The notes under the pieces were generated by a model, which ran no database searches, had not been told where the DNA came from, and was given only the letters and a program-made list of their open reading frames with translations. A stretch of DNA of 63,877 bases, counting the filler, from Dugesia japonica (Eukaryota): NCBI GenBank assembly GCA_001938525.1. It is 6 parts of 6 records of this genome, joined end to end, with 100 filler letters (N's around TTAATTAATTAA, not from the genome) between each part and the next. Parts side by side here need not be neighbours in the genome. Positions count along the whole stretch, not along the records: positions 1 to 11,422 come from MQRL01606809.1; 5 more parts are not named here. One strand, written 5' to 3'. The position numbers and the translations under genes are program-made. Positions 1 to 63,877 of this stretch are shown here, in pieces (within the stretch, counting starts at the first letter, position 1; every line of letters begins with the position of its first letter).

Positions 1-65
1 AGATTTTGGAAGATTTTATAGTAATGAAATACAGAAAACTGTTTTATAAATTTTATTTAATAAAA

Positions 66-880
66 ATGTCTCAGTTGATCGTTAAAACTCCGGCTGCGTT
101 GATCTGGAATAAAAATAAAAACATTTAATAATAAAATTTTTCGATCTAATTTTAGATTATTAATAATCGGTTCATCAGGATTAGGTAAAAATGTTTTGTT
201 AATGAAAATGTTATTAACTCCAGAGTTTTTAGATTATGACACTTTGATAATTTATTCCACAACTATAAATCAATTTGAATTATAATTACTATATCAAGGT
301 TTTGAAAATGGATTAAGTAAACAAGATATCATTTTTAATTTTAAACATCAAAACATAGTTCCTGATGCTTTAATTACTCCTTTGCAAGTTATTCAATGGT
401 TTATAGAAAAATAATATTTAACAAATAAACCAAGATCTATTGACTCTTCTGGGATAAGCGTAGTTCTAAGTAATAAACCAAATGAAATTATTCCTTGTGA
501 TAAATTATCTAAACTGAAAAAGAATTTAATAATTTTTGATGATGTAGTAAATGTAAAAGATCATGAAATCCAGAAAAGTTATTTTACTAGAGGAAGACAT
601 GTAAATTTTAATGTAATTTATATTTCTTAAACTTATTTTCATTTAGATAAAAAACTCTATTAGAAACAATTCTATTTCTTTTATATTTTTGAAATCTAAT
701 AAAACTGATAAAGATAATGTTTATTATGATTTATTTAGTAATATATTTTCAAGTAAAAAGGAATATGATTATAATGTAAATTTACATTGGAAAACCAAGT
801 ATAATTATTATTATTTAAATAGAGAAGCTGAAGTTTTAATAGAAGATTTGTTTGAAGAAGAAGAGCGATTTCAAGAGTGA
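66..880 (+). pseudogene. Polinton genome-packaging ATPase (FtsK/A32-like), disrupted
   Basis: From 151: FRLLIIGSSGLGKNVLL (Walker A), then NLIIFDD (Walker B) and YFTRGRHVNFNVIYIS*TY (arginine finger and sensor region typical of Polinton ATPases). In-frame TAA codons and frameshifts. Confidence 0.93.
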
Positions 881-999
881 AAGAGTGAAAGTAAAAGATG
901 TAATAATTTCCTGCCAGGAAACTTTTACTAATCATCTTCATGGGGTCCTTCGGAATTTTCTTCTCCATTTAAAATTCCTATATCTAAATTTATTTTCTC

Positions 1000-1485
1000 T
1001 TGATTTAAAATTTATTCTACTCTTTTTAAATTATTATTTATCCGATACCAAGATAATGTAAAATTAAGTAAAATTGGGAAACGTTTACATAAATTATAAT
1101 ATTTCATTAATTTAGTAATATATGGATAAGAATAGTTTATATCATTATCTTGTAATATTTTCATAAGTTCATGTTTTTTCCTTTTAACTCTTTTACCTAA
1201 ATTTTTAAAATGTCTTCCTAAATTATAATAAACTTCATTTGATTTATTTTATTTCCAAGTTAATTAAATTGGAATCTAATGTTTTAATATTAATAATTAT
1301 TGAATTTATACATTTATTCTTTTCAATTGGTATAATCTGAGGTAAATCAATTTTTATACTTTTGTAAGATCTTAAAAATAAGTCTTTGAAATAGTTATTT
1401 CTAGATTGAATACTTGTTGAAGGCAATGATGTTGAAGATAATGATTGTTCTACTTGGGGCCCTCTGGGTTGTTCTAGTTTATATT
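1000..1485 (-). pseudogene. Uncharacterised Polinton-like ORF remnant, 5'-truncated at the terminus starting at 1486
   Basis: Frame KLEQPRGPQVEQSLSSTSLPSTSIQSRNNY (ORF 1244-1426) runs up to about 1485 with no ATG. The downstream limit is approximate. Confidence 0.4.
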
Positions 1486-1810
1486 AGTAGATAGATAGTG
1501 GCGAACTGTACAACCCCCTCCTCCCCTTCAAGGTCAAATTTTTCCAAGGTCACTGGTACAGTGATATAAAATTCTGATTGGTCAGTGATATAAAATACTC
1601 GATTTTCATAAACTAATTTGTCATAAACATTCTTAGAAAAATCATTTATTTTTTCAGTCTAAAATATAAATTAATAACAATAAATTAATTAATTAAACTT
1701 ACCATATTTGTTGAAACATTTTTCTTTTAATTCATAATTAAATTTCCCGTGCAGATTTAATATTTTAATTTCCCGCGCAGATTTAATATTTAAATTTCCC
1801 GCGCAGACAA
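1486..1810 (+). repeat. Putative Polinton terminus (TIR arm)
   Basis: Starts AGTAGATAGATAG (AG-starting simple repeat, as at Polinton ends; identical to the reverse complement of 54259-54271). Non-coding and locally GC-richer, with TCAAGGTCA/CCAAGGTCA, two CAGTGATATAAAAT, ATTGG and three 26-bp repeats. Confidence 0.7.
1741..1807 (+). promoter_or_regulatory. Three 26-bp tandem repeats with E2F-like TTTCCCGC sites
   Basis: AATTTCCCGYGCAGA begins at 1741, 1767 and 1793. TTTCCCGC (copies 2 and 3) fits the E2F consensus TTTSSCGC. Confidence 0.55.
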
Positions 1811-1880
1811 TATTTTTTGTTTTAATGTTTATTTCTTTATTTTTGTTTAAATTAATTGATTTTTTGTGATTTGTTTTAAT

Positions 1881-2269
1881 TTACTGATTTTTGAGATTTT
1901 TATTTAAATNNNNNNNNNNNNNNNNNNNNNNNNNNNNNNNNNNNNNNNNNNNNNNNNNNTATACATAAATACCTTTGGGAGTTTCTAATTCAGGTTCAAA
2001 TTCAACTTTATGATTAGTTTTATGTTCAAATCTTATATCTTCTTTAAAACTTACATCACCTTTAAATCTTGAATTAGAATGGGATCTGTTGGGATCAATT
2101 TCGATTTTATTAGATTTAGATTTAATATATTCATATATATGTTTAAAACATTCACAATCTTTATGATCTTTAATAAACAACTCTAAATTATTATCATTAT
2201 AAAGAAATCTGTTATTTCTTTTTCCATTATTCTTTCCTTATAACCATATTCCAAGTCACTTCGTTCCAT
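1881..2269 (-). pseudogene. Uncharacterised Polinton ORF, frameshifted
   Basis: MERSDLEYGYKERIMEKEITDFF, a frameshift, then NDNNLELFIKDHKDCECFKHIYEY. Divergent from the structural gene block. Confidence 0.45.
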
Positions 2270-2300
2270 TTTTATTAATAAAAGATTTAAGCTTAACAAA

Positions 2301-3678
2301 ATGTTTTCAGTATCCGAACAAGAATTAATTGATTTGGTAAATTCAAATAAATCTAAATCTATGAAAATTAATGGTAGAAACTATTGAATTGGTAGTAAAG
2401 TTAAAGAAGAAATAAAAAAGAAGCTGAGTAAAGAATATGAAGGATGATATGCTTTCCTCGCTGCAATACCGGCTATAATTGCTGGCTTAGCTTCAACAGT
2501 CGGTATTATGACCGGAATTACATCAACTGTTAGTAATTCAAGAGATGCAATTAAAAAACAAAAAGAAACTGAATTAGTTTAATTACAGAAAAAGATTTAG
2601 AAAATAAAATTAAAAAAGAAGAAATACAAGAAAATAAAACTGGATCAGGACTTTACTTAAAACCATATCAAGGAAGTTCAATTCATAAATATTCATAAAA
2701 TAGTTTACCTAATTCAGAGTTGAAAATGATTACTAAAAACTTTAAAAATGGAATAAGGTTAAAATAAAAGGTGATGGTTTATTTTTAAAACCTTATGAAA
2801 ATTCTCATAATAATCCTAAAAAAATGGATAGTAAACAAATGACAGAAAGAATAAAACTTTTATAAGAATTAATTAAAACTAGAGATGATTATTATAATTT
2901 ATTTACTACAGGAGTAATTCAATCAAAAACTTTACAAGATACTTTAACTTTACAACAACAACCTTCTATTAAAGCTTTTTAAAATTTAAAAACAAAAACT
3001 AAAAACCCTTTTGAAAAAAGAATACCATTTTCTTCAAGTACTATTGTAAATACTGAATTTTTATAAACCCCAACAAATATACCTATATTTAAAACAGACG
3101 TTATTGATAATAAAAAATTTCAAAGAATTATTTTTCCTAATCTTAAAGGATCACAAACAGTAATATATTTATTTGAAGAAAATGGAAAGAAATACTTTTT
3201 AAATTACTAAGAACTAATACCTTATACTGAAGAAATCATGAATTTAATTTTAGGAAATGGAAGTGATGATCCCGAAGCAAAAGATATTTATTTAAATAAA
3301 TTTAATATTACAGTTCATCCTAAATCTAAATATTATAAATTTTTAACTGGGGAAAAAACATCAAAAATACCTAAGCTTAAAAACGTTTTTGAAAGTGAAA
3401 AAGAAATTCCTATAAAAGAAATCTTAAAGGGTCCCATCCAAGAAGATATCAAAGGTGATGGTTTAGAATTAATTTCAAATTCAGAAGATCCAATATCTTT
3501 ATTTGAAAGATTAACTTTATTAATTTGAGCTGTAAAAGCTGGGCATAATAATTTATACAAAGAAATTAAATCTGTTTGTCAAGAATTATTAAACCAAGCC
3601 CAAAGGGGCACATTAATTACCAAAGAAAAATATAATGTTTATAAAAATAAATACTTTAGGTATAAAACCTTTCCATAA
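2301..3678 (+). pseudogene. Polinton virion core / membrane-lytic precursor-like protein, disrupted
   Basis: EG*YAFLAAIPAIIAGLASTVGIMTGITSTVSNSRDAIKKQKE (hydrophobic/amphipathic helix after a GG site), GSGLYLKPY and GDGLFLKPY repeats, and a C-terminal DPISLFERLTLLI*AVKAGHNNLYKEI motif resembling conserved animal Polinton proteins. Confidence 0.7.
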
Positions 3679-3682
3679 TAAA

Positions 3683-4348
3683 ATGTCTCATCAATTTTTA
3701 GTTGTTGGTAAAGAATCTGATTTAAAAATTGATTTAAGATTTCCAATAGAATTTGATTCAGACTATGAAATGGCTTTATTATCATTTAGTTGTTATAATA
3801 TAATTTTTAATGTTACTAATAAAAATAATACTTTTATTTTAAAAGCTGAACAAAAAATGATTGAACCGAGAGCTTATGAAATTAAAGAAATGTCTAATGA
3901 ATTAAAATATCATGAAATTGAAAGGGTTCCAGATCTATCAACAACAAAATGTACTTTAACAACAAAACATTCTCTCAAGTTTAATAAAAAATCTTGTTTT
4001 CATATTATTTTAGGTTTTTTACCTAAAGAATACTTACCAGGAAAATATTATTCAGAAAATAAAGTTGATATTTTAAACATTAATATGATAAATATAACTT
4101 GCAATTTAGTTAAAGGTAATTATATCAACAACTTACCAATGAATTTATTATATTCTTTTTACGTAAATACTGTAGGTTTTGGTTTTAAAATTATAGAAAG
4201 ACCTTCTACTCCTATGTACTCAAGATTAAACTCCAAATGTATTGATTCTTTAAAATTTAATATTATAGATGAAAATAATAATCCTTTAGATTTTGATGGT
4301 GAAACTATTTCTTTATTAGTTCATATAAGAAAATGTATGGGATNTTAG
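3683..4348 (+). CDS. Polinton minor capsid protein (penton, single jelly-roll)
   Basis: MSHQFLVVGKESDL..FPIEFDSDYEMALLSF..NVTNKNN..AYEI..ILGF..INITCNLVKGNYIN..GFKIIERP..NIIDENNNPLDFDGE matches the Polinton minor capsid pattern. Frame is essentially open. Confidence 0.88.
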   Translation: MSHQFLVVGKESDLKIDLRFPIEFDSDYEMALLSFSCYNIIFNVTNKNNTFILKAEQKMIEPRAYEIKEMSNELKYHEIERVPDLSTTKCTLTTKHSLKFNKKSCFHIILGFLPKEYLPGKYYSENKVDILNINMINITCNLVKGNYINNLPMNLLYSFYVNTVGFGFKIIERPSTPMYSRLNSKCIDSLKFNIIDENNNPLDFDGETISLLVHIRKCMGX

Positions 4349-4747
4349 ATTTTCTAAAAACATTTGGAATAAATACTAAACCTAATTTTAATATGTATTC
4401 TATTGCTGATTTTTTAAATCTTGAAATAGAAATATTAATGAAAGATAAAAAGTTATTCGCGAGCGCACAGGTTTTTAAAATTATTAATTATCAAAATACA
4501 AATAAAAAATGAAGTCATTGGGTTGCTTTTCATAATCCTAAAGNGGCNTATAGTTATTATTTTGATTTTTATGGTTTAAAACCTTTTAAAGAAATTGAAA
4601 AANATGTAAATGTATATAACAAAATTCAAGTTCAACCTTTTGGAACTAGTATTTGTGGAATTTTGTGTTTTTATTTTTTATATTCACTTAGTTTTAAACC
4701 CCTTTCATGAAATTATTGAAGAATTATATATTACTCTATATAAATGA
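4333..4747 (+). pseudogene. Adenain-like (adenovirus-type C5) maturation cysteine protease, disrupted
   Basis: IINYQNTNKK*SHWVAF (catalytic His), YYFDFYGLKP (Asp) and QVQPFGTSICGILCFYFL (Gln oxyanion hole and catalytic Cys). Premature TGA and a 3' frameshift. Confidence 0.9.
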
Positions 4748-5928
4748 ATATATTTGGAGCTACTTTAAATAGTCAAAATAATACAGAAGTATTAAAACAT
4801 GTCTCTGCTAAATTAAAATTAGAATCTGTAAACAACGATAAAAGGTTTGTTAATGAAAGTGGTGATTCGATTACTTGTTTGAAAATTATCAATGAACCTA
4901 AAAATGAATTGGGTGCTATTAATTTAAAATATTTTACTAAATTAGAAAAACAAGTTTCTGAGCTGACACTAACAACGAGAAATCAAAATATTTATATTCA
5001 ACAACTTTTTGAAATTAATAAATCATGGATAAAAACCAAATTTGATTTCATTATTAAAAAAAATAAATTAAATGAATCTTTTATTTCTTTTAAAAACGAG
5101 CAAACACAAACAAAAAGTGATCCCAACGGGTCTTATTTTAAAAATGAGTTAACACAAACGAAGAATGAGAAAAATATTAATGAGAAAATAATGGAATTGA
5201 AAAAAGAGATCGCGAAGCTCACACAAAAATTAATAATTTATCTAGTAATTGTTCTCCTGAAAAATTTTAAAAAATAAATTTAGAATTGCAAAAATTAAAT
5301 TACAAAATCAATTTTAATAAAAAAAATGATGAATGATCCTTTAATTTCTTTAGAAACAGAATTTAATAAAATAAAACAAGATCTTCATGTTGATCGTGTT
5401 AAAGAAATTAATGATTGTATTGATAAATTATAAAAACAAGCATCATCTGAAAAACTTTATGAACAAGATTTATTAGACAGGATTAAAAAAGTAATTGATA
5501 ATTATTTTCCATTTCTTGTTTTAAAAAATTATGGTAAGTTTGATGATGTATTAATATTTTTATTAACTACTTTAATTACAAAGAATGACCCCATTAAATT
5601 CTCACTACCAACTTATTATGGTTTAATATCACCATTTAAAAGAAAAAGAAAAGGAATATTAAAAGATAATAAATATTATTACCTTGAAAAACCATTATAA
5701 CTTTATTTTCGTTTAAATAGAGTAAGATATAAGGCTTATTTAATAATTCAAGGTTATTGTGACATTTCATTTTTCGAAATATATGTAATAATTGATAAAA
5801 TTCCAAAAATATTTGAATACAATTTTATTCAAAAACAAGAATTTACTTTTTTTATAGAATACAAAGAAATTTTATTAACTGATAAATATATTGTAGATAC
5901 AGTTACTTTAATTTTACCTAAAAATATT
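4744..5928 (+). pseudogene. Putative fibre/receptor-binding protein
   Basis: N-terminal MNIFG, a stalk-like EPKNELGAINLKY motif, a long coiled coil, then broken downstream frames (5327-5928). Located after penton and protease. Confidence 0.45.
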
Positions 5929-6049
5929 TNNNNNNNNNNNNNNNNNNNNNNNNNNNNNNNNNNNNNNNNNNNNNNNNNNNNNNNTGAATTATCGAAACCC
6001 AAATTATTACTAAAATAAAATTTCTGAAGATTTAAACGAGAATGAACAA

Positions 6050-6568
6050 ATGCAAGCTGAAAGTGAAAATAAAAATTTATATCCAAATTTAGAAAAATAT
6101 ATTTACAAAGACCAAAAATATACTATTCAAGATCTAAAAACTAAATTATCAAATTTAATAATTGTTGATTTTGAATCAGATCTTTATTTCATTAATGATA
6201 AAATTAACCATTACAAAAAGATTTATAAAAGATGGTCAAGGTTAGATACTTCAATTAGATTTACAGAAATATTTATTGAAACAATTGTTGGAATAACTGG
6301 AACTGTTTTAATTTCTTTAGGAACTTTTGGAATATTAGGAGCTATCGCTCCTATAATCTTAACTACGACAGTTTCTTGCATTCCTATAATTGGAACTTTA
6401 AATTCATTTTTAATAAAATCAAAAAAGAAGAAATTTAAAAATTTAATTCATGAATTAGAAAAAGCTTTATCAGATGATGTATTAACCGATGACGAAATTT
6501 CAACAAGCAAGAATATAGTTAAACAAGTTAAAGATTTGATTTCACATGAAAAAAATAAAGAAGTTTAA
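6050..6568 (+). CDS. Polinton-associated membrane protein (two hydrophobic segments)
   Basis: NLYPNL..HYKKIYKRW..TIVGITGTVLISLGTFGILGAIAPIILTTTVSCIPIIG..KALSDDVLTDDE resembles a recurrent Polinton 2-TM protein with a KALxDxxIxxxE motif. Confidence 0.65.
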   Translation: MQAESENKNLYPNLEKYIYKDQKYTIQDLKTKLSNLIIVDFESDLYFINDKINHYKKIYKRWSRLDTSIRFTEIFIETIVGITGTVLISLGTFGILGAIAPIILTTTVSCIPIIGTLNSFLIKSKKKKFKNLIHELEKALSDDVLTDDEISTSKNIVKQVKDLISHEKNKEV

Positions 6569-6649
6569 TATGAAAGTGAAATTTTAAAGAAACTTGAAGA
6601 AAAAATTGAAAATCAACAAAAAGTAATTAATAAATTAAAGAAATAAATT

Positions 6650-6671
6650 AATTGTGCGCGCGCGCACAATT
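6650..6671. terminator. Perfect 22-bp palindrome between convergent viral genes (candidate 3'-end signal)
   Basis: AATTGTGCGCGCGCGCACAATT is its own reverse complement and lies between the end of the plus-strand block and the end of polB. Function is inferred. Confidence 0.4.
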
Positions 6672-6675
6672 TTTT

Positions 6676-9600
6676 ATATTAAATTACAATTTAATTTTTG
6701 TTTTAATTTATCTAGTCTTAAATGCCAATGATTACAAATTTCACATTTAAACTTATTTCCATGGGGCCAAGTTCTGACTCCATTATCCTCGATTAGTCTT
6801 TTCTCGTCATAACCTGTTAATGCTATCTTTTTTCGTTCAATTTACTCAATTTCATGTTTATTTGATTTTAAACTATTATTGGTTCCATAGATTATTTCTT
6901 TTGAGTTTAAAGCTTTATCAAATTGATTCATCCCTATTTCATAAAATTTTGAAACTCCTTTGTCTTTTATCTAATTTATTGTTATCGTATTCATATGCAT
7001 AACTTTACGATTTTATAAAGTCACATTTAGTTATTTCATTATTTGGTTTCTCATCTTTTATTTGGAATAAATTATTTCCTAATAAATTTTCTACTTGTGT
7101 TAAATTATTTCTACCTATAATTTCTACAAATATAGAATTTGTATCTGAATAATGAACTTTATACTTGTTTGGGATCTTTACATCTAACTGATTATAAATA
7201 AAATCATATATAACTTCTTTTGCATTTTCTAAAATAGTGAAACCAATGTATGGAAACTTGTTATATTTTAATTTACTTTGTCTTAAATGAATAGCAGCTG
7301 TTTCTGCTTCTCCTGTTTCTGTACACGTAAATATTTTACTTGCTTTAAAATTTATTTTAGAAGCGAAGTTTTGATAATCTTTATCTGTTCCAACTATTTC
7401 AACATTGCATCTTTTTCCAATATCTTCTAATGTTTTACCATAAAAAGCATTATTTAATAATTTAAAAAAGTAATCACCAAACACATCATTATTTTTTTTT
7501 GATATATTTCTCTGATCAATGTTAAATTGTATATAATTTTTTAACCATGGTTTTGTTGGCATAATATATTTTGAATGGATTTTTTTAATTTTCATTCCTA
7601 AAGATAANTACAAATCTAATGTACTTCCTAAAACTATATAATTTTGTTTATCAAATTGATTCAATGTTAGTTTAATATTTTTCTTTGATAATTTCTTTTC
7701 AATACTTATTTGATATGACCCCAACATTTCTTCTGTAATATTTATTCTATCTCGAGCTAGAGGAAAGTATTTTGTCTTTTCGTCTATTTCAGGAGGACAT
7801 TCTAAATCCACTTCATAAATGTAATTTATTTTATCTGTTGATTGTGTATATTCTAAGTCTTCAACTTCATAAATTCTACCGGTAGGTAAAGGTTTTGTCA
7901 TACAGGATGCGTAAAGACTGTTTTCATCTAAATATTTAATAAATGTATCTTCAAAATAATTTTCTGGAATTGTTTTTCCTTCTTTCATTAATTTTAATAA
8001 ATCTTTTTTTTCTGCAATATTTATTTTTTCATAATCATTGTTTTTATTACTGTTATGATTAAAAACTTGTCTTTCTCCACAAACACTTAAATAACCACCT
8101 CTTACACCTCTTTCTATTTTTAAAAATGTGTTATATGTGTCTTCTTTGGCATATTTTAGTTTTTGTTAAGTAAATTTCATACCTGCAGCCCAGGTTAATT
8201 CTGGTGCAGAATAACAATAGCTTGGATCTATTTGATAATTGTTTAAACAAATCTCTCTAAAGTTTTCAAAGAAATCTGCTAAAATAATTACATCTAATTT
8301 CGTGTAATGTAACATGTATTCAAATAAATTATTGAATCGTTGGAAGTCTTGTAAAAATTCATTATAATCTTGTTCAGATATTTTTTGTTGTTTTAGTTTA
8401 TTGTTAAAATCTACTTTTGATGGAACTCTTTCTGATTTTAATAAATTAATTACTTGATTAATATTTTTTCCTTTAACATATTCATAAGGAAATGATATTT
8501 TCATTGGAACAAGATTAAAAGATTTTAGATAGCTTTATTTTTTTGATTGATTTAATAATTTACCTATTGTGTCAATTGATGTAAATGGACACATTCTCGA
8601 TGAATCTAAAAATCTGGTCTGTCTAAATTCAAAGGAAATGTACACTTCATCTGTATGTGGAATTATTCTTTTTATTTCTTTGGGATATTTAGTTAATAAT
8701 TCTTTGAAAAACAAATGATTATTATATCCTGAAGCATTGTGAAAATAAAAAGGAATAAATAAATNTTTTATTGATTTGTCTTGTAGATTACAAATATTAT
8801 GAGCATAACCTCTATATTTTCCATCAAAGTGATCATGATCAATTACTAGGTTTTCAATGATTAATTAATTACAATATATGCATTTTAGGTGAGCTTGCTC
8901 ACCTTCCCTATGTTCAGAAACTTCGTAACAAGGAACTTCACCTCTTAAATAAGGGATTAAATTATTTTCTTTTATATCATTTAATTTATTATTAATTTCT
9001 TCTAAAAATTCAAAGAACTGTTCGTGTATGTTTTCTCCATAAAATACTTTATATTCATTTTGAATTAAATGCTGATATTTAATTTTTATGTAAATTCCAA
9101 GAGATAAAGGTTTTTGTTTATTTGTGTTGGAATTCGTCCAACTTTCGAAATCTGCATAAATTACAAAAGGTAATTCATTTGAGAAATAATTATTTTTAAA
9201 TGAAAAATATTTATCTGTTTTAAACTAAACACTTGATGAATCGTGATTTATACATTCTTTTTGATATTTTGTTAATAAATCTTTACTTCTATATGAATTC
9301 ATACAGCATAAACACAAATGATTTTTATGATTATTAGTATTTACAAAAACACCAACATTTCTACATAAAATATAATGACCTTCGTAAAATAATAAATTAC
9401 ATTTATTTGGGACCTCCTCTGGGCATCTGGTGATGGATTACTATCATAATGAGAAGTATAAATAGGATAGATTTTAGCAGAGTTAATTACTTCAAAAACA
9501 CTTACTTTAAAATTATTTAATTTTTCAAATATTTTTACATCATCAATAATAGCTGGAAAATTCATTCCATTTATTTTTAATTCATTTAAATAAGGAATAT

Positions 9601-11260
9601 ATTTTGAAACTNNNNNNNNNNNNNNNNNNNNNNNNNNNNNNNNNNNNNNNNNNNNNNNNNNTAAGGGATTAAATTATTTTCTTTTATATCATTTAATTTA
9701 TTATTAATTTCTTCTAAAAATTCAAAGAACTGTTCGTGTATGTTTTCTCCATAAAATACTTTATATTCATTTTGAATTAAATGCTGATATTTAATTTTTA
9801 TGTAAATTCCAAGAGATAAAGGTTTTTGTTTATTTGTGTTGGAATTCGTCCAACTTTCGAAATCTGCATAAATTACAAAAGGTAATTCATTTGAGAAATA
9901 ATTATTTTTAAATGAAAAATATTTATCTGTTTTAAAATAAACACTTGATGAATCGTGATTTATACATTCTTTTTGATATTTTGTTAATAAATCTTTACTT
10001 CTATTTGAATTCATACATCATAAACACAAATGATTTTTATGATTATTAATATATACAAAAACACCAACATTTCTACATAAAATATAATGACCTTCGTAAA
10101 ATAATAAATTACATTTATTTGGGACCTCCTCTGGGCATCTGGTGATGGATTACTATCATAATGAGAAGTATAAATAGGATAGATTTTAGCAGAGTTAATT
10201 ACTTCAAAAACACTTACTTTAAAATTATTTAATTTTTCAAATATTTTTACATCATCAATAATAGCTGGAAAATTCATTCCATTTATTTTTAATTCATTTA
10301 AATAAGGAATATATTTTGAAACTCTAGTTGGATGATATTCAAATACATGTTTATGAGCTAAAGTAGAATATAGAAAACAATAATCATCTTTATTTTTAAT
10401 ATTAATTATACCTGGTTTAATAAAAGGTAATTTTTTATAAGTTGCTCCAACAATTGATTGATATTTTGAAAGTTCAATTTTAAAATCAACAATATGATCT
10501 AAATTCCATCCACTTTCATTTTGATCTTCATCTTCCATGTATCTTTGAAGTTGATTTATCAAATCATTTACAATAATTTTGTCATCATTTTTGACAGTAA
10601 TTCTTTCATTATTTGAATATGAATTAAATACTTTTTCTTCATCTTCTTTAGTACAATTACAATTTACACTCAAACAAACCATCATCTTTTTTGAATAATC
10701 AAAATAAATATCAAAAATTTTAGTAATTTCTTTTTTAAACCAGGTTATTAATTTAAAATTTAATTTTTGTACATTTCTAGTTAGTTCAATTTTACTTTCT
10801 TTAAAATATTCAATATTATAATACTTTATATTTTTTAAATGTTTAAATAATTCTCGGGTTTCATTCTTTTCAAAATCGATTGCTTCATCTTCAGGTAATT
10901 TATCAAATAATTTTTTAGTTTCATCTTCTTTCAATTTCAAAACACTCTCTTTGTGTATTCCACTATTAAGATGTGATTTTGCATGATTTGTCTAGTAAAT
11001 TTTAAATTGCAAATATCACAATACAATTGAAATTCACCAATCACACAAGAAGCTCTATTACTTCCACAATTTGTGAAGTTTTTATGCAATCGCAAGCCTT
11101 TTTCACTTTATAATCTTTTGAAACAAATGTTACATGTGTGATAATCGTGTACCGATCTTGCACAGGTTCGAGATGGGATATGCGACGACAACCCTGCATT
11201 ATTTTTAAAAATCTTGTTACAAACAGGACATTTAAAAATTACTGTTAAAGCCATATTCAT
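6676..11260 (-). pseudogene. polB: Protein-primed family B DNA polymerase with N-terminal Zn fingers, terminal protein, vOTU protease and EndoVII/HNH insertion; inactivated
   Basis: ATG at 11260; CPVC..H, CNIC..H and CDIC..H fingers; ESGWNL; NIKNKDDYCFLYS...EGHYIL (OTU Cys/His); Exo I VIYADFES; VIDHDHFDGKYRGYAHNICNL; Exo II FHNASGYN; Exo III YTKLDV; motif A YLDENSLY; motif B KLLNNAFYGK; motif C YSDTNS (catalytic D changed to N); C-terminal KIALTGYDEKR. Confidence 0.96.
8950..10323. repeat. About 660-bp near-identical duplication across an N gap inside polB
   Basis: 8950-9611 is repeated at 9662-10323 with a handful of substitutions. Probably an unmerged contig overlap. Confidence 0.85.
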
Positions 11261-11422
11261 TTTATAGAGAATAAATTTAGTTAGATAAAAATAACTACCT
11301 TAAAGGTTCTTATTTTGGGTTTGGGTTAATGTTTAAATCTTTCACATAAATTATCAGTATTTTTTTATTTCATTTGTAATATTTATACAATCCATATTTG
11401 TAATAATTAAATCATCATCATC

Positions 11423-11522
11423 NNNNNNNNNNNNNNNNNNNNNNNNNNNNNNNNNNNNNNNNNNNNTTAATTAATTAANNNNNNNNNNNNNNNNNNNNNN
11501 NNNNNNNNNNNNNNNNNNNNNN
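11423..11522. other. Artificial scaffold linker
   Basis: N44-TTAATTAATTAA-N44 (stops in all six frames). Confidence 0.97.
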
Positions 11523-11571
<49 letters not shown>

Positions 11572-11759
11572 ATAATATTATTTTGAGGATTTGTATTAAG
11601 TATATTTTAATTTGTTGTAATTAGTATCTGTAATTGGATTTATATTTGAATGGTATTAATTTGTAGGTTATTTGAATATATTTGTTTTTACATTGTTTGA
11701 TAATTTATAAATTAGAAAAAGAGTGTTGTTTTAATATTGAAAGTAATTTGGATTAGTTT

Positions 11760-13770
11760 GAAAGAAGACAAGAAGAATTTTATTGTCATGAATAAATTGT
11801 TGGAATTTAAAAAATTATCTTTTGTTGACATCGCACCTATATCTTATATGATGGCAGTGGTTAACACAAACGCTCGAACAGATAGGATACTACCAGAAAT
11901 TTTGGGAAGAAATGATGACATCAAAAAATTTNAAAAAATGGGAGATATACTTTCAAGTAAAAGGTATTTCAAATAAGAATGAACAAGAAAAGTTAGTTAC
12001 TTGTTTGATTGACGAAGTTAGTATAAATAAATATATTAAAACTTTTTAAAATTAATCTTAAGGAAATTATAACAGATCTAGCTACATATTGTATTTCCAT
12101 CAATCACAAGAAATAATTATATAAGACGATCGATTTATTGTAATGGATAAAAGCTTCCTGCTTCTGAACGTGATGTAATGAAACTAAATCTTCAAGATTA
12201 TGAAGAAAAGAGAAATAAAATAATTTCAAACATAATGGAAAAGATTGAAAATGAAGTAAAATTTAGCATATATGCTGACGACTACACAACTGTAAAAGGA
12301 AGACGATATTTTGGCGTTAATATTCATAGCAATGATGATAGAGCAACAATAAAAATTGGTCTTGTGCATATCCTCTTGATATATGCTCTGCTCTTGATAT
12401 AGTTGAGGCAATGAAAAATCATTTAGTTGGATCTGACATTACTTTACCTAAAGATATTGTTGGATCACCACAGGACAGTGCTGCTGTCAATAAAAAATAC
12501 ATTCGAAATTTTGATGTAATTTGACAATTATTCTTAAATTATGCTTGGCATTTAGGATTATGTAATACATTAAATAAAAGAAAAAGTCAAGAGGATAAGG
12601 ATGATGATGATGATCAGATTATGGATAGTAATGAAATTGATGATATTGATGAAACCGATACATTTGATGATGAAATGGATATAGAAATTTTAAGTAATGA
12701 TGCAATAGAACAAGAAATTTATTATCACGATCTATTAGAGAAGTCAAGGAAATTTGTTAGCTTTATCAAAAATTAACGGTTCGCAAAAATGTGTTTCTAG
12801 ACAAGGTACAAGAGGAAATAGACCATGAGATAGAACTGCATCTCGATATTAAAACGCGATGGAATTCAATTCAAAAGATGATTGAGCCACTGATAAAAAC
12901 TGAAACAGCCATTTGGGAGACATTAATTGAATTTCAAGCATTAAAAATAATTGAAGATCTTGATTTTTCTGCTCTTAAACTGCTACACAGAGCAATGGAA
13001 CCTGTAAAATTAGCTGTCGATAATCTCAGTCGCAAAGATGCAACATTAGTAAGCGCCGAAAATATTTTGCAATTTATGTTTATGAAACATTCTGACATAA
13101 ACCATGACTTTAGTAACAAACTTATGGAAAATTTAAAAATTGGTGTAGATGAAAAAATAAATGAAGATGTCATGAAATTATTGCGAAGCCTTATGGATCC
13201 AACTTTTACGCCATCAAAAGCGACACTTACATCTCCAGGAAATCTTACCTCTCGTCCTTTTGGTGTTACTGATACGAAGCGGCTCAACAACCGTTGAATA
13301 TTTATCAAAATGAAAGTTTATTATTACAAGATGAATTAAATATGTTTCTCCAAAAATATGAATTATAAAAACATTCCTCAGGATTAGGATCAGAGTTTAA
13401 GTGGTTCAAATCGGAATTTACATTATCAAAAAATACAGGTCATCAAACTGAAAACCTATAAAAACCATATAACGCAATGCTTTGTATTAAACAAACGTCC
13501 ACAGATATGGAACGCGTGTTTCCGGTATGCAGTAACTTTTGCACCCAAATAAGATCGTGCCTTTCTGATAGATCACTTCAAGCTCTTGTGTTTTTAAAAT
13601 ACTAATATATGAAGTAAAATGCAATAGTTAAATGGTAGTTTTTATATATGATAAAATAAAATGTAAGTTAGCAATAAAATCTTTTACTTTAAGAAATTTG
13701 AGAAAAATAAAAAACAGAAAAACAGCTGGTTTTTGAAAAACCATAATTGGAAAATAAGCATTTAGAGAAG
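11760..13770 (+). mobile_element. hAT DNA transposon, decayed transposase
   Basis: FSIYADDYTTVKGRRYFGVNIH (first Asp region), LHLDIKTRWNS, and C-terminal TSTDMERVF..IRSCLSDRSLQALVFLK (hATC dimerisation domain). Confidence 0.9.
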
Positions 13771-14504
13771 CGTGAATTAAAGTTGAGTGGCGCGAACGAT
13801 AGTGAGTTTGAAACAACCAGGAAAGAAAAGTTGGAAGTTCAATTATGTTGTAAGACAGAGTAGGTAACGTTTGAAGTTGTGAGTCAAGTGTCTCCAAGTA
13901 TGATAAGAGGAATGGAATTTTGATATACTTTTNGGTTACAATTGGTTAAAAAGGAAAATTTCCAAATGAGTATTAAAGGAAAAAATTATATCTGTAATTT
14001 AGAAACAAATTTTGGTAGGCAGGTTAATGAAAGTGAGCGTTGGAGGAAAGTATGTAATAGTAAAAATTGGAATGGATATATGCCATTTGAAGAGATATGC
14101 ATGAATAAAGTAACTGTTTTTATGGCAAATAAATGAGATGAAGGGAGAACTCACGTGGTTAAACATTTTTTGTTGACCAGAAAGTCCATTCTTTAACTTC
14201 ATTATTTTAAATTTTCTTAAATCTGAATATTTTCGAAAATATTCATCAAATTTTTCTTGTAAAGATAGAAAAGATTAACTTTTTTTAGAAATAGAAACCT
14301 ATGAATTTCAGATTAAACAGCAATATTTGTCATCTATCATTGCAGAAAAAAGAAATCGGATTCCCACTCGTTATGAAAATGATATTTCTTCGTGCATTTA
14401 TAGTTAGATTTTGTAATTCAAAAGCAGACATTTTCAAAGTTTATTAAAATTAAATTAAATCAATAATCTTTAAACAAATATGTTTAAATATTATATCTAA
14501 TATC

Positions 14505-17160
14505 ACTCCACCTTAATCCTTTTGAACATCTGTCCTTTTTAGCAACTCGATCCTTTGTGGTTTAGGGATTCCAGAATAATTTAAAAGCACTTGATGTGAG
14601 CTTAGAAATTTTAATATTTTAAAAGGACCATCATATCTGTATCCATGTTTCTTTAAATTGTGAGGTTCCATCTTTATTAGAATTTATTCCCCTTCAACAA
14701 AATTCCGTTGTACTCTTTTATCTGATTCATATTCATTTAATTTCAGTGCAGCATTTTTAAAATTTTTATTAACTAATTTTCTAACTTCTCCAATACTTGT
14801 ATTGTCATTTAGTCATGGTCCATGAATAATATTTTTTCTTCCATAAATTATTTCAAACGGTGATACTCCAGTTGCTTTTTGTTGGGTTACATTAATTGAA
14901 AATTGAATTCGAGTTATTAGTTTATCCCAACTAAACTCTTCTCATCCAATTTTTATTGTAGTGACAATCATATCACGTAGAGTCCTGATCATTCTTTCTG
15001 CCAATCCGTTTGATTGATATTGGTATGGAGACGAAAATTCTTGGGTAATTCCAAATTTGAGAGTCATTCCTTTCATAAATTTTCCTTCAAATATCTTGCC
15101 TGTACCTGTCATTTTGGATTTGGGCTTGCCAAATCTATATATCCAAATCTCTTTTATTGATTCAACTACAGATTTTTCGTCTTGTTTTGCCATGGCCTAC
15201 AAGCTAACAAATTTGCAGTATCAATCTATAATGACTAAAGCATACTTCTTCTTTAACTTTGATTCATCAAAATAAGCTATATTAATGACAATCTGTTCTA
15301 ACGCTCCAGATTCAGTTCAAGGTAATAAAAATTCTTTTTTTTTGCCTATATATATTTTTTATTGCAAATTAAACATTTTTAAACTCATGTTCAATTGTTC
15401 TAAACATATCTGGCCAAAAGTAAGTTGTTTGAATATATTCAGTTAATTTTTTCGTTCCCAGGTGACATAATTCTTCATAAAAGTAATTTATTAAATCAAC
15501 AACTGATTTACTTGCTAAAACAATTATCTTCGTTTCAATAAACAGTAATATATCTTCTTCCATAACGAATTTATCAATATCTCTAAAGTATTTCTACTAA
15601 CTTGGAAACTTTTATCTTTGGTTATTTGATCATTACTTTGACTTTTTTTGATACTTTCTTTATCATAATTTGAGCTTTCTATAATATTTATTCTTCTAAC
15701 TTTAGATTTTTCACCTTTTGCAATGTGATGAGTCGCCAAACATTGAGCACACAAACTTTCTACTATTCTTGATAATCCATCAGCATTTCCATGATCAATG
15801 CCTCTACGAAATTGAAGATCAAAATAAAATTCTGCTAGGTTTGTAATCCACGTCTGGAACTATGAACTAATTGGTTTACTTGTATTCTTCATAAACACTA
15901 ATTCTTTGTGGTCAGTTTTTGCTATGAACTTTTTCCGTAAATATAATGCTTGAAATGAATCAAAAAAATTCCTATAACGCCAATAGTTCATTTTGGGTTA
16001 CACAATAATCCTTGCCATGATCATTCAAATTACGAGATGCATAAGCAATAACAATTTCCACACCATCTCTCGACAATTGACACAAAACAGCACTAATTGC
16101 ATTGAAACTTGCATCTGTAACTAATATAATTTTGCTTTGAAGATTTGGAAATGCCAAGATTGGAGAACTGCATAATTTTTCTTTCAGTAGTTTTAAGCAA
16201 CTGTCACATTCCTCAGTCCACTCTACGACTTCTTTTGATCCAGTTATTGTTGCATATAATGGACTGGCAATTGTTGAGCAATCTTTAATAAACATACGAT
16301 AATAATTTGTCAATACCAAGAAGATTCGAATTTGGGTTACATATTTTGGAATAACAGNTTCTTTTACTTTATTAATAATGTTATCATTTGTTTCAACACC
16401 TTTAGAACTGATATGTATGGCCAAGAAATGTCAGTTTTGATACACTAAATATACATTTTTCAGGATTAATTTTGAGACCAGATTGTTCAATTAGTTCTAA
16501 CACATTTTGTAAATGTTTATCATAAATTTCTTGTGTCTGACCAAAATTAAAATGTCATCAAGATAAACGAGCGCTCCAATAAATAAAGTCTTGTTAAAAA
16601 TTTTATGCATTATTCTTGAAATGTTGCAGGAGCAGTGCATAATCGGAACGGCATGCGATTGAAACAAAATTGTCCCATTTTTGTGCTGAAAACTACTTTT
16701 AATTCTGACTTCTCAGTTAATTCAATTTATAATATGCCTGTCCTAGATCGATTGATGAGAAAAACATAAAGCTATTTAATGTAGTCAATAACATATTTAT
16801 ATCTGGAACAGGAAATGAATATTTTTCAGTTACCGAATTTAATTTCCTAAAATCAAGGCACATTCTGGGAGAATCATGTTTTTTTGGAACAATTTTTAAT
16901 GGAGAATTCCATGAACTTCGACAAGGTTTTATAATATTAGCTGATAATATATTTTGTATTAATTCGTCTATATTGCCTTTTAAATGCATAGGTTTTATCA
17001 ATACGGGTTCTCCTTTAGTTTCTATGTTATGCATTGTCATATTTGTTAACCCTACATCAAATTTCGAATTCATCAAAATGTGCTCATATTTATCAAGTAA
17101 TTAAATTATTCTATTGTTGACATTTAGCTTGAGTGTATTCATTTTTTTATTACTATGTTT
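14505..17160 (-). mobile_element. Ty3/Gypsy LTR retrotransposon pol (RT-RNaseH-integrase), decayed
   Basis: RMCLDFRKLN, SIDLGQAY, LVYLDDI, LVTDASFNAISAVL, ELCHLGTKK, SSPYQYQSNGLAERMIRT and a GPF motif. PPT AAGGTGGAG followed by TG at about 14505. Confidence 0.93.
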
Positions 17161-17882
17161 CTTATTTTTGCATATAACATCTATTGAATCTAAGAAATTG
17201 ATCTCTTTTATTCCCATTCCAGACACTTTCATTATATCGATACCACCTATAAGTTAAATTTAAAGTCTCACAAGTCTCCATAAATTGTTTATGGATTATT
17301 ACAAGTCTTTTCTTAAAAATAAAAATATGAAAGAACAATTCGCAAATTTCAAACAAATAATCTGAGAAATCTTTATAAAATATTTTTCAAAAATATTGGT
17401 TTTTAAAATTCCAAAATAATTATTTTTAAACCTTATTTTCGAAAATAATTTTTAAAATTTTATAATTTAACACCATGTAAAATTTTAACTTTAATTTAAA
17501 ATATCTTTGTTTTANNNNNNNNNNNNNNNNNNNNNNNNNNNNNNNNNNNNNNNNNNNNNNNNNNNNNNNNNAAATTTTATATTTTAAAAATTTCAAAAAA
17601 ACCAATCTTAATATTAAATATAAAAATTAAAAAATCTCAGACATAGGAAATTCATGAATCGATACTCACACCACCAATTAAATATGGACAAATGTCTTTA
17701 TTAGGGATATAATTAATCAATTAATTAATTTAAATAATATATGTATTTATATTTGCATCACATAATTCGCATCGTAATCTCTTCGAAAGATAATTAATAT
17801 TTCATCTTATGTAATAATAAGAAATGGAAATTATTATATCATAATTTAACCTATGATAAATGAAATCATTGGTTGATATTTG

Positions 17883-17916
<34 letters not shown>

Positions 17917-17997
17917 CGATGAATCAGACGTGATTCAGAATATATTTTGATATTTAATAAATATTTGTAATAGATTGGTGTTGAATCTTAACCTAAC

Positions 17998-19854
17998 ATG
18001 GCGACCACACAGGCTCTAATAAATCCTTTTCGATCTAGAAACCTTCATTTCAGATTGCCAGAGATTTTTTGACATTGCAAATATTGACGAAAATTCAAGA
18101 GGATTAATCATCGAAACAATGATTAAAAGAGAATTGATTTCAATTTATGAAGCAGTTGAAATCAACATTACTAATTTTGAAAAAAAGATTGAGAAAAGCG
18201 TTTCAAAAGCCAAGTTTACTTATTAGTCATCTTAAAGAAATCATGGAATACCGAAAAGGATTTACAACTGCGGAAAAATGTTTTGAAGATGTAAATCGTA
18301 TGTAAAAAATGAACTAACAAAGCATTTTTTTAATTCGTTGCGTTGATGACAAAGAAATTCAGAAAGAAATAAAAATGAGAGAAACAACAGATGTGCCAGA
18401 AATTAAAAAATTATTAAAAAGATGGATAATATTATGATAGATGAAGAAGTTGCGAGTTTCATTTGCAGTAGTGGTCAGAGGTGAGAAGAAATTTAGAGAA
18501 TATCAAAACAAAAATATTAAACCGCTCATGTGAGGGAACATCAAATGCCTAAGAAAACAATGTGTTGGACATGCGGATATGAAGGTCATTTTTCATGACA
18601 ATGTAGAATGGTGCCAAATGTAATATACTATGCTTGTAATGAAGAAGAACATATCCAAAGAAATTGTCATAAAGTCAAATCCAATAATTGTCATCGATCA
18701 GGCCATTTGGAAAAACGGTGAAAATTACCATATGAAGAGATGATCGGAGCCATGCAGTAAAAGGTGGAATTTATGTTGGCACAAATTATTCATATTATAA
18801 TAGATGCAGTGATAATACGTATTAAATAAGTAAATTTGATTACAATAATATTAATAATAAATTAAATAAAATTAAATATTTTGATAATGAAAATTTGATG
18901 ATTAAGAATATTGATTTAAATAATGATAAAAATTTTAATAACTTTAATAATAGGGAATTAATTGAAAATAATTATTTTGATAATCGAAATGTTATGATTA
19001 AAAGTAATGGTTTAGATAATGATATAATGTTTGATGATAGTAATTTTTGCCGTAAAATATTAATTAAAATGAATTATTTTGACAAGAAAATTTTATGATA
19101 AAGAATAATAACTTAAATATTGATAAAATAAATAAGTCTTGTAGAAATTTTTGTGTGGAAAATAAGAGAAAATCAATAGATAAAAGTGCTATAATGGATA
19201 AAAATAGAATATTAACTTCGGAATTAGAAATTATAGACAAAAGTTTTGAAAGAAATGGTGATGAAATATTTGAGGAAAATTATGAGATTTTAGAAAATTT
19301 TGATAAAATAATTTTAAAATTAAAAAGAATATAAATACAAATGTTCCTATAATGACAATAGATGAAATGAATGTAGAAGCAGAAATTGTTTATAACATTA
19401 TGCAAGGAAGACCTTGTTTAAAAATATAATTGAATCAGATTTGGATTGATTGTTTATTGGATACATGAGCTAGAGTAAATGTTATTGATGTTAAAATACT
19501 TAAAAGTATAGTGGATGTAAAATTTGAAATGACAAATGCTAGATTAAGAGCTGCAAATGACAGTATTATTAAGACTTTAGGAAAGGAAATATTGAAAACT
19601 TAAATTAATGGTTGTACCAAATGAATTGAATTTATTGTAGTGGACAAATTATCTCTAAGTGTTATTGGTGGGATTGATTTACAAAATAAATTTAATATTA
19701 AGCTTAAAATAGAACCGGTAAATGAAGAACAAATTAATTATCAAGTATGTGAAATTATTGCAAATTTTGGTAAGGAAGTTACTGATGATCAAAGATTTGA
19801 GAAGGCCATAAAAACTTTTAAAATAAATAAAATTTCTGAATTATATCGTATAAT
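17998..19854 (+). mobile_element. Ty3/Gypsy gag-protease fragment
   Basis: Three CCHC knuckles, two degenerate (CWTCGYEGHFS*QC etc., about 18560-18720), and aspartic protease LLDT*ARVNVI at about 19454. Confidence 0.8.
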
Positions 19855-19954
19855 NNNNNNNNNNNNNNNNNNNNNNNNNNNNNNNNNNNNNNNNNNNNTT
19901 AATTAATTAANNNNNNNNNNNNNNNNNNNNNNNNNNNNNNNNNNNNNNNNNNNN
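19855..19954. other. Artificial scaffold linker
   Basis: TTAATTAATTAA at 19899-19910 within Ns. Confidence 0.97.
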
Positions 19955-21579
19955 ATAAATGTTAATAATAATAAAAAATAATAATGATTTATTGAGTTCT
20001 AAATTTTCATCTCCAAATATATATATATATGCAGCCCGCGCTATTAACATGCATTGTCAAGAGCATTGTGGTTGGCCAGGTCTGTGTTAGATCATCATTA
20101 CATATAATGTCAATACGGTTGAATAATTGGAATTTTTATGTTTGACAGTTGGAATTTTGATTGTACATTGCAGCTTATGGGGTAGCCTAAGGATGTAATC
20201 TGAGTTTGTGTATGTATGTTAATTAATTTATATACTATGTGCAATGTTTTGTGTTATATCGATATTTTAATCCTTCAATTCCAACAAATATTAATATTTG
20301 AATTATAAATTTAATCAATCAAATTTCGCACAGAACTCTTCTCATATCCCTCGAAGTTTATTTAAAAGTATTTAAAATTTAAGAGTTCTGTATTCTAAAT
20401 AATTAATTTGCATTTTCATAAATGTTCATTGTTTACAATTAAAGTATCGAATGTTATTGAAAACGTTAATCTAACATGTCACATTCTATAAAAATAACAA
20501 AAAATTTCAATTAATACTAAATAGTTAGTCACTTCAGTAAAAAAAATGTAAAATGCTGTTAAAGACACACACACGCTCAATTAATAATGATTTATTGTTT
20601 AATTTCATAGACAATATTTTTCTTATTCTTTTTGACTGAATTTTAATTAGAAAATGTTTGCATTACTTTTATTTTGATAACAATTGCAGAACTAAATTTT
20701 AAATTTCTTTCATCATTAATAAACTCAAAGCTTTTGTAAATTGAATTTTTCTAAAATAAGGCAGCATTAATTAATTTAATTATTTGAGATTCATTATTAA
20801 GTTTCCGTAATGCNNNNNNNNNNNNNNNNNNNNNNNNNNNNNNNNNNNNNNNNNNNNNNNNNNNNNNNNNNNNNNNNNNNNNNNNNNNNNNNNNNNNNNN
20901 NNNNNNNAATTGTATGCTTGTTTCATGATGTGTGCAAATGAAATTATTATTAAGTATGTATTGTATATAATCATATAATTTAACAGGATAACTTCAAATA
21001 CTACTATGGATAGTATCACTAAAAGTATTTAAAAATTTTAAATTTCTTTTAGAAATATGGATACTATTTGAAGTTTTCCGTTAAATCAACACTATTATTT
21101 TTGTTTTTCTTAAGCAAATTATACAGTTTTAATTAATAATGCTTTCTTTGTTCCGATTCGTTACGCTAATTTTTATTTATTTAATTTGACTTTTTTATGA
21201 CGTACTTCATTAGCTTATTTTAATTTTTTTATCATTTGAATTTATTCATAGGTTTTATAGTCTCCAATTTGTGTGGCGGCAGTTGAGGGTGTGTGTAGTA
21301 ATGCAATTATTATTAAAATTTACAAAATTTGTAAAATAATAAAATAAACCTAAATAAAAGTTTATAATTAAAATTTTTTAAAAATTGTAATATATTTATA
21401 ATGAGGTTAATACATTACTTATAGTTCAAAAAATTTAATTATTGGACAATTTATATATTTACAGTTATTATTCTTGTCAGATATCCAGATTTACAAAAGT
21501 TGTATATTTAAACCGATTTACGAAATATAATTAAATAAATCAACAATTTTCCATCCAGAAGACACTAATTAAAATTTTT

Positions 21580-22730
21580 TATTCAATATAATAGCCATCT
21601 GCTCAATTTTTGTTGTAAATTGTAAGCATGCAACTTTTAGATGGTCATGGTTCATAAATGAGAACTCGGTTTTAATAGCAGTGCGGAATCGATGTTAGGA
21701 TGCCTATACTTTATGGTTTGTCTCTCAATTACACTCCATTTATAGTAGTTCAAAGTGTTTAGATTAGAACTGCTAGGTGGCCATAAATCCTTTGGCCAAA
21801 ATATGTATGCATTACACACGAGCCAATTTTAAACTAAATGACTTGTGTGAGCAGGTGCACCATCTTGTTGATAAATGTTACACCTCCCTGAGGCCAGTCT
21901 CCATCCAAGGTTTTATTATATTTCAGAAAAACTTCCAAATAAAAATCCTTTATGATTGTTTCACGCTCTAGTAAAATAATAGTGGCATAACATTCCCTTC
22001 ACTAGAAACAACACTCAAGACATCGAAACTGACCGGAAACTTGATCTTTCTATCACAGGAACAACTGCAAGACTATAAGCAAGCCAACGGTTATTCCTTC
22101 GGTTTTCTTTTGCATCCACAGTGAAAATGTTTTTATCTGAGATAAAACGAATGAGGCCAGAAGTTTCGAGTTTTAGTCAGTGCAGAAGTAACTTGCAGCA
22201 GGCAACTATTTGTAGCTTGGTGATCTCGGAGAGGACTTGATGGACTTATATAATGTAAGAGGTATACCCAAGATCCACCTGACCTATTCGACTCATTGTT
22301 CTTTTACTCAGTTCCAAGACCCATGTCATTTTCCGAAGTGATATTCTTGTGTCTTCCAAAATCATGTCATGTTCTCTTTGGATAAGATTTACAGTCCTTT
22401 TTGATTTATCTTTAATCTGAATCTTCCTCAATGCTGTAAAAAAGCCCTCGTCGGATTTCTTTGAGGTTGTATATCTCTTTACACTATCATACACCGTTAA
22501 TCTTGGATACACGAAAAATTTTATGATATCAGAAGATGTTCTCCCGGCACGAAAACTTTCTATCATAGTCGCTCTTTTATTATACTCAATGAGTTAAACG
22601 ATTTTATTACGATTGAAACTATAATCGATTTAATTAATATATTTAAACGAAATAATTTAAACTACCTAAGAATTATAATATAGGGAAAACTTTAAATTAA
22701 ATTATGTTCAGATTCTAGTGCATCTATCTG
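21580..22730 (-). mobile_element. IS630/Tc1/mariner-superfamily transposon (maT/DD37D-like), decayed
   Basis: HTH region MIESFRAGRTSSDII..SLRKM, QQDGAPAHT, WPKDLWPPSSSNLN. TIRs not resolved. Confidence 0.82.
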
Positions 22731-24820
22731 CACATTTAGGCAGAAGTATCAACTATTTAATAAAAAGCCATAATGAATTATTTCGAAGAAATGGAATATT
22801 AACTATCGTTATTATTTCTAAATTGTGAATAATGAGATTAAGATAGTATTTTGAGATTCTTAGTCCCAATTTGTTTTCTCTAAATTTCAATTTTTTTTTG
22901 ATTATCCTTTAAATTTGCTTTCTGTTTTAATTTTATTTCGTTGCTAAGTATCTTTTTCGTTTCCAGCACGATAGATTTTTAAACTTAAGTTTTTTATTAT
23001 TTTAATTCTGATTGTCAATATAATTTATTTAGTTATTAATTTTCTTATTATGTTATTATATGATAATCGTAAAAAATTGAGTACTATATAATAAATCGAA
23101 ACGATTCTACTAGTTCACTATAATATAAGAGATCTATAAATAAATATTAATCAATGACAATATAATATTACCTGATGATAACCTGAAAATAAAATGTATG
23201 TATTAGAATAAGAAATAGAAAACAGTGGTGTGCATATACATACACAGAAATTTTAATGCAAACACATTATTGAATTACAATTTACTTGGGACAATTACAG
23301 TTCAATAAATCTCTATTAATTAAAAAATAATTAAATTTTGTATGGATTCCAAAACAATTCCCAATATGAGATTGGAAGCAAGAGTTCTTTTTAAAATATC
23401 GACAAGTAAACCAAAATAAAGTATTTGTAATATTTAACAAATTAATAGGGTTTCTTCAATTGACATAAAGAAAAATAAATTAATTTGAATCTAAGCTATA
23501 TTCTTTTATACATACTAATGCTTCAATAAATAACAGAAAATTTTAAATCTATCTCCCAGCCAATGAAATGTCGAAATTGCGAAGAAAACTCATCAAATTC
23601 AACGTTAAAAAAAATATTTCCCAATTTGAAGTGATAAAGGGACGCGGAGAAAGAGGTTAATTTAAGTGATTATTAATATCAAATAAAAGCATATTACCCA
23701 AGCTATTTGTTAATAAAAAATACATATTAACGTTGTTAGATGAATCTTTGCATTAAAAAAATTAACACTTTCCATACCAATATTTATTTAAGACCACACA
23801 AAAATACAAACTATCAATTTGTTTTTGTAAACAAATTTTTAAAACAAGCTAACATTTTTATTTAATCCTGACCAAAGTTATTTAAAAATATTCAAAACAA
23901 CAACTTAAAAAAATTAATCATTTTACAAAATTTTATAATTAACAAAAAATATTTTCAATTAAATTTTGAAAATTAACAATTTTACAAAATTTTATAATTA
24001 AAAAATATTTTCAATTAATTTTTCTAACTTTATTACATGAAGTTAATTTAATTATTCATTAAACTATTTCCGTTAACAACTTCGGTCGAGCTATAATAAA
24101 ATTTAACTGTCTAAAACCATACTTACAAATGTATGTCTTTTTTTTATAAATTTTAAAATTCAAATTAGTTACAAAAATTTTTAAAAAATACAAAGAAAAT
24201 TAATAATAAATAACTTACTAAATTGAAGCAGTAACTTTGTAAAATGTAACACACACATATACATATATATATATATATATATATCTTCTTCTACTTCGTG
24301 ATAGACGCCCTAAACTGATAAGTGTCACCAACCTTTCTCCTGTAGCCTATGCCTCAGAAAATAAAAAAGAAATTTGTAGCATCATGAAATATTTATTAAA
24401 GAAGCACTTTATTATGTCAGAATTTTTCACTTGTATATTGTACTTATTGAGGCAAGAGAAAATAGTTACTACAGGCATCATTAATAATAATCCTTCCAAT
24501 TAAATTTACACTGCAAAATGTGGAAAACACTAAGTACCAACCAATATTTTCCCTTTTTATTGAAGATCGGCAACTCTATCACTAAAATAAAAAGTTGAAC
24601 AATTGATAAATTCCTGGACGAATGTTGAGGACAATATAGATAAATAAAACCATAATACCCAACAACTTCAAAGAACCATAACTACACTAGTATATTTTTA
24701 TTTTTATTTTTGAAGAAAATAACTACACTAGTATATTTTTATTTTTCAAGAAAATAACTGAAACTAGTAAAGATATTGTTTTATTTTTACATTCTTAAAT
24801 ACTACATAGTACTTTTTATT

Positions 24821-25500
24821 TATTAGGGGTATTCATAAGTTCACATCGTTTGAAGACGAATAATTTTTATCAATATTATTACATATAACACAGTACATTC
24901 AATCAAAATATTTTCCATCGTTATTCACAACTTATCCCCATCTTTCATGTAAAAGATGAATACCCTATGAAAAAAGTCTTTGTTCTTGGATTAAATGAAG
25001 TTGTCGATGAATTTTCTAGCCTCTTCAATATTCCCGAATCGTGTATTCGAAAGAATGTGCTGCATGGAACGAAATAAGTGAAAATCTGACGGGGCTATAT
25101 CNNNNNNNNNNNNNNNNTGTGGTAGAACTTCCCATTTTAATTCCATCAATGTTTTCCGGGTTCTTAATGCAACATGGGGTCTGGCATTGTCGTGCAGAAG
25201 AATCAATTTGTTCTTTTCGGTCGCATAATATAGCCCTATTCCCATTAATTTCTCTCCCAACTGCTTCAATTGGCTACTGTATAATTCCGCAGTAACAGTT
25301 TCTGATGGTTTTAACAGTTCATAATAAAGAACTCTGTGTATGTCCCACCAGATACAAAGAAGAGCTTTGTGACCATTTTTTCTGTTTTAATGATTGCATG
25401 ACACTTTGTGAGGTGATAATTGTCTGCATCTCCATGTTATAACAACATTTTTACATCGATAATGAACATATTCGTGTCCATTATAGATCAATACTTGATT
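24821..25500 (-). mobile_element. Mariner (DD34D) transposase remnant
   Basis: LLCIWWD, LLHDNARPHV, DIAPSDFHLFRSMQH. Confidence 0.88.
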
Positions 25501-25839
25501 CCCTCTTTTTTCATATTCAATAATTTCCAAAAAATGATAATTTAAAAAAGTAATTCGAATAAACTGAAAAATTAAACAATAATTTTTAAAATAAATTGTT
25601 ATAATTTACGTAAAAAATGAAAATCCAAAATTTTACGGGTTTACAATTTTGTCCATAAATCACTACACAAGAATTTTTAAAAACAAACAAATATAGGTAA
25701 AAAAAATTATAACTCTAAAATATGGTTATATATTTAATGAGTTAAATAAATTGGTATATGGTACCATATAATATATTAATATTGTCCGCCATTTTCTTGT
25801 GCGCAATTTTCTGATCACGCATGCATTCACCTATTATAA

Positions 25840-26310
25840 TATAATAATAAATAGTTATTAATTAATAGTAATTAATTATTAATTAATAGTAATTAATTCA
25901 TAATAAATAGTAATTAATTAAAAATTAATAGTAATTAATTAATAGTAATTAATTAATAAATAATGATTAAAAATGAATAATTAATGATTAAAAATGAATA
26001 ATTAATGATTAAAAATTAATGATTAATAATTAATGATTAAAAATTAATAATTAATGAATAATAATAATTAATTAATAGTAATCATTTATTAATTAATGAT
26101 TAAAAATTAATGATTAAAAATTAATAATAATTAATTAGTAGTAATTAATTAATGATTAAAAATTAATGATTAATAATTAAAAATTATTAATTAATGATTA
26201 AAAATTAAAAAATTAATGATTAAAAATTAATAATTAATGATTAAAAATTAATAATTAAAAATTAATAGTTAATAATTAAAAATTAATAATTAATGATTAA
26301 TTAATGATCT
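25840..26310. repeat. AT-rich low-complexity satellite
   Basis: Degenerate repeats of TTAATGATTAAAAATTAATAA / TTAATAGTAATTAA. Confidence 0.85.
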
Positions 26311-28401
26311 ATTCGGACAATAAATTTGCTGCCAAGTAAGTAGTGATTAAAATGCTTGATTGAGAGAACTAATGCCAGACGTTCTCCATCGAATGTTGAA
26401 TATCTTCGTTCTATAGGATTTAACTTTCTTGAGAAAAATGATATAGGACATAAACAGCCGTCATTGTTTTAGTGGTTTAAACTACTACTGATTGCCGTGC
26501 CAGATGCATCGGTACATAAAAGATTTTTCATGTAGTCTGGTGTTGCCATATCAACAATCTTAGTACGTTTCTTTATAGAAATTCTAAATACTTCCTAATG
26601 ACTCGGTAATCATTGAATAGCTTGGTTTTTACTTGAGCCTCTAATGAGATCATGTAATGGAGACATTGTTTTGGATAAGTTTAGAATTATCCATTGATAA
26701 AAGGACATTGTTCCAATAAATATTCTTAACGCTTTGAATTTTTTTGGAACAGGCATATTGCTTTCAATGGCTTTCATCTTAGATTGTATTATCTTTATAA
26801 CTTTTGAAGAGATTGTAAAACCAAGAAATTCTACCTAGGATTTGTTGAACTGACATTTTTCTGTATTAATCTGCAGCTTATTCTTACGTAAAACTTTCTT
26901 TATTAGCTCTAGGTGATTCTGATGCTCGCCTGAGCTCTTCAAATGAATTAAAATGTCATCAATATATACTGATATAAATGCACGACAGTCTTGTAAACAT
27001 TTGCCCATGTTTGTGATGCACATTTCAATCCAAATGGCATACATTTGTGTGCAAATAATCCAAATGGTGTTATAATAGCCGTTTTATGTCAGTTCTCCTC
27101 ATTGATTGGGATTCAATGTCACGCTTTCTTAATATCTAAAGTGGAAAAAAATTAACAAAATGAATAACTCTGTTCAAATCTTTGCTCATTCTGGGTAATG
27201 TGTATCGGTCTGGTTTCGTGATTGCATTAAGCATCCAATAGTCACCAAAAGTTTCATCTTTCTTTTTGACAATTACAATTGGAGAAGCCTATTCACTATT
27301 ACTTGGTTGAATAATATCTGAGTGAGAACGTCATCGAATGTTTTCTTATTTGACTGAGAACAATTCGTCCTAATCTGGGAACTCTTTGCTTTACTGATGC
27401 TCCGAAAGTTTCTGTTCTTAGGCAAATTTGATTTTTTGTGTCCTAAAAATGTAATAGTTTTGACAACCTAACAATAATCTAAACTTTGTCAGGAAATCGG
27501 ATCGTAAGATTGGTCGGCGAATATCAACAACCGTGAATAATCATGTAAATGTTCCTGGAATGCTTGGAATAAATAATGTTAATTTTTTCTCACCAAAAAC
27601 ATCGATTTCTCCATTGTTAGCCGTAATTAATTAATTAACCAAGAATTCATATTTTAGCTTCTCTGACAAAACTGTAACTGTGAAGATTGCATTTATATAT
27701 TGCGAAGACTTTGTTTGTATTTGGATCTCAGCTGTCGGCTTTACTGAGATCCGTTTGCTTTTCCAGAATAACTTTTGGTAGACCAAGAGCAAGCTATTGT
27801 TTAACAGCATGTTTTCCAAATTTCTTTTATGATAAAAACAAAGTTCTCTTAAATTTTTTTTTCATTATTCTGATTCCTTCTTGTTTTAATAGAATTGAGA
27901 TCTTCTTGAGTTGCATTCTCTTCTTCATGGTTTTTGATAATATAGTTGAGAGAATGGGACTCTATTTCAAAATGACAATTGGCTAGCCTGGCTAACTCAT
28001 CCAGAGTTATAGTTTGGTATTGTACCAAATGATGTCGAATATTGATTGATATTGACTGAATAAATCTGTGTCTGAGAAGGTTTGGTGTTTCTGCATTTTC
28101 ACCAGGCTGTATAATTTTGTTGTAAAATTATTGTGTAAGCTCCAATAAAGTTTGAGATGAACGCTTATAAAATTCCATTTTTGAATTTGTAAGCCGATCG
28201 ATTGCCTGAGTTCGACATTTACGTTTTCGCTAATATGGCTTGGTTTAAATTTTCATAAGGATCATTGGCATGTGAATTTAAATCATAGGAAACTATTTCT
28301 AAAATATCTGGAGGCAAGCTAGTGATCAGGGGAAAATACTTTGTCTTGGAATGGCGAAGGTTGGAACCAATTGATCGGATTCGGAATAATTTGGTATTTT
28401 C
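26310..28401 (-). mobile_element. Ty3/Gypsy (CsRn1-like) gag-pol remnant
   Basis: gag KIPNYSE..WF..KTKYFPLITSLPPDI, RT YIDDILI, RNaseH FLCTDASGTAI. Confidence 0.85.
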
Positions 28402-28990
28402 NNNNNNNNNNNNNNNNNNNNNNNNNNNNNNNNNNNNNNNNNNNNNNNNNNNNNNNNNNNNNNNNNNNNNNNNNNNNNNNNNNNNNNNNNNNNNNNNNNN
28501 NNNNNNNNNNNNNNNNNNNNNNNNNNNNNNNNNNNNNNNNNNNNNNNNNNNNNNNNNNNNNNNNNNNNNNNNNNNNNNNNNNNNNNNNNNNNNNNTTTCA
28601 AATATTCAAAGGTCAATATAGAAATATTATACAATTATTAGTCATATATCACATTTGGATAATTATTTGAATTATTTGTAATTCTTTCATATAGTTCAAA
28701 AAATGAAATTAAATCATTTGGAATATTTTTATTTCTCCCCAATTAACTTTCGTTTTAATTTAAGTCGATTATATTGGTTGTGAATTATTCTTATTTGTTT
28801 CCCATTGCTGGTTATAAACTATTTTTGTAATTTTCAGGTAGTTAAGTTACCTTTGCATTATTACTACATTTAAATTATTACTTTGGCTAGGTTCGGTCTC
28901 AACATTATTATTATTATTATTATTATTANNNNNATTATTATTATTATTATTATTATTAAAATAATTTTTATTTAAACCAAAATTATTCAG

Positions 28991-29560
28991 AATTGTGCTA
29001 GAATTGGTAGTTATTCGAAATGTCCATCTGCTTGCACGATAATAAAATACAACAAACATAACAAAAACAAAGAAAAAATCAATCCTAACAGTTTTCAATT
29101 AATTTTGGTGAAGAGCGATAATGTGCATATTGCTACTGAAGAACAAATTTACACGTTGACCAAACTATTTAGTGAAATTGGAGGGCTGTGTTCCTTGTTT
29201 ATAGGGTTCAGTTGCATATTTATTTTTGAGTTATTTGAAGCAGTTATTTTATGGCACAGTGGTATCGTTACTGAATGTATTAATTCTCAAATTCATACAG
29301 AAAAAACTAATATTTCTCGATATTCATTTCGACGTATTGAAATTAATCAATCAAGTGAACATTCTTCATCATCGAATAATTATAAAACGACGAATAGCAA
29401 TAAAGATATTCAATTATTCAGTTCGATTTCTATCAATGTTGAGGAACAGCCAATCAATACATCATTTCCATTTGCTCTCGGAGAGAACGATAATGATAAA
29501 GAAACTGTAATGATATTTTTATTAAAAACTAAAAATGGTGAATTAATTTTTTTGGGTTAA
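28991..29560 (+). CDS. DEG/ENaC (ASIC-like) amiloride-sensitive channel, terminal exon
   Basis: After acceptor TTATTCAG (28990): NCARIGSYSKCPSACTIIKY...EEQIYTLTKLFSEIGGLCSLFIGFSCIFIFELFE, i.e. the thumb CPxxC plus the TM2 signature. Upstream exons not resolved. Confidence 0.9.
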   Translation, partial: NCARIGSYSKCPSACTIIKYNKHNKNKEKINPNSFQLILVKSDNVHIATEEQIYTLTKLFSEIGGLCSLFIGFSCIFIFELFEAVILWHSGIVTECINSQIHTEKTNISRYSFRRIEINQSSEHSSSSNNYKTTNSNKDIQLFSSISINVEEQPINTSFPFALGENDNDKETVMIFLLKTKNGELIFLG

Positions 29561-29918
29561 ATAAATTTATTTATTAATACTATAGATTTGGATAAAGCTA
29601 AGTTTGTGAATGCTATTAAAGATGGAAGAGCAAGATTAAAGATTGATTAAGTAAAAATTAAATGAACAACTCGTCAACAATCACTGTTTGCATCCTGATA
29701 AAAAAAATGCCCAATAAAATTAATTTTCGTGTTTTTTTTAATAACTTTTAGAATTATTAAAAATTAAAATAAATATTTAAAATAGAAAATATAATAATAA
29801 AACTATATATAACTTATTTAATTTATAATTTCATTTGATTATTATTATTGATTATCATTATTATTATTNNNNNNNNNNNNNNNNNNNNNNNNNNNNNNNN
29901 NNNNNNNNNNNNNNNNNN

Positions 29919-29983
<65 letters not shown>

Positions 29984-30762
29984 TTAATAATTGTTATGTC
30001 GTTAATTTTAGAAAAATAATTACGCTGTTGTTATTGACTACACCATAATTATTTGTAGAAATAAAGAAATTTGTAGTGTTATGTAATGGCTTATAAATTA
30101 AAATTAAATCACAGTCAAATGGGATTTAGAGTTCTATAAGGCTATTAATTCCATTCATTTCATTACAGTAATTAGACCATAATTAGTTACCTATGGTTAC
30201 AATTCCAAGGAAATCAAAATTTGAGTTAAATTTTAGGAAAGTATTATAATAAATAAATATTATAAAATTAGCCAACATTTTCCATTATTCAAGAAAATCC
30301 TAGGTTTTTCTTATTGAACAGACTAGTCAAAATAATTATTTAAAGTACTGTTCAATTGTAAACTACGTTTTAATTTCGTCACAGACTTCCTCATAAATGC
30401 GCCATAGTTGTTTTTCTTTCCAATTTTCTTTTCTATTTTACTAAATACATTGAAATTAAAATATTTCTAAAGAGACAATTAAATATGTTCATTTGTGAAA
30501 TAATCAAAGTTGTAAATTAGTTATTTGGTTTGATTTGTATTTTGAAATTGTAAAAATATATGAGGTCAGTCTGCTTGGACTGTCAACAGAAAATGAGCTA
30601 TATATTAATACATTCGAGGTTTTGTTACATCAAAATCAAAAAAATAATACGGTAATTCTTTAATTGCTGAAAGTTCTAAAGATGAGTTAATGTATTACTT
30701 AAAAATCTAATACTTTCGTTATTTTAAATGAAATACTAGATAAGCAATATGTTGGGGGGGGG

Positions 30763-30869
30763 AGTTACGTTACTTTCAAAATCAGACTTTATTTAAATAC
30801 AATGTGTTTATTAAAAATCAAAATTGCAATTTCTAATAATATTTAAACAAAATGTTAATCACTGTAACT
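30763..30869 (-). repeat. Short (107 bp) 3' LTR with AGTTAC...GTAACT termini
   Basis: Follows PPT AAGAAGGGGAG directly downstream of the integrase. 6-bp inverted termini and internal AATAAA. Confidence 0.6.
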
Positions 30870-32365
30870 CTCCCCTTCTTCAAAATACTTTCCTTTTCTT
30901 TAACCATTCTATTCTTCCGTACTTTGAACAGTGAGGAAATTAGATTTCTACTTGCATATCTGATATGGTAATTTATATTAGAAATTATTCTTCCTTCTTT
31001 TGTGTGGTTCTACACGCACTATCACCCACTCCTCACTTTGAAAATTCTTTGTCCACGTTTTTCATTTTTATAATTTGCCATTTTATTAGCTGTTCCATTT
31101 TAGTTTTGTCTAATTGTCTCTAGATTAACTGTTTTGTTTTTACAAATGGTTTCCGTCTTTGCATACAAATTTACCCGCCTTCCAAAAATAATCTCAAATG
31201 GTGACAATTTTAACAACTGTTGAACAGTAGCGTTTATATTGAACTCATTTCTAGGAAGTAATGCATCCTCGCTTTTCTCGCTACAATTTCCTTTAAGTGA
31301 AGTTGCAATCATATCACTTATCGTCCAAATCATACTTTCTACCAGGCCGTTCAATTGGTGTTGGTACGGAGAGCGGATCTCTTGTTTAATATTAAATTTT
31401 GCTAACTTCTCTGACATGTATTTATTCTCAAACATACTTCCTCTTCGGTTAATATGCCTTTTGGTTTGCCGAAACGTTATATTCATTTGTTCAAAATATT
31501 CCTAAAATTGTTTCTTCATCTATCCTTAATACCACTGATATACTTACTAGTTTGCTAAACCGATCAATAATTACCGATATATACTTTTTTCCTGATACCA
31601 TATGTGTAATATCTAGGTAACATCAGTTCTTTCGTTCTTCCTTGATCAATTTTCCTTTTCGCACAAATCACGCATTCAATCAAATTATTTTTAATAGTCT
31701 CCATCATTGCAGGTCAATAATAATAACAATTCTCTAAATATGAAAATATCTTCTTTACTCCTAAATGACAATTCTTCATGAGTATGTCTGATCATTTCGT
31801 TGGTTATACTCGTTGGTACGATTATGGAATTTTTATTTTCTTTTCCTACAACTAATAATCCATCATCAATTTTCAATTCGCCATCAAGTTTATCCAAAGA
31901 CTATCCCTGAATGACTTTTTTCCTAGTCGTACTTCGTTTTGCATTATTTCAATTCTTCTTTGTAATTATTGGATCATCTTTCTGTACTTTCGAAATTTTT
32001 TCTATGATGTTTTCGTTCTGTTTTATGATGTTAATATANNNNNNNNNNNNNNNNNNNNNNNNNNNNNNNNNNNNNNNNNNNNNNNNNNATTGTGAGCATA
32101 AACTTTTATTTATCCACGATAATCCATCAGCATTGTTGTGTTCTCCCCCTTTTCAATATTTTAGCTCAAAATCATATTCTTCTAGATTCGTGTTATTCAT
32201 AAATAACAGTGCTTTGTAATCTGTTCTTGCTAAGAATATATTTCCATATAGATATTGCTTGAAATGTATCACATATTCATATCACGCCAGAAATTATTTT
32301 CTTGTAACGCTTTAACCCTTTTCATGAGCAGTGAGATGTTTTTATTCAAATGATATCACCACTAC
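30870..32365 (-). mobile_element. Ty3/Gypsy RNaseH-integrase remnant
   Basis: HNNADGLS, IIVP..HEEL, SPYQHQLNGLVESM, SPFEIIFGR. Confidence 0.85.
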
Positions 32366-32369
32366 GGCA

Positions 32370-33075
32370 TGTGATACCGGGATACCGGAAGATTTTTGAA
32401 TACCGAATACCAGCATTAAAAACATTCAAATATCGGTATTCGGCATTATTACCTAATAAAATTTCATTATCTTTTTTTAAGTTTACCATATTTTTCAATA
32501 AATGCTAGATTTTATTTATAAACGCGACATACCTACCTGAATGATTGGTGTTTAGAATGTACTTATATTATAACTCTAATACACATAAAAATATTTTCAA
32601 AGCATACTTTCAAATATATGTATACTAATTATCCAAGTTTTTATTCTATAATATTCAAACATTTGTCTATAGCTCATGGTATACATCTGGCAATAACTGA
32701 TGTGTTCTATAAATTTACAAAGCCAAATGATTATAATTATAGTGAGAATATTGATAGTATAGATAATGTTGAAGAAACAACTGACAATGATGCCCAATAT
32801 GATGAAGAATCTATTAAAAATTGTAATGCTGAGTTGATACAAAATTAATACAACAGGAAATAGTTTATCAATTTGTGATGACATTGCAGAACTTGTGCAA
32901 AAAATTAGAAGTGTCAAAATTTTCCTAAAATTACGTCAGAAAGAGGACATTTTGATTAAACATGTCTCAGAGGGCAAGAAAAAAGAATTAAAATTGATTC
33001 TAGACATAAAGACAAGATGGGATATTTTCTTATAGTGTTGGAAAGATTTTATGACATCAAAAACTGTGTACTCAA
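32370..33075 (+). mobile_element. hAT transposon remnant (internally deleted)
   Basis: Subterminal ATACCG/CGGTAT repeats, AHGIHLAITDVFY and LILDIKTRW. Same family as 46550-47340. Confidence 0.8.
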
Positions 33076-33144
33076 ATTTCATTAAAATAAGATAAGGCTT
33101 CGATCAAAACAAAACAAAATTTATTTGTAAAAAAAAGTTCAAAT

Positions 33145-33244
33145 NNNNNNNNNNNNNNNNNNNNNNNNNNNNNNNNNNNNNNNNNNNNTTAATTAATTAA
33201 NNNNNNNNNNNNNNNNNNNNNNNNNNNNNNNNNNNNNNNNNNNN
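33145..33244. other. Artificial scaffold linker
   Basis: TTAATTAATTAA at 33189-33200 within Ns. Confidence 0.97.
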
Positions 33245-33896
33245 TTAATAGCAACGTGTTTCGACAATATAAATGTCAGTTTCAGGCAAACTGTTTAAAA
33301 ATATGAATAGAGTGTATATACTTGAGTTCCGCATTTTTCAATCGATTATGTAATAGTCTCAAAAAAATTTCAATTAATTAAAGATATTCAATAAAGATTT
33401 AGAAAGACCTCTTTGAACATAAATTTTTTGATCATATGATTTAATCATCAATGCTTCTAATCATTCAATGAGTCTAATTAATGTAATATCATATACATTG
33501 GAGAGACTTTCTCTCATATCTGTAAAAGAATTCAGGATCAAAGTCGATAAGGTAATCGCAGTAATATTGCAGAACATAATATTCTATGTAAATCAGTTAT
33601 AAATATTATTAATTTCAAAATTCTGTGCCGAAATTTTAAAGATTATTGGGAAAGAATCATGTGCAAAACATTGATGATTAAATCATATGATCTAAAAATT
33701 AATGTTGAATATATTTAATTAATTTAAATTTTATTCAGACTGTTACATAAAATATTGTAAAACTCGGAATTTTGTTAAATAAACTCAATTTATAGTTTAA
33801 AACAGTTTTCCTGAAGATTACAGATACACTATCGAAACGTGTTGCTACTTATAAATATTGGTTTAAATGGCGTGTTTCTGTATTTATCAATAAATG
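33245..33896. mobile_element. Non-coding Penelope-derived fold-back element with degenerate minimal hammerheads at both ends
   Basis: Inverted arms (e.g. TCATATGATTTAATCATCAATG at about 33430 vs about 33670). CTGAAGAT...CGAAACGTGTT at 33811-33843 (+) and CTGAAACTGACA...TGTCGAAACACGTT at 33253-33285 (-). Downstream TAAATGGCGT is shared with the Penelope pLTR. Confidence 0.6.
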
Positions 33897-36414
33897 NNNN
33901 NNNNNNNNNNNNNNNNNNNNNNNNNNNNNNNNNNNNNNNNNNNNNNNNNNNNNNNNNNNNNNNNNNNNNNNNNNNNNNNNNNNNNNNNNNNNNNNNNNNN
34001 NNNNNNNNNNNNNNNNNNNNNNNNNNNNNNNNNNNNNNNNNNNNNNNNNNNNNNNNNNNNNNNNNNNNNNNNNNNNNNNNNNNNAATATACCGTAAAAAT
34101 AAACAAAGGAACTATTTTATGCTTGTATTCACTGCAAAACTGCATTGAATTTTCAAGTTCATTTTATTTTTGTTTAATTTATTTCAACTTAAACTAGAAA
34201 ACAAAATTGTTTAAATGTTTGTTATTAAACTATTTAACATCATTTATAATAATTTTAATTAATTTCAATAATTTTGAATATTTTGATAAATTTTTAAAAG
34301 GTATATTTAAAATATTTATAACAGTTTTTTCTAAAGAAATTTTTATCAAACAATATTTTAAATTTCAAAATATTTTTATAAATTTTTAATAAAAGAAGAC
34401 ATTAAATTTTCAGACTAATTTTTAAGAATCAATTNAGATATTTATTAAAAAAAATTTATGGAAAGTAATATATTTATATTTATATTTATATTTATATTTA
34501 TATTTATATATGTGAAAATAAAAAATTAACAAAGATAAACTATTGATGACCTCTCTTCAAATACAAATTAAGATAAAAGAAAATTGCGAATTCTTTAATA
34601 TGAGACCATGCAAAATAAAGAATTTTTAAAAAAAAACATTTGTCACTGTTCATCGGCCGACAAGTGTTCCGTTGAATTTATATTTGGGTAAATTAATTAC
34701 GATATCGTTCTGATAGTTATTGTGAGGAAAATTAATAATTAAGAAATTTTTTTATTGTTTTAATTGTTATGTAAGTAGCAGAATTTAGTAAGAGGAAAAT
34801 TAAAATTAATAAAATTTTATTTTATTCCACAACTATTATTTAAGAATTTATTATTTTGAAAATTATTTTAATTTTATTGTAATTTGTAATTTTTATAAAC
34901 AATTTCCATTTAATAAATTGTAATTTGAAAAATTATAAATTGTCAAATCTGTTGGAAATCAGTTTTTGTAAATTATTTAATAATTGTTGTGTAATAAATA
35001 TTGAAAATGATTCGTTATTATGATTAATATGAATTTAGATAATTCCGAGATATGTGTGCCTCACAGTTATATTTATAAATTTTTTAGTAAAAAGAGAATT
35101 ATATAATTAAATAATTACAATTATCAATAATAATAGGAAACACTTAATATTTATTAACTATATTTGTTTATAATAAAATTGAAATTAAAATAAATATTAA
35201 ATTAATACTTTATCATCAAATATAATTTATCACTATTATTTTCTAATGTAAATAAAAATTAATTGATTATGGAAATTTATCTGTAAAATTATTTAGATAA
35301 TAAAATTCATTTTTATGTCATATAAATACTCATAAAATTAAAATTGACCACAAAATTGTCAAAGTTTGTTGTCAAGGGACACAATACGTGACTGTTTTGT
35401 TCAAATTATCAATTTTAATAAGGAATTTATTTGTAGATTTTTCAAAGACATTTTGTTATTTTATTCGTTATTTTTCTGCCAATTTAATAATGAAAAATCT
35501 TTTAAATATATTTTTATTATTAAAATTTCAAATGATATCCAAATTAACTTGAGCAAAGAAAATGAATTCATACAAATAATTAAATCAATATTGTTACAAT
35601 TATTACGAGAGTAATTATTGGACTTAAAGATTGATCGTATTTGAGATTTTATTGAATTAAATACTTCGATCAAAATATTGTTTTGTTTCCTTTTATTTCA
35701 TTATTTTATTTATTCGAATAACTAACAAAAAAGAAACAAAACCAAACTTTTTGATCGAAGTTTTTAATTTAATTAAATCAATATAATATTTAATTTTATT
35801 AGATTAACTATTAATTGAATTTTTTGATTAGATATTTCCAAAAATAATGTTCTAAGATTTGCCAATCAGAGCCGTTCCAAGGAGGGTCCAGCACGTTTTT
35901 TGGAACCCGGCCTCACATTTATTGAGGTCCCGCTCGCGGGACTTTTAATAATTAAAAAGTAATCTATGGTTACAGATGAGCCAAAAACGATTCATTTATT
36001 TATTAATAAATTTATTATTAAAATAGAAGGTATTTTTTATCGAAGATTTTTCTGAAAATTTAATTTAATTTAAAATTTTTTTATATATTGTATTATATAA
36101 ATATTATTTGGAATAAAAATATCTTTTAAATTATAGTAGTAATATTTTTTGAAATATTTATGGTAAGAAAAATATTACCGTTTTTTTTAAATAATGAAAA
36201 ATTATTTGAAAAATTATTTTCAAAGCTTATTAGAAAATATCGTATGTATATTTTTTTTTTAAAAAAATCAATATTTTTAAATATAAATTTTATATTCTCA
36301 AATATGGATTATTTGTTTAAATATAATGAATTATTCTTATATCTTTCTAACTTAAATGAAAAAATTGACATAGTGAATACAAATTATTAATAATTGTGAA
36401 GTTCTCAATTTAAC

Positions 36415-36480
<66 letters not shown>

Positions 36481-36739
36481 NNNNNNNNNNNNNNNNNNNN
36501 NNNNNNNNNNNNNNNNNNNNNNNNNNNNNNNNNNNNNNNNNNNNNNNNNNNNNNNNNNNNNNNNNNNNNNNNNNNNNNNNNNNNNNNNNNNNNNNNNNNN
36601 NNNNNNNNNNNNNNNNNNNNNNNNNNNNNNNNNNNNNNNNNNNNNNNNNNNNNNNNNNNNNNNNNNNNNNNNNNNNNNNNNNNNNNNNNNNNNNNNNNNN
36701 NNNNNNNNNNNNNNNNNNNNNNNNNAAAATAAAACTTTA

Positions 36740-36780
36740 TTGTTATATATTTCGACGGATTAACCGTCATCATCAAACAA
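36740..36780 (-). ncRNA. Minimal hammerhead ribozyme in Penelope pLTR (C3U variant)
   Basis: TTGT-TTGATGA-T-GACGG ttaat CCGTC-GAAA-TATA-TA-ACAA: stem I TTGT/ACAA, 5-bp stem II, palindromic stem III. Confidence 0.7.
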
Positions 36781-39700
36781 AAATGAAATAAATGAGTTTT
36801 TTCAGTTTGTATTATTCAAACAAAGATTAATGCTATTATACTGAATATAAGACAACTATAATTCTTAATTTTTTTTTAATAAAATTCTTAATTTTTAAAA
36901 TTTTTTTTACAACTTTTCAATAAAAAATTAATTTATATAATAATATTTTATTACTGTTACCTATAAAATCAAAGATGTTTTTNNNNNNNNNNNNNNNNNN
37001 NNNNNNNNNNNNNNNNNNNNNNNNNNNNNNNNTAATAATATTTTATTACTGTTACCTATAAAATCAAAGATGTTTTTTCAAAATATATAATTGTTTTTTT
37101 AATTTTGGATTATATTATAATTTTTTAAAACCTATGATAATTGAAATTTATTTCAAAAAATAAAATAGAAAACCTATGAAGTAATAAAATTTTTAAAATT
37201 TACTTTAAAATATAAAATTCAATACTTATTAAAGAAATTTTGAAAATAAATTAAGATTTCAATAAAAATTGAAAAATTACTTCATATCCAAAAGATTTTT
37301 AAATTTTTTTTAATTAACTTAGTCGAATGAGCTGCCTGTACATTAATGATTAGATAATGAAATCTAATCATTAACGCCTCATACAACACTCTCTTTCAGT
37401 AATTCTTAAATTGCTTAGACAAAATTTTAAAATTTGAAATTTCAACATTCGCATTGCAATTACTTTTATNNNNNNNNNNNNNNNNNNNNNNNNNNNNNNN
37501 NNNNNNNNNNNNNNNNNNNNNNNNNNNNNNNNNNNNNNNNNNNNNNNNNNNNNNNNNNNNNNNNNNNNNNNNNNNNNNNNNNNNNNNNNNNNNACAAACC
37601 AATTGGTGTATGGGATTTATTAACAAAGCTATTAACAATCTTATGAGAAGTAGAGACAATTTTCAATGAAAGGGGATTCTTAGCAGCTTTCAGAATCGAA
37701 TTCTTAAACTTTTTAAGATCTTCAGAATAAGGAATCGATAAAACAAATGGCCCAATACAATTTGATAAAATATATTCAGGTTCTGAATTATTCAATACAA
37801 TTTTAATTTAAATATATAACAATAAAGGTTTATTTTAAATGGCGTTACTTATTTCTTATTCAACATTTGCTATCGTTTTTTGCATATTTATCAAACAATT
37901 TTCCACCTGCAATGAAGATATTTAGAAGATATTCAAAACTGATTTGTAGCTTGCGCCTAAAAGAAATTTATATATCCTTCTTACAGACATGCAGTGATGA
38001 TCATATCATTCCAGGATTTATAGTGAAATCTAAACTTCCGGAAGATTTGTTAAGTGAATATCGGAGATTGATTCATGGAAAGATGCTAAGAAGAACAATA
38101 GAGTTGAAAAAAAGAAGACGGAATGATATTGTCAAGAATTTGATAATAGTGAGATCAGCTCTGTATAAAGTAAGCAATGATTTTTGCTTTTATATGTGTA
38201 TTAAGATGGCTATTTTCTTGTCTAATAATTTATTCATAATAAAATTGCATCACAGAATAAAAAAAATTTAAATCTTAGGAAATTATTTGGTATTTATAAG
38301 TTTGATGCTAAAAATACTGTTTTAAATTCAAACAATATTAATTTAAATGATGATGAACTCAATTTATTACACTTTGAACCAAAACATATCATTAAAAGAA
38401 AGTTTGATAAATTAAAAATCCAGTCTAGTATTGCATCGTTTTATGGATATTATTTGAATAGGTCTAATTATTTGAATGAAAAATAAGATTTTATCATTTT
38501 AAAAAATGAGTTAAATAAAACTACCCTGAGTATAGAAATAAGAATTTGAAACAGGATGTTAGTGATTTTAAAGTGTTGAAGAATATTGTTAATAAAGGGG
38601 TTATTGTTTGTAAATTTGACAAAGGTAATGGCTTAGTGGTTTTAAATGATTTTGATTACTTGGCCAAGATGGAGGCTGTTTTAAATGATCCACAGTTTTT
38701 AAAGATCGACAAAATGCGGAAAAATGGAAAATTACCACCAATGAAAGATGAGGAATATTTAAATAAATTGAATTATAATCTAGTCTCAAATGGACATATT
38801 TCTAAAGAACTGGCTAAAAATCTACATTCTAAAGGATCGCAACCAGGTAAACTACATGGTTTACGTAAAGTTCATAAAAATGGAGTTCCTATGCGACCAG
38901 TTTTATCTATGGTTTGTACAGCTCAGTATAAGATTGCGAAATATTTGGATTCTAAATTGAAACCATTAATGAATTCTAATTTTGAGTGTAATGAAAGTTT
39001 TGAGTTTGTTAATTTTATCTCAAATTCTGTTGTAAGTAATAATGATGAGTTTATGGTGTCTTTTAATGTTTTTAGCTTATTCAGTAATGTTCCTTTAATG
39101 GAAACAAACGATCTTAGTTATGATCTATGAAAGAATAATGTGAACGATCATTCTAAATTGAATATAGCTGCTTTTCGTGAATTGTTGACTTTGCAATAGC
39201 TAATGTTTCCTTTTTGTTTAGCAATGAATGGTATAAACATAGTGATGGAGTAGCTATGGGTTCTCCTTTGGATTCGACATTACCGTCAATTTTCTTGAAT
39301 AAGCTTGAAGAACGAATGGATTTGTATTCTTTGAATGAGCCTCTTACTTACAAAAGATATGTTGACGATGTTTTCCTTATTTTTGGTAATCGTGAACATG
39401 TTTTGCCTTTCCAGAGTTTTATGAATTCATTACATTCTAAAATTAGATTTACTGTAGAGGAGAAAAGAAATGGTATTTTGCCTTTTTTGGATATATTAAA
39501 TCAACATATTATGAGACTGAAATATACTGAAAGAAAAGTGATACTGGCGTGTATGTTACCCTAAATAGTTTTAGTGATCCTGCTTATAAAAAGAACATGA
39601 TAAAGGGTTTACTATTTAGTTCTTGGCCGTTGTCCTCAACTTATTCAAAATCCATTAAAAGCATTGAACATTTATTAAAGTTACTGCAAGCAAATGGATA

Positions 39701-40529
39701 TAATAAATAATTTCTAAATTCATAAACTTCGCAGACAATTGGCAAAATATTGGTTGGTAATAATATGAATTTCGATAAAAAGACTGAAACTGTATTGAAT
39801 AATTCAGAACCTGATAACATTTTATCATATTGTATTGGGCCATTTGTTTTATCGATTCCTTATTCTGAAGTTTTTAAAAAGTTTAAGAATTCGATTTTAA
39901 AAGCTGCTAAGGATCCCACAACATTGAAAATTGTCTCTACTTCTTATAAGATTGTTAATAGCTTTGTTAATAAATCCCATACACCAATTGGTTTGTGTTT
40001 TAACCTTGTTTATCAATTTAAATGTAATGNNNNNNNNNNNNNNNNNNNNNNNNNNNNNNNNNNNNNNNNNNNNNNNNNNNNNNNNNNNNNNNNNNNNNNN
40101 NNNNNNNNNNNNNATATTGCTGAGCATAAAAATAAAAATAAAAGTAATTGCAATGCGAATGTTGAAATTTCAAATTTTAAAATTTTGTCTAAGAAATTTA
40201 AGAATTACTGAGAGAGAGTGTTTTATGAGGCGTTAATGATTAGATTTCATAATCTAATCATTAATGTACAGGCAGCTCATTCGACTAAGTTAATTAAAAA
40301 ANNNNNAAAAATCTTTTGGATATGAAGTAATTTTTCAATTTTTATTGAAATCTTAATTTATTTTCAAAATTTCTTTAATAAGTATTGAATTTTATTTTTT
40401 AAAGTAATTTTTAAAAATTTAATGTTCAAAAATTTTAAAAATTAAGAATTATAGTTGTCTTATATTCAGTTGAATAGCATTAATCTTTGTTTGAATAATA
40501 CAAACTGAATAAACTCATTTATTTCAATT

Positions 40530-40570
40530 TTGTCCGATGATGACGGTTGATCCGTCGAAATATATAACAA
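40530..40570 (+). ncRNA. Minimal hammerhead ribozyme in Penelope pLTR (U4C variant)
   Basis: TTGT-CCGATGA-T-GACGG ttgat CCGTC-GAAA-TATA-TA-ACAA. Confidence 0.65.
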
Positions 40571-41043
40571 CAAAGTTTTATTTTAAATGGCGTTACTTAT
40601 TTTGTATNNNNNNNNNNNNNNNNNNNNNNNNNNNNNNNNNNNNNNNNNNNNNNNNNNNNNNNNNNNNNNNNNNNNNNNNNNNNNNNNNNNNNNNNNNNNN
40701 NAATAATAATAATAATAATAAATATTGATGTAAACTTACGACGATGCTTCCGTTATTTTTAGGTGATTAAAAATTATGCTGTGTATTTTTTAATTAATGT
40801 TAATTACTAAGGAAATCCATTAAGTTTACTGATTATTTAGTAAATAATTATTGATTTAAAACTCACTGATTTATTAATAAGTAAAAGTAAATGTGAAATA
40901 TACTTAGTATAATTATGTGTTATCATTTAGAATTGTCATTAAAAAACCTATATGATTATCCACAATTTACACTGTTAACAAGGTAAATAAATTGGAATAT
41001 TTCATTATGTAATCTTTAACGAAATATAACATTATTAACTTAC

Positions 41044-41400
41044 AACTTGAACCCAAAAATGAGACAAATAATAATCGGCAACTTTTGCTTCTTGAAGTTC
41101 TGCGAAATTTCAATCGAATAAGGGAAAATATAAAGGCCATTATAGATATAAGCATTCCTATTACACTGAATGCTCTTGTAGTCTGATATTCATCTGAAAT
41201 TGTAAATTTGAAATACTTAAATATGTATAAAAATAAGTACGATTGCTGTAATCGTCACTATGCCCCCATATTCCACCTCGATGACCTCCGTCTGACCAAT
41301 TTTTTCCACCAGCAACTCCAATAATTGCTAAAGTACAAGCTATACCGCATATAATCATCAAAACCACATCTGCGGTTTCGCATCGTTTCTCTTCATTCAT
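41044..41400 (-). CDS. PMP22/EMP/claudin-family tetraspan protein, exons 1-2
   Basis: Exon 41400-41241, GT-AG intron 41240-41194, exon 41193-41044 (donor GTAAGT). Spliced product: TM1..NWSDGGHRGGIWG..HEYQTTRAFSVIGMLISIMAFIFSLI (W..G.W and QxxRA signatures). Later exons not resolved. Confidence 0.8.
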
Positions 41401-42998
41401 AATTTATCATTTGAATTTTATCCTCATTAAATTGAATTTAAATTCTTCATGTTTTGCTTAATTTGAAATTGAATTTCGATTGGTTGAACATATTGACAAA
41501 TGAAATTATCGAATAGATAATCAAATTAAGATTTTCATATTAAGAATAAAAGCTACCTATTAGTAAAATATGCTAATAAAAAATTTAATCTGGTTTATTA
41601 ATCATATTAGCATATTGATTATTGTTTATTTTTCAATTATTTATGATGGCTGTTAATGTTTTTCATAACTGGAATTAATGTTTTTTTCTTAGGTAATTTT
41701 ACTACCAATTTAATGTTCAACTTGATAAATTTATCCATGAATTAAAGAAGTCCCTAGAGTTACTGTTTTGAAATTTGCTATTGTTGATTAGTGACTCTCT
41801 ATTGTATTGATAATTACTGTTATCTATTTAATAAAAGTAATTTATCGTTTCTAAATGTTAACGTAGATATGAGATGACGATTTATGATTTCTGAGGAATG
41901 CAATTAATAATTTGAAAGTCTTTAAATATGAAATTTAATATTAAATAATTGAAAATAATAATAATAATGTTGGAGTTCCATCTAAGCAGCTCAAAGTTAA
42001 GTAATGTCTAGGGCAACATAGCCTAGTGAAACCCCACGAAGAATTTAATCTAGAGTCATAGATCTTCAGATTGGAACCGATGACTCTTAACCCGTAGTTC
42101 TGGTGCATGCTTGCATTCCTTTTTTCAAATTCACACTTCAATAATACTCACTTTGGTTCGACAGAGTAACTGTCATTGTATTATGTAAGTATTAGTATCT
42201 TGTCCTAACTATTTTTATGTTAGTATTAAATTTTAAAGGCATGTAAAATGTGAATTCGAGATCCTAGAAGTATAATAAAGAAAGAGGTATCATTTAGGCC
42301 TNNNNNNNNNNNNNNNNNNNNNNNNNNNNNNNNNNNNNNNNNNNNNNNNNNNNNNNNNAGAGCAGAGGTACAAGAATTACTAATCAGATGTGAGAGAATG
42401 CAAGAGAGACAACAAGAGACCAATGAATTTGAAAAAAATACTTACGAAATCACTAATGTAGATTTAGATGAGGAAGTAGATGAAAGTAAACAGAAATCAA
42501 TGATGGAAAATTTTAGGAATGAAATGGCCAAAGAAAATATAAACAAACTCAGATTGATACAATATTTGAAGGATATAATTGAATATCTTATAAATTATCG
42601 CGAATTAAAGAAATTAATAATTCCATTAGTGAAAGTAAAAGATAGAATAGAGTTTGATGAAAGTNNNNNNNNNNNNNNNNNNNNNNNNNNNNNNNNNNNN
42701 NNNNNNNNNNNNNNNNNNNNNNNNNNNNNNNNNNNNNNNNNNNNNNNNNNNNNNNNNNNNNNNNNNNNNNNNNNNNNNNNNNNNNNNNNNNNNNNNNNNN
42801 NNNNNNNNNNNNNNNNNNNNNNNNTTGCGAAAGATAATAAGAGCCAAATGACCGATAACACTAGAAGAAGATGATGAGATAAAGTTGTATTTTTATAAAC
42901 AGGAGTTAAGTGAAAACAAAAGATTAATGAAATACGGAATTATCCCAGAAAATGATAATCATATAAAATCAGGATAGTAAATAAATTGTCTGAAGGAC

Positions 42999-43098
42999 NN
43001 NNNNNNNNNNNNNNNNNNNNNNNNNNNNNNNNNNNNNNNNNNTTAATTAATTAANNNNNNNNNNNNNNNNNNNNNNNNNNNNNNNNNNNNNNNNNNNN
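42999..43098. other. Artificial scaffold linker
   Basis: TTAATTAATTAA at 43043-43054 within Ns. Confidence 0.97.
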
Positions 43099-43466
43099 GG
43101 AGTCAGATTTTATCAGACAGTGATTTTGAATACGAGCTGACTGTTGGACTTTCCTCCACCCAACAATATATAACTCAGTTTTATTTTTTTCGGATACCTC
43201 TAATGTTAACATTTTTTAGGAATGACATGGTGACACCTAGTCTCATAAAAAAAAATTTTCTTATTTTATTTTATGAACTGGTCGAAAAATAAATGAATAA
43301 ATTAATTTCCTACATCATTTAAAAAATATGTTTAGTAATAATTAGTACTTTTATTGAAAAAGTAACATTAACATTCGGAATATATATAAATTTATTATGA
43401 TAGAGCCTATGTTAAAAAATTTTCTTATAACACCAATTTACATAATCAAAATAATACTTTACTTTT

Positions 43467-44407
43467 TGATATATCCAAAATAAAAAGGTTCTGCAACGGT
43501 TCTCGCTATTAGAATTCCCAACACTAAAATTGTTATCTTGGTAATGAATAGTTTTCTCCGGAGGCTATTTGTTATTCTTGAAATAAAGTTAATCGTTACC
43601 AAACTAATTAAGATTTTACTAAATGGTATTCCGGTGGAATTGAATTCTTCTTAGCAGATACTAATTTGTCGTTGAAGTCTTGTGAAATTTTTTTTCGTAG
43701 TTAATGGAAATAATTTGTTAAATTTGTTATTAATAAAATTGATGATTAATTTATGTTAAAATCAGGGGTCCTTTTATAGGGTTTCTGAGACACCCCGACT
43801 TGTTTGGCATTGGCCAGTTATTTTTAAATTGAAATAATCCGTTTCCATTGGCGTTGATGCTACTTTTCTGGAAATTTGTAGACTTTTCTTTGATTCCGTT
43901 GGTAGTTATTTTTATCATGATACCTGACAATTGTGTCTTTGTTCTATTTTTGTTTTTAGATTTCTTATTGGCCCGATCTTCATGACCCTGCAGCAACCTA
44001 TGGGATGGTGGTAAGTTTTCTCTTCTTAGCAATTTCAATGCGTCTTGCTGTTCTCTTTTCATATTTTCTTATCCGGGTTCTTTCCGATTTCCTTGAGTAA
44101 AGTTATTCGGTTAAAACGGATTTTGTCTCAATTTTAATTAATTTTTTCTGTTTAAATTAATTGTTATTTTTTTGTAATTATATCTTCTTTTGTTAGCCCT
44201 TTTCTTTATTAATTTTATTAATTCTTTCGATTATATAATTAATCCCATTTAATTTAATCATTTGAGTCTTTCTATTTCGTTTATTAATATGATCTCGATT
44301 CTTCTTGTTTGATTTTCCATTTTCCTCCCCGTAATATTATTTGATAGTGAATGATTTATGACCCATTTAACTTTATTTTTCATTCCACTGGGTGTTTTAC
44401 CTCAACA
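43467..44407 (-). repeat. Solo-LTR-like element A (about 940 bp)
   Basis: Starts TGTTGAGG, has CCAAT boxes then TATAAAAGG (43770-43778), and is collinear with B and C. Confidence 0.6.
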
Positions 44408-44495
44408 AAACTAATAATATTAAAAATTAATTAATTATGAAAAACTCAAACTATTCCAAACAGTATATCTCACAATAATAATAATAATAATAATA

Positions 44496-44545
<50 letters not shown>

Positions 44546-44595
44546 NNNNNNNNNNNNNNNNNNNNNNNNNNNNNNNNNNNNNNNNNNNNNNNNNN

Positions 44596-44650
<55 letters not shown>

Positions 44651-44652
<2 letters not shown>

Positions 44653-45608
44653 TTGGAGTGAAACACCTAAAGTTAGAAGAAAATTGAGGCCAAGGTCTCA
44701 AAATATAAACCAATATGGATGGATGAATCAAAAAAGGAAACCCATTAAGAACAAATAGCGTTAGAAAAGTATAATTTCGGGGCAACCGGCAATCAAACTA
44801 ACGATTAACACATATCGAGATTGAAGAAAAATGGGTATAAAGATCTTCAATGGGCAAATGCAACCTTCATCAAAACAATAATTAGAAAAAAATTATTAAA
44901 TAATATTAAATACAAGGAAAAGTAAATTTAAAGAATTAATTAAAGAAGAATAATTAATTAAATTTTACCAGAAAATGAATCTAAATTAAAAATCGGTTTT
45001 TGGTGGATAACTTCGCTTAGAAAAACCAGAGAGAGTTCAGGTAAAAAAATCTAAAAAGAAAACAATGAGAAGCATTGGAATTTCGCAAGAAGAAAAGTAA
45101 AACACCATCGAGAAGGTTTTTACGAAGTTTCAAAAATTAGGCCAATAAGGGACTTAAAAATAAAAATGAAAGAACCAAATCTCACCTGATGGTCTAAAAA
45201 TAACGGCCAATGCAGGTGTTGAAGCTCTGCAAAAAAATCTAAAAATTGGTACCAAGACAAATAAGAATCAAGGATTTCAAATCAAAAATAGAAATCCAAT
45301 AGTAATGATGCCGGGTTGCATCGAAAAATCATATAAAAGGCACCCTGATTTTATTAGAAAAAACTCTGAAAAAACCAACAAATTAATTATATTGATACCA
45401 CAACAGTTTATTAAAACACTATCCAATTTTATAAATTGTGTGATCATATATCCTGAAAGAAGCGTCAATCAATTAACGGTAAGGAGACGTTCAAAATTTC
45501 GCCAAACAACCATTATCTATTATCTACAGATTAATACGAAGAATTTCCAAGCAGTTTCCAAAAGAATTGATAGCCACCACTCGTTGCAAAAATTCTCGAT
45601 TTGATATA
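44651..45608 (+). repeat. Solo-LTR-like element B (about 950 bp)
   Basis: Starts TGTTGGAG directly after (AAT)n; three CCAAT boxes then TATAAAAGG at 45332. Confidence 0.6.
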
Positions 45609-46549
45609 AAAAGTAATTTTATTGTTATTATTTATGAAATGTATTATAAATGTAGATTACATANNNNNNNNNNNNNNNNNNNNNNNNNNNNNNNNNNNNN
45701 NNNNNNNNNNNNNAATAGTTAAGTAAAATAAGAAATTTAGGCGATCTGCCTGTATTGGAGCTTTATGTTCCAAGATAAATTTTATTATGTTGGGATATAT
45801 CCAAATTATTATTAAGTTTAAGAAATTAATAAATAAAATAAGAAACAAAAATAATCAATAATTTTCTTTTTATCAAAACGTTACCATTTGGCCGGTTTAA
45901 ACATTTCCGCTCGTTTTTAAAATTCAACAGAGGCAGCTGATTGTACAACAGCTGATATATAACAAAAATAAAAATCCAGCCGATAATTTTTCCCCGGCCA
46001 GTTTTTCCGTTTGATCATCAACTTAGGTGGAACCCCAACAATAATAATAATAACAATAATCATAATAATATTAGCGGTCAAGCTAATCAAAGATAAGTTT
46101 CTAATAAGTGTGAGAAATACTGGGAAAAGTTGAGACCGTGAGCAACGCTAAAATTGCTTTAAAACTCAAATCGATAGCTGTTTTGCTGCATGGTTACTTG
46201 CCGATAGATAGTCTGCATAAAAGATTGTTTTACATGGTGACGTTGATAAAATATTCTGTAATAGCAATTAGGCAAATGCCATTGAGACTTCACTATTTGC
46301 TGATCTTTTTATTCTAACTATAAATTATTCATTTCTATTAGTTAGCGGATTTCATTATCTATTAGCTGTGGCGCCACGAGTCACCTAATAGTTTACTAAG
46401 AGCTGATGCAGCGTTTTTTTAATTTTGGCGTGCTTCTAATCAACTTAATGTAGATCAATTTCTAGTTACTGTTGTTATTTCTCCCTGCTTGGTGAGAAAA
46501 TTTACTGTTTATTGTGGTTTATCAGCATTTCTTTTATTGTTTATTTCCA

Positions 46550-47340
46550 TCTTGTTTTTATGTCTAGATTTAATTTTTAATTCTTTTTTTCTTGTACTCT
46601 AAAACATGTTTAATCAAAATTTCCTCTTTCTGAAGTGATTTTCGGAAAATTTTGACAAGTCTAATTTTTTAAACAAATTCAGCAATGTTATCATAAATTG
46701 ATAAACGATTAATTTTGTATTAATTTCTGTATTAATTTTGAACTCAGTATTAAAATTTTCAATAAATTCTTCGTCATATTCAGTTGTTTCTTCAACATTA
46801 TCTATACTATCAATATTCGCCCTGTAATTGTAATCATTTTGCTTTGCGAATTCATAGAACACATCGGTTATTGCTAGATGTATACCATGAGCCATACACA
46901 ATTGTTGGATACCAAAAATCTTATTAACTTTGATCATAGTAGAGCATCTATCTGAAATTGTTCCTACAATATCAGTCTCAAAATAAATTTAAAAAAGTGT
47001 TAATCTCTCTTTTAACAATTCAACACATTATTCTGCTGTTAAAGATCCAGTAACTTGAATAAGTCCCACGTTTTATTTTCCAAATGAATGCTTCAATTTA
47101 TATGGTGTCTGTTATGTACAGATGTCTATTTATCGTACGAAAATCCAAAACGTTTTCCTTCATGTTTGAGTTTAACAATATTTGTTTTAATTATTTCCTC
47201 AACTTCTTTACCACATTCCATGACAATCATTTTTATTTCATTTAATGAACTTGGTACTTTAAATCCTTTGGGTTTTATTGATTTACGGAATTCCTCTGAA
47301 GTAGCGATGATTCATGATCTTTTCCTGTAGCTCGCTATTT
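46550..47340 (-). mobile_element. hAT transposase remnant
   Basis: QQLCMAHGIHLAITDVFY (CxxH motif), nearly identical at protein level to 32618-32848. Confidence 0.8.
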
Positions 47341-50300
47341 ATTATTTTTGCTTTATTCATTTTTCTTTCTTTTTATTTTGTATCGAATTATTTCGATTTG
47401 ATCTCCTATTACAATTCTGTTTCCTTCATTAATTATTTTCTTTCTGATATATATTAATATTTATTTTAGTTTATCGTCATATTTATTTCAGTCCCTTTTT
47501 TCATTGTCTTTTTTTCTTTTGATCAGTTAATTATTCCCATTCTGTTATTATTGTTTTACTCCCATATTTCTGTACTTCTTTTGATTTTGTGATTCACGTT
47601 CCAGCCCAACACTATATTAAAATAAAATAAATTTCTTATAGAAAAATGTTTAAATCAATAAGATTTCTTAAGTCTTTATAAACCAATCAATAAAGATTTC
47701 TCAGTTAAACCTTCTGTTATAAAATAAAATGAAATTCTTTTGTACATCTTAGAATTGAACAAATTAAAAGCAAATTCCTCCTTCCAATGTTTAATTTTCT
47801 TAAGAAGTTAATTCACAAGCCCTTCTAGCAGATCATATCTAGGTAGATCCATCAAGGGTTTACATTCCTCCCTTCGACAATGATCATGTTGGCGTGTTGA
47901 ATAAATTTATGGTGTTGAAGAACGTCATCTAGGATACTAATTCTATTAAATGGACACTAACAGAAAATAAGTTCAATGTCAGGAGGCGAAAGCGAGAAGG
48001 ACGGAGTATCAACTTGCGCTGTTGAAACAATAAGACGAAAGGTATATAGAGCAAAGGAAAAAATGAATCTTGGCGCGAACGGGAATTGTACAAAGTAATG
48101 CTGGAAGTTTCAAAATTCATGAATGATGCGCCATATTTCACCACTATAACGATTATACCTAGAAGAGCATTGGTAGAATATCAGAAAGGAGCTTCACAGA
48201 CGGGATAACACATAGTCCCGCAAGAATTCTGGATAGATAAAAAACGATTCATGAGGCATCGTAGAATGCCGATTTAAGGGTATATACTTCCAGAGAAGAA
48301 AAAGGCAGATGTAATTAAGTAACAAAACCTAAAAGCTCAACACTCCAATTAAACCATGAATAAGTGAATTTTGACAACGAAAGAAACCGATTGATAAGTG
48401 CCAATGATTGTTAGATGAGTTTTGAGTANTCACTGAAGAATTGAATTCACAACTTGATTCCATAAAAGATTAATTTACAATACATAAACAAGGACCATCA
48501 CTATTTGTTTATGCAAACAAATTAAAACTGTTTTACCAGAAAAATTTTTCTTTATTAAATTTAAAATTAAATTTTCCAGCTAAAACATTTCTGACATTTT
48601 TTAAATAATACAATAAATAGTTATTTTGTCATATATATCAAATAATTAAAATTAAGTTAAAGCATAAATAAAAGATTTCTAATTAAATTTTATTTAACAA
48701 ATTTTTCTTGATAATTCAATGCTGATTTTGGTTTTTCAGGTCTTCTTCATATACGTCTCACTAATCGGAATATTTCTTGCTACTGCTAGTGGTGTACATT
48801 GTTTTAAACATTGTCATTCCAACACCATGCTTGCAGATATAATTTTTTCATGTGGGTAGGACAACTACATATTGTTGTCAATCAGTTTGATTTGCATGTA
48901 GACAGTATATTTTCAATGATTTTTGATAAAACAAAAATGTTGTGAATTTACCACTTTCAATTATATTTTCTTTATCAGCATGAAAGTAATATCTCGTAAA
49001 TGAATACATTTCTTCACTAATTATTTATTTTGGTTGTTTAGCCTATTGATAGTCTAATTAAATTCATTAATTAATTATTGGGCATTAAAAAACTTTTAAA
49101 AGAAATTGATTTGTTAACTTTTATCATCTATATTCTTAATCAGTGAGACATTCTGCATCAAATAGTACCTAAATCATTAAATTTGTATGAAAATTATAAA
49201 AAAATAAAATTTATATCAATTGTGTTGTAACAGCAAAATAAACACATCCCTCGTATTTACACCACATGTAAGAAACTTCAATATGTTAACTTATTAAAGT
49301 ATTTACTAATTATTAATCTAATAATATTATAATTAGCTATTATATATTAAATACTATGGTTTATTTCATTTCTAATATAAAATTTAAAATGAGGCTATTC
49401 AATTTCCGATGTAATACACTACTTTAACTCCATTTCGATGTGTGTACAATAAAGACTTGAAAAATTACTGAATGATATGTGATTGGTGTCAAAAACTAAT
49501 AATTTTCAAGGAAATGGAAGTACTCCAAGGTGGGCAAAAATTCCATTGTTTTTAACTCAGAACTTTATTACAAATAAATCATTGTTTATTCATGTTAAAA
49601 ATTATGAATATGACTTATAATAATAAATGAATTATAATCTTAAATGAGTTGTTTCTAAGCATCCTCGGGATTTTTGACAAAGTTGTTCGGTTTTTCTCGG
49701 TCAAAATTAAGTTTGTTAATTTTAGAACAGGATTTTCTTTATCAGGAAAATATTCTCTATCAAATGATGAATGTTTATCCAATTTTTTAAACTCCCTACG
49801 GAATTTGNNNNNNNNNNNNNNNNNNNNNNNNNNNNNNNNNNNNNNNNNNNNNNNNNNNNNNNNNNNNNNNNNNNNNNNTAAGTATAAAAATATTTCAAAA
49901 AATATTTTCTTGCTAGAAATGATCCTGAGGTCATTCTGAGTCGATTGATGTAAAAATCTTGACAAAAATTTTTTATAATTTTTCAAAATTGTGGTTTTTA
50001 ACCCGGATTTCCATGAAAATTTTAATCATTTCTAAAAATTTTAAATATTTAAATTAAATGGACTTCTCTCCCGAATTTCCGTAAATTAAAAAACTTAAAA
50101 ATTTAAATAAAATTACTTAAATTCAATCAAAATTGATCATTGTGAGCAAATCTTTGACCAAAATCAACCGAATTCGACCATTATGAGCAAGGTTTTGACC
50201 AAAACTGACCATCATGGGGAAATTTCTTACCAAAGTTGATCGAATTCCACCAAAACCAACCAAAATTGACTATACTGAGGAAGCATTTGATCAAAATTGC

Positions 50301-50990
50301 CCAACTTGAAAAAACGTTTGATTAAATTTGACCAAAATCGTTCATCGTGAGCAAATTTTCTATTATCATTTGATGAAGTACTGGAAAATATATAATCGAG
50401 AGTTAAAAATATTAAAATGATTGTTTAACAAAAATAATACAAGCCTGCTCAACATCTACCTACTACTAAAATTAGGCTCCATTTCAAATCTTGACTTTTT
50501 TATATTTATTTTTTATAGTTTCAATAGTTAACGTTAAACTTATATACTGTTCAAACAAAGAAATAAATACATCTCAAACGATTTAAATCACATTTCAAAT
50601 TTATTCTTTATTAACTCATTTTATTAATTTACTAATTCAAATATTAAATTAACATCTCTTTACTAAATTTATTTACCAATAAATAAATAAATTACTCATT
50701 AATTAATTATACTTCTCATTCATTCAAGTTGTCTGCTCCAATGAGGATATCAACAATCACATGATTTCCAATCTTTGGAAAATTGATCTCTTGCAAATGT
50801 GGTCATGATTTCGATTGTTTTTTCCAATCTACAATTTTCAAATTTCCCACGACCTTCTTGACTGGGAATATTTCCATTGACCACTAGAATCTCCCATTAA
50901 GGCTTTTAATTCGCACTTGATTAAATTTACTTCCAAATTGTTTGTATCTCCTCCAACTACACTTACTGGCAGATTTATTTTCCTTCCATC

Positions 50991-51896
50991 TGTTGGGGTG
51001 GAACACCCCTAAGAGTAGAAAATAGAACAAGAAAAGGGATAAAGCACAGAAAGGTGGTAATAAAAAGGAATGAACGGGCAATGAAGGTGTAGAAGAAATG
51101 AACCTATTATTGATCAGCAATTAAAATTATTAATAATTTTAAAAGAAACAACCAGGAAAACAATAATAAAAAATAATTAATTAATACAAGAAAATTAATT
51201 AATTTTAAACAAAAAATAAACGAAAATTGGAAGAAAATCTGTTTTTTACAGATAACTCTGGCCCCAGACATCAGAAAGTATTCCAGCAAGAAAAATCAAG
51301 AAGAAAACCAATCGGTGCAATTCGGACCCTAGAAAGGAAAAACCTACCACCTTCCAGAGGGGTATGATAGGGATTACAAGATCTGACCAATCAGCGGCCA
51401 GAAAATAAAAATTGAACAAAAATACCGATGTCAGGTGCTGTTCTAAAAATAATTGCCAATCATGGCACCAAAATCTGTAGAAATTTTTTAAAAATTTGTG
51501 CTAACACCAATAAAATCGAGATAAAGCCGTTCTAAAAATATCGGCAAATCTACAACGAGTTGGGGTGTCCAGAAAATGCTATAAAAGGACCTTCAATGTT
51601 TGGATTAAAAACAATCACTTTTCTACAATTTGCTAAGCTGTGAAACCACACGTAAAAAATTTTTTAAAGAACTTGTGCAACAAAATTACATCAGAGGAAT
51701 TCATTGAGAAGTAGAAACTACAGTGGTAAGGTCCAAAATACTCATTACTTTGGTCATAAACCTCAATTTTAGAACCAGGAAACGAAAAAAAGAAAGAAAG
51801 TAACCCGAATTACTATTGGCAATCAATCATATTCGTTACAAACGTTCATGCTCGTTGTAGAACCCTCTTGGTAAACGAACCGTAGTTGCTGATACA
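50991..51896 (+). repeat. Solo-LTR-like element C (about 900 bp)
   Basis: Starts TGTTGGGGTGGAACACCCC, several CCAAT boxes, TATAAAAGG at 51580, ends ..GATACA. Confidence 0.6.
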
Positions 51897-53921
51897 ATCA
51901 AAAGGTTTATATTAGAAAGTAATTATTATACTTTGATTTGTATGTAGATGTTAATGCTTATTTATTGAAATTTGTTTATCACGAAAATAATATATCTTAG
52001 TTAACTTGCATTTTACTAACCCATCTTTGTGTTGTAAATAATTAACCGAAAGTTTAATTGAGGAATCATGAAAAATGTCTCGTTTTATCCTTTATATTAA
52101 GTAATTTAATAAATTTCCGTTAAATAACTACCCAAATTGATAGATAACGATTGAAGAAAGTTGGATGCCTTTTAGGCGGGTGGTAATTTATTATCACTAA
52201 GACTTTCTAACAAAAAATGTTTTTTTATCTATTATGACATGGCTGCAGTAACCTACTATTGGACAGTAGTTTAACATTGGGGATGCAACTATTAAATATC
52301 CACGAATATAGTGATCAACATGACCAACACATTCCTTTTTTATAATTAATCTAATATTAAACTTACAACAATGCCAGTGTCCATTCCTGAAATTGCATTA
52401 AAGCGCTAAATGTTAGCACGTGAAATTAACGAGCAAATTGCTTTAACAATAAATGAATTAACACATTAATTATATTCACTGATATTTAGTTAAGCAATTG
52501 AACAAAGTATATCCAACAAATAGCTGCTTGCTTCGAGAGAAGTTAAAATTCCAAATTGATAAAACGAATCTGATTTAATCATTACAAAATCTCCACTCCT
52601 GCAGTAAGACATGAATAAATAATTTAGTCCATAAGTAACACCAGTCTACCTTCAGATCGCATTCCATCGTACAACAATTTTGTTCTAGAATAGGGGAGTT
52701 TTGGCGTTACACAAACTCATAAATGATCCGTTTCTAAAAATACTACTAAAATAGCTAGGTGAGGAATAATGACAACCTATCGGTGTGCAAAACAGTATGG
52801 GATGAGTAATTAAATTGACACACCAACTAGGAATTCCGATTGAAATTTTTTATGTAGGTGTGATTGTATCCTTGAGAGTAACTAAGGGTAACGGTAATTG
52901 CGCGAAATTTGCAATAGATAAAACAGGTGAAATTGCGCCAAATAAAAATTGCACTTATTAAAGATCAATACTATTTCCCGTGAGATAATTGGATACACCA
53001 CGGAATGTTATCGGCTACTCAAAGTTACAAAACTTCTTTTTTCACTATATAATATCGGTTATTAACAACAATAATGGCATGGTTAACAAATGGTATTAAT
53101 CATCGTAATAATACTAATAATGATAATAGACGTTAATATCCATAATAATAGTGTCCATACAAAATATTAATATGTAATTATAGGTATACCAATAGCAACG
53201 ATAACCATGATAATAAACAATATAGCTACTGACAGCAACAATCATAACTAACGGTAATACCCCTNNNNNNNNNNNNNNNNNNNNNNNNNNNNNNNNNNNN
53301 NNNNNNNNNNNNTAATCATGACAGTGATTAAGATTAATAACGAAAATAATTAGTTAACGCTAATAATATTAATCAAGTACCATAGTAACCCATCTTTCGA
53401 TTCCCATGGGCCACTTCCCTCCTAAAGCATTATATATATTTTTTTGTTAAAGTAACAATTTTATTTTAGCTATGACCGCCAAATTAAGAAATATGCTGCG
53501 ATGGATAAGGAAACAGTGCCAGTTGGTCAGAAATAAACAATTATTACCCCATCTACTGACCCATAAAGTCGTGGAGCATCCGGACGAAACGGATCTCCAA
53601 TGTTTCGTCGAAATGTTCCCGATGGAACATCAGGTGGACATAGACGAGGAATAACCCTGCTTCCTCAATCGAACTCCGGTTACATGAATCGGTGTAACAA
53701 TACAGAAACATTAAGTCACATGTGATTGAGTTAACCTAAAATAAAACTGCATGATTATTAGGTGTTCTTTCTCTTTTATGTGTTAGTTATGATTTTTTCT
53801 AATTCCCTTAGTATTTTCCAGAAGTTGGCACCATGGACTTCAAATGTGAGATCTTGCGCGAGCGTTATACTGGTCGAATAATATTCAAGCGGTATCGTAA
53901 TCCCTACGACCGCAATGCGGC

Positions 53922-54021
53922 NNNNNNNNNNNNNNNNNNNNNNNNNNNNNNNNNNNNNNNNNNNNTTAATTAATTAANNNNNNNNNNNNNNNNNNNNNNN
54001 NNNNNNNNNNNNNNNNNNNNN
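53922..54021. other. Artificial scaffold linker
   Basis: TTAATTAATTAA at 53966-53977 within Ns. Confidence 0.97.
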
Positions 54022-54271
54022 TTATGGTAACCAATGACCTTGACCTACTTTTTTGGAAACGACCTTGACCTAGTTTCAGTTGCTAAGGACGGTTGGCATG
54101 GTAACCAAAAACATCGATACCGTTTCTATGGCGGTTGCCATGGTAACCAATGACCTAGATACCATTGCAAAGGCGGTTACCATGGAAACGACCTTGTCCT
54201 AAATTGGTTGCCATGGCAACGGGGGACCCCCCTCGACCTACTTTGTTCTGGTGTCCTCCTATCTATCTACT
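54022..54271 (-). repeat. Putative terminus (TIR) of a second Polinton family, rich in RFX X-boxes
   Basis: Ends CTATCTATCTACT (reverse complement AGTAGATAGATAG). X-boxes at 54092-54105, 54134-54147, 54176-54189 and 54207-54220 (perfect GTTGCCATGGCAAC). TGACCTTGA at 54035. The interior is cut off by the scaffold start. Confidence 0.65.
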
Positions 54272-54390
54272 CTTTGCATCTAAATTAAAAGGACGTTTGA
54301 CTGATAAACATTTACATTGTCTTTGTTTTCTGAAAACATTTTCAAAAATATGAAAAATAAAGTATCTGCTTTGTATTTATTTATTGCATC

Positions 54391-54780
54391 TGTTGGGCTG
54401 AAACAGCCTTTTGCGAAATATGAAAATCAGTGAAGGAAATAAATTAAAGGTTAATAAGAAAATGAATAAGAAAATAATAAGAAATAAAAGAAATATTGAC
54501 CTATAAGGAAACGATTATTAAATAATAATAACTGAAGTTAAAAAGTGTAAGAAATATCAAATAAAATCTAAGGTAAAACAATAATAAGAAAATAAAGTTC
54601 TATAAAGCTGTCGAGAAAACGTAGAATTGATTAAATATTAAAATATGCAAAAAAAATCAAAACCTCGGAGCTGAACAGGAATTCTGGGGGCTCAGCCGGG
54701 ATATCATCATGAACTTAACTAAATAAAAATATCGGAATATTTAAAATTATCTCATTTAAAAAAATGGTTTGTAACCAACA
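54391..54780 (+). repeat. LTR-like repeat D; first about 255 bp nearly identical to 62727-62990
   Basis: TGTTGG...CCAACA termini and terminal hairpin GGCTG-AAA-CAGCC. No TSD seen. Confidence 0.6.
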
Positions 54781-56853
54781 CCACAGATTATATAGTTCAA
54801 GTTGATAACATCTTTAAATTGCCAGTGTCCTGCACTATTTGGTTAATTGGAGACGGAGGCATGTGGTTGGTTTTGATCGAGATGATGACCTTAATAATAA
54901 AATATTCTGTTATAAAGTATAACTATAAAATATATTCAAATAGAAATAACTGAAAGTTTATACGTTAATTTTAGCTTTTAACAAATATTTATAGAAAAAA
55001 TCCACAAATGAATAAAAGGACTAAATAAAAAGAAAATTACAGGAAACAGTTTTTCTGTGTTCTTAAGAACTTTTAGAAATTTTTCTTTGCAATATGAAGT
55101 TCAAGAGTTAATGCATATTGTAATATAATGCATGTTTTTGTAATAATACTAATAGGAGTTGAACAAAGAAACAATCGGAAACTTTTTGTAGATGAAATAT
55201 GAAAAACTACATGAATACAAAAATGTATTTATTAATTTTGTGCAAATCAAAGAGAATATGACGACAATAAACAAGGAAGAGAAGATGATGATCAATTCAA
55301 GGATATAAATGTACAAATAAAAGTAGAAATTGATTTGTATAATGTATTTAACACAATTTAGTATTTTAAAAATTTAATTAATACGCCTTCTTTTTCTTAT
55401 TTGTTCTGCTTGTTTTTCTTAATGTGCTTAGAGAAGGTTCAACCACCACTAGTCGACAAAACTGAATTTCAATAAAATTGTTAACATTATAAAAATGAAA
55501 TATGAAGTCCAGAAACTAATAAGAGCTCAGGATAAAATGAATTTTTAGGAGAAATGAGTGGATGATCTCGGAAAGTAGTGAGAATTTGTACATTGCTTAT
55601 AATAATTATTTTGATATTTTAAATGATTTTATCTATTGATGGTTCGCTTTTTACTTAAAATTTTCGTAAATTAATTTGAAGGAAAATAATAATTTTCTAA
55701 AAGAACAAAATTTAATTCATATTTAATTTCGGTAAATAAAATAGATTATATTAAATTGCAGAGAAGAGAAATCATTTAAATAAAAAAAAACCAGTGTGGT
55801 TGTGATTCATTCGTTAACTCCAAATTTTTATTTGAATTTTTTTAATCATTTATAATCTAATTGAATAAATTTTCATTCAATGTAAGGGCCGTATAAAATT
55901 TTAAAAAAAGCTATTTAATTTTGAGAAACTTGTACAAATATGATAATAATAAAGTAAATAAATTTCCATTAATATAAAAGGCATCAACAACTAGAAATAT
56001 ACCCCACAGATTAAGTCTTGTACTGAGTAGTAACATAGTAAAAAACACAATTANCAAATAGCAGTATTACCCTAATAAATAACAAAGAAATTTTAATAAA
56101 TAACCATTTAAATGTTTCAAAATCAGACTGTACAGCACATAATTGGTTATTTCATAATGTTATTGTATATTCACAGTGTAGGGATAAAATTACGTTTGCG
56201 TACGTATACATGGATAACCAATTTTTATTAACTTTTGTTGAAATATCGCTGTAAAACACTTAATACAATAACTATTATAAAGATATTTGTAATTTATGCT
56301 AAAGAATACTATGCAAATTTGAGAATTATTTTAAAATAGTTTCTTTTTGAATTTGATTAATTTTTCTGGTAATCATTTTATTTACTTAAAATTTGTAGAA
56401 CAAATATTAAATTTTTGTCCCATTATTTAATTTGTTATATGCTTTATTAATCAATTATTCTTGACAGAATGTTGTTACGCTTATTATAACCATTTCTGGA
56501 AATCTTTATTAATAAGTCTTTGATTCAAAAATGATATTGATCTGATCATTTATTTTACGATATGTTAATTATTTAATTTTAAATATGACAACGTTTAAAT
56601 AATCAAATGAAAATGAATTTCTAAAACAAATTTTTTTATGTCATGTTTCCATTTCTGTAGTTTCATAATATGGATGAAAGGAATTTCAACTATATTTCAT
56701 TTAATAGTTATTAAAACTTTCAAATAAATTTTAAACTTTTAATTTAGTTATTAACAATTTTTTATTAAAATTTAAATTAACAATAATTAAAATCCGAAAA
56801 ATAACTTATATGAAAAGAACCATCGAAAAGAATCATTAAATTAATTGTTTTCT

Positions 56854-57260
56854 TTACAATAATTCAGGTTTCAACTCCCATATGTGTCTACGAGATGGAG
56901 CTTTACTTAATGAGGCAACTGCTTTTAGTATTTCTTTGACATAACCCTGAATTAATTAAATAAATTCAAGTTTTTTTTATATATCAAAATATGAAATTAT
57001 TACTGGTTGCTGTCCAATTAAATCTATTAAATCTTTAATGATGATTCTCAAAATGTTAAAAAATGAGATTCATGAGTTTTGAATGTTCCGTTCTTGCTGA
57101 TCGATTACTATCTCTTCCATTGGTATCTCTTCATTTCTCAGTGGTTTTATATGGTTGTTATGTATGGTTGAAATTCTGAAATATATAAAAAACGTTTTTA
57201 TAAATTTTAAAATAAAAATTTTACCCAAATTTGTATTTTCGTTGACGTGTAATCAAGTAT
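56854..57260 (-). pseudogene. GTF2F2: TFIIF beta subunit (RAP30) C-terminal exons, unprocessed pseudogene
   Basis: Exons 57175-57004 and 56946-56854 with GT-AG introns of 49 and 57 nt. NRSARTEHSKLMNLIF*HFENH..IKDLIDLIGQQP|GYVKEILKAVASLSKAPSRRHIWELKPE matches the RAP30 winged helix. Contains stops and a frameshifting deletion. Confidence 0.82.
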
Positions 57261-57409
57261 AAAGTACTACAAGTTTAAAAACGCCGAGAAAAACAAAAGC
57301 TGTCTTACAAGCCTAGAAAATCCTAACCAAAATTATAATCTTAGTCAGGCCAGCAAGTTGCTGTCAAAGAAGAGAACAAAAAAGAAAAAGAATGAAAGCA
57401 ATAATACAT

Positions 57410-57458
57410 CTATATAATAATAATACTAATAATAACATAAATAACAGTAACAGTAATA

Positions 57459-57521
<63 letters not shown>

Positions 57522-57571
57522 NNNNNNNNNNNNNNNNNNNNNNNNNNNNNNNNNNNNNNNNNNNNNNNNNN

Positions 57572-57620
<49 letters not shown>

Positions 57621-57668
57621 TAATAATAATAATAATAATTTTAATAATAATAATAGTGATAATAATAA
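57410..57668. repeat. (AAT)n microsatellite
   Basis: Direct reading. Similar tracts at 11523, 28905, 29840, 36416 and 44474. Confidence 0.95.
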
Positions 57669-57679
57669 AGAGGAAAAAA

Positions 57680-59365
57680 AGGGTGCATTGTGAGATAAAA
57701 TCCAGAACGGATTCGCTGTTACCATCAATATGGTCAACATCAACCAACAACGCCTGACCGGAGTGGAAACGCCAGTGTTTTGAAGACCAGGCGATACACT
57801 TTCTAACACAATCGATAGCAAATTTCTTGATAGTGTTAGTCTTAAGTCCCACCTGTTTGAGTACAGTTTCATTTTCCACACACCACGATCCCAGACAACC
57901 AACTGAGCTCGTATCAAGGAAGACTTTCCAATTAGGTAAGTTTCTTTTTATGTCTTCCTTGAGTGGCGTATATTTGGTTAAGTTTCTGTCTCTACCAGCT
58001 TTTATGTTGTCAAGCAAATCGTAAGGAATTTTAACATCCAAGAGAAAGATCTTTTTTCTAGCTTTGTCAATCAACTGGAGGTCAACGCGATCAGTCCTGT
58101 TCACAAATTCGCAGGTCTGATCGACAATGACATTCAAGTTAGTGTTTGCTTTTATAAAGCTAGCAAGATATTCAAGCACATCATTGTGTCGACCAGTCCG
58201 GAAGTTTGAGGTTGGAAAACAGTGGCAAAAAACATGTGCCTGAGTTTCTCTGTGGAATGCACACTTTCTGCAAACAATGGTTCTATTACCAAGGTTACAA
58301 CCTACAGGAAGAGTGTAAGTGCGAGCCCTATGGATAAATCTCATGGTATCAACGGAAATAGAACCGTCGTAAAGAGGTCTGTTGGAAATTGGAGATACAC
58401 CAATGGATAAAGAAAGTGGACCAGGTTTAGGGAGAGCGTTCCAAAGTCTAGTGTGTGACCAGCTCACTAAAGAATGAAGAAGCTTAGTCATACATCGTCT
58501 CTCCAAGTAAGAAATAAGATGGTTGCCCCCCGAGATCTTGTCGACAATGTGGAGACAAGTTCCAAGTTCGTTATGATGAAACCGTATCTCAATATTAAGG
58601 GTATTTTTGAGTTGTGCAATCGCTGTCTGAACCTTGGACCACCAGCACTTGTAATATGAGTGGGTGGTATTGATATGAAGCCAGTCTAACGCCTCATTAA
58701 TAGAGCAAATTTTAGGGTGTTTGAGATATTAAGTGGCCGTATGAATAAGATCATTGCAGGCTACGTCTCTAACAATAGGGTCCCCGCAAACTTACATTTT
58801 AAACCCTTGAACAATCGACTAAATTGAGTATTCATCACAAGCTGAGGTGAGGCCTACTCCTCCTTTTTTACGAGTGCTATAGAGATAGTCAGAGGGAGCA
58901 GCAGTAGGAACAGATAAAATACTTCTAATATTATCTCTTATTCTTTTGTCGAACCCTTTTTGTCTCAATTTAGTCCCGTTTACGGAATACCCACTCGACC
59001 CAAATTTTCCTACTGGCATATTGAAATTGCGAAATGCAAAGGTAAACCGGGAGTGTATAAAAGTTCTATATGCCTGGATTTTTTGCTACGGATATAAAAC
59101 TGAGGAAGATAACATTTCCAGGTCTTTAACTGCTTTATCCAACAAGTTTTCAGGCGTTTGATAATGATTCCGCCCAAAATCAACACCAAGGTATCTATAT
59201 AAGTTTTTTTGTTCAACTTTCGGGATAGCTTAATCCTTGATTATGATCTGGACAAGTGGGTCATTCTCAGGACACGGAAAGTATGCGCATTTGTCAGGAC
59301 GAAACTCTAAAGAAGACTAGTCAGCTAGTTTGACTGCAAAATCGAGCATATCTTGAAGAGCAGCC
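57680..59365 (-). mobile_element. RLE-type non-LTR retrotransposon (NeSL/Utopia/R2-group-like), 5'-truncated
   Basis: RT C-terminus FRPDKC, YRYLGV, LYSTRKKGGVGL; CCHC CRKC..ETQAHVFCHC; RHN; RVDLQL..LLDVKIPY..KY..L..VGCLGSW endonuclease. Confidence 0.92.
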
Positions 59366-61350
59366 TTGGACGATATACATTATACATTATGCGAGAGAAC
59401 AGGCCATACAGCAGATCAATGTTATATATCAAAACCAATAGTATGTTATACTTGTAACAAACCAGGTCATACGAGTATAAATTGCTTCAGGAATACGAGA
59501 GGAAGTGTGGATGGAAATAATAGCCAAGGCTTCAATAACAAATCAAATAATCAAGCAATCGAAAGCATGATACAACAAAATAATAGCTTACAACAGCAAC
59601 TACAGAATAACCAGAAGCAGAGTCAACAGCGAGTTAGCATGATGCAACAAGAAGTGCACAAACATGAAGCAACCCAACAACGATTATATGATAAACTCAA
59701 ACAGGAACAAGAGCAGCTGGTTGCGCAGATGAGATTAAACGAGAGAGCGGCAAACCACAATAATAACAATCAAGGTCGAGTGAATATGATGCGAGCAGTC
59801 AATGACACAGAAGTAAAGATNGAAAAGAGTGAACAAGCATCGGTAAAACGACGGGTAGAAATCAAAATCGATCTAATACAAGGATTCAAAGGAAGGATCA
59901 GCGGAAAACCTTATTGGAAATTAATGAATCACATAATGGAACTAATGGAATGTAGCAATCTAAACCTAATTATCAAGGAGGTATGGCAGCCAATGATCTG
60001 GGAATACGAAAGCGAAATGAGAGAGCAAACGAAGCCAGAGGATTTTATAATTATGATAAACAAAACAACTAAAGAATTCAAAGAAGCAGTCAAAAAAATA
60101 GCACTGTGTCAGGTAACCTTGCAAAACGATACGGTGGGAGGGCTATTGTGTGCTATTAAAAACAAACAAGTATTAGAAAAGCCATTAGACAACTATGTAA
60201 TATGCTCAAAAATAAAAGTAATTGAACAGGACGATGTCGATGCTCATATAACTAACTACGGAATCAGGCCTGGACGTAAAGAGATAATACCAGTCTTGGA
60301 TTTAACGGAAGTTTATAAAACAAAAGAACCAGTGTGACAATACTTACAATTTCGAACTTTGGAAGAAATATTGAATTGATTTGAAAGAAAATTCCATCGA
60401 TATACTATTGAAATACGAGAATCAATGACGGTAAATACGAAAAATGGACAGTTTTCCGTTCAATTCAATTTCAAACCAACCATCTTATCCACAAAAAGAT
60501 CAGTTACCGTTAATACAAAAATGGAAAATTGCGTAAAAGTGATAAACCTGATGATGACGAGAACAGAAATAAAAGCTCCAAGAAGCAATCAAGGGTTAAT
60601 CGCACAAGTAAATATGATGACAACTAAAGATATATCTGAGACTGAAGATGAAGTAGATAATACAATCAAAGAAGAAATCGAGACAGTGAAAAATCGTATT
60701 ATGAAAAAGTAGAAAGAGCTATCAAGAAACCTATAGAGCAAATAAAACAGTTAAAATGATGGATAAATGGCTAAATGTAGTACTAGCATTAGTAAAAGTG
60801 ATTTAGAGCAAAAATATGTGAACAACGGGTCCAACAATAATAATGGATTAGAGTAAAAACGAGAGTAACAAGTATTGGATAATAATAATAACAGCAGCTA
60901 TAATAACGTCAATAAAAATGTCATTGATTTTGATAACGATCACTTTAAAAAGAGAAAAAGCGGATAAACGAGGAGAAATCGAAATAGAAATGCACGGTGG
61001 AGCCAGTCAAATGTTGTTTCCAGGAAATTTGAAGTAACGAAATTTGAAGTAAAATTACAGACGATATCGAGAGAAGGATGGCATTGAATTATGACAACAG
61101 GAGGTCAATACGAAAAAACAGAAAATTATACGTGGTTAGAACCAGGCATAAAGGTCAAAGGACGAGCGATGAGAGTCAAGATATTCCAATAATCAGAGTG
61201 AGTTACTATTTATGTAACAAGACAACAACAACAGGAAGTACAATTAATATCAAATGGAACAAGAATTGGAGAACCGGAGAAAGAAACAGAGAGATTATAC
61301 CATCAAAAGACAGTCGGGCTATTCGAGATATCCTGATTTTTTCTTAATTC
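59366..61350 (+). mobile_element. LTR-retrotransposon gag (CCHC knuckles) with heavily decayed downstream pol
   Basis: CERTGHTADQC and CYTCNKPGHTSINC followed by a Q/N-rich coiled coil. Downstream frames are broken. Confidence 0.6.
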
Positions 61351-62726
61351 TTATTATATTACAATAAAGAGAACTTAAATTAATAATTATAATTCACAGA
61401 AATGTCATCAATGAATAAATTCAAATACCCAGTTCACCAACAAGCCGCCCAAAGAACAGAGGAAGAATTACAGAGAAGAATAGATAATTGTTCCATCAAA
61501 CACAACATTGGAAGAACCAGTGTTATCAAGCACAAATAGAACGAAAAATAATTATACAGGAACTGCGAATTGAACGAAAACGACTAAATATGATGTTAGA
61601 AGAGCGAAAGACGGAGATATAATGGAATCAGAAAAAAGTAAAAATGCTAGAAACTACCATCGAAAACAATAATTTAGCCAGAATCCAGGCTCAACGGATC
61701 CATTTCAAACGGATTCATAGAGAAATACAAGATAAAGAAAGTTACGAATATGAGAGTCGAAAATGGAAAGAGGTTTATGAGGAAAGTTTGCTAACCATTC
61801 AGAATCTGGAGAATGGCAACAAACATCTTATCAATGAATGAATGAAAAGCTAAAAAATGAAGGCGTTACATTGAAAACTGAAGATGAGAAGCGTAAAGAT
61901 GAATACGAGAAGCTTAAGTGAGATTATGAAGAATTATGTATCGAAAAAGACAGACTAAAAGTAACACCGATTCCAATAGTGCTACCACCCCAACAATTTG
62001 GCAGTTCCATCAGCACCCTTCTATACCTTCAAGGAGAATACCAAAGACCCATTGCCCCTCGAGTCAGTTATTTAGATCAGATATCTCGACAGCGACGACC
62101 GATGCTCCATGTCTTAGAACCAGCTCAACCAAGAAGAACTCAGTTACGTGTCCCAAGCCAATTCAAAGAATGGCCATTCTCGGCCTCTGATGAAGATATC
62201 TTCTGGGATCGATGAACATAACATTGTACTTATTACAGTATGAACCAAATCATTATATCTTCTCAACATTTTCTGTTGCAGTTCTATGCTGCATCGCATG
62301 TTTAATTCTTAGCAGTTCTTCGCTGCATTTTATTCAATAAGAAAATTCCTAAATCGTATCTCGACTGCATCCCCATCAATCTGCAATAGTCATCTTCGAC
62401 AGACTAAAACTCAATAGTTTTTGATAAACAGTAACATTAATTGTTTTTGTGATCCAGTTGACAATAACTATTTTGTGATTCAGTTGACAATAATCATTTT
62501 GTGGTCCTTAACTATTAAATAATGCTAAAATATATGTAGAATAAAAGTAATTTTATTAATTGCTTATTTCTTTTGTTTTTTTTCTGTTATGAATAATGAG
62601 TATCTAGCCTTGTAGGATCTTTTCTACCACCACCACAAATAAAGAATTGTAAACGAGAGTAACGAAATGGAAACAAACGTGTAAAGAGAGTAAATTCCGG
62701 GAATGTTTTGTGGGCCTCCAGTAATT

Positions 62727-63356
62727 TGTTGGGCTGAAACAGCCTTTTGCGAAATATGAAAATCAGTGAAGGAAACAAATTAAAGGTTAATAAGAAAATA
62801 AATAAGAAAATAATAAGAAAAAAAGAAATATTGATCTATGAAATAATAAGGAAACGATTATTAAATAATAATAACTGAAGTTAAAAAGTGTAAGAAATAT
62901 CAAATAAAATCTAAGGTAAAACAATAATAAGAAAATAAAGTTCTATAAAGCTGAAGAGAAAACGAAGAAATGATTAAATATTAAAATATACAATGATTGA
63001 AGATAATCAATAATTAGATGGCTAAGGTAAAATGTGCTCAGAAAATAAGTCAAAGTGATCGAAAAGAAGGAATAAAACAAGGAATAAAACAATAAAACAA
63101 TAAAACAAAGAATATCTATTATTATTTATAAGTTGTATAAATGTGTTGAAAGTATTCATGTATTAAAAATAAAATTATATTGATGACAGAAAAAGAATGA
63201 TTAAAACAAATAATTATATTAAAATATTTTGATATTTTAGAGAGAAATTATAGGGGGAAACAGAATAAATCATCATGATCATTATAAATAATAAAATAAT
63301 AGATTATGAGTCAGGTTTAAACACAAGAATTGTATTATTATTATAAGTAGGGACAT
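62727..63356 (+). repeat. LTR-like repeat E
   Basis: Shares its start with D. Possible end ..GGGACA followed by PBS-like TGGCGC. Confidence 0.45.
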
Positions 63357-63574
63357 AGTGGCGCACTACACCAAACCCTTTTTTTACTGGTGTAGAATAT
63401 TATATTTCGAAAATTTAAATAGTAGAAATTTTTTAAGTTATAAAATTTATTGGATTTTTTAATGATTTTGAAGCTTTTAAATTAATTAAAAAAACAAACA
63501 CCTAGATATACTAACTTTATTTTATTTACAGAAATTATATATATATTAATTAACTCAATATTATATAGTTAATG

Positions 63575-63825
63575 AGTTACTCAATAATATATGTAGTTAT
63601 TAGGTTACACAATAATATATGTTGTTATTAGTTTACACAATAATATATGTAGTTATTAGNNNNNNNNNNNNNNNNNNNNNNNNNNNNNNNNNNNNNNNNN
63701 NNNNNNNNNNNNNNNNNNNNNNNNNNNNNNNNNNNNNNNNNNNNTTACACAATAATATATGTTATTATTAGTTTACACAATAATATATGTAGTTATTAGG
63801 TTGCACAATAATATATGTAGTTACT
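63575..63825 (+). repeat. About 26-bp minisatellite
   Basis: Repeats of TACACAATAATATATGT(A)GTTATTAG(G/T)T spanning a gap. Confidence 0.85.
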
Positions 63826-63877
63826 TTTTATTTTAAATGACTAAATTGAGTTTGCTTTTGGTTTCGACAATGTTATA

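Follow-up and report, generated by a model that had tools for sequence, protein, structure and literature searches.

We propose, at roughly even odds (about 0.5), that positions 1486–1909 of the window, the whole stretch of 63,877 nt of Dugesia japonica DNA that was analysed, are the outer portion of the terminal repeat in a Polinton/Maverick-type element of very high copy number, in which a protein-primed origin would be accompanied by host-factor auxiliary sites. The boundary at 1486 (Table 1) is a real, sharp end of a multi-copy element. Four of the 17 listed runs supplied contigs, which were placed on 886–2385 at 80% likeness, and their summed depth, which is not a copy number, stepped up at 1486 by 138-fold (run X1), 118-fold (X2) and 113-fold (X8), thus in all three genome-sized runs, from 170–317 in the bin preceding 1486 to 19,000–44,000 in the bin after it. 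These three runs belong to three separate studies, and one best-covering run may be the assembly's own source. In run X9, the depth rose at 1486 from 0 to 77 and coverage was confined to the terminus. The step therefore marks a sharp boundary, and the family behind it has about 100-fold the abundance of the flank, which is itself repetitive. Within 1486–1935, the motif-bearing parts in X9, a small run, exceeded the AT-rich spacer in depth by far more than they did in the large runs, a pattern that enrichment, transcripts or GC bias could produce.

Table 1 Features of the two termini and of the surrounding element genes in the window
Feature	Position	Strand	Remarks
Broken A32-type packaging ATPase remnant	67..880	+	Pox_A32 E=0.0022, below the curated cut-off; Walker A visible
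Open frame, 79 codons	1244..1483	-	cut at the tip
Candidate 6-bp target site TATATT	1480..1485	+	left flank of the tip
Element tip	1486..1498	+	same 13 nt as in the 54-kb terminus, with AGTAG at the start
C-rich tract	1514..1526	+	seen in the sequence
Two YCAAGGTCA sites, 16 nt apart	1528..1552	+	at tip distances of 43 and 59 nt
Two CAGTGATATAAAAT repeats, 24-nt period	1559 and 1583 (1559..1596)	+	surround the minus-strand CCAAT box
CCAAT box	1575-1583	-	NF-Y-type
Three 26-bp units	1732..1809	+	247-324 nt from the tip; deepest bins in 4/4 runs
AT-rich 28-bp repeats	1839..1909	+	extend into the assembly gap and carry on in other copies
50-N placeholder gap	1910..1959		no strand; the 1486 element runs into it
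Broken adenain-like protease remnant, weak	4345..4710	+	best PDB matches are adenovirus proteases, E 0.9-1.1
Broken pPolB	7005..11300	-	DNA_pol_B_2 E=7.6e-10; 71 homologs at E<=1e-10
Second terminus	54022..54271	-	same 13 nt; readable for 250 nt up to the contig end

The 13-nt tip, AGTAGATAGATAG, occurs in the window only at 1486–1498 on the plus strand and at 54259–54271 on the minus strand. None of 100 shuffles gave even a single match, and allowing two mismatches brought up no further matches in the window. Five of the six letters of the outermost AGTAGA agree with the (AGT)2 Maverick end motif, the tip being neither (AGT)2 nor (AG)3 itself, and an AGTAGG variant was found in one X9 loose end among the 24 of 1,090 loose ends listed. 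The window holds neither an inverted partner of the 1486 terminus, whose element runs into the gap at 1910, nor a TATATT partner behind an inverted tip. At 1909, 39 contigs of X1 and 33 of X2 end loosely.

All the motifs that the sequence-only reading had listed in 1486–1810 were recovered in place, including TCAAGGTCA at 1528, CCAAGGTCA at 1544 and CTGATTGG at 1574. The names NR5A/FTZ-F1/ERR, E2F, NF-Y and RFX are used here for patterns that we take to be the consensus motifs. Among 20,000 dinucleotide shuffles of 1486–1810, at least one YCAAGGYCA arose in 0.4%, at least one TTTSSCGC in 1.6% and at least one RRCCAATSR in 3.3%, and all three jointly in 0/20,000; these figures are flattering because the motif patterns were picked post hoc. 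Throughout the window, all three YCAAGGYCA matches lie inside the two termini and are directed inward; the 12 RRCCAATSR matches are divided among the 1486 terminus (one), the 54-kb terminus (two) and other places, and the TTTSSCGC matches between the 1486 terminus (two) and elsewhere (three). We consider it most improbable that the motifs past the tip are functionless, short tandem duplications having multiplied chance matches in a variable terminal repeat. Each multi-copy motif does lie within a tandem duplication (periods 16, 24, 26 and 42), and a CCAAT box of the same grade occurs 12 times in the window and TTTSSCGC five times; however, one nuclear-receptor-type 9-mer is shared, in like orientation, by two ends that are otherwise unrelated and is absent from the rest of the 63.9 kb, and the second of these ends has three perfect or near-perfect RFX-type palindromes.

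This second terminus, near 54 kb, contains three CAAGGTCR sites, three RFX-type palindromes within 42-bp repeats (0/10,000 shuffles), two CCAAT boxes (RRCCAATSR at 54029 and 54145, in the same sense as the box of the 1486 terminus) and G/C runs 40–51 nt from its tip. Read inward, the two termini are identical for 13 nt and unrelated thereafter, and blastn gave no match past the 13-mer. Over their first 250 nt they differ in GC content (24% vs 47%), and the RFX-type palindromes are in the 54-kb end alone; their common features are the tip, the nuclear-receptor-type sites and the CCAAT boxes. The proposal that the sister ends share the 13-nt tip and NR5A/ERR-type sites therefore holds, with AGTAGATAGATAG in both and YCAAGGYCA in these two termini only, as does the claim of a like orientation relative to the end, CAAGGTCA being directed inward in each. 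The two termini were also considered as the ends of one element, and this was rejected: the flanks (TATATT and CTTTGC) differ and the interiors do not align. The differing flanks indicate that the termini are separate insertions. Just outside the second terminus lies one copy of a dispersed repeat, whose two copies (54388–54650 and 62724–62993) are 93% identical.

An E2F + CCAAT cassette had been taken as the hallmark of the 1486 sister, and this specificity is not supported by the comparison. The E2F-like cores of the 1486 terminus lie 258–318 nt from the tip and the 54-kb terminus is readable to 250 nt, so that the apparent lack of such cores in the latter is artefactual, the contig ending short of them. 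The 54-kb end has its two NF-Y-grade CCAAT boxes, and elsewhere an RFX-like half-site adjoins the 26-bp unit: CATAGCAAC, which is not a full palindrome, lies directly upstream of it in 20 contigs of X2 and 2 of X9 among the loose ends listed (24 of 1,090). The same 24 loose ends also include units with non-E2F cores in which the AT-rich half recurs, and CTGATTGG, CAAGGTCA and CAGTGATATA in other orders. Of the idea of modular termini, in which a conserved core is joined to swappable modules, the shared 13-nt tip and nuclear-receptor-type sites next to unalignable interiors remain, and the exclusive swapping of cassettes is not supported. Modularity itself is real, since the two ends are unrelated past 13 nt yet draw on a common motif vocabulary, and the data support the view that duplication and recombination have reshuffled a vocabulary common to the ends.

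The array with the E2F-like cores consists of three 26-bp units, with TTTCCCG(C/T)G at 1743, 1769 and 1795 (period 26). Only part of the claim of three E2F-type repeats stands: the three units exist, but just two of the three cores, at 1769 and 1795, match TTTSSCGC, the E2F consensus, and the core at 1743 (TTTCCCGTG) does not. Tandem units count as one event, not three, and a single shuffled 26-bp unit yields a TTTSSCGC match 3.4% of the time. Elsewhere in the window, two TTTSSCGC matches and one TTTCCCGTG are clustered in an unrelated repeat-like stretch (52890–52982). The repeat is present in other copies, as had been anticipated, the array being the deepest part of the terminus in all four runs: it is 4.6–16.6 times deeper than the tip bin, and position 1766 is 7–34 times deeper than 1522. 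This excess indicates that the unit is common to more ends than resemble the 1486 tip, or that the array is longer in other copies. No differences fell inside the cores 1769–1777 or 1795–1803 among the best 40 of 111 rows. Judged from its predicted site, the 26-bp unit may bind E2F/DP, at odds somewhat short of even.

It is less probable, and on balance unlikely, that the array of a Polinton terminus serves instead as a signal for packaging or replication to which the element's own proteins bind (the complex of the packaging ATPase, or a DNA-binding protein), with an incidental E2F match. The position of the array fits that of the adenovirus packaging A-repeats (nt 239–374); the unit is much deeper than the tip, which points to a unit common to many subfamilies or amplified; its AT-rich half (GAYTTAATATT) recurs where the GC core varies (among the 24 of 1,090 loose ends listed); and even a single shuffled unit matches the E2F pattern at the rate given above. 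Against such a signal, the cores at 1769–1777 and 1795–1803 are without a variant among the best 40 of 111 differences, both functions overlap in adenovirus, which leaves room for E2F, and a signal that a terminal inverted repeat (TIR) places at both ends would presumably give packaging no polarity.

We then considered the element to which the end belongs, and assign it with considerable confidence to the Polinton/Maverick type. Remnants of three genes of this class lie on the two sides of the tip (Table 1), clear for pPolB and weak for the ATPase and the protease, and the catalytic H/D and Q/C stretches of the adenovirus proteases were aligned with 4345–4710. Neither an integrase nor a major capsid gene was found among the 41 frames scanned. 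The frame at 3635–4342 has one homolog and an unusable predicted fold (pLDDT 36), and is by its position probably a minor capsid gene. Between the convergent frame at 6050–6568 and the end of pPolB, an AT-rich spacer includes a perfect 22-nt GC-rich palindrome (6650–6671), possibly a shared termination or protein-binding site. The coding stretch 2286–2385 reached a summed depth of 7,000–10,000, as compared with less than 2,600 in neighbouring genes, and the tip, at 2.6–4.6 times this bin, has a depth of like order, which an end belonging to an abundant coding family would be expected to show. This stretch is apparently the most conserved DNA among the local Polinton families. The stretch 2300–2580 presumably resembles the hydrophobic motif of the adenovirus pX/core protein, a likeness for which a PDB search gave no confirmation.

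The tip cuts a minus-strand frame of 79 codons, and we infer from this an insertion into a gene of another, lower-copy element, an older and decayed Polinton. Mean summed depth was 559–913 over 886–1485 and 428–746 in the flank right of the gap. Minus-strand open frames run up to both boundaries (79 and 92 codons), lengths found at 4.7% and 3.7% of 3,848 random positions. For the interrupted frame, no homolog of the right piece was found, the left piece gave one repetitive, spurious match, and neither had a match in Pfam or PHROGs. A joint between 1250 and 2207 was examined as a link of the two flanks and set aside as too weak, being seen in one X1 contig with 21-nt sides (15 of 21 joints listed). 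No contig spans the gap at 1910, and none joins the end physically to integrase, capsid or polymerase genes. The sequence right of the gap is at even odds the rest of the older element, at somewhat lower odds the inside of the new one and at low odds a mis-join. The similar depth, the 92-codon frame on the same strand and the genes co-oriented with the ATPase speak for the rest of the older element, and the lack of a visible second end after the gap speaks for the inside of the new one.

These flanks bear also on another reading, which we regard as distinctly unlikely, that 1486 is the end of a short non-autonomous derivative, or of another class of DNA transposon, lying wholly within 1486–1959 and collapsed sequence, with motifs that were inherited or hitch-hiking. 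The 50-N gaps appear small or negative, as at 9612 with its 662-bp overlap, which argues against a hidden element of 15–20 kb, and both flanks are similarly low in depth, with open minus-strand frames to the boundaries. However, a short derivative would be expected to show its second end right of the gap, and no terminal sequence is seen there; an element at 1960–11,400 could just as well have its true left end in this terminus; and the coding stretch and the tip are of one order in depth.

Placed beside known Polinton/Maverick (adintovirus) TIRs, the 1486 end has in common an AG-starting tip with a short internal repeat, Polinton genes nearby, and a length of at least 424 nt, which is inside the range of 46–1,447 bp. 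According to the excerpt of PMC8097293, this is the range for vertebrate Mavericks, which end in (AGT)2, (AG)3 or (AC)3A, have 6-bp duplications of the target site (TSDs), and carry end repeats with a proposed role in jumping-back (slide-back) during protein priming; TIRs of 100–1,500 bp and TSDs of 5–8 bp are given in part of 10.1101/2023.08.22.554363. The differences are that the 1486 tip reads AGTAGA(TAGATAG) and is none of these three motifs, that the two families here are conserved over 13 nt, and that host-factor motif modules are not described in the portions of those sources that were available.

A close analogue of the layout is adenovirus. In its inverted terminal repeat (ITR), the core origin is succeeded by sites for NF-I and NF-III that are gained and lost, NF-I having been gained by recombination in HAdV-E4 (PMC6410123, excerpt), and its packaging repeats at nt 239–374 overlap with the E2F-binding enhancer of E1A (PMC7851563, excerpt). 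The latter, the left-end E1A enhancer/packaging region, is a closer match than the adenovirus E2 promoter that the sequence-only reading had put forward. As in the ITR with its core origin, NF-I and NF-III/Oct-1 sites, a short conserved tip is followed by host-factor-type sites that vary among lineages; unlike it, the Polinton-type end has putative nuclear-receptor-type, CCAAT and RFX-like sites and belongs to an integrating element, and no sequence likeness is claimed. The A-repeats likewise are repeated elements at a like distance from the end, in a region with E2F sites, but they lie outside the ITR and at one end only, whereas the 1486 array is a near-perfect 26-bp tandem.

From this adenovirus layout of ITR and packaging/E1A region, we infer a scheme of tip, auxiliary zone and array for 1486, and with it an origin function. 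Protein-primed initiation by pPolB would take the AGTAG tip, together with the 13 nt common to both ends, as its template and slide back on the short repeat, and the integrase may attach at this site too. Over the ~100 nt that follow (40–110), the nuclear-receptor monomer sites and the CCAAT box would act as an auxiliary origin and as an inward promoter/enhancer. The 26-bp array, ~250–325 nt in, would be a multimerised protein-binding enhancer (or packaging array), perhaps binding E2F/DP in the 1486 subfamily. The ends of the subfamilies would share one vocabulary (nuclear-receptor site, CCAAT, RFX-like site and 26-bp unit), reshuffled by slippage and recombination. Taken together, 1486 is a genuine and abundant end, likely of Polinton type, whose modular layout resembles that of adenovirus.

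Relatives were sought in IMG/VR and in metagenomes. The 26-bp unit pattern had no match in either collection, and a single-sequence pPolB query found no related elements. Twenty-five IMG/VR matches to the tip plus CAAGGTCA were taken as chance, as none of the 25 had CTGATTGG or the E2F pattern in the next 330 nt. A pPolB alignment query afforded 104 loci (24 viral loci and the best 80 of 544 metagenome loci), among which nothing resembled either terminus beyond short AT-rich matches and no usable intact end was found. End-to-end inverted repeats were present in 3 of the 104 loci; all three were without an AG-type tip in the sequence covered, and without YCAAGGYCR in the terminal 500 nt covered. 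One of these three pPolB loci, the 17-kb IMG/VR element L027, has inverted repeats that are 98% identical (1–560 and 15318–15877), with incomplete ends, and motif enrichment in its terminal 1,013 nt was not significant (P 0.09–1.0; ends incomplete). On the pPolB-bearing metagenomic contig L111, nine AGGTCA half-sites at 10-nt spacing lie between two genes (14429–14514).

To our knowledge, Polinton terminal repeats are usually described just by their length and 6-bp end motif. No description of host-factor motif modules in Polinton ends was found in the literature searched, a scope that included parts of PMC8502044, PMC6431247, PMC10175614, 10.1101/2023.10.06.561300, PMC12116113 and PMC11464507 and that most subscription papers and Repbase lay outside. 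The 1486 family may already have been entered in Repbase. An expansion of Mavericks in planarians is described in 10.64898/2025.12.11.693146 (excerpt).

The window as a whole is AT-rich (GC mostly 19–32%) and gap-ridden, with many decayed mobile elements; a profile search placed a host-like exon of an amiloride-sensitive channel at 28976–29557, and Rfam gave no match at E<=0.1 within 1300–2400. Eight gaps of exactly 50 N are present, one of them inside pPolB and flanked by a 662-bp duplication (8950–9611 and 9662–10323, 99.2% identical), which is probably an assembly overlap and helps to interpret the other 50-N gaps. Long inverted arms, 93–96% complementary, surround a reverse-transcriptase remnant at 36726–40584, possibly a Penelope-like element with inverted ends, and an AT-only minisatellite with periods of 7, 14 and 21 nt lies at 25836–26301.

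Finally, we weighed what the motif sets may say about the cells in which these elements are active. The sequence-only reading held that subfamilies with exclusive cassettes (E2F + CCAAT vs RFX) replicate in different cell states, proliferating as against ciliated or germ cells, which we judge very unlikely. The first 250 nt of the two ends do differ completely, with RFX-type palindromes in the 54-kb end alone; transposons of planarians, Polintons among them, show tissue-specific expression (PMC8532177, excerpt), and NF-Y motifs mark germline stem-cell chromatin in a schistosome, a flatworm (PMC11398382, excerpt). However, the second end is unreadable where E2F-like sites would lie and carries two CCAAT boxes, the RFX-like half-site adjoins the 26-bp unit upstream in the 20 X2 and 2 X9 contigs (24 of 1,090 loose ends listed), and the same excerpt of PMC8532177 links tissue specificity to where in the genome the copies lie. 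Multiciliated cells, too, make use of E2F proteins, to go by a reference title in PMC5838959 (excerpt), so that E2F versus RFX is no clean divide. As for other data from a planarian, in the portions available, Polintons are piRNA-silenced and become desilenced in differentiation (PMC8532177), motif presence alone is no predictor of regulation and promoters of stem-cell genes are without enriched motifs (PMC10558129), and CCAAT is enriched in intestinal and epidermal promoters (PMC10558129). The use of different motif sets by sister elements for different cell types is not supported by the visible sequence. There is a slim chance that subfamilies keep the common tip and tune their ends with reshuffled transcription factor sites, so that the terminal repeat encodes the reactivating cell state; the nuclear receptor and NF-Y sites would then be constant, and E2F and RFX would come in varying dose.

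The principle of host-factor sites in viral ends is already known from adenovirus. We know of no account of where and when animal Polintons replicate, or of their particles and host cells. If the host-factor sites are real, the ends would point to factors and cell types that are testable with chromatin and single-cell data, and would provide candidate enhancers, dispersed and in large number, the summed depth of the family being ~100 times that of neighbouring repeats. If the ends were indeed tuned in this manner, they would amount to a readable tropism code, for example for cycling stem cells as against germ-line or ciliated lineages.
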